A stretch of DNA of 46,596 nt, counting the filler, from Streblomastix strix (Eukaryota), in assembly GCA_008636045.1 (NCBI GenBank). It is 2 parts of 2 records of this genome, joined end to end, with 100 filler letters (N's around TTAATTAATTAA, not from the genome) between each part and the next. Parts side by side here need not be neighbours in the genome. Positions count along the whole stretch, not along the records: positions 1 to 23,249 come from SNRW01000293.1; positions 23,350 to 46,596 come from SNRW01000294.1. One strand, written 5' to 3'. The notes beneath the pieces are model-generated. The model searched no databases and was not told the origin of the DNA. It was given only the letters and a program-made list of their open reading frames with translations. Positions 1 to 46,596 of the stretch are shown piece after piece. Within the stretch, counting starts at the first letter, position 1. Every line of letters starts with the position of its first letter. The translations under genes were made by a program, and so were the position numbers.

Positions 1-203
1 ATCCTTTATCCAAACTTCAAATTAACCAACATTTAACATACAAGATTAAACTTTACTCTAACCCAAACATCTAATATAACCAAATAATATTAAATTTTAT
101 TGAAAAAAGTGCTTAAAACCGGGAAATTTTTTAGGCCAATTCATTTCATTATTACTAATATTATTTCTTTGTCTAATAAGTATTTTAGGCTCATTCGTTG
201 CAA

Positions 204-3066
204 ATGAATCAAAATTGCAAGGTTAGCGCAGCTGGTTTCTCCATTATAGGGGATGGAAGGTATAGTTATAATTAAGATACATATGATATTAGACTTAACT
301 TTATCCCCGAGATTCCTGGAAGCTTTTATGCTGGTTTATTGAATTTTTTATTTTAACATTCTTTTTACTCCATTTTACTGAAATGCAGGAGTTTTTGATG
401 GACATGGAGGTTTGAACTTCACTGAATAAAAATCGGGTGGTGCTATTTCTAATTTCGTAAAAAAAACTCTTCCACCTATACTTGAGCATGAATTACGTTC
501 TATTCTTTTCCCGACTAAAAATCCATCTGGTACTGTTGAAGATTTGAGTAAACATGAATAGAAGAATCAAAGCAAAGATGATTCAAAAGATCAGCAAAGT
601 TATCATGAAGACAATGGTGAACTTTTTATTAATTCGAGGTATGTAGAACGAGCTATTCAAAATGCATTCCAGTAGACAACACAAGAAACCAAAAATTTCT
701 TGAAAGAGGCAGGATTATTGAACAGAGGGGCAGGTGGAACGACAGCTGTTGTTGCTTTATTGCTTCAAGACGAATTATATATAGCATCAGTAGGTATGAA
801 TTGTTTATTTGTCTTTACTATTCTAGTTTCATTATTGTACACGTTATATTATATTAATTACTTTCCTTATTATGTATTTATTTCAGGTGACTCCATTGCA
901 TTTATGTGCTTTTACACAGAGTCACAGATTTCGTATGATTGAAATAATGGATTTCTCTTTTATTTCTCTTTTATTTCTCTTTTATTTCTCTTTTATTTAT
1001 TATATATTTCTCTTTTAATTAGTACAATTCCTCTTAATCGCAAACACAACTGGTGTTGGGCTGATGAAAGTGCTCGTATTTAATAAAAGGTTGAATTTTA
1101 TTTATTAATACTAATTGAGGTAATTAACTAATTAATTTATTATACTATTTTTAGGGTGGAAATTTCCATTAGTAATAATCTGGAAGTTACTTGATAGATG
1201 AAAACGGATAAAACTGTTTGAATATGTCTCGGTCAATGGCAGATTTTGAATATGAGAGTCAAGGATTAATTCATACCCCTGATATAACAAGACATACAGT
1301 GACAAGTATACAATTGATAAGAATAAATTAATATTATTGTTAGAATATTAATTATTTATTAACTATTTTATTAATATTATTTAATATTAGAATGGCGTGA
1401 CTTTGCACTATTATTAGCTTCAGATGGAGTATCAGACATTGTTTCAACAAAAGATTGTGCGAATATTCTTGGAGATTTATATGGTCATTATGTTGAAGCT
1501 GGAGATGATGAAATTATCAAATAAGAACTTGGTTTGATTTTCTATTTAGTTTTGTTATTTATTTTATTTATTTAAACTTTTTAAAGCTGAAATCAGCGCT
1601 GAAAGTATCGTTGAATTGGCCAGACGAATCTGGGTTCAGAGTAATTAGAAACAGGATACCGATAATATCACAGCGATCTGTGTTTTTCTCTAACATTTTC
1701 AGCTCTTATAATTGGAGCCCTCTCCACCAGCGATGACCAATTCCAACAAATTCAATATATTGAAGAAGAAATAAACAGGTTTGATGTCACCACCTCCCAT
1801 TAATCATGGCTAAAATTAGTAAAAATCAAATAATTATGGATAACCAAGTACAATGACCCCAATATAACAATAATCTTCTTAGCATACTACATCTGGAACT
1901 ACTCCAACACATTAGAAGACAAGGAGAACAATTACATCTTAATCTTCAAACCCTTAACCTAATTCCTCATCTTCTTCACCTTAACTATAATAATAATAAT
2001 AATCCTAATCATCATCATCATTGAGTATTCAACCCAGTTCTCCTTCTTCAATCTCATAAAACTAATCTTCTTCTCTTATTAAAGATTAATCTTCTGCAAA
2101 TTCATTTCCTTCTTAAACAAATATTCCCAACTAAAATGCACCTGATCCTAATCCATTCTCTCCAACTCCTCCCCAGATCTGTGATTAACCTTCTTCTTCA
2201 AATTCATCATCTCCATAAAATTCTTTTTCTTTGCCTTTATTACAATCTGTTTCTTCTTAATCTTTATAATAATAGATTCAACCTTAATCTTCAAACTAAG
2301 TATCACAATAAGATAATAATATATCCGGTATAGAAACTGTTTAAGGGTAAAATAAATAGATTGATGCATAGAAAGAAATAAAGAATTAATAATAAGTAGA
2401 TGATGAGAAAGAATTACATGAAGAGATGATTTTGAATCCTTAACAATAAAAACCATAATAATAATAAGAATAATAATCTTAGTCGCTTTAGATCTTACAA
2501 AAGAACAAAGAATTATCAGTTTAAAATATTTCTGTACTTGATGGTCAACAATAAATTGGGAATATTCTTTTTGAAAGTCCGAGATTATAACAGATTAGCG
2601 AATAAATATCAAATTCTTCTTTAAGTGATAGAAACAAGATGAAGAACTAAATTCCTTTTGTTATTCCACAACCAATCCTTTCTCCAACTAATTGTGATTA
2701 GAATGTATTAATCAAAGGGGATGAGAATGATGATATATTAAATGAATAATAGTTTTCATAGAATAATAAAACATCCACTGGCTAAAGTTATTCAAATGTT
2801 AAATCAGGATAATAATAAAATAACATTTAGGATAATAAAAATAGTCCTCCAATCATTACTGAAAATTCTTTAGCGAGTGATAATTCTATGAAAAAGAATC
2901 TTAATTTTGATTTCGATGGTGATTAGGTATATATTTTTGATAGATTATTAATCGGCTGATTATTATTATATTTAACAAAAATAAATAATTTATTAATCTT
3001 AATGTCATCATTATTTTATTTATATAATTCGATCAGTTATAATCTTAGTGTGAAGATTTAAATTGA
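204..3066 (+). CDS. PP2C/PPM-family Ser/Thr protein phosphatase with long Q/S/N-rich C-terminal tail (multi-exon, TAR=Gln)
   Basis: Spliced translation gives the PP2C motifs in order: GRYSYNQD (Q=TAA), FYAGVFDGHGG (across intron ~334-388), GGTTAVVALL..LYIASVGDS, LNRKHNWCWADESARI, LNMSRSMADFEY, LLLASDGVSD, DTDNITAICV. GT-AG introns. The last exon and stop (~2958-3079) are uncertain. Confidence 0.92.
951..1016 (+). repeat. Intronic 11-bp tandem repeat (ATTTCTCTTTT) x4-5
   Basis: Directly visible in a PP2C intron. Confidence 0.75.
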
Positions 3067-3818
3067 AGATGATGATTGATTAAAAAATATAATCAGCATT
3101 AATTTTAATATATTTTCAATTTTTATTTAATCATAATACATCTTATATAATTATTTTCTAATATCAATATTTTATGCTATTAATAATGATATTAATGATA
3201 TTTCATATTTTTTTTAATTAATCATCATCATTTTTTGTTCGTTATATTTTTTGAAACTTATTTGCTTCTTGATTTTAATGTTTGCTCTATTCTCATTATT
3301 TTATTAAATCAAATTTCGCTCTTTTAATATCTTAATGGTGATTTTCATTTTATTATCCTTTTTTATCTGTTTTATCTTATTACCTTATTTTCAAGTTGAT
3401 ATATTATATCACACAACAGATAATTTCGTTAATAAACACTTTGGCAACTAATAAATACAATTTTTCATTTATTATTGAGCATTTAAACAAATTCAATCGA
3501 TTAATTAATTGTTAATATTCATAAAAAAATTATATTCAATCTCTTAAGATTTGTTTTTAATTGTTAATAAATAAAGTTGATTAATTTTATATATAACATC
3601 AATATTCATGTGGTTAAATATCTTTTTTTCACTTTATGTAATTTAATACATCAAAATGAGTAGTCCACCCTTCACTAGAAAAAATTAAAGTTAAACACAG
3701 ATTTTCTAACGAGCACCATTTTATTATATGTTAAAAAGTTTATTTATGATATTTATTATATATTTTTGATTATATATTTTGATTATTATATTTATTGTTT
3801 GTTTGTTTTATATAGAAA

Positions 3819-6800
3819 ATGATTGATGAATAAATTTTGAGCGATTTATAGCGCGATAATAGTGTTTAAAGGGAAGATTTCTTTAGAATTTCACACAATC
3901 CAATAATTTTCTAGCCAAATCATAAATTAATTAAAATATTATCAAATTAGATGTTGCCGTCAAGGTAAGAAGTTTCTTATGATAACGAAAAAATTCACAC
4001 TGGAGTCAAGTAGAAACAGGGTAATGATTTAAAAGGACTAAATATTGAAATAAAACATTTCAAATTTATATCCGCTATATATTAAGCATTGGGTCTTACT
4101 AATTGCGAATACTATAATTAGTCAACTTTATTATAATTCTCAAAATAAGAATATTTAAACAAAATCAAAAATTCATCTCCCAATGCTTTCGCTTTAGATC
4201 TTATGAAGAAATTTTAAAAATTTGAGAAAAAACGAACATCAAAAATTGACTTAAACAAAGGAGTAAAGTTTATTGAAGGAAGGATTGGGACATAATAGAA
4301 GATATATACAAGTGAGTCTAAATAGAATCCAAAATAAACAAATCCAGAATCCGCAATAAGATAAAAATCACAAAGCCCAGAATTAAATGCATAATAAATA
4401 AATATGCAATGAAACTAGCCAATTAGATAACTAAGCTCAGTTTAATCAATATATTAACGAAGAATATCACAATCTCCTCCTAAGAGATCATCTTTTGTTA
4501 TTGTTAATTAATCTTCACCAGTTTCACCAAATAAATATTAACTCTTGAATTAAATTAACAAACAAATTAGAAATGATATTGATAATAAATTAAGCATAGA
4601 AGAGAATTTTCTAATTTATTAGTAAATCAAAACTTCAAATGCACTTAATTAAGAAGCATTTTATTATTCGTAGTTCTTTAAATATTTGATTTAATTTAGG
4701 AATGCATTTAGATATTAGTAAGGTTAAAAATTATAAGAATCATAGTATAGATTTGAATAATTTGGTAATTAAGATTTAATATAAGATTTATTCTTACGTC
4801 CATTCTACATTCTCGTCCATTTTGTGAATGAATCTGGAATGGGGATTCTTCCAGGAATGTCTAAAGTGATTATGAATTATTCTCAAATAAAGGAAATAGT
4901 AGATTTTATTTTAGATGATAAAAAAGTAAGTGATAAATAACTTAACAAAATTAAGAAATAATCATTTTCAGTTAATATCCCAGAAAATATTTTATAAGAT
5001 AGCACACTTCATTTATTGTTTTGCTTTCATATATAAAGAGAAACTTTGGATTAAACTGATGATTTTAATGAAAGTTTTCGTTCTCAATCATAAAATTCTT
5101 CTAATTCTTCACAATCATAATTATAGAGTTAAATCTAATTACTTCCTTCACCATCGGAGGCATTTGCACATTCATTCTTTATGATTCACTCTTCATAAAA
5201 CAAATTAAGATAATAGGGTGAATATGAGCTACGAATATATTGTGGTCCACCTCCATTCTAAAAATAAGATAATAAATATAATATAAATGAAACAATGATG
5301 GATATCGAATGAATTGACTAAATTAATGAAATAATGAATGAAGACGGAGAAATAATTGAAATAAAGAAAGAAGAAGATAATGAAGAAGAAGAAGAAAGAA
5401 AATAAGAAGTGAATGAAAATGCAAATTTAGACAATTAGAAGGTTAATTTAAGTGCTTCTCTTACACCATTTATTCGTTCATAAGCACCTTCTCCTTCTTC
5501 AACATCAAGACTCAGTCTAAACATCAACTTGCAACATTCAACTTCTCAATAATCTTCTTAGTTACACTTTCAGAGATAACAATAATATATTAATATTAAT
5601 TCATCTCACTCACCATAAATGGGTAAACAACACTAATTAATGTAATAATAAATGTAATAATAAAAATTATTATAATAAAAATTGAAGTTAAAGTAGAAGA
5701 AGAAACATTAAACACTAAGATTGGATCTTCTTCCCTCATGTTAATTTAGATTTTGTATTTAATATATTGAACTTAGGGGTAGAAAAGTATTTGATGATGA
5801 AATTGAATAAAATGATGATATGAAAATAATCAAGTAAAATAAAAAAGGGATAGAATACAACAATAGAAATAATGAGTTTACTTATGATAAAGAAAATATT
5901 ACAAAAGAAAGTTAAAAAACTGAATTTATTCATAACTATTCAAATTTTTATAAATGTTTGACTAATGCACAACAATCATACTAAAGAATTAATGATAAAT
6001 TGAGTAAATATAAATATAACAAGAATATAGATAGTTATTATGTTAATGATGAAGATATAGAAAATGATCTTTTGAATGAAATTATTTAAGATTGTAATGA
6101 TGAATACAATTATGATGAATTGAGAATGTTTATTAATAGTCAACATCTTCAACAATTTTTCTTTGATTTATTATAAAGCAAATAAAAATAAGAAGGAAAA
6201 ATCCATTAGAAATAATAATAACTTTTTAAGGATGGTCAGCATAATAATAGTAATGTATCACAATTCATTAATAAAATAAACTATTAAGAAGCATCAGAAA
6301 ACATTTCATTATCATCACAATTATCCTCTCTTTTATACTATAATACTAATTAATAGAATAGTGTTAGTAAAATAAATAAAATAAATAATGTAAATATTGA
6401 ATACAATTTTTAGTCTATATTCCTTCCAAATTACATTTATTAGTCACCCGTTGAAGAATTAACTTAAGATCATTTTAGTGATATATACTTACCTATTGAA
6501 GTTGAATACTAATTAAATTTTGATGGTGAGAATGATAAAATGGTTGAAGATGAAAAAGTATTAAATGAGAAAAAATAATATTTTATATTAAAAATTAGGT
6601 AAAAGCATTAATAATATATTAAGATTAATAATCCTGTCGTTAGAGCATTACTTTAGTTAGATTAGAATATACAAATTGACTATTTATCATCATAATAATA
6701 TGATTAAACATATAATTATTTATTTAGTGAACTTAAATCTTTTATTAATTCATAATAATAAGATTTAATGAATGACACTATTATATATAGTATTAATACT

Positions 6801-9800
6801 AGTTAATATAATTCTATTTTGCCTCATACACTCAATTTTCTAAAATAATTATAATACATAGAAATAAATTCAATGAACAAACAATTGAGAAGAGAATTGA
6901 CTTTTATTTGTCTGAATAATGATGTTTACAACCAAGAATAATAAGATCATAGTTAAGAAGATGATAATATATGTAAGATTATTGAGCGATTATTTGATAT
7001 TATTAGAGAAGCCAAGAATAAAAAATCGAATGATAAAGAAAGAAAAGAAATAGATTTGCATTTTCCAGAAAATAAAGAATTTTAGAAAGTGAAATATAAT
7101 AATAATAAATATAACAACATGATAGATCTTGATTGGAATAAGGATGGATAAGAGAATGCAATTGTGAAGAGCAATTATAAGATAATTTTTACTTTATTAT
7201 CAAATTTGTCTTCGTATCATTTAAATATTAACAACATTTAAAATAATATAAAAACTAGTTAAGTGAATAATAACTATGAAGATGAAGATGAATAAATATT
7301 ATAATCATTCAATATTTATTAGATCTCAAATTCTTTTCTCAATATTATTTCATTTTTCAATTCATTCACTTCTTCATCTTATTCATAATATAAATAATAG
7401 TCTTTTTCTTTGTTTCCTTCTCCTTTTAATTATACTTCTTAAACACCACAATATTCATCTTCCTACTATCAATCAATTCCTTAATAGTCATATTTATTAA
7501 ATTAAAAATAACATCTTAACCTCAATAAAATTAATTCTACCCCTTCAATTATTCCTGTATAATAATAGATGTAATAATAATAATTTAACTAAGTAAGTAT
7601 TGAGTAAAAAGAAATATTTATTTAATATATTAAATAATGCATCTTGAAATTTGGTTGTTTAGTCATTATTTTGATGGAAGAAGAAGAGAAGAAAACGAGA
7701 CTTTCATAAGAAAAGAGAAAATTTAATTAATAATCCTACAATATTAAAGAATATATAATGAATACATTTTCATTTGAATTCATTACAGATATCATTGAAC
7801 ATACTTTTTGTGGAATTCTAATTATTATCAATGAAATAGAAAAAGAGAGAGAGAACGAATTGAATATGAAGAATAAGAATAAGAATAAGAATAAGAATAA
7901 GAAAGAGACAATATAACAACGAAGGGAAAATGAAAATGAAAATAAATAATAAATAAAATAATAAGACAATTTGAAAAAAACTTGATAGAATTAATCACAT
8001 TAATTAGAAATAATTCATTCAGAATAAAATATTTAATAATTTGAAATAAATAAATAAATTGATAAATAAGAATAAAAACACACAGAAAAATAATAAGTAG
8101 AAAAATAAGAATAATATTAAGAAGAATTTTTAAATAGTGAATTATAATAGGAACAACAATAAGAATAAGAATAAGAATAAGAATAAGAAAAAGAATAAGA
8201 ATAAGAATAAGAAAAAGAAAAAGAATAAGAATAAGAATAAGAATAAGAATAAAATAAAAATCAAGAATAAAATTAAGAATAAGAACACATGAATATTTCA
8301 GAATAAAAATAGAAATAAGAATAGCATATAGGAATAGAAGAACTTTGGATGGAATTTAAAGATAGCAATACTACTAATAATAATTAAATGAATTAGAATA
8401 AATAAGATGTTCAATAAAGTAATGAAATAAAAGATATATAAGAAAAAAGCCAAAATTAGACGAACTATAATTAAAATATCGCTTATAGTCATTATAATTA
8501 TTATTAAAGATATTTAATATTAAATTAGTTGATTTTTGAATTAATTCACTTTTATATTCCTGCCTCTTCTATTGTTATTAAATTATGCCTTGAATTAATT
8601 TATTAAAAAGAATAAGAGAAAGAGATGAATTATTAAAAAGAAAAGAAAGAATAATAAGATATTGAAATTAAAATGAAGTAAGGTGCGAATTAAATTTCTT
8701 TGTAGAAAAAGAAATTAGATTTTTATTTAAATTCCTATTCGTATTCATATAATTAATTTTCATCTTCTAAACCTCCTGCTTCACCAGCTTACTAATAATC
8801 TTTTAATATTTACTATATGAATAACATGAATGCTAATAATTAAAGCACTAATGAACCCATTTCTAATCTTCTTCATCACAATTCTTCAAGTCCATTAACA
8901 ACATCACCTTTATTCTATCGTTAATCTCCTTAATTGAATTCTCCCTAGTCTTTATCTCCTTTATCTACATACTCACCCTCAAACTCACATTCTTCTTCTA
9001 ATGCAACTTCATCTTCATTCAATATTTATTCTTCTATATTTTATTGGACTGGAATTGCTTACATTCATTTGTTGTTGGTAAAGAAATGTGTTGAATGCAT
9101 TGGATGGATGAAGAATACTAATAGAAGAAAAGAGGATGGGGAATAATAAGAATAAGAGAAAGATAAAGAATTTGGATAAGAAATGAATGAAATGAATTAA
9201 ATATTATAATAAGTTTCAGTTTCATCAACATCATCTATTTAATCATATTCATCAGATGTTTCCTAATTATCATCTTCTACAAATGAATAATCATCTCAAT
9301 AATTATTATTCAATCTTCTTCTTCCATCTTCAACGGTCTTATCAGTTTCTCTCATTCATTCTATTTCTCTGTTTTATAATTCCTTATAATAAATTATATA
9401 AATCAAACATCTACAGATTATAAAGAAGAATGAAAAAGAAAATAAAGAAATAAAAAAAGAAAATGAAAAATTTGGATTAAAAGGAAAATAATGGGTGAAT
9501 GTTTAACATGGAGGATCTCTAAATATTAATTAGTCAAAAACTTTATAAAAACAATAACAGTAATTATTATTATGATAGTAACATTACAAATAATAAAAAC
9601 AATACCAAAACTTCATTCACTTCTCTTTATTGAACTAGAATCTTCCATTTTACATTAAATCTCTTTTATTATTATCCTATAATTCAAATATGAATAAAAT
9701 TGCCTTAAAATTAGTTCTTGATGTATTTTATATGGGAAAGATTAATGAATAATAAGAATAAGAAGAAGTTGGAGAGAATGAAGAAATGAAATTAATTAAC

Positions 9801-12800
9801 AGAAGAAATTCCAATATTATTGATAATAATAATCACTATTAATCAATAAATAATTCAATTATTTAATAATAATATATGACAGATTAATAACAAAAACGAT
9901 TTCTATTTTAATGCAGTTTGATTCCTGTAGTTTCATCTCTTATTTGTAATGTATTAGACATAATAATTATTAATTATTTGAAATTTAGAAGAAAATTAGA
10001 AAATTTATAAGAAAATGAAAAAGGAAGATTGGAGTATTCTATTCTATATTAATCTTTAATTTAGTCAAATTCTGTTCTATATTCTTCTTCGTTTAATTTC
10101 ATCCTACATCATTTATTCTTTTATATTCTTCCTCATATTAATATAAATAATGAAAATATAATGAAAATAAATAATTAGATAATATTTTCTGCAGATGAAA
10201 TAATATTGAATAATGAAATGATGATTGTTAATGAAGGAAGAAATGAAGATGATAATGAAGAAGAAGAAAATGATAATAAAGATTAATAAATAATATAAAA
10301 CTAATAAAGAGACAATATAACTAATTTAAAACATCTTAACCCATTCATTTAACAGTAATTATCTAAATTAAAATGCACCTGATCCAAATAATCATCTTAT
10401 TATTCTCGTTAACTCACTTATATTTTCCTTATAATAATTAGATTTATTATTATTATTAATTTTATTTAATATTATAATTAAAAGATGAATTCAATGTATA
10501 AAAACGTGGAAAATAACATTTATAAATAGAAATTGAAGAATAACAGCAAAACATTAATTATTCCATAAACTCTTACATTTTGTATTATTTAATTTTTTTC
10601 AATATCGATTTAAAATTCATCTAAATAACTACAATAAAGTTAATAATAATAATAATAATAAGACAAAGAATCATAAATTATTTAATAGTCAGATTAAAAG
10701 AATTTTTAAAAATAATAATAAGAAAAATATTTGAATAATTTAATAGTTGCAGTTAATATTTTCACTTAGAATATTAAATAGAGTCTATAATTGTTTGAAT
10801 TTATTTTGAAAGGAATTAAAAATATCATCATCAATATTAACAATTATAATATTAGAGGAAAATCAATTGATGATTAATATTTTAGAATATTTTAAAGTAA
10901 TAAGTCTCATACAACTAAAATGTAAATTATTTCTTCTTTACTTAATATAGCATCATATTTCTTCTCATTTATAACATCTTAATTTTCTTCACTGCCATAA
11001 TATTAAAACAATGAATTATTCTCCATTCTCTCTGAAATCGCTTAACTTTCATTTATTTCATTTAAAAATAATACATAGACTTTAATAAACAGAATAACCA
11101 ATTAATATAATAAAGAAANNNNNNNNNNNNNNNNNNNNNNNNNNNNNNNNNNNNNNNNNNNNNNNNNNNNNNNNNNNNNNNNNNNNNNNNNNNNNNNNNN
11201 NNNNNNNNNNNNNNNNNNCTGCCATAATATTAAAACAATGAATTATTCTCCATTCTCTCTGAAATCGCTTAACTTTCATTTATTTCATTTAAAAATAATA
11301 CATAGACTTTAATAAACAGAATAACCAATTAATATAATAAAGAAAAAAATAATGATAAACCATTAATAATTAATAATAATAATCATTTAATTTTTTGCAG
11401 ACATTCTTAATAAAATTAGCTTAGTTCTTCAATTTAATAAAAAGAATTAATTAAGAAGAATTAATTTATTTCTTTATATTTATTGTAAAATATTCTAATA
11501 AAATAAAATTAAATAACTGATAGTGGTTGTGAAGAAGGATTAAGACTTTTATTGATTTATTTATGTGAACATCAAATTGACTTGTATGAAGAAAGGGTAT
11601 AGATGAATAATATTAATGAGAATGCAAGAGATGATAGTGATGAAGAAATTGGAGAAGCTTGAAATATATTTAATACTATAGAATTGGAAATGTAAATGAA
11701 AGACGAGTAGAAGAGAAAGATCACAAACAAAGATGAAATAAATATAGACATTATTGACGCAATACTATTTTAAAATAACTTACTTAGAAATAATGAAGTC
11801 AATGGATTAAATATCATATAAGAATAAGATGTAGATTATGATAATTATAATATTAAATTAATATACAGATGCTTAACATTTAATATAATAAATATAATAT
11901 ATCATAATAATTCTCTTTTAAAACTTAAAAGATAAATATTTATAGTTTTTTCGATATTTGCCAAATAAATGATTGAAAAATTAAGGAAATTGAGAGAAAA
12001 AGAAAGAAAATATATGTAAAAGAAAACAAAGATAATTAGCGGAACGATAAGAAATAAAAGAAATAAAACAATTCAAAACAAAATTATAGATAATATTAAT
12101 GAATATAAAGAATAATAACATTCAAATTCTTTTTCTTCATCATCATCACTCCAATCTAATTCATTTTCTTTGTGTTATTCATCATATTAGCAACTTCATT
12201 GCTTTCTTTATTGTATTAAAAATAAAATAAAAGTTATTTTGATTGCTGTAGTAAAATAATATCTATAAATATACAATTTGAAACATTAATAATCAGAAAA
12301 TGCTTATAACTAATAAGAAGAATAAAAATGGAAACAAATAGAACTGTTCAAATAAGATAGAGAAATTTAAAATGATTAATTTTCATTTGCATAAAAACCC
12401 AATCTCAATAATATTATCAACAATGAATTTACTTCTGTTTTTTCATTTTTATCTCTTACATGTAATTCAATTTATGCTATTTCAGAATTTATTATTTATT
12501 CATAAATATAAGAAGAAATGCAAGAATAGGAGGAAAAAGGATAAGAAAAAGAATAATTAATGGAAGAGAAGAAGAATAAATAGAATTTATCAACATCATA
12601 TTCATATCATGATTTAAAATAAAAATACATATCAAATAGTGATGAAAATATTATTAAATAAGATTAAAATAAAAATATGAATCTATTATTAGAAAATGGA
12701 AGAGATAATATATTAAGAAAGAAATAATAAATTAATAAACAATAAAATAAATAATTTTTGATAAAAAGAGAAGATGACCGAGAGAATCTTTCTTATATAA

Positions 12801-15800
12801 TATATTAACTATTACAAATAACCAATTCTATTTGTCTATTTGATTATTCTTATTTATATGTATTATCATAATTGCATTTATAATTACGGACTTTAAAGAA
12901 TGCAGGGAAAGAATTAGGATTTGTAATTCTATAGTGGATTGAGATTATAGAAAAGATTAAATAAATCGAAAACGAAAGAATAAAATAAATGATTTTGGGG
13001 AAAGAAAAAGAAAGCAATGATGAAGAAGATTTAGAATAAGAATATTAATTTAAATAAATAAGTAATTATTAATCACCAACCATTCTCCTTCCTTCTTGTT
13101 TATAATAAATTCTTTCCTAATCATTCTATTATTGTAATGTATTAATCTAACCTTTTAAAGATGATATTTAAATTATTCATTCATAATCTTAATCTTAATC
13201 AGAAAATTAGAAATAGTCCTAATCATAATTATCATCATCTCCAAATGATCCAATTCCTTCAACATATTTCTATGACCATAACGCATAGAAATAGAATCCA
13301 CCATTACCATCTTAATATTCATCTCTTCCATAATGCACATCTCTCACATTCAATTCATAGCAGTCATATTTGAATTCATTTCTCATCTAATGGAATTATT
13401 CAGAGTAATTAGTATTACAAAAAATATTTCCTCAATATTTTATAAAATAGCAATAAAATTTATAGCATGATTAATATGAATAAACTTCATAGATTTCTTA
13501 GTTATAATCCAATTCAAAATCATCATTAATTTCTTTAATTTAGACAGATTCAAATTATGATAATAACAAAAATAATATTTAATCGTAAGACAGTTAACTA
13601 TCTTCTCTCACTCAAACACTAACACCTTAAAATTATAAAAGTCTGATTCAATATTCGAATTCAGTTAAATGTCAAATAGCAAGATCACTTTTTGCGTCAG
13701 ATTTATTTCATGAAACATATTAATGGGAAAGGTATAATTAAAAGAAATATAATATTTTAATTTAAAGAAACGATATTTATTTATTTTCCTTCACTATTTA
13801 TAATTTATAATTATATTTATTATATTAAGATCATTCTGGATTATTAATCATGTTACAAATATAATAAACAAATTTGCTGTAAACAACATCGATTCATCAT
13901 CACAGACATCAATAATATAATAATCTTCATTATCTTAGGCCCAATCTCAATTTATTTCACAAATATGCCAATAAATGACTTCATGGAATAATATTTGTTT
14001 AAATTAATCATCATAACTGTTCTTATTTTCTTCTTAAAACCCTTTTCACTAATCTTTCTTTTATGTATCAATAATGAAAAATAATAGAAAAATTTAAAAT
14101 AAAAACAATAAATAATAATAAAATTCATATCAAGATGATGAAAATGAAGAAAATTATGAATAAAACAAAAAGAATATATCATAATAAGAATGTTAATAAC
14201 AGAGAGCGAAATTTTTATAATAAAATTTTATAGAACAATTGGATGAATATATTTATGTTGCATTACCTTATGAATCAATATTTGATTTTAAAAGAAAGAT
14301 TGAAAATAGATATTAATTATCTTAGTTAAATTTTAATTACGATAAAAAACAGGACTAAACAAAAAATCATAAAAATATTGATGAATATGAAAATTAAAAT
14401 GAGGAAGATATTTTTACGCAAAGAAAATAAAATGATTTATAATTAAAAAGTTATAAAAATACATTAACTTATTAGTTTTAATTATATTTGAAAGATGATC
14501 ATACGAATGACTATTAAAGAATTAGTATTATTACTTCAAATGAATAATATGATACAAATTCAGATATTATTATATATATAAATCAAGGTATTTATTTTTT
14601 ATTATTTGTTTAATAATTGTTTAATTTCTTATTATTTTCAATTCAGCATATCCTTTGTCTGAAATCTAATATTAATATAATATTAAAAATAACAATCTTT
14701 CATCAGAACATCAATTTTTTGTTATATATGAAATTACACAATGCAATTGTGGATGCATATTAGCATCATAATAATAATCATAATAATCTAATACTATTCG
14801 ATAGCTTTAAAATATATTAACAAATTCTTAATCTAATCAGAGAGAATAAGGTAAAATTAAATTGAATAAACATGAAAAAATGGGATAATGTATGAATTTC
14901 AATAATCCTGTTAGACATGTACTCCTCAAAACTGAAGTTCTACTTCCAGGCCCTGTATTAAAATGCAAATGCGTTAGAATTAATGATGATATTATACAGC
15001 ATAATTCATAAATTAATGAATTTTGCTCCACAGTTATAGCAAATATAGAATGGACTTTAATATAGAAGAAAAAAATAGATTCTACAATTAATCTTGTAAG
15101 TAAAGTAATTGAAGAATAAAATAAATAATAATTATTTAATTAATAATTTTTGACTTAAAAAACTAAACCAACAATAATTGCTAATTAAAATTAATAAATC
15201 GTTAATGAGTTTGAAAATCCAAATAATAAAGCCGAAGAAAAAAGAAAAGAAAAAAATTTAAACTATGTGATTTTTAATGATTAATAATTAATTTCAGAAT
15301 AGAACAAAGCTTATAATGCTAGATTAAGTGTAAAAATTAATTCAAAGGTTTTAAATAGCACTGATGAATCGTTGAAAAGTGTAATGTCAAGTGGAAGAAA
15401 TAATTTAGGTACAAATATATAGGAATAATCATAATAATAATCATAATAATAATAATCTCTTTCTAATAATAAATTTAATTTGGGGTCTTGTTTGGATAAT
15501 GGAACCATTAATTTAATAATGTTACTATAGGTGACTATAGAAGATGTACTTTTTGGTGAATTAAAAACAAATGCTGATTCTTTTACATAAAATGTTGTTG
15601 GGTTATCAAAAATAAGATCAATTTTAACGAATGAATTATTCTTGCATAAAGAAAGATGTGAACTATTTAATAAGAAAAGAGAAGAAAGGTTTGATTGAAG
15701 AATATTTTACACATAATAACTTTATTATTTTTATTTTTTATTCTTAGATACAATGATGAACTTAAGAAATAGTTTAATTAGAAATAGAACATTCACAAAC

Positions 15801-16018
15801 AATTTTTACTCCTTTCTATACCACCAACATTTAACAATAATGTAAAAACTCTTTCTTTTACAATTGTAGAATTGATCTCCGTGCTACACAAGTTGATCAA
15901 AATAAAATCAGAGCTGGAAATCAAATAACAACAGAAAATTATTCCAGATAGTTTGAATCAGTTGATTGAAATCCAAGGTCTACTGATGTAGCTGGCTAGC
16001 AATATTTTAACTTCTTGA
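3819..16018 (+). CDS. Giant (~3,900 aa) divergent DOCK (dedicator of cytokinesis)-family Rho/Rac GEF with DHR-1 and DHR-2 domains and 5 in-frame TGA
   Basis: One frame runs from 3816 to the gap at 11118 and continues in register after it. DHR-1-like: SVNIPENILQDSTLHLLFCFH..AFAHSF..GEYELRIY (~4965-5240). DHR-2-like: YLYVLSQLHLQL..ILQW (~12850-12935), DLFHETYQWER, DEYIYVALPYESIFDFKRKIENRY, RHVLLKTEVLLPGP, INLIMLLQVTIEDVLFGEL. Introns at ~13732-13829, ~14588-14646 and ~15689-15747. Ends NILTS-TGA (16016-18). An alternative start exists at 3656. Confidence 0.75.
8160..8285 (+). repeat. (TAAGAA)n coding microsatellite encoding (Gln-Glu)n within the DOCK gene
   Basis: Visible hexamer array. The same hexamer at ~7869-7901 is read in another phase as (Lys-Asn)n. 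Confidence 0.85.
11119..11218. other. 100-N scaffold gap flanked by a 127-bp overlap (10992-11118 = 11219-11345); probably a false gap
   Basis: The sequence ctgccataatatt...taataaagaaa occurs on both sides. Merging the overlap keeps the DOCK frame. Confidence 0.9.
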
Positions 16019-16130
16019 TTTATTGTGATTTTATGTAATAATACAATTTTTATTTTAAAAAAAAATTATACGAAACGAAGTGTAGGTTGTCTTATTTGGA
16101 AAAAAGGGCGTTAGGTCATTTAACTCAGAA

Positions 16131-20102
<3,972 letters not shown>

Positions 20103-20682
20103 GTAAATGCAGCACACAAAATAAAAATAAACAAAATTCTATACAAATAAAAATAATTTTAACGTCCAATCTTCAAAATTCATAAAACTAATTTTATTTT
20201 GTTGTCCTGCGCCAGCCTCAAATTTATGTTTGCTTTATAATTTCCGAGACAGATTATCATATATAAATATCAACAATTTCATATTAATTAACAGTCTTAC
20301 TAAAACCACTGAATATTAATATAATTTTTTAATGTTTTTATTCAAAATTTGTATTTTTCATCCGAAACGACATATTTGGAGTTGCAAATTGAATTTAATT
20401 GATATTAATAATATTATAATCAATCTTATCCTGAAGCCAATCAAATTTATATAGTATATAAAATCAAAGTTCTGATTTTAAAATTTATATAAACAATTCA
20501 TCATTAATTCTATCAAAATTAGGATTCTCCTATAAAAACAAAAATTTTCTAAATAAATACTTAAAATACTATTAATTACAATACTGTCATTATAAGCTTG
20601 GTTATTTTATAGTTGAGCATTAGCTATTGTTTTTCAATTGCATTAACTTATCCTATCTTATATTATTTAACAAGCAAAAGAA

Positions 20683-23249
20683 ATGCAATCAAGTCTAAAC
20701 ACTGAGTTGCCAACTACTCCAGTTTCAAGATTAAGGGATTATATATTTTTTGGATCTGTTGAAGCAGCATTATCTGAGGAGGTTAATATATTTTGACGTT
20801 AACACTTTATATCCTTTTATTATTTCTGAAGTTTATATATGCCAATAAGATAACGCGAGTAATAAATTGTGCTGGAGGACATATTGTTAACAAATTTTCT
20901 ACTTTGGGGATTAAATACCTAACTTTCTTTTTATTAGATGAAGACAACAGTTAATTCATTGATTTTGCTGGTTTTTTTAATTGTTAAAAAATATTTTTTA
21001 TTGAATCAATAAAACGAAGATTATCATTTTAATAGTTATTTCAATATATATTAATTATATTAACTTATAATATATTATCAGGAACGAATCCGCGAAGTGT
21101 CCAAACATTTATAGATGCAGCACGTGATGACTGTGAGAATGTGTTGATAGTGAGTGTGAAAGGAAGATCGAGATGTCTTCTGGTTGGAGCTGCATTTCTA
21201 ATGACAAAATTCAATTATTCATCTGAAGACGCGATCGAATTTGTCTCATAAGTGAGAAAGATTTGAATGCGCCCTGCTTTTGAGGAATAATTATGATAAT
21301 ATGAAAAAACATGCTAACATGTTTCTTGGACACCAGAATTATTCTAAGAAGAATTTATGCTTAGAAATACACATTATAACAGGACAATAAAAGTTGAAAT
21401 AACTCCACCTGAAAAACCAACAAAGACAAAAGTTACATTTCCAAACAATCCAGTTAGTTTTTTAATATCAAAAACAACCAAAACAAATAAGGAATTAAGT
21501 TAAGGAAATTAGACTTCATAAAATCCATCTTAGTTGAAAAGCATATTAATAAGCAGTCGTAACACTAAAAAATTACCTAAAATATTGGAAACTCCAGAAG
21601 AATTGAAATAATAAATTTAATAATTGTGTGAACTATTATCATAATAGTCTTAAATTTCTCTCATATCTCCTTCAATTGCAAATTCTGCTGCTAATGCATT
21701 CTTACAACCAAATTAACAGAATGGATCATAAACAGCAAATTATGCAAATTAATTCTACTCTGCGTTATAAATGACTTCATTTGGCTAATCTACATCAGCT
21801 TCAATGTATCTTAATAGTTTGATTATTACAGTTCGTGGGCTGAGTAATACTTTTCTGACAAACATGCAATTATCTAAAAATGTACCTCTTATAAATGTAT
21901 AAAGAATATTGGATGAGAATATCCTTCATTAATGTTTATTATATGAAGATGTTGAATGGTTAATGTTGATGAGAAGTGTTGCAATACGAACTGCAGAGAG
22001 ACTTAGAAATTTAACTGAAGAAGGAGATGAATCTTCAATTCAAACTTTATTGGATGATGATAATAAAAATAAAGAAGAGATTGAAAAATAAAAGAAAAAA
22101 GAAAGAAAATTAAAAAATAATAAAAAATATAACTCTAAATTAATAAACAAGAATCAAGCAGTACTTTAACCGTTACTTGCATGGTCCCTTGACAGAGAAG
22201 AAATTAGGATGATGTATTAAAATGTGAGAGATTAATCACATATAATTTATAATAAAATAATGGGCAATGTGGATTTGTAATTATCAGACTTAGAAGGAGA
22301 TTAAGATAAATAATTATAAGACATTGAAAATGAAGAATAAAATATTACTGAAATAAAGGAAACAAATTCTAACATTAATAATCAACCAAATAAATAAATA
22401 GAGAATAAAAATGGAAAAATGAAGAACTTAAAATAAGGAAAATTTTTAACTAATCAATCATCTTCATCCGCTTCTACTGCTTAAAAGAAAACAATTCAAT
22501 CAAATATTAATTCATAATCAAATTCTGGGCTTATTAATAATAGAGATAAAATAAGATATTAAGATCCATCTTAATCATCATAATCTATTTCTAAGTAAAC
22601 TCTATTACAAAATAACGATCTTTCATTTATTCCGTAATAATGGGAAGAATTAGATGGTCAATAAGTTTAAGATCCATAATCTCCAAATTCCTCACCAATA
22701 AGAACTAAGAAGAAGAAAAAAAAGAAGAAAGTGATGTTCAACTTATCATTTTCTTCATCTACACATAGTCATATCACAAATAATACTATATCAAATAATC
22801 TTTCAAAATCAAATATTTAATCTATTTCTCCTCATAATAATTAATTATAATAAAGACCTTCTCCAATATAAACTCAGTTTTCAAACCATAATTTGGTTTT
22901 ATAATCGCCAAAACCACAAAAAAGAATAAATTTTAATAACTTCATATAAACATAATCATAATTTTCTCCTTCTTCTCAACAATCATCATAATTTTCTCCT
23001 TCTTCTCAACAATCATCATAATTTAGTTCGCCTTTATAACATAGCTCTAAACAAAATGATATTTCAACATCTACGCTTAATTAATAAGAAGATTATGAAT
23101 CATTAGATAGTTATGAAGAAGTAGATGTTATAAAAGATCCATATTTTGAAATTAAACCAATTGAAACAGTATCGTCTTAAATATCACTACCTCAGTCTAC
23201 TGCTCAATTATTGAAACAAAATGAAATAATAGAATATAATGAAATTTAA
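20683..23249 (+). CDS. Dual-specificity phosphatase-fold protein, predicted catalytically dead (C->S), with 2 in-frame TGA and a long low-complexity tail; 3' truncated at contig end
   Basis: RLRDYIFFGSVEAA, NKITRVINCA, GIKYLTF, FIDAARDDCENVLIVSVKGRSRCLLVGAAFLM, EDAIEFVSQVRKI*MRPAFEEQL*QYE. Two GT-AG introns (~20781-20831, ~20970-21080). Confidence 0.88.
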
Positions 23250-23349
23250 NNNNNNNNNNNNNNNNNNNNNNNNNNNNNNNNNNNNNNNNNNNNTTAATTA
23301 ATTAANNNNNNNNNNNNNNNNNNNNNNNNNNNNNNNNNNNNNNNNNNNN
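23250..23349. other. Artificial contig-joining linker: 44 N + TTAATTAATTAA + 44 N
   Basis: A 12-mer with TAA in all six frames, centred in a 100-nt spacer. Flanking pieces are 23,249 and 23,247 bp. Confidence 0.92.
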
Positions 23350-24072
23350 CTTATACAACGTCTGTATTTCTATTAGCAGAAGCTTTATTCTATTTTACTC
23401 CTCTTCCCAAACCACGAAATCCAACCCATCCTTATTTCTCTTCTTTTTGTGCAGTTGCTGTTCTTTCAAATTCATCAAGTGCGAGATCATTCAGACGTTG
23501 TATAAGAAATATGAACATCTTCATTGCATTCCTCAATCTAACTGGAACTGTTGCTAATTCCTGTCCACTCATCTCATTGAAGTTGACTGATGCTGCAACT
23601 GTTGATCCTTGAGTCTTCTTCTTCCTCAGAGTGCCTTCACCCATTCCTATTCCATCTTCTAATGGTTATCCAATTATATTCCTTCTGAACATTATGTATG
23701 AATCAATAAGTGGGATCAATGCATTCAATCCTTCATATAAACTACCAGCAAGATCATTCTTTGTACTAACTTCCAGAAGATCGTACTAAGCTTGTTATAG
23801 AAGTCCAAATAGAGTATCAAATACTCGGTGACTGGGGATCTTATTTGGTACAAAATTAATAATATCATCTTGGCATTATATGAAAAAAATTAATATTATC
23901 ATAAAAGAAAAAAAGAAGGCAAACTCTGAATGTTGTTTAGTGCTTATGCTGCATCAGCAGGGTCTTCATATAAAGATGCACTCTCAACCATGAACGTGTG
24001 GATATCATCAGGCTGTTTTAACAAATCTTCGTATAGCTGTGGGATGATGAATTCCTCATTTACACTGTCCAT
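23350..24072 (-). CDS. NCAPD2: Condensin I HEAT subunit CAP-D2/Cnd1/Ycs4, N-terminal part (truncated at contig end)
   Basis: MDSVNEEFIIPQLYEDLLK..HTFMVES, HRVFDTLFGLL, RLRNAMKMFIFLIQRL, GLGRGVKQNK resemble the CAP-D2 N-terminus as I recall it (EFHLPLSPEELLK, HFDTIYSIL, HLNALKMNCYALIRL). One short intron. Confidence 0.72.
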
Positions 24073-24980
24073 CGGAAGAAGAGTGCAGATATCTAAAAAT
24101 AGTATCAAATATATAATTAAATATAATTTAAAAATCCAATTAAATATATACTAAAATAAAAATATCGGTCAGTAAGGTAAGTATTCTAACTTTTTTCAGA
24201 AAATTTTGTTAGGACAATATTTACTTCTAAAAATTTTATTTATTGTTATCTTGCGAACAATTGTTGATAATAATATGTATTATTATATTTAAAAGCATAA
24301 GAGTTATACTTAGAATGAAGCACGAGCAGATATCATGTGTTTATTTAAAAATCCAAATAAATGATTGGCTTGTTTGAAAAGAGTGATTTTAATATTAATA
24401 AATGAATAAATAAAATTTATAAATGTACATGACTTGCAAAATTTAAAGTAAAGAGAAGTGAATATGAATAAAAAGTAAATTCCTTCTAACTTCTTTTCCG
24501 GTTGTTTATTATTACTCATATACGTTCAAAAAAATTATTTAACCAATTATATATTAAATTTTACTTAGAATATACATATTACCTTTAATTCATCCAATAA
24601 TTGTTATATTTTTATATTTTTCAGTTTTTTTATCTCTATAAGTTTACATAGATTTATTTTATTAATTAAAATCAATCTCATTTTATTTAATAACAATTTT
24701 AATTATAAATCATCATTTGTTTTTCTATTAAATCTAACAAAATCAAATGGAAAGAAAAAATATTGAAAATTTAGCACAACGTAAATAAAAGAATGTTATT
24801 CTTCATTTGCTATCATCATTTTGATTAATTATATATATTAATCATCCTAAAATATATTACTAAATATATTTGATAGCCATGTGAAGATGAAAATCCAAAA
24901 AAAATCAATCTTAAAATTTTCTCTCAAACATGATTAGTTTCAATTTTTTTTAATCTATTTCCTTTGTAGAATATATTGCG

Positions 24981-25686
24981 ATGTCTAACCAGAATTAGAA
25001 GTAGTTACGATTAAACAACAATAAGAGGATGAAACAAATCATCCTTGCTGTTGCAATAATCAATGTAAGCTTTACTCCTTTATTTATTGTTATTTAATAT
25101 TTTTTGCAATTCATTTTTCATGCAGGGCATTGCAGTTATTTTTAGGATAATATTGATGCTTCTGCTTCATAGAAAGTTTAAGTTCTGGTCTGATTGGCTT
25201 TGGGTAATTATTACAGGAGCTGCAACTGGTTATATTGCGAAGATGTTTGCTGGTATGAAGGCTCGCGATGATGATATCACTTCAATGGGAGGAATTTCAG
25301 GGTATAATTAACAAATTGTTGCAATTTTTTTTCATTTCTCTTCATATTTTGATATGTATTTGAAGATATATCTACGATTTTTTCTTCATAGCTTTGTTTT
25401 CTTAAGCTACTGCATGGATTACTCCATATTTCTGGCTAACGTACATGGTGATTCCAGGATATGGACTATTCTTACTTGCGAAGAAGCTTTTACAATAATC
25501 AAATGAGTAAGAAAGAGAATTGGTTTAAAATTGATTTATTATTCTATTCTTTTATTCTATTCTATTCTTAATTTTCAGACCGATGATGAATAAAGAATAT
25601 AAAGTGATTTAAAGCGTAAAGAAGATCGAAGATAGCAGCGTAGGGAGAAGCGATAAAATAAAGGAATTAAGATAAGGTAAAAATGA
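24981..25686 (+). CDS. TMEM208: TMEM208/SND2 (DUF788) SRP-independent ER targeting protein
   Basis: MSNQNQKQLRLNN.., transmembrane segments, DDITSMGGISGYIYDFFFIALFSQ..YFWLTYMVIPGYGLF, basic C-terminal tail KRKEDRRQQRREKR. Three introns. Ends IRQK-TGA. Confidence 0.85.
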
Positions 25687-26101
25687 GTTTTGCTCCAAAT
25701 TAATTTTTAACTTTTGAAATTTCAATACATAAAACTTAAATTCTTATATTGATATATAGATACAATTTTTATTTACTCAATTTGTTTTTACTTTTGATAT
25801 TGACATGAAAATTTAATGCATAATCAAAAATTGATTTCGAGTTATTTGTTGTATAAGTGAATTGTTTCAATATTTATTGTAAAAACAAATATTTACCATT
25901 TTTAATTTATTTAATTTAATATTTTACAAAAATTTAATCTGCACTTGGTGGAATTACAAAAACTTTATTTTCTTGTCAATCTCTAATTTAATAATATTTA
26001 TATCTTGTTAATACTTGTAATACTACATAAAATATTTAATTAATTGCAAAAAATTCAAAATTATGTTATAATCCAAGAGTTATTTATTTATTTTTTTAGT
26101 G

Positions 26102-29100
26102 ATGAATTTTGCATCTCCTGTATCTATTGCATCGCATTTCGGCATGTCCAGCGGGGTTTTTACTGGCGATAACATTTCTCTCGGCGAATTTGAGGGAACA
26201 GGATTTAGTGATGCGTTCTCTAAGTTCCTTGCTTCAGCTTCATCGATTCCTGGTCAATAATCAACCCTTTAATAGTCATATTAATCGTAATCTGCACGTT
26301 TACCTTAAGAATCATCTTAATAATAATAATTATTGTAACTATTCAGACCCAATTTTTTGCAAGCTGAAGTCACATTACCGCCAGGATCGGACATTGCAAA
26401 ATAGAGCCTATCCCCTTAAGATACACCCGAACCATCAATTGTAAAAACACCTACTTAGAAAACGTCGAGCTATATATCACAATCAATAATAGAGAATATA
26501 AAAAATCAGATTGATTCTGAGGGAAATGAGAAAAAATCAGAAATATTTCAAGATTTTACTCCATCATAAACAAACATTGAATCATTTAAGAATAACTTAG
26601 AACAATCTCCATGTTACTAAAAAACAGATCGAAGTTCATCAAATTCATAAATGGATGAATAAATCAGTATAGATAATATGTATGATAAAGCATCACTAAC
26701 AAATATCACTGATAATGAATATAGTGAAACGAATGATATTTATTCAAAAAGAAATGATTAGTAATATAACATAACTCAGAAATCAATTAAAATAAACAGA
26801 AATGAAACAGATTTAGAGAAATATAGAGATAAAATTAAAGTAACAAATAATTTTAGTATCAGAATAGAAGAAAAAGATAAAGATAATAATTATAGGAATA
26901 GAAATAGTAATAATAATAGAATAAAAATAAAAAATAAAGATATAGACAAAGACTATCAAAATACAAAAGAAATAGAAATTAATGATGAGATAGAAAGTGA
27001 TAGAATATAATAAATTGAATAACAAAAAGAAATGGAAAGTAAATCCCATAATTAAAGTTAAATAGTGTGAATAAGAGATATAGAAATATAAAGTAATAAA
27101 TTTAGTTAATTAAATGAAGAAAACAGTAAAGAGATTTAAATCAACAGTTAAAGATAATTATCAATATAATAATCCCAGAAGAAAGAAGAAGAAAAGGAGG
27201 AAATTAATGTTGATAATAAAGTTGAATAATCTAATATTGCTGATGATAAAGAAGAAAGTGATATACTTGGTGATCTAATTCGAAAATTAGGTTAGAAAAC
27301 AATAGAAAATAAAAGATTAAGGGATGAATTATCTAAATATAAAGATAACAATGATGGAATAATGATTAAACTATAAGAATTATCAAAAGAGAATGATAAA
27401 GTATAAAATGAACTAAGAGATATAACAAATAGTAGTCAGAAGATGATTAATGAAATTGAAAGATTGCATTTAGAGAAAGATTAGATTGGATCATAATATA
27501 AAGAAACAAAAGAATAATTTAGGAAGAGTTTAGAGTAGAGCGAAAAGGATAAACAAGAAGAAGTGAATAGACTATTGACTAAATTAGAGAAATATTAATA
27601 GAGAAATAAGTAATTAATTTAATTGGCTATTGAGAAAGAGGAGAAAAGATAATTGAAATATCTTGAAGAATCAGAGAATATAGAAATATAATAATAATAA
27701 TTACCTGATAATAATACTTGTGATTTGAAAAATAATGAAAAATCAAAGATAATTGATCAAAATCAACAATTTGAGGTGAATCGTAGTCTTATCTTATAAT
27801 CGGATAAATCAAAAGATGAAATAATTTCAGTCAAAGACAGAAACCAGCCAAAAAGTATAATGAGAAGATAGAGTAAGGAAACAGAAGTAAATCAGCCTGA
27901 AAATGTAATAATGATCGAAAAATCAAAAGAAAAAGAAAGAACAAAGGAGTTAGTGAAGAAAGTAGATTTATATAATGAAGATCTATTAAATAGTACGAAT
28001 TTCTCAAACTTAACAGCTGCAGTTACTCCTCATATCGCAAATGATACAAGTGCAACTATTAATTAAATAAAAGGATAAAATATAAGTAAAGAAATTAATA
28101 TTAATTAAAATAATTTAACATAAGGCAAAAGAATTGATTTTATAAATTCTTCAAATAAAGAATTATAACAATCAATTCACACTTCATTTCAATAAAATGA
28201 ACATTAGCCAATAATAATACAAACGTATTCACCTCCAAGAGTTGGAGTATAATCAATATCATCATCATTTAGTTCATTTCCTTCAATATTTATTCCTCCG
28301 TCTCATAGTTCAATCTCTGAATAATCTAGGTTATAAATTAATGCTCCTTGTAGAGTTTCATTCTCTAAAGTATGATAAATAATAAATAAATAAAATTATA
28401 TTATTGATATTAATATATGCATTTATCGTATTCATTATTGATATCATTTCTATTTTCTCTTCTTTTTCAAATTATTTATTTTATTAGGATGAACCATAGA
28501 TACATTAAGTATATAATCCTACATAAGCCACATAAACATAGGTTGTATATATAAAGAAAATGAAATAAGGCAAATAAAATTAATAGAAAATCTATGAGGA
28601 TGATTAAAATAATAAGAAAAAGAAAGAAATTGAAGAAGATGATATTATATAAGAAGAAGAGTTATTAGAAGATGAAAGAAAAGAAAAAGATAATAAAAAA
28701 TAGATTAAAAATAAAGAAAGGAAGAATGAAGGGAAGAAATTGAATGAAAAAACTAAAGATAAAAGTTAAATTCAATAAAAAGTGAAAGATAAAGTTATTA
28801 AGCAAAATAAAATGCATGAAACCGAAAATGAAAATTATAATTAGAAATATAATAATAGTAATGATAAAAAAAATAATTCAGGAAGAACTAGTAGAAAACA
28901 AGATTAAGAAAGTACAATTCATACTCAATAAATGGAGTAATCTTCTAATATAATAGAATAATCAACAGAATTTAACATAATTGAACCTTCATAAATATCC
29001 ACTTCATCTTCACCTTTAACTTCCTCTTTAAACTCATAACGATCCTCATAATTACCTAATTAGTCTTCATCTACTCATAAGCATGTACAAAAATGTTCTA

Positions 29101-31564
29101 TTTCAGCTCGTTAACATCCAAAACCTGTACAATAATCTTCGATCCTTTAATAGTCATATTAATCATAATCTGCACGTTTACCTTAAGAATCATCTTAATA
29201 ATAATAATAATCACCTAATTAGCAAAATAACATCTCAAATTCTTTTACTGTTTCTCACTTATAAATTAATAAAGCATAATCATCTTAATCTCAAAACCCA
29301 TCAGTATATTCACCACCATAACAATCATGTGAATCTTTATCTTCATCCAAATAATTTTCACCCTCTTCACCAAATTCCCAAGTAAATAATCATACAAATA
29401 ATCATAATCATACTCATACACACATTCATAAAAATTCACAATCACGTCCTCATTCAAATACTCATTCAAATACTCATTCTAATACTCATTCTCATCATGA
29501 CCATGATCAATCTATTCGATCTCATTCTTAGATACATAATTAATATTCATCATAATCTTCTCTTGAATCAAAATAATCATAATAAACTAAACTTTCTTAA
29601 AAGTCTTAATAATCATAAAAATCCCAAAAATCTTTATAATCAGTTTCATCTCAACTATTTTCTTAGATATCATCTTCAAATGAATCTAAAACATCTTTTC
29701 CAATTTAATAATAAATAACTAATTAAGATAACATTAATAATTTAGAAACAATAATTCCATTATTGGGCAAATTGGCTATAACATCAGTATGAGATTAAAA
29801 TATATAAATTTATTTCACTTATATTTATATCCAATTTCTATTTCTACTTATCATATTATTTCATTTCACTATTTTAGGAAGGAATATCCATGTCGCATCT
29901 AAGCCAAGTCTTAAATAGTATATCTTCTAATATTTCATTCATCAAACATACACAAATATCGACATAGCATACATTTCTCTAGTTATTACTTGCTCTTCTT
30001 TCTGCTGAACATTGTTCTGCTGAAGACCCTGATACAGTGGTATGAAATAAGATATGGAGTAATTAAAAATAAATAAGAAAACTACTTTATTATTATTAAT
30101 TGTTTCCACTTATCATTAAATTAAATTATAGTATTGTCCACACAGTTCATTTCAGAATGAGATAATGGTAGTAGAAATGGTGTAGACATTGAAAGTATTA
30201 ATTTATTATTATTATTATTGAAATTAAAAATATCTTCATTTGATTTTTTATTATTATTTTATTAAACAATATAAATATTATTTATGCCATTTAAAATTCA
30301 GGAAATATCTTCAACCAACAAACCTGATAAAGAAGTGGGGAAAAAAGGAGTAGATTTGAATAGAAAATCATCTTATTAATCTCAATTAAGTTCATAAAAT
30401 AATAAATCAATTGATTAATAAACACTAAACACATAAAGAAGTGATGTAATAGAAGAATAATGGACATTGACTCTTCTCTCTTCTTTAGCTTTGCTTCGAC
30501 TCATTCCAATACAAAGTCATCTAATAATGATTTCACAAGCATCTGATCGTCTTTCATCATCTCATTCATAAAAATAATCTTAAATATAGCATTCTTAATC
30601 ATCTTAAATGTTAGATTCGAATTCGCTTCAAGTTGAGATATTAAATGTTTATGACAATATTGCTGCATGTTTCAAATTTGCTCAACTTAATATATCATCT
30701 GAATTCTTCTCTAATAATGGAGTCATCTTTGTTGCTCCTCACTTACTTTCATAACATCCAGCTATAGTTAGTAAGACAGTTTAACTATTTCTTGCTCTAT
30801 CAAGACAATAACCCATTAATTATACTTCTATGACAGAATTAAATTCAATCATATAACCAAATTCTGAAATACTAAAACTAAGCATTTCACCTTCATCTGC
30901 ATTCTTATATTCTTAGTCTCCATCACCAACTCATTTCAAATATCCATATTCTTCTTATAGAGATAAAGATAATAAATAAGGAAATATATAAAGATCTTAA
31001 TCATATGATAATTATTCATAGGTTCATGACTCATAAAAAAGAAGCTCATCCATTTCATCAGAACTTTCTTTTAAAGGAAAGAACTTAAAAAAGATAATAT
31101 AAATTTAATCCACTTCAAGAGACTTCATTTAAGGATCAATGTAAATTGAAGCCAAAGAAGGTACTGTGTTCGAACGAGAATGTGGCAATTCGTGGATCTA
31201 GCTTCTTCTTTTCAGAGCACTCCGTCGTTGTTTCAGATTTCAAGCTATTCAATCCATGCAGGAAGATACCGATATTGAACAAATTGAGGATGAAATAGAC
31301 ATTACTAAGAAAGTTGAGGAAATAGAATCATCCATTGTCATTTTGTTGGAGCGAACAACCAAGAACTCGGCAATAGCAACTTAAATAGATGGAAAGGAGA
31401 AATTGGCAGAGCTCATTCGTGAGAAGATAAGATTGATGAACAAATAAAAAGAGAAAGAGAAAGATGATCAGCTAAATTCAACAAGAATCTCTAGCAATGC
31501 GAGGAAACAATTACTGATTTCAAATCTAAAAGCAATCCTTCGCAATATTAGTTTATTGCAGTGA
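26102..31564 (+). CDS. Large hypothetical protein: low-complexity N-terminus, coiled coil (~27270-27670), S/Q-rich middle, helical (ARM/HEAT-like?) C-terminus; 1 in-frame TGA
   Basis: Open frame with TAR=Gln from MNFASPVSIASHFG; four GT-AG introns; ends ISLLQ-TGA. No recognised family. Confidence 0.75.
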
Positions 31565-31718
31565 AAAATATATTGCGTTAAAATCATTTTTTTTAAAGAA
31601 AATAAAGATTATAAAACTAAGGAATACACAAATAAATCAAAAATATAGATGATGAAACAATGATAGTGAATTTTTGAAAAATAAAGACTGAAAATTCCCC
31701 TCATTCGAAATAAGATTC

Positions 31719-34700
31719 TCAAGTGTCAGCTTCGTCGTTCCTATTTCGGTCAATGGGTGCGCGTTTGACTCGGCGCATTTATCCATCATCTGAATCGCTT
31801 GAGACTGACTCCTCTTGGACAACATAGCCATCTCTAATGCTTTTATTGTCCCTTTAATGAGATTCTACACTCTTTCCCTTTTATTTTCTACTTCCTAAGC
31901 CTGGCGATTATGGAGGTGAATTCTATTTTTTATCTGGTGAGTTGAAAGAATGAACTGATCGAGGTCTGGATTCTTATGATTATCTTCCAGGGAAAGAATA
32001 AGTAGTCTGTGGTTGAGGAGTACTTATAGGTTCGTGGCTCTATAGGTTGGATCTGCTATCTCTTTACTGTTGTTACTATCCAGCCATTGCCCCATCAATA
32101 CTACGTTCTTATTGATTACTTTCTCTCTCATCAAATCTTTTTTCTCTTTTGCTTTCCTTTTATCTATTTAAATTTTGATGATCCGTTTTATCATTTGATT
32201 CGGATTTTTAATTATTTTCACTAACAAATCTTTCTCCTCTTTCAATATTATCACCTGCATTCCTACTTTATTATTACTGCATAATATCAGAAGATGAAAA
32301 TCCATTTGGAATACTACTTTCTTTGAACTCACTAGTTGGTGTTTATAACCTCTTTGCTCTATCAGCTCTATTTTATGGCTCTGGAGATCTTAGTCTTACT
32401 GCTGGTTGTTTTGCATTCTCATCAGTTGATTAATTTCTATGACTACTACTTTATGCCAATTTTTATTCTTGATTTTCTTTATATCTTCTTTCAGTTGATG
32501 CTTTTTATTGCTCAATTTTGTTTAGAAGGAGATTGTTTTATTTGTTATTTTCACGTAAGGTTTATGAATTTAAATTATGATGGAGCGATTCATCAGGACT
32601 ATGATGTGATTACCTTGCCTGATATTGCTAGTACTATTAATTATTTTGAGAAGGTGAGGAAAGAAGGCTTGGAGACATACGAGTTGTACCTTATTAATAT
32701 TAATATTAACCTGGACTTTGCGGTGATGGAGATTGTTCTATTGGAGATGCTTCACGATCAGGTGAATACTACCCTCTAAATTGATTTGAAACACTTACTG
32801 TCCTTCTTGTTGGACTACCAAATGGTTGTATATGAGATTGAGCCTGTCTTTATGAGCGCGAATATGAAGTCTTCACTGATCTTTTACTCAATTGACTCGA
32901 TTGATGTCTTGATAATACGGTGTTTGGCTCCAATTAATCTCTTGGTTTATTATCTAGATAGTTCTCTTATTGAATTTGTGGTTAATCTTTGAAAATTTAT
33001 ATATAAATAATAATAAATAATAAATAATTCTATATTTTTATTAATCTATCTATTTAATAAGTATAATTATATACTATTCAATACCTAGATAGTTCTAATT
33101 CTATTATTATCTATGAGATTATGTAACAGAATTGTTTTATGAATGAGGAGATGAGCGAATGTTTATTACTTATGACTTTACGCTTCCTCTATCTTTCATA
33201 TTTGAATATTATAAATGTTACAATGGTGATTCAGACTCACTTTATATTAGTCTGGAACGATTTTAATTTGTGTAATTCTCTTCAATTTTCTAATATTTAT
33301 ATTCATCATTTTCATAAATTTCTACATTTTATATATTTCCATCAAAATCATTCATATCTTTTGTTGGGATATGAGAATTCAATTGAATCTACTGAAGGTT
33401 CAATTAAAGCTTTGGAGAGACATTTTATTTCATGAATTCATTTATCTTTGAAGATCCAATCATCGATCTATTTCCAGCCATAATTTACTCTTATTCATCT
33501 CTTTTAATCTATTTCTCATTAACTTTCTTTAATTTCATTTATTTCCCTTTCTTTTTATCAATTTCATTATTTGGAGAGGGTGATCTTGGAGGTGGTTCCT
33601 ATGGATCTGGGGATTCAAATTAAGAATGTGGATGAGAAGATTATCTGGATGGAGATGTACTTCTTTAATAAGGTTAATATACAGAATTACTGGATTCATA
33701 TTCATCTTCAGTTGGGTGATAGACTTTTGGTTTGAATACATTGGAACTTATGCTCTTTAATGCAATATCTTATTCATCTCTTTAATATTATTTATCCAAT
33801 GGTGATTCAATATCTTCATCTAATAATGATGTATCATTCATGAAAAATTTTTAAATCTTTTACTTTGAATTTGTGGTTAATCTTTGAAAATTTATATATA
33901 AATAATAATAAATAATAAATAATTCTATATTTTTATTAATCTATCTATTTAATAAGTATAATTATATACTATTCAATACCTAGATAGTTCTAATTCTATT
34001 ATTATCTATGAGATTATGTAACAGAATTGTTTTATGAATGAGGAGATGAGCGAATGTTTATTACTTATGACTTTACGCTTCCTCTATCTTTCATATTTGA
34101 ATATTATAAATGTTACAATGGTGATTCAGACTCACTTTATATTAGTCTGGAACGATTTTAATTTGTGTAATTCTCTTCAATTTTCTAATATTTATATTCA
34201 TCATTTTCATAAATTTCTACATTTTATATATTTCCATCAAAATCATTCATATCTTTTGTTGGGATATGAGAATTCAATTGAATCTACTGAAGGTTCAATT
34301 AAAGCTTTGGAGAGACATTTTATTTCATGAATTCATTTATCTTTGAAGATCCAATCATCGATCTATTTCCAGCCATAATTTACTCTTATTCATCTCTTTT
34401 AATCTATTTCTCATTAACTTTCTTTAATTTCATTTATTTCCCTTTCTTTTTATCAATTTCATTATTTGGAGAGGGTGATCTTGGAGGTGGTTCCTATGGA
34501 TCTGGGGATTCAAATTAAGAATGTGGATGAGAAGATTATCTGGATGGAGATGTACTTCTTTAATAAGGTTAATATACAGAATTACTGGATTCATATTCAT
34601 CTTCAGTTGGGTGATAGACTTTTGGTTTGAATACATTGGAACTTATGCTCTTTAATGCAATATCTTATTCATCTCTTTAATATTATTTATCCAATGGTGA

Positions 34701-35086
34701 TTCAATATCTTCATCTAATAATGATGTATCATTCATGAAAAATTTTTAAATCTTTTACTTTTAATTTGTGGATATCAATGCAGGAACTGAGTATACTGAA
34801 TTAATATCTACAGTTACCTAATCATATTAATATAAATCTGAATTTAAGTTTGAATTTGTGTCTGAATCGATTTACTATTCGTTCTCCTTTTCTTCCTCTA
34901 TTCTTTTGTATTTATTTGATTAATTTGACCTTATTGATACAGATGAAGAAGGCGATAAATTAACTGTATTTAACTCCCTAAATTGACTAGATTCTGAACG
35001 TTGTTAGCTTGGATTCCTCTATTATTAGGAAATTGGAGAACGGTTATTTAGCTGAGGAGGAGAAGGAACACGCTGAAGAGGAGGAG
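31719..35086 (-). CDS. Hypothetical S/P/Q/R-rich disordered protein, 3' part only (5' end lost at the fold-back; includes a frameshifting 895-bp duplication)
   Basis: The minus-strand frame is open through the palindrome spacer (SPPLQRVPSPPQ...) and ends EESVSSDSDDGQMRRVKRAPIDRNRNDEADT-TGA. It contains a 98-nt intron. The stop may instead be the next TGA (31701). Confidence 0.7.
32970..34760. repeat. 895-bp direct tandem duplication (mirrored at ~35186-36976)
   Basis: Identical ORF-track entries offset by 895 (33139/34034, 33432/34327). Confidence 0.93.
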
Positions 35087-38000
35087 ACAAATTCAAACTT
35101 AAATTCAGATTTATATTAATATGATTAGGTAACTGTAGATATTAATTCAGTATACTCAGTTCCTGCATTGATATCCACAAATTAAAAGTAAAAGATTTAA
35201 AAATTTTTCATGAATGATACATCATTATTAGATGAAGATATTGAATCACCATTGGATAAATAATATTAAAGAGATGAATAAGATATTGCATTAAAGAGCA
35301 TAAGTTCCAATGTATTCAAACCAAAAGTCTATCACCCAACTGAAGATGAATATGAATCCAGTAATTCTGTATATTAACCTTATTAAAGAAGTACATCTCC
35401 ATCCAGATAATCTTCTCATCCACATTCTTAATTTGAATCCCCAGATCCATAGGAACCACCTCCAAGATCACCCTCTCCAAATAATGAAATTGATAAAAAG
35501 AAAGGGAAATAAATGAAATTAAAGAAAGTTAATGAGAAATAGATTAAAAGAGATGAATAAGAGTAAATTATGGCTGGAAATAGATCGATGATTGGATCTT
35601 CAAAGATAAATGAATTCATGAAATAAAATGTCTCTCCAAAGCTTTAATTGAACCTTCAGTAGATTCAATTGAATTCTCATATCCCAACAAAAGATATGAA
35701 TGATTTTGATGGAAATATATAAAATGTAGAAATTTATGAAAATGATGAATATAAATATTAGAAAATTGAAGAGAATTACACAAATTAAAATCGTTCCAGA
35801 CTAATATAAAGTGAGTCTGAATCACCATTGTAACATTTATAATATTCAAATATGAAAGATAGAGGAAGCGTAAAGTCATAAGTAATAAACATTCGCTCAT
35901 CTCCTCATTCATAAAACAATTCTGTTACATAATCTCATAGATAATAATAGAATTAGAACTATCTAGGTATTGAATAGTATATAATTATACTTATTAAATA
36001 GATAGATTAATAAAAATATAGAATTATTTATTATTTATTATTATTTATATATAAATTTTCAAAGATTAACCACAAATTCAAAGTAAAAGATTTAAAAATT
36101 TTTCATGAATGATACATCATTATTAGATGAAGATATTGAATCACCATTGGATAAATAATATTAAAGAGATGAATAAGATATTGCATTAAAGAGCATAAGT
36201 TCCAATGTATTCAAACCAAAAGTCTATCACCCAACTGAAGATGAATATGAATCCAGTAATTCTGTATATTAACCTTATTAAAGAAGTACATCTCCATCCA
36301 GATAATCTTCTCATCCACATTCTTAATTTGAATCCCCAGATCCATAGGAACCACCTCCAAGATCACCCTCTCCAAATAATGAAATTGATAAAAAGAAAGG
36401 GAAATAAATGAAATTAAAGAAAGTTAATGAGAAATAGATTAAAAGAGATGAATAAGAGTAAATTATGGCTGGAAATAGATCGATGATTGGATCTTCAAAG
36501 ATAAATGAATTCATGAAATAAAATGTCTCTCCAAAGCTTTAATTGAACCTTCAGTAGATTCAATTGAATTCTCATATCCCAACAAAAGATATGAATGATT
36601 TTGATGGAAATATATAAAATGTAGAAATTTATGAAAATGATGAATATAAATATTAGAAAATTGAAGAGAATTACACAAATTAAAATCGTTCCAGACTAAT
36701 ATAAAGTGAGTCTGAATCACCATTGTAACATTTATAATATTCAAATATGAAAGATAGAGGAAGCGTAAAGTCATAAGTAATAAACATTCGCTCATCTCCT
36801 CATTCATAAAACAATTCTGTTACATAATCTCATAGATAATAATAGAATTAGAACTATCTAGGTATTGAATAGTATATAATTATACTTATTAAATAGATAG
36901 ATTAATAAAAATATAGAATTATTTATTATTTATTATTATTTATATATAAATTTTCAAAGATTAACCACAAATTCAATAAGAGAACTATCTAGATAATAAA
37001 CCAAGAGATTAATTGGAGCCAAACACCGTATTATCAAGACATCAATCGAGTCAATTGAGTAAAAGATCAGTGAAGACTTCATATTCGCGCTCATAAAGAC
37101 AGGCTCAATCTCATATACAACCATTTGGTAGTCCAACAAGAAGGACAGTAAGTGTTTCAAATCAATTTAGAGGGTAGTATTCACCTGATCGTGAAGCATC
37201 TCCAATAGAACAATCTCCATCACCGCAAAGTCCAGGTTAATATTAATATTAATAAGGTACAACTCGTATGTCTCCAAGCCTTCTTTCCTCACCTTCTCAA
37301 AATAATTAATAGTACTAGCAATATCAGGCAAGGTAATCACATCATAGTCCTGATGAATCGCTCCATCATAATTTAAATTCATAAACCTTACGTGAAAATA
37401 ACAAATAAAACAATCTCCTTCTAAACAAAATTGAGCAATAAAAAGCATCAACTGAAAGAAGATATAAAGAAAATCAAGAATAAAAATTGGCATAAAGTAG
37501 TAGTCATAGAAATTAATCAACTGATGAGAATGCAAAACAACCAGCAGTAAGACTAAGATCTCCAGAGCCATAAAATAGAGCTGATAGAGCAAAGAGGTTA
37601 TAAACACCAACTAGTGAGTTCAAAGAAAGTAGTATTCCAAATGGATTTTCATCTTCTGATATTATGCAGTAATAATAAAGTAGGAATGCAGGTGATAATA
37701 TTGAAAGAGGAGAAAGATTTGTTAGTGAAAATAATTAAAAATCCGAATCAAATGATAAAACGGATCATCAAAATTTAAATAGATAAAAGGAAAGCAAAAG
37801 AGAAAAAAGATTTGATGAGAGAGAAAGTAATCAATAAGAACGTAGTATTGATGGGGCAATGGCTGGATAGTAACAACAGTAAAGAGATAGCAGATCCAAC
37901 CTATAGAGCCACGAACCTATAAGTACTCCTCAACCACAGACTACTTATTCTTTCCCTGGAAGATAATCATAAGAATCCAGACCTCGATCAGTTCATTCTT

Positions 38001-38227
38001 TCAACTCACCAGATAAAAAATAGAATTCACCTCCATAATCGCCAGGCTTAGGAAGTAGAAAATAAAAGGGAAAGAGTGTAGAATCTCATTAAAGGGACAA
38101 TAAAAGCATTAGAGATGGCTATGTTGTCCAAGAGGAGTCAGTCTCAAGCGATTCAGATGATGGATAAATGCGCCGAGTCAAACGCGCACCCATTGACCGA
38201 AATAGGAACGACGAAGCTGACACTTGA
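35087..38227 (+). CDS. Mirror copy of the partial S/P/Q/R-rich hypothetical gene
   Basis: Reverse complement of 31719-34859. Confidence 0.65.
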
Positions 38228-38381
38228 GAATCTTATTTCGAATGAGGGGAATTTTCAGTCTTTATTTTTCAAAAATTCACTATCATTGTTTCATCATCTA
38301 TATTTTTGATTTATTTGTGTATTCCTTAGTTTTATAATCTTTATTTTCTTTAAAAAAAATGATTTTAACGCAATATATTTT

Positions 38382-41300
38382 TCACTGCAATAAACTAATA
38401 TTGCGAAGGATTGCTTTTAGATTTGAAATCAGTAATTGTTTCCTCGCATTGCTAGAGATTCTTGTTGAATTTAGCTGATCATCTTTCTCTTTCTCTTTTT
38501 ATTTGTTCATCAATCTTATCTTCTCACGAATGAGCTCTGCCAATTTCTCCTTTCCATCTATTTAAGTTGCTATTGCCGAGTTCTTGGTTGTTCGCTCCAA
38601 CAAAATGACAATGGATGATTCTATTTCCTCAACTTTCTTAGTAATGTCTATTTCATCCTCAATTTGTTCAATATCGGTATCTTCCTGCATGGATTGAATA
38701 GCTTGAAATCTGAAACAACGACGGAGTGCTCTGAAAAGAAGAAGCTAGATCCACGAATTGCCACATTCTCGTTCGAACACAGTACCTTCTTTGGCTTCAA
38801 TTTACATTGATCCTTAAATGAAGTCTCTTGAAGTGGATTAAATTTATATTATCTTTTTTAAGTTCTTTCCTTTAAAAGAAAGTTCTGATGAAATGGATGA
38901 GCTTCTTTTTTATGAGTCATGAACCTATGAATAATTATCATATGATTAAGATCTTTATATATTTCCTTATTTATTATCTTTATCTCTATAAGAAGAATAT
39001 GGATATTTGAAATGAGTTGGTGATGGAGACTAAGAATATAAGAATGCAGATGAAGGTGAAATGCTTAGTTTTAGTATTTCAGAATTTGGTTATATGATTG
39101 AATTTAATTCTGTCATAGAAGTATAATTAATGGGTTATTGTCTTGATAGAGCAAGAAATAGTTAAACTGTCTTACTAACTATAGCTGGATGTTATGAAAG
39201 TAAGTGAGGAGCAACAAAGATGACTCCATTATTAGAGAAGAATTCAGATGATATATTAAGTTGAGCAAATTTGAAACATGCAGCAATATTGTCATAAACA
39301 TTTAATATCTCAACTTGAAGCGAATTCGAATCTAACATTTAAGATGATTAAGAATGCTATATTTAAGATTATTTTTATGAATGAGATGATGAAAGACGAT
39401 CAGATGCTTGTGAAATCATTATTAGATGACTTTGTATTGGAATGAGTCGAAGCAAAGCTAAAGAAGAGAGAAGAGTCAATGTCCATTATTCTTCTATTAC
39501 ATCACTTCTTTATGTGTTTAGTGTTTATTAATCAATTGATTTATTATTTTATGAACTTAATTGAGATTAATAAGATGATTTTCTATTCAAATCTACTCCT
39601 TTTTTCCCCACTTCTTTATCAGGTTTGTTGGTTGAAGATATTTCCTGAATTTTAAATGGCATAAATAATATTTATATTGTTTAATAAAATAATAATAAAA
39701 AATCAAATGAAGATATTTTTAATTTCAATAATAATAATAATAAATTAATACTTTCAATGTCTACACCATTTCTACTACCATTATCTCATTCTGAAATGAA
39801 CTGTGTGGACAATACTATAATTTAATTTAATGATAAGTGGAAACAATTAATAATAATAAAGTAGTTTTCTTATTTATTTTTAATTACTCCATATCTTATT
39901 TCATACCACTGTATCAGGGTCTTCAGCAGAACAATGTTCAGCAGAAAGAAGAGCAAGTAATAACTAGAGAAATGTATGCTATGTCGATATTTGTGTATGT
40001 TTGATGAATGAAATATTAGAAGATATACTATTTAAGACTTGGCTTAGATGCGACATGGATATTCCTTCCTAAAATAGTGAAATGAAATAATATGATAAGT
40101 AGAAATAGAAATTGGATATAAATATAAGTGAAATAAATTTATATATTTTAATCTCATACTGATGTTATAGCCAATTTGCCCAATAATGGAATTATTGTTT
40201 CTAAATTATTAATGTTATCTTAATTAGTTATTTATTATTAAATTGGAAAAGATGTTTTAGATTCATTTGAAGATGATATCTAAGAAAATAGTTGAGATGA
40301 AACTGATTATAAAGATTTTTGGGATTTTTATGATTATTAAGACTTTTAAGAAAGTTTAGTTTATTATGATTATTTTGATTCAAGAGAAGATTATGATGAA
40401 TATTAATTATGTATCTAAGAATGAGATCGAATAGATTGATCATGGTCATGATGAGAATGAGTATTAGAATGAGTATTTGAATGAGTATTTGAATGAGGAC
40501 GTGATTGTGAATTTTTATGAATGTGTGTATGAGTATGATTATGATTATTTGTATGATTATTTACTTGGGAATTTGGTGAAGAGGGTGAAAATTATTTGGA
40601 TGAAGATAAAGATTCACATGATTGTTATGGTGGTGAATATACTGATGGGTTTTGAGATTAAGATGATTATGCTTTATTAATTTATAAGTGAGAAACAGTA
40701 AAAGAATTTGAGATGTTATTTTGCTAATTAGGTGATTATTATTATTATTAAGATGATTCTTAAGGTAAACGTGCAGATTATGATTAATATGACTATTAAA
40801 GGATCGAAGATTATTGTACAGGTTTTGGATGTTAACGAGCTGAAATAGAACATTTTTGTACATGCTTATGAGTAGATGAAGACTAATTAGGTAATTATGA
40901 GGATCGTTATGAGTTTAAAGAGGAAGTTAAAGGTGAAGATGAAGTGGATATTTATGAAGGTTCAATTATGTTAAATTCTGTTGATTATTCTATTATATTA
41001 GAAGATTACTCCATTTATTGAGTATGAATTGTACTTTCTTAATCTTGTTTTCTACTAGTTCTTCCTGAATTATTTTTTTTATCATTACTATTATTATATT
41101 TCTAATTATAATTTTCATTTTCGGTTTCATGCATTTTATTTTGCTTAATAACTTTATCTTTCACTTTTTATTGAATTTAACTTTTATCTTTAGTTTTTTC
41201 ATTCAATTTCTTCCCTTCATTCTTCCTTTCTTTATTTTTAATCTATTTTTTATTATCTTTTTCTTTTCTTTCATCTTCTAATAACTCTTCTTCTTATATA

Positions 41301-43844
41301 ATATCATCTTCTTCAATTTCTTTCTTTTTCTTATTATTTTAATCATCCTCATAGATTTTCTATTAATTTTATTTGCCTTATTTCATTTTCTTTATATATA
41401 CAACCTATGTTTATGTGGCTTATGTAGGATTATATACTTAATGTATCTATGGTTCATCCTAATAAAATAAATAATTTGAAAAAGAAGAGAAAATAGAAAT
41501 GATATCAATAATGAATACGATAAATGCATATATTAATATCAATAATATAATTTTATTTATTTATTATTTATCATACTTTAGAGAATGAAACTCTACAAGG
41601 AGCATTAATTTATAACCTAGATTATTCAGAGATTGAACTATGAGACGGAGGAATAAATATTGAAGGAAATGAACTAAATGATGATGATATTGATTATACT
41701 CCAACTCTTGGAGGTGAATACGTTTGTATTATTATTGGCTAATGTTCATTTTATTGAAATGAAGTGTGAATTGATTGTTATAATTCTTTATTTGAAGAAT
41801 TTATAAAATCAATTCTTTTGCCTTATGTTAAATTATTTTAATTAATATTAATTTCTTTACTTATATTTTATCCTTTTATTTAATTAATAGTTGCACTTGT
41901 ATCATTTGCGATATGAGGAGTAACTGCAGCTGTTAAGTTTGAGAAATTCGTACTATTTAATAGATCTTCATTATATAAATCTACTTTCTTCACTAACTCC
42001 TTTGTTCTTTCTTTTTCTTTTGATTTTTCGATCATTATTACATTTTCAGGCTGATTTACTTCTGTTTCCTTACTCTATCTTCTCATTATACTTTTTGGCT
42101 GGTTTCTGTCTTTGACTGAAATTATTTCATCTTTTGATTTATCCGATTATAAGATAAGACTACGATTCACCTCAAATTGTTGATTTTGATCAATTATCTT
42201 TGATTTTTCATTATTTTTCAAATCACAAGTATTATTATCAGGTAATTATTATTATTATATTTCTATATTCTCTGATTCTTCAAGATATTTCAATTATCTT
42301 TTCTCCTCTTTCTCAATAGCCAATTAAATTAATTACTTATTTCTCTATTAATATTTCTCTAATTTAGTCAATAGTCTATTCACTTCTTCTTGTTTATCCT
42401 TTTCGCTCTACTCTAAACTCTTCCTAAATTATTCTTTTGTTTCTTTATATTATGATCCAATCTAATCTTTCTCTAAATGCAATCTTTCAATTTCATTAAT
42501 CATCTTCTGACTACTATTTGTTATATCTCTTAGTTCATTTTATACTTTATCATTCTCTTTTGATAATTCTTATAGTTTAATCATTATTCCATCATTGTTA
42601 TCTTTATATTTAGATAATTCATCCCTTAATCTTTTATTTTCTATTGTTTTCTAACCTAATTTTCGAATTAGATCACCAAGTATATCACTTTCTTCTTTAT
42701 CATCAGCAATATTAGATTATTCAACTTTATTATCAACATTAATTTCCTCCTTTTCTTCTTCTTTCTTCTGGGATTATTATATTGATAATTATCTTTAACT
42801 GTTGATTTAAATCTCTTTACTGTTTTCTTCATTTAATTAACTAAATTTATTACTTTATATTTCTATATCTCTTATTCACACTATTTAACTTTAATTATGG
42901 GATTTACTTTCCATTTCTTTTTGTTATTCAATTTATTATATTCTATCACTTTCTATCTCATCATTAATTTCTATTTCTTTTGTATTTTGATAGTCTTTGT
43001 CTATATCTTTATTTTTTATTTTTATTCTATTATTATTACTATTTCTATTCCTATAATTATTATCTTTATCTTTTTCTTCTATTCTGATACTAAAATTATT
43101 TGTTACTTTAATTTTATCTCTATATTTCTCTAAATCTGTTTCATTTCTGTTTATTTTAATTGATTTCTGAGTTATGTTATATTACTAATCATTTCTTTTT
43201 GAATAAATATCATTCGTTTCACTATATTCATTATCAGTGATATTTGTTAGTGATGCTTTATCATACATATTATCTATACTGATTTATTCATCCATTTATG
43301 AATTTGATGAACTTCGATCTGTTTTTTAGTAACATGGAGATTGTTCTAAGTTATTCTTAAATGATTCAATGTTTGTTTATGATGGAGTAAAATCTTGAAA
43401 TATTTCTGATTTTTTCTCATTTCCCTCAGAATCAATCTGATTTTTTATATTCTCTATTATTGATTGTGATATATAGCTCGACGTTTTCTAAGTAGGTGTT
43501 TTTACAATTGATGGTTCGGGTGTATCTTAAGGGGATAGGCTCTATTTTGCAATGTCCGATCCTGGCGGTAATGTGACTTCAGCTTGCAAAAAATTGGGTC
43601 TGAATAGTTACAATAATTATTATTATTAAGATGATTCTTAAGGTAAACGTGCAGATTACGATTAATATGACTATTAAAGGGTTGATTATTGACCAGGAAT
43701 CGATGAAGCTGAAGCAAGGAACTTAGAGAACGCATCACTAAATCCTGTTCCCTCAAATTCGCCGAGAGAAATGTTATCGCCAGTAAAAACCCCGCTGGAC
43801 ATGCCGAAATGCGATGCAATAGATACAGGAGATGCAAAATTCAT
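38382..43844 (-). CDS. Mirror copy of the large coiled-coil hypothetical protein
   Basis: Reverse complement of 26102-31564. Confidence 0.7.
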
Positions 43845-44259
43845 CACTAAAAAAATAAATAAATAACTCTTGGATTATAACATAATTTTGAATTTTTTGC
43901 AATTAATTAAATATTTTATGTAGTATTACAAGTATTAACAAGATATAAATATTATTAAATTAGAGATTGACAAGAAAATAAAGTTTTTGTAATTCCACCA
44001 AGTGCAGATTAAATTTTTGTAAAATATTAAATTAAATAAATTAAAAATGGTAAATATTTGTTTTTACAATAAATATTGAAACAATTCACTTATACAACAA
44101 ATAACTCGAAATCAATTTTTGATTATGCATTAAATTTTCATGTCAATATCAAAAGTAAAAACAAATTGAGTAAATAAAAATTGTATCTATATATCAATAT
44201 AAGAATTTAAGTTTTATGTATTGAAATTTCAAAAGTTAAAAATTAATTTGGAGCAAAAC

Positions 44260-44965
44260 TCATTTTTACCTTATCTTAATTCCTTTATTTTATCGCTTCT
44301 CCCTACGCTGCTATCTTCGATCTTCTTTACGCTTTAAATCACTTTATATTCTTTATTCATCATCGGTCTGAAAATTAAGAATAGAATAGAATAAAAGAAT
44401 AGAATAATAAATCAATTTTAAACCAATTCTCTTTCTTACTCATTTGATTATTGTAAAAGCTTCTTCGCAAGTAAGAATAGTCCATATCCTGGAATCACCA
44501 TGTACGTTAGCCAGAAATATGGAGTAATCCATGCAGTAGCTTAAGAAAACAAAGCTATGAAGAAAAAATCGTAGATATATCTTCAAATACATATCAAAAT
44601 ATGAAGAGAAATGAAAAAAAATTGCAACAATTTGTTAATTATACCCTGAAATTCCTCCCATTGAAGTGATATCATCATCGCGAGCCTTCATACCAGCAAA
44701 CATCTTCGCAATATAACCAGTTGCAGCTCCTGTAATAATTACCCAAAGCCAATCAGACCAGAACTTAAACTTTCTATGAAGCAGAAGCATCAATATTATC
44801 CTAAAAATAACTGCAATGCCCTGCATGAAAAATGAATTGCAAAAAATATTAAATAACAATAAATAAAGGAGTAAAGCTTACATTGATTATTGCAACAGCA
44901 AGGATGATTTGTTTCATCCTCTTATTGTTGTTTAATCGTAACTACTTCTAATTCTGGTTAGACAT
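44260..44965 (-). CDS. TMEM208: Mirror copy of TMEM208/SND2
   Basis: Reverse complement of 24981-25686. Confidence 0.82.
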
Positions 44966-45873
44966 CGCAATATATTCTACAAAGGAAATAGATTAAAAAA
45001 AATTGAAACTAATCATGTTTGAGAGAAAATTTTAAGATTGATTTTTTTTGGATTTTCATCTTCACATGGCTATCAAATATATTTAGTAATATATTTTAGG
45101 ATGATTAATATATATAATTAATCAAAATGATGATAGCAAATGAAGAATAACATTCTTTTATTTACGTTGTGCTAAATTTTCAATATTTTTTCTTTCCATT
45201 TGATTTTGTTAGATTTAATAGAAAAACAAATGATGATTTATAATTAAAATTGTTATTAAATAAAATGAGATTGATTTTAATTAATAAAATAAATCTATGT
45301 AAACTTATAGAGATAAAAAAACTGAAAAATATAAAAATATAACAATTATTGGATGAATTAAAGGTAATATGTATATTCTAAGTAAAATTTAATATATAAT
45401 TGGTTAAATAATTTTTTTGAACGTATATGAGTAATAATAAACAACCGGAAAAGAAGTTAGAAGGAATTTACTTTTTATTCATATTCACTTCTCTTTACTT
45501 TAAATTTTGCAAGTCATGTACATTTATAAATTTTATTTATTCATTTATTAATATTAAAATCACTCTTTTCAAACAAGCCAATCATTTATTTGGATTTTTA
45601 AATAAACACATGATATCTGCTCGTGCTTCATTCTAAGTATAACTCTTATGCTTTTAAATATAATAATACATATTATTATCAACAATTGTTCGCAAGATAA
45701 CAATAAATAAAATTTTTAGAAGTAAATATTGTCCTAACAAAATTTTCTGAAAAAAGTTAGAATACTTACCTTACTGACCGATATTTTTATTTTAGTATAT
45801 ATTTAATTGGATTTTTAAATTATATTTAATTATATATTTGATACTATTTTTAGATATCTGCACTCTTCTTCCG

Positions 45874-46596
45874 ATGGACAGTGTAAATGAGGAATTCATC
45901 ATCCCACAGCTATACGAAGATTTGTTAAAACAGCCTGATGATATCCACACGTTCATGGTTGAGAGTGCATCTTTATATGAAGACCCTGCTGATGCAGCAT
46001 AAGCACTAAACAACATTCAGAGTTTGCCTTCTTTTTTTCTTTTATGATAATATTAATTTTTTTCATATAATGCCAAGATGATATTATTAATTTTGTACCA
46101 AATAAGATCCCCAGTCACCGAGTATTTGATACTCTATTTGGACTTCTATAACAAGCTTAGTACGATCTTCTGGAAGTTAGTACAAAGAATGATCTTGCTG
46201 GTAGTTTATATGAAGGATTGAATGCATTGATCCCACTTATTGATTCATACATAATGTTCAGAAGGAATATAATTGGATAACCATTAGAAGATGGAATAGG
46301 AATGGGTGAAGGCACTCTGAGGAAGAAGAAGACTCAAGGATCAACAGTTGCAGCATCAGTCAACTTCAATGAGATGAGTGGACAGGAATTAGCAACAGTT
46401 CCAGTTAGATTGAGGAATGCAATGAAGATGTTCATATTTCTTATACAACGTCTGAATGATCTCGCACTTGATGAATTTGAAAGAACAGCAACTGCACAAA
46501 AAGAAGAGAAATAAGGATGGGTTGGATTTCGTGGTTTGGGAAGAGGAGTAAAATAGAATAAAGCTTCTGCTAATAGAAATACAGACGTTGTATAAG
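45874..46596 (+). CDS. NCAPD2: Mirror copy of condensin CAP-D2 N-terminal part (truncated)
   Basis: Reverse complement of 23350-24072. Confidence 0.7.

Follow-up and report, generated by a model that had tools for sequence, protein, structure and literature searches.

The oxymonad Streblomastix strix, a termite-gut protist in which TGA is the only recognised stop codon, appears to read TAA and TAG as glutamine and to use TGA both at the ends of genes and inside them, where it is likely translated and most likely specifies arginine, a reading to which we assign a probability of roughly 55%. S. strix would then likely have no dedicated stop codon. Its code has reportedly been taken as settled since 2003. 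Published accounts give it as TAR=Gln under table 6 (PMC13002328; PMC11687900), and the TAR=Gln-only scheme was still being applied in 2026, with tubulins as the check (PMC13002328).

We analysed a window of 46,596 nucleotides that joins two contigs of the S. strix assembly, using gene models set by coordinates and containing 38 GT-AG introns (Table 1). At the DNA level, TGA terminates all six models whose 3' end lies inside the window and occurs internally in three of the eight models, bearing out the dual use proposed in the original prediction. That prediction listed eight internal and four terminal TGAs; all 12 are TGA in the frames it gave, but it missed the internal site at 9573, and the one at 10380 is doubtful. 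It also placed the internal-TGA genes on two contigs, as the position of the linker and the 23,249-nt length of the contig in the NCBI record confirm, and called them free of frameshifts, and we saw none in any of the three. A candidate frameshift at the 100-N gap was rejected, the frame change there being a 127-nt duplicated overlap. Amplification artefacts do exist in this material, as the second contig forms a perfect inverted duplication. No tRNA genes were found within the window.

Table 1. Coordinates of genes, TGA codons and other features in the window.
Feature	Position	Strand	Details
PP2C gene, 5' partial	391..2959	+	4 TGG; no internal TGA; terminal TGA 2957
Large gene, DOCK-like by eye only	3819..16018	+	3918 codons; 6 internal TGA; terminal TGA 16016
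Internal TGA, large gene	4410..4412	+	142 more in-frame codons before next ATG
Internal TGA, large gene	5310..5312	+	in frame
Internal TGA, large gene	7983..7985	+	101 more in-frame codons before next ATG
Internal TGA, large gene	9573..9575	+	weak/intermediate downstream coding score, -3.1 bits
Doubtful TGA, large gene	10380..10382	+	sense, intronic or true gene end
Internal TGA, large gene	11660..11662	+	in frame
NXF1/TAP gene	16131..20102	+	21 exons (model); no internal TGA; terminal TGA 20100; PF03943, E 1.3e-10
Dual-specificity-phosphatase-family (DSP) gene	20683..23249	+	at least 801 codons, open to contig end; 2 internal TGA
Internal TGA, DSP gene, residue 141	21264..21266	+	ten close homologues: R7, K1, Q1, H1
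Internal TGA, DSP gene, residue 151	21294..21296	+	ten close homologues: R5, Y3, K1, S1
Conserved block behind both DSP TGAs	21297..21389	+	invariant N, T and N columns
Contig linker	23250..23349	.	44 N, 12 bases, 44 N
TMEM208 gene	24981..25686	+	5 TGG; no internal TGA; terminal TGA 25684; PF05620, E 6.2e-7
Coiled-coil, low-complexity gene	26102..31564	+	1684 codons; internal TGA 27068; terminal TGA 31562
Internal TGA, coiled-coil gene	27068..27070	+	97 more in-frame codons before next ATG
SR-rich gene, terminal TGA	31719..31721	-	terminal TGA 31721; convergent, 154 nt from coiled-coil gene stop

In-frame TGA is strongly avoided, yet present: the three genes hold nine, where their positional base frequencies predict 76.7. 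These make up about 0.1% of codons and 9 of 315 when pooled with the arginine codons, and here they are confined to three genes, which are the longest and have the lowest GC3, although the division into TGA-bearing and TGA-free genes falls short of significance (p=0.075). Gaps between terminal TGAs and their neighbours measure 112–859 nt, the shortest (112 nt) running from a stop to the next start; internal TGAs lie 1362–3721 codons from the modelled ends, with 650 or more codons behind those of the DSP gene, all on small numbers. The NXF1 terminal TGA falls nine codons past the TAP_C match. As a post hoc observation that we leave out of the argument, G occupies position +4 at three of six terminal and none of nine internal TGAs (p=0.044).

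At seven of the nine internal sites the same frame is best-scoring and coding on both sides, with no intron-like way around the TGA, and behind three of the nine (4410, 7983 and 27068) the frame stays open for 97–142 codons before any ATG (p 0.009–0.04 each). Site 9573 is intermediate. At 10380 the DNA downstream scores as non-coding (-17.8 bits, 52% T) and the TGA fits a candidate 87-nt intron at 10355–10441 (score 7.3 vs 10.8 for the weakest modelled intron); were it a real end, the large gene may be two genes. The identification of this gene as DOCK was not confirmed, as it has no match in Pfam or PDB, and a word-index search of its first exon against shorter proteins returned none of 7991 candidates.

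The DSP gene offers the closest view of what lies behind internal TGAs. Its table-6 product, P0002, ends at TGA 21264 and is identical to the NCBI S. strix protein EZS28_002429, settling the suspected lineage; the NCBI model covers residues 1–140 only, so that table-6 annotation cuts genes as predicted, shown here for one. The Pfam DSPc match nonetheless spans both TGAs (exon residues 6–75, TGAs at 61 and 71). Ten close homologues align ungapped across both sites, and identity to close homologues is 28–60% behind the first TGA vs 33–55% ahead of it, with about 50% kept downstream; short homologues ending inside the domain were left out. The portion behind the second TGA, taken alone, matches 7 of 12 close homologues. 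The S. strix terminal branch (0.45) equals the tree median, and mean identity is 0.45 vs 0.36–0.49 in the other rows. Furthermore, all six variants found in contigs from public runs are synonymous third-position changes (chance 0.0014), two of them behind both TGAs. These contigs cover 21082–22050 only and come from two sources, X1, with a contig that carries both TGAs, and X2, whose contigs do not reach the TGAs, while X3 and X4 gave none; X1 may be the assembly's own source, contigs can hide alleles, and the second study contributes one variant at a contig depth of 2.2. X1 holds at least two haplotypes. No locus related to P0002 was found in metagenome or genome contigs, nor one related to the pattern around TGA 21264 in the contigs searched, and a word-index search of P0002 against longer proteins returned none of 424 candidates. 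Because homologues align without gaps, identity holds steady and variants are synonymous, the DSP gene looks alive and its TGAs are probably translated.

We weighed this against the unlikely case that the internal TGAs are real stops, arising either by nonsense mutation, in pseudogenes or in alleles that the cell tolerates, or as the borders of neighbouring genes. The classic nonsense change from CGA to TGA would likewise align to arginine; the NCBI DSP model does end at 21264, site 10380 resembles a possible gene end, and X1 has more than one haplotype. Neutral decay to nine TGAs, however, implies about 370 substitutions and, with indels taken as 10% of substitutions, about 25 frameshifts, where none was seen. 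CpG observed/expected is alike in TGA-bearing and other genes (0.55 vs 0.53), the DSP branch is not long, its variants are only synonymous and the block behind its TGAs is conserved. The long ATG-free stretches behind three other TGAs also argue against real stops.

To ask which residue TGA specifies, we aligned 149 DSP homologues, 146 of which have a residue at each TGA column. Arginine is the commonest among the ten closest (7/10 at residue 141, 5/10 at residue 151), and tryptophan appears in none of these ten and in 0/146 at either column. With the close set, profile decoding puts R at 0.42 and W at 0.004, a likelihood ratio of 103; with all 149, Q leads at 0.17, followed by K and R at 0.12 each, and the R/W ratio is 27. 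Control codons were decoded correctly at the first attempt in 39/52 (close set) and 32/52 (all) cases, and the residue call comes from two codons of one gene, the other seven sites being without alignable homologues. As proposed, TAR is glutamine: TAA decodes to Q at six DSP sites, and TAR is likewise translated as Q in the NCBI model. S. strix keeps arginine at five of eight other well-supported Arg-modal columns and has tyrosine where nine of ten relatives have tryptophan, so lineage-specific substitutions do occur. Selenocysteine was rejected, with C in 2/146 and 0/146 at the two columns and no Rfam match, to a SECIS element or otherwise, within 1–35100 (E up to 1). Since arginine prevails at the two comparable sites, TGA is likely Arg mid-gene and a stop at gene ends.

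A broader residue mixture is about as improbable as real stops: leaky readthrough inserting Arg, Trp and Cys, or another polar residue such as Gln or Lys, with no dedicated tRNA, as an ambiguous intermediate. The heavy avoidance of TGA and the broad profile, which puts Q, K and R about level, fit this picture, and in yeast Trp, Cys and Arg are inserted at UGA (PMC4150775). The close profile, by contrast, favours R, and a 3918-codon gene with five or six TGAs would presumably need high efficiency at every site to yield a full-length protein.

The original prediction favoured tryptophan inside genes with a stop at their ends (NCBI table 27), and we find this doubtful, somewhat more so than either reading above. 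It is the commonest ambiguous code in eukaryotes; tyrosine in three of ten relatives at residue 151 indicates that an aromatic residue is tolerated there, and CGA to TGA would be a one-step Arg-to-Trp change under a code of this type. Against it stand the absence of tryptophan from both alignable columns and the likelihood ratios of 27–103. TGA, moreover, accounts for only 9 of 39 TGR codons, whereas other A/G-ending pairs are 68–83% A-ending. The sole Trp-modal column kept as Trp in the S. strix DSP uses TGG. A context classifier for R versus W did not separate the two (AUC 0.57–0.58), its two variants giving P values under W of 0.43 and 0.017. On the homologues, the residue is probably other than Trp.

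U-to-C RNA editing that restores CGA, leaving the ribosomal code at table 6, would fit the arginine alignment exactly, and reverse editing of stop codons occurs in hornwort organelles; to our knowledge, there is no case of this kind in a protist nucleus. We regard it as highly improbable, since an EST study shows in-frame TAA/TAG kept in S. strix transcripts (PMC1501061), and stops are therefore not generally edited. Equally improbable are unrecognised introns or amplification and assembly errors, which site 10380 and the inverted duplication of the second contig would suit, given that eight of nine sites lack an intron-like GT-AG (best candidates -2 to -31 vs at least 10.8 for modelled introns, under a coding model that included the tested genes), that the DSP alignment is ungapped at both sites and that both DSP TGAs recur in X1.

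Returning to TGA as arginine, C-to-T pressure may have turned CAR into TAR and some CGA into TGA; TAA is 79% of CAA plus TAA. An arginine tRNA would then read TGA, through either a UCA anticodon or tRNA-Arg(UCG) mispairing G:U at the first position; UAR would become glutamine in the same way. Arginine is among the residues naturally inserted on readthrough of UGA (PMC4150775). Only close to the poly(A) tail would the release factor outcompete the tRNA, a scheme already modelled in ciliates, and decoding of UGA is probably inefficient, so internal TGA would be rare. We put at even odds the fuller proposal of a nuclear code without a dedicated stop in which the first-position C/U distinction collapsed twice, once to give YAR=Gln and once to give YGA=Arg, and in which termination at UGA is set by context.

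The closest known parallel is the Q/Q/R code (TAA/TAG=Gln, TGA=Arg) reported for some spirotrich ciliates (PMC10089648), rather than table 27 as first supposed. Both systems share TAR=Gln, in-frame TGA where relatives have arginine and in-frame stops that are commoner in low-GC genes. The spirotrichs are ciliates, whereas S. strix, as an oxymonad, belongs to Metamonada, and its code would therefore be of independent origin. Their case draws on 987 TGA from U. setigera (PMC10089648) and ours on two alignable codons. We found no report of a Q/Q/R code in an oxymonad in the literature searched. In karyorelicts (table 27; 10.1101/2022.04.12.488043), UAR=Gln and UGA is internal and terminal, as in S. 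strix, where 3' regions may also be short given the convergent stops 154 nt apart and the 112 nt between one stop and the next start; karyorelict UGA, however, is Trp, a residue missing from both testable S. strix columns. Blastocrithidia (table 31; PMC12153298) likewise has no dedicated stop; it differs in UAR=Glu, UGA=Trp through a tRNA-Trp with a 4-bp stem, and UAA as terminator. Its reassigned codons are avoided in highly expressed genes (PMC12153298), and a similar avoidance may explain how checks on tubulins passed over the S. strix case. The published table 6 agrees in TAR=Gln and in TGA ending genes. It allows no TGA inside an intact coding region, and here two lie within the conserved DSP domain and its extension; an unconditional stop would cut this protein inside the domain, at 140 of at least 801 residues.

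If UGA is a sense codon in S. strix, one more eukaryotic supergroup evolved context-dependent termination independently, by way of arginine rather than tryptophan and in an intron-rich host with UPF1. No code of this kind, lacking a dedicated stop, would have been known before in Metamonada, nor any UGA=Arg code outside ciliates, and the ciliate Q/Q/R report would gain backing from a second lineage. Public S. strix genome and single-cell transcriptome data exist. Long-gene models built under table 6 would be cut, as shown for one, leaving the proteome of this amitochondriate systematically truncated, which would bear on the presence and absence claims drawn from it.

Eight gene models were assembled from coordinates; their 38 GT-AG introns are all T-rich and, in 37 cases, span 50–146 nt. 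Pfam matched PP2C, NXF1 (TAP_C), DSPc and TMEM208. Neither Pfam nor PDB supported the name DOCK, given to the large gene from motifs judged by eye. TAA and TAG together account for about 10% of codons. TGA is rare in frame (9 observed; 76.7 expected from positional base frequencies) and closes every one of the six models that include a 3′ end. The eight internal and four terminal TGAs of the original prediction all lie where it placed them, and a ninth internal one, in the large gene at 9573, had been overlooked. Those nine fall in the three longest models (GC3 0.17–0.18), six in the large gene, two in the dual-specificity-phosphatase-family (DSP) gene and one in the coiled-coil gene; no internal TGA occurs in the 2136 codons of the remaining five (p = 0.075 for the split). 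CpG spanning codon boundaries is depleted in all models (observed/expected about 0.55) and GpC is not; the intron CpG ratio is 1.18, from 11 counts only.

Coordinates of genes, internal TGAs and assembly features
Feature	Position	Strand	Internal TGAs or detail
Large gene	3819–16018	+	4410, 5310, 7983, 9573, 10380, 11660
Identical bases flanking gap	10992–11118; 11219–11345		127 nt each
NXF1 gene	16131–20102
Intronic minisatellite	about 18230–18810		28-nt unit
DSP gene	20683–23249	+	21264, 21294
DSP domain	20683–21389	+
Linker	23250–23349		N-flanked
Inverted duplication	23350–46596		whole second contig
Partial gene	23350–24093	−	mirror 45856–46596
Coiled-coil gene	26102–31564	+	27068
Internal repeat	26268–26330; 29148–29210		about 20 codons, two copies, in coiled-coil gene
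SR-rich gene, second TGA	31703	−	in frame, six codons past stop

We conclude, with a probability of about 0.78, that internal UGA is translated, whatever the residue (arginine, a mixture or another residue, and tryptophan taken together). The DSP exon read with table 27 (the karyorelict code, UGA as Trp or stop) identified one protein among five candidates, Streblomastix strix EZS28_002429 (P0002), whose 100% identity bears out the earlier guess at the organism; the public run that matches best carries the label termite gut metagenome. Splicing 20683–21263 under table 6 (TAR as Gln, TGA as stop) reproduces this protein exactly, and it ends one codon before the first TGA. A HMMER profile of DSP residues 1–182 matched 1073 proteins among 1.84 billion representatives, of which the best 150, including P0002, were examined. 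A quick tree, made from the query and the first 74 matches, places the query in a 12-row clade (SH-aLRT 100), on a terminal branch whose length, 0.45, equals the median; we infer that these homologues are oxymonads or their kin. Ten of 11 clade members span both TGA columns; P0072, which matches no further than residue 134, was left out of the counts, and both it and P0086 were included in the 12-row profile of close homologues (the close set) used for decoding. The ten align ungapped across both TGAs, the first facing Arg in seven and Lys, Gln and His once each, the second Arg in five, Tyr in three, and Lys and Ser once each. Their identity to the query is 33–55% before the first TGA and 28–60% behind it; searched by itself, the stretch after the second TGA matches 7 of the 12 close homologues and hits one of these a second time about 210 residues later, and three columns behind both TGAs are invariant.

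Four public runs were compared over 21082–22050 as assembled contigs, which drop rare alleles. A contig of run X1, possibly the run from which the assembly was made, spans both TGAs unchanged; each of the six variant sites is a synonymous third position, two lie behind both TGAs, and the sole variant in run X2 comes from a contig of depth 2.2. X1 also carries two haplotypes at 21082–21215, and the four listed synonymous differences in 134 nt amount to high silent divergence. A working DSP gene is what its branch length, the conservation downstream and the synonymous variants point to. Its domain has V-S, against H-S in relatives, at the start of the catalytic loop and lacks the catalytic Cys, which makes the subfamily a probable pseudophosphatase.

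That the internal TGAs are real stops, such as nonsense mutations in pseudogenes, is unlikely. Because CGA to TGA is a textbook nonsense mutation, alignment to Arg alone is no proof of translation. However, nine TGAs arising by neutral decay imply about 370 substitutions and, if indels are 10% of substitutions, about 25 frameshifts, of which none was seen; genes that hold internal TGA and genes that lack it are equally CpG-depleted (0.55 and 0.53).

To decode the residue, we used profiles without the query and took the two DSP columns together. The close-set profile gave R 0.42, K 0.15, Q 0.10 and W 0.004 (R/W likelihood ratio 103), and that of all 149 proteins (best matches of 1073) gave Q 0.17, K 0.12, R 0.12 and W 0.004 (ratio 27). 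As a control, sense codons were decoded with the right residue first in 39 of 52 (close set) and 32 of 52 (all 149), and codons with two sites had the truth among the top three in 7/7 and 6/7. Together these disfavour Trp and favour Arg, short of proof. In the 146 of these 149 best matches with a residue at each column, Arg occurs 18 and 19 times, Cys 2 and 0, and Trp never. Caution is due, as the S. strix protein keeps Arg at only five of eight other Arg-modal columns (at least four Arg) and shows Tyr at a column that is Trp in 9 of 10 relatives; a context classifier at the other seven TGA sites was uninformative as to residue. We lean towards arginine, and a mixture or another residue seems improbable. 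Of the ambiguous code originally predicted, the double role of TGA, internal and terminal, holds up; tryptophan as the residue is more doubtful still and probably wrong.

A per-site coding score from a codon model trained on the other genes found the same frame best and positive on both flanks at seven of the nine internal TGAs. Downstream sequence scored weakly at 9573 (−3.1 bits) and resembled non-coding DNA at 10380 (−17.8 bits); downstream of the six terminal TGAs, scores were −13.5 to +4.0. All frame-preserving GT-AG intervals of up to 250 nt were scored as introns, with a coding model that included the tested genes. Eight sites had no candidate above −2, and 10380 had one at 7.3; modelled introns score at least 10.8. 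Thus seven internal TGAs are firm, one is probable and one doubtful. Intronic or artefactual TGAs are very unlikely, and RNA editing of the sites merits equally little weight.

GC per kb is 13–34% across the window, in which the linker joins two contigs. A near-perfect inverted duplication (arms about 11.5 kb, one mismatch), probably an amplification chimera, makes up the whole second contig, so its genes appear twice; each arm holds a 907-nt tandem duplicate. The partial gene on this contig resembles a condensin subunit by eye, a likeness for which Pfam gave no support. The second TGA of the SR-rich gene is possibly a tandem backstop. NXF1 has 20 introns in 593 modelled codons, whereas a neighbouring gene has a single exon of more than 7 kb; besides the minisatellite, another NXF1 intron carries a long TTA repeat. 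The 100-N scaffold gap in the large gene is an uncollapsed overlap, since identical bases flank it, and the frame change there vanishes once the 127-nt overlap is collapsed.

TAA is 79% of CAA+TAA and TAG 73% of CAG+TAG, shares that would mark C-to-T drift at the first position after UAR had become readable; CGA would turn into TGA by the same process. UGA would then be read by an Arg tRNA, either with a UCA anticodon or as tRNA-Arg(UCG) through first-position G:U mispairing. In yeast, near-cognate tRNAs insert Trp, Cys and Arg at UGA and Gln at UAR (PMC4150775, in excerpt). As in a model for karyorelicts (10.1101/2022.04.12.488043, in excerpt), termination would hinge on how near the poly(A) tail is. 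Internal TGAs lie at least 650 codons from modelled gene ends; one pair of convergent stops is separated by 154 nt, and one stop precedes the following start by 112 nt, spacing compatible with such termination. No tRNA gene was found in the window and no Rfam match, SECIS included, in 1–35100.

No account of UGA as a sense codon, in S. strix or any other oxymonad, turned up in a literature search whose scope excluded subscription journals and theses. Excerpts of PMC13002328 (tubulins checked, Hexamita table applied), PMC11687900, PMC5304391, PMC13192750, PMC8629427 and PMC1501061 give TAR as Gln only. The terms "genetic code", "TGA" and "stop codon" are absent from the text of PMC10703272, as are "TGA", "stop codon" and "in-frame" from the searchable text of 11 supplements. 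UGA as Arg beside UAR as Gln is an already reported kind, because excerpts of PMC10089648 (section 5) give TAA/TAG/TGA as Q/Q/R in seven spirotrich ciliates; the karyorelict code of table 27 (10.1101/2022.04.12.488043) and that of Blastocrithidia (PMC12153298), both as excerpted, are Trp-type relatives. The S. strix code would extend a known but rare kind to a further supergroup, and would have gone unnoticed in a genome already published.
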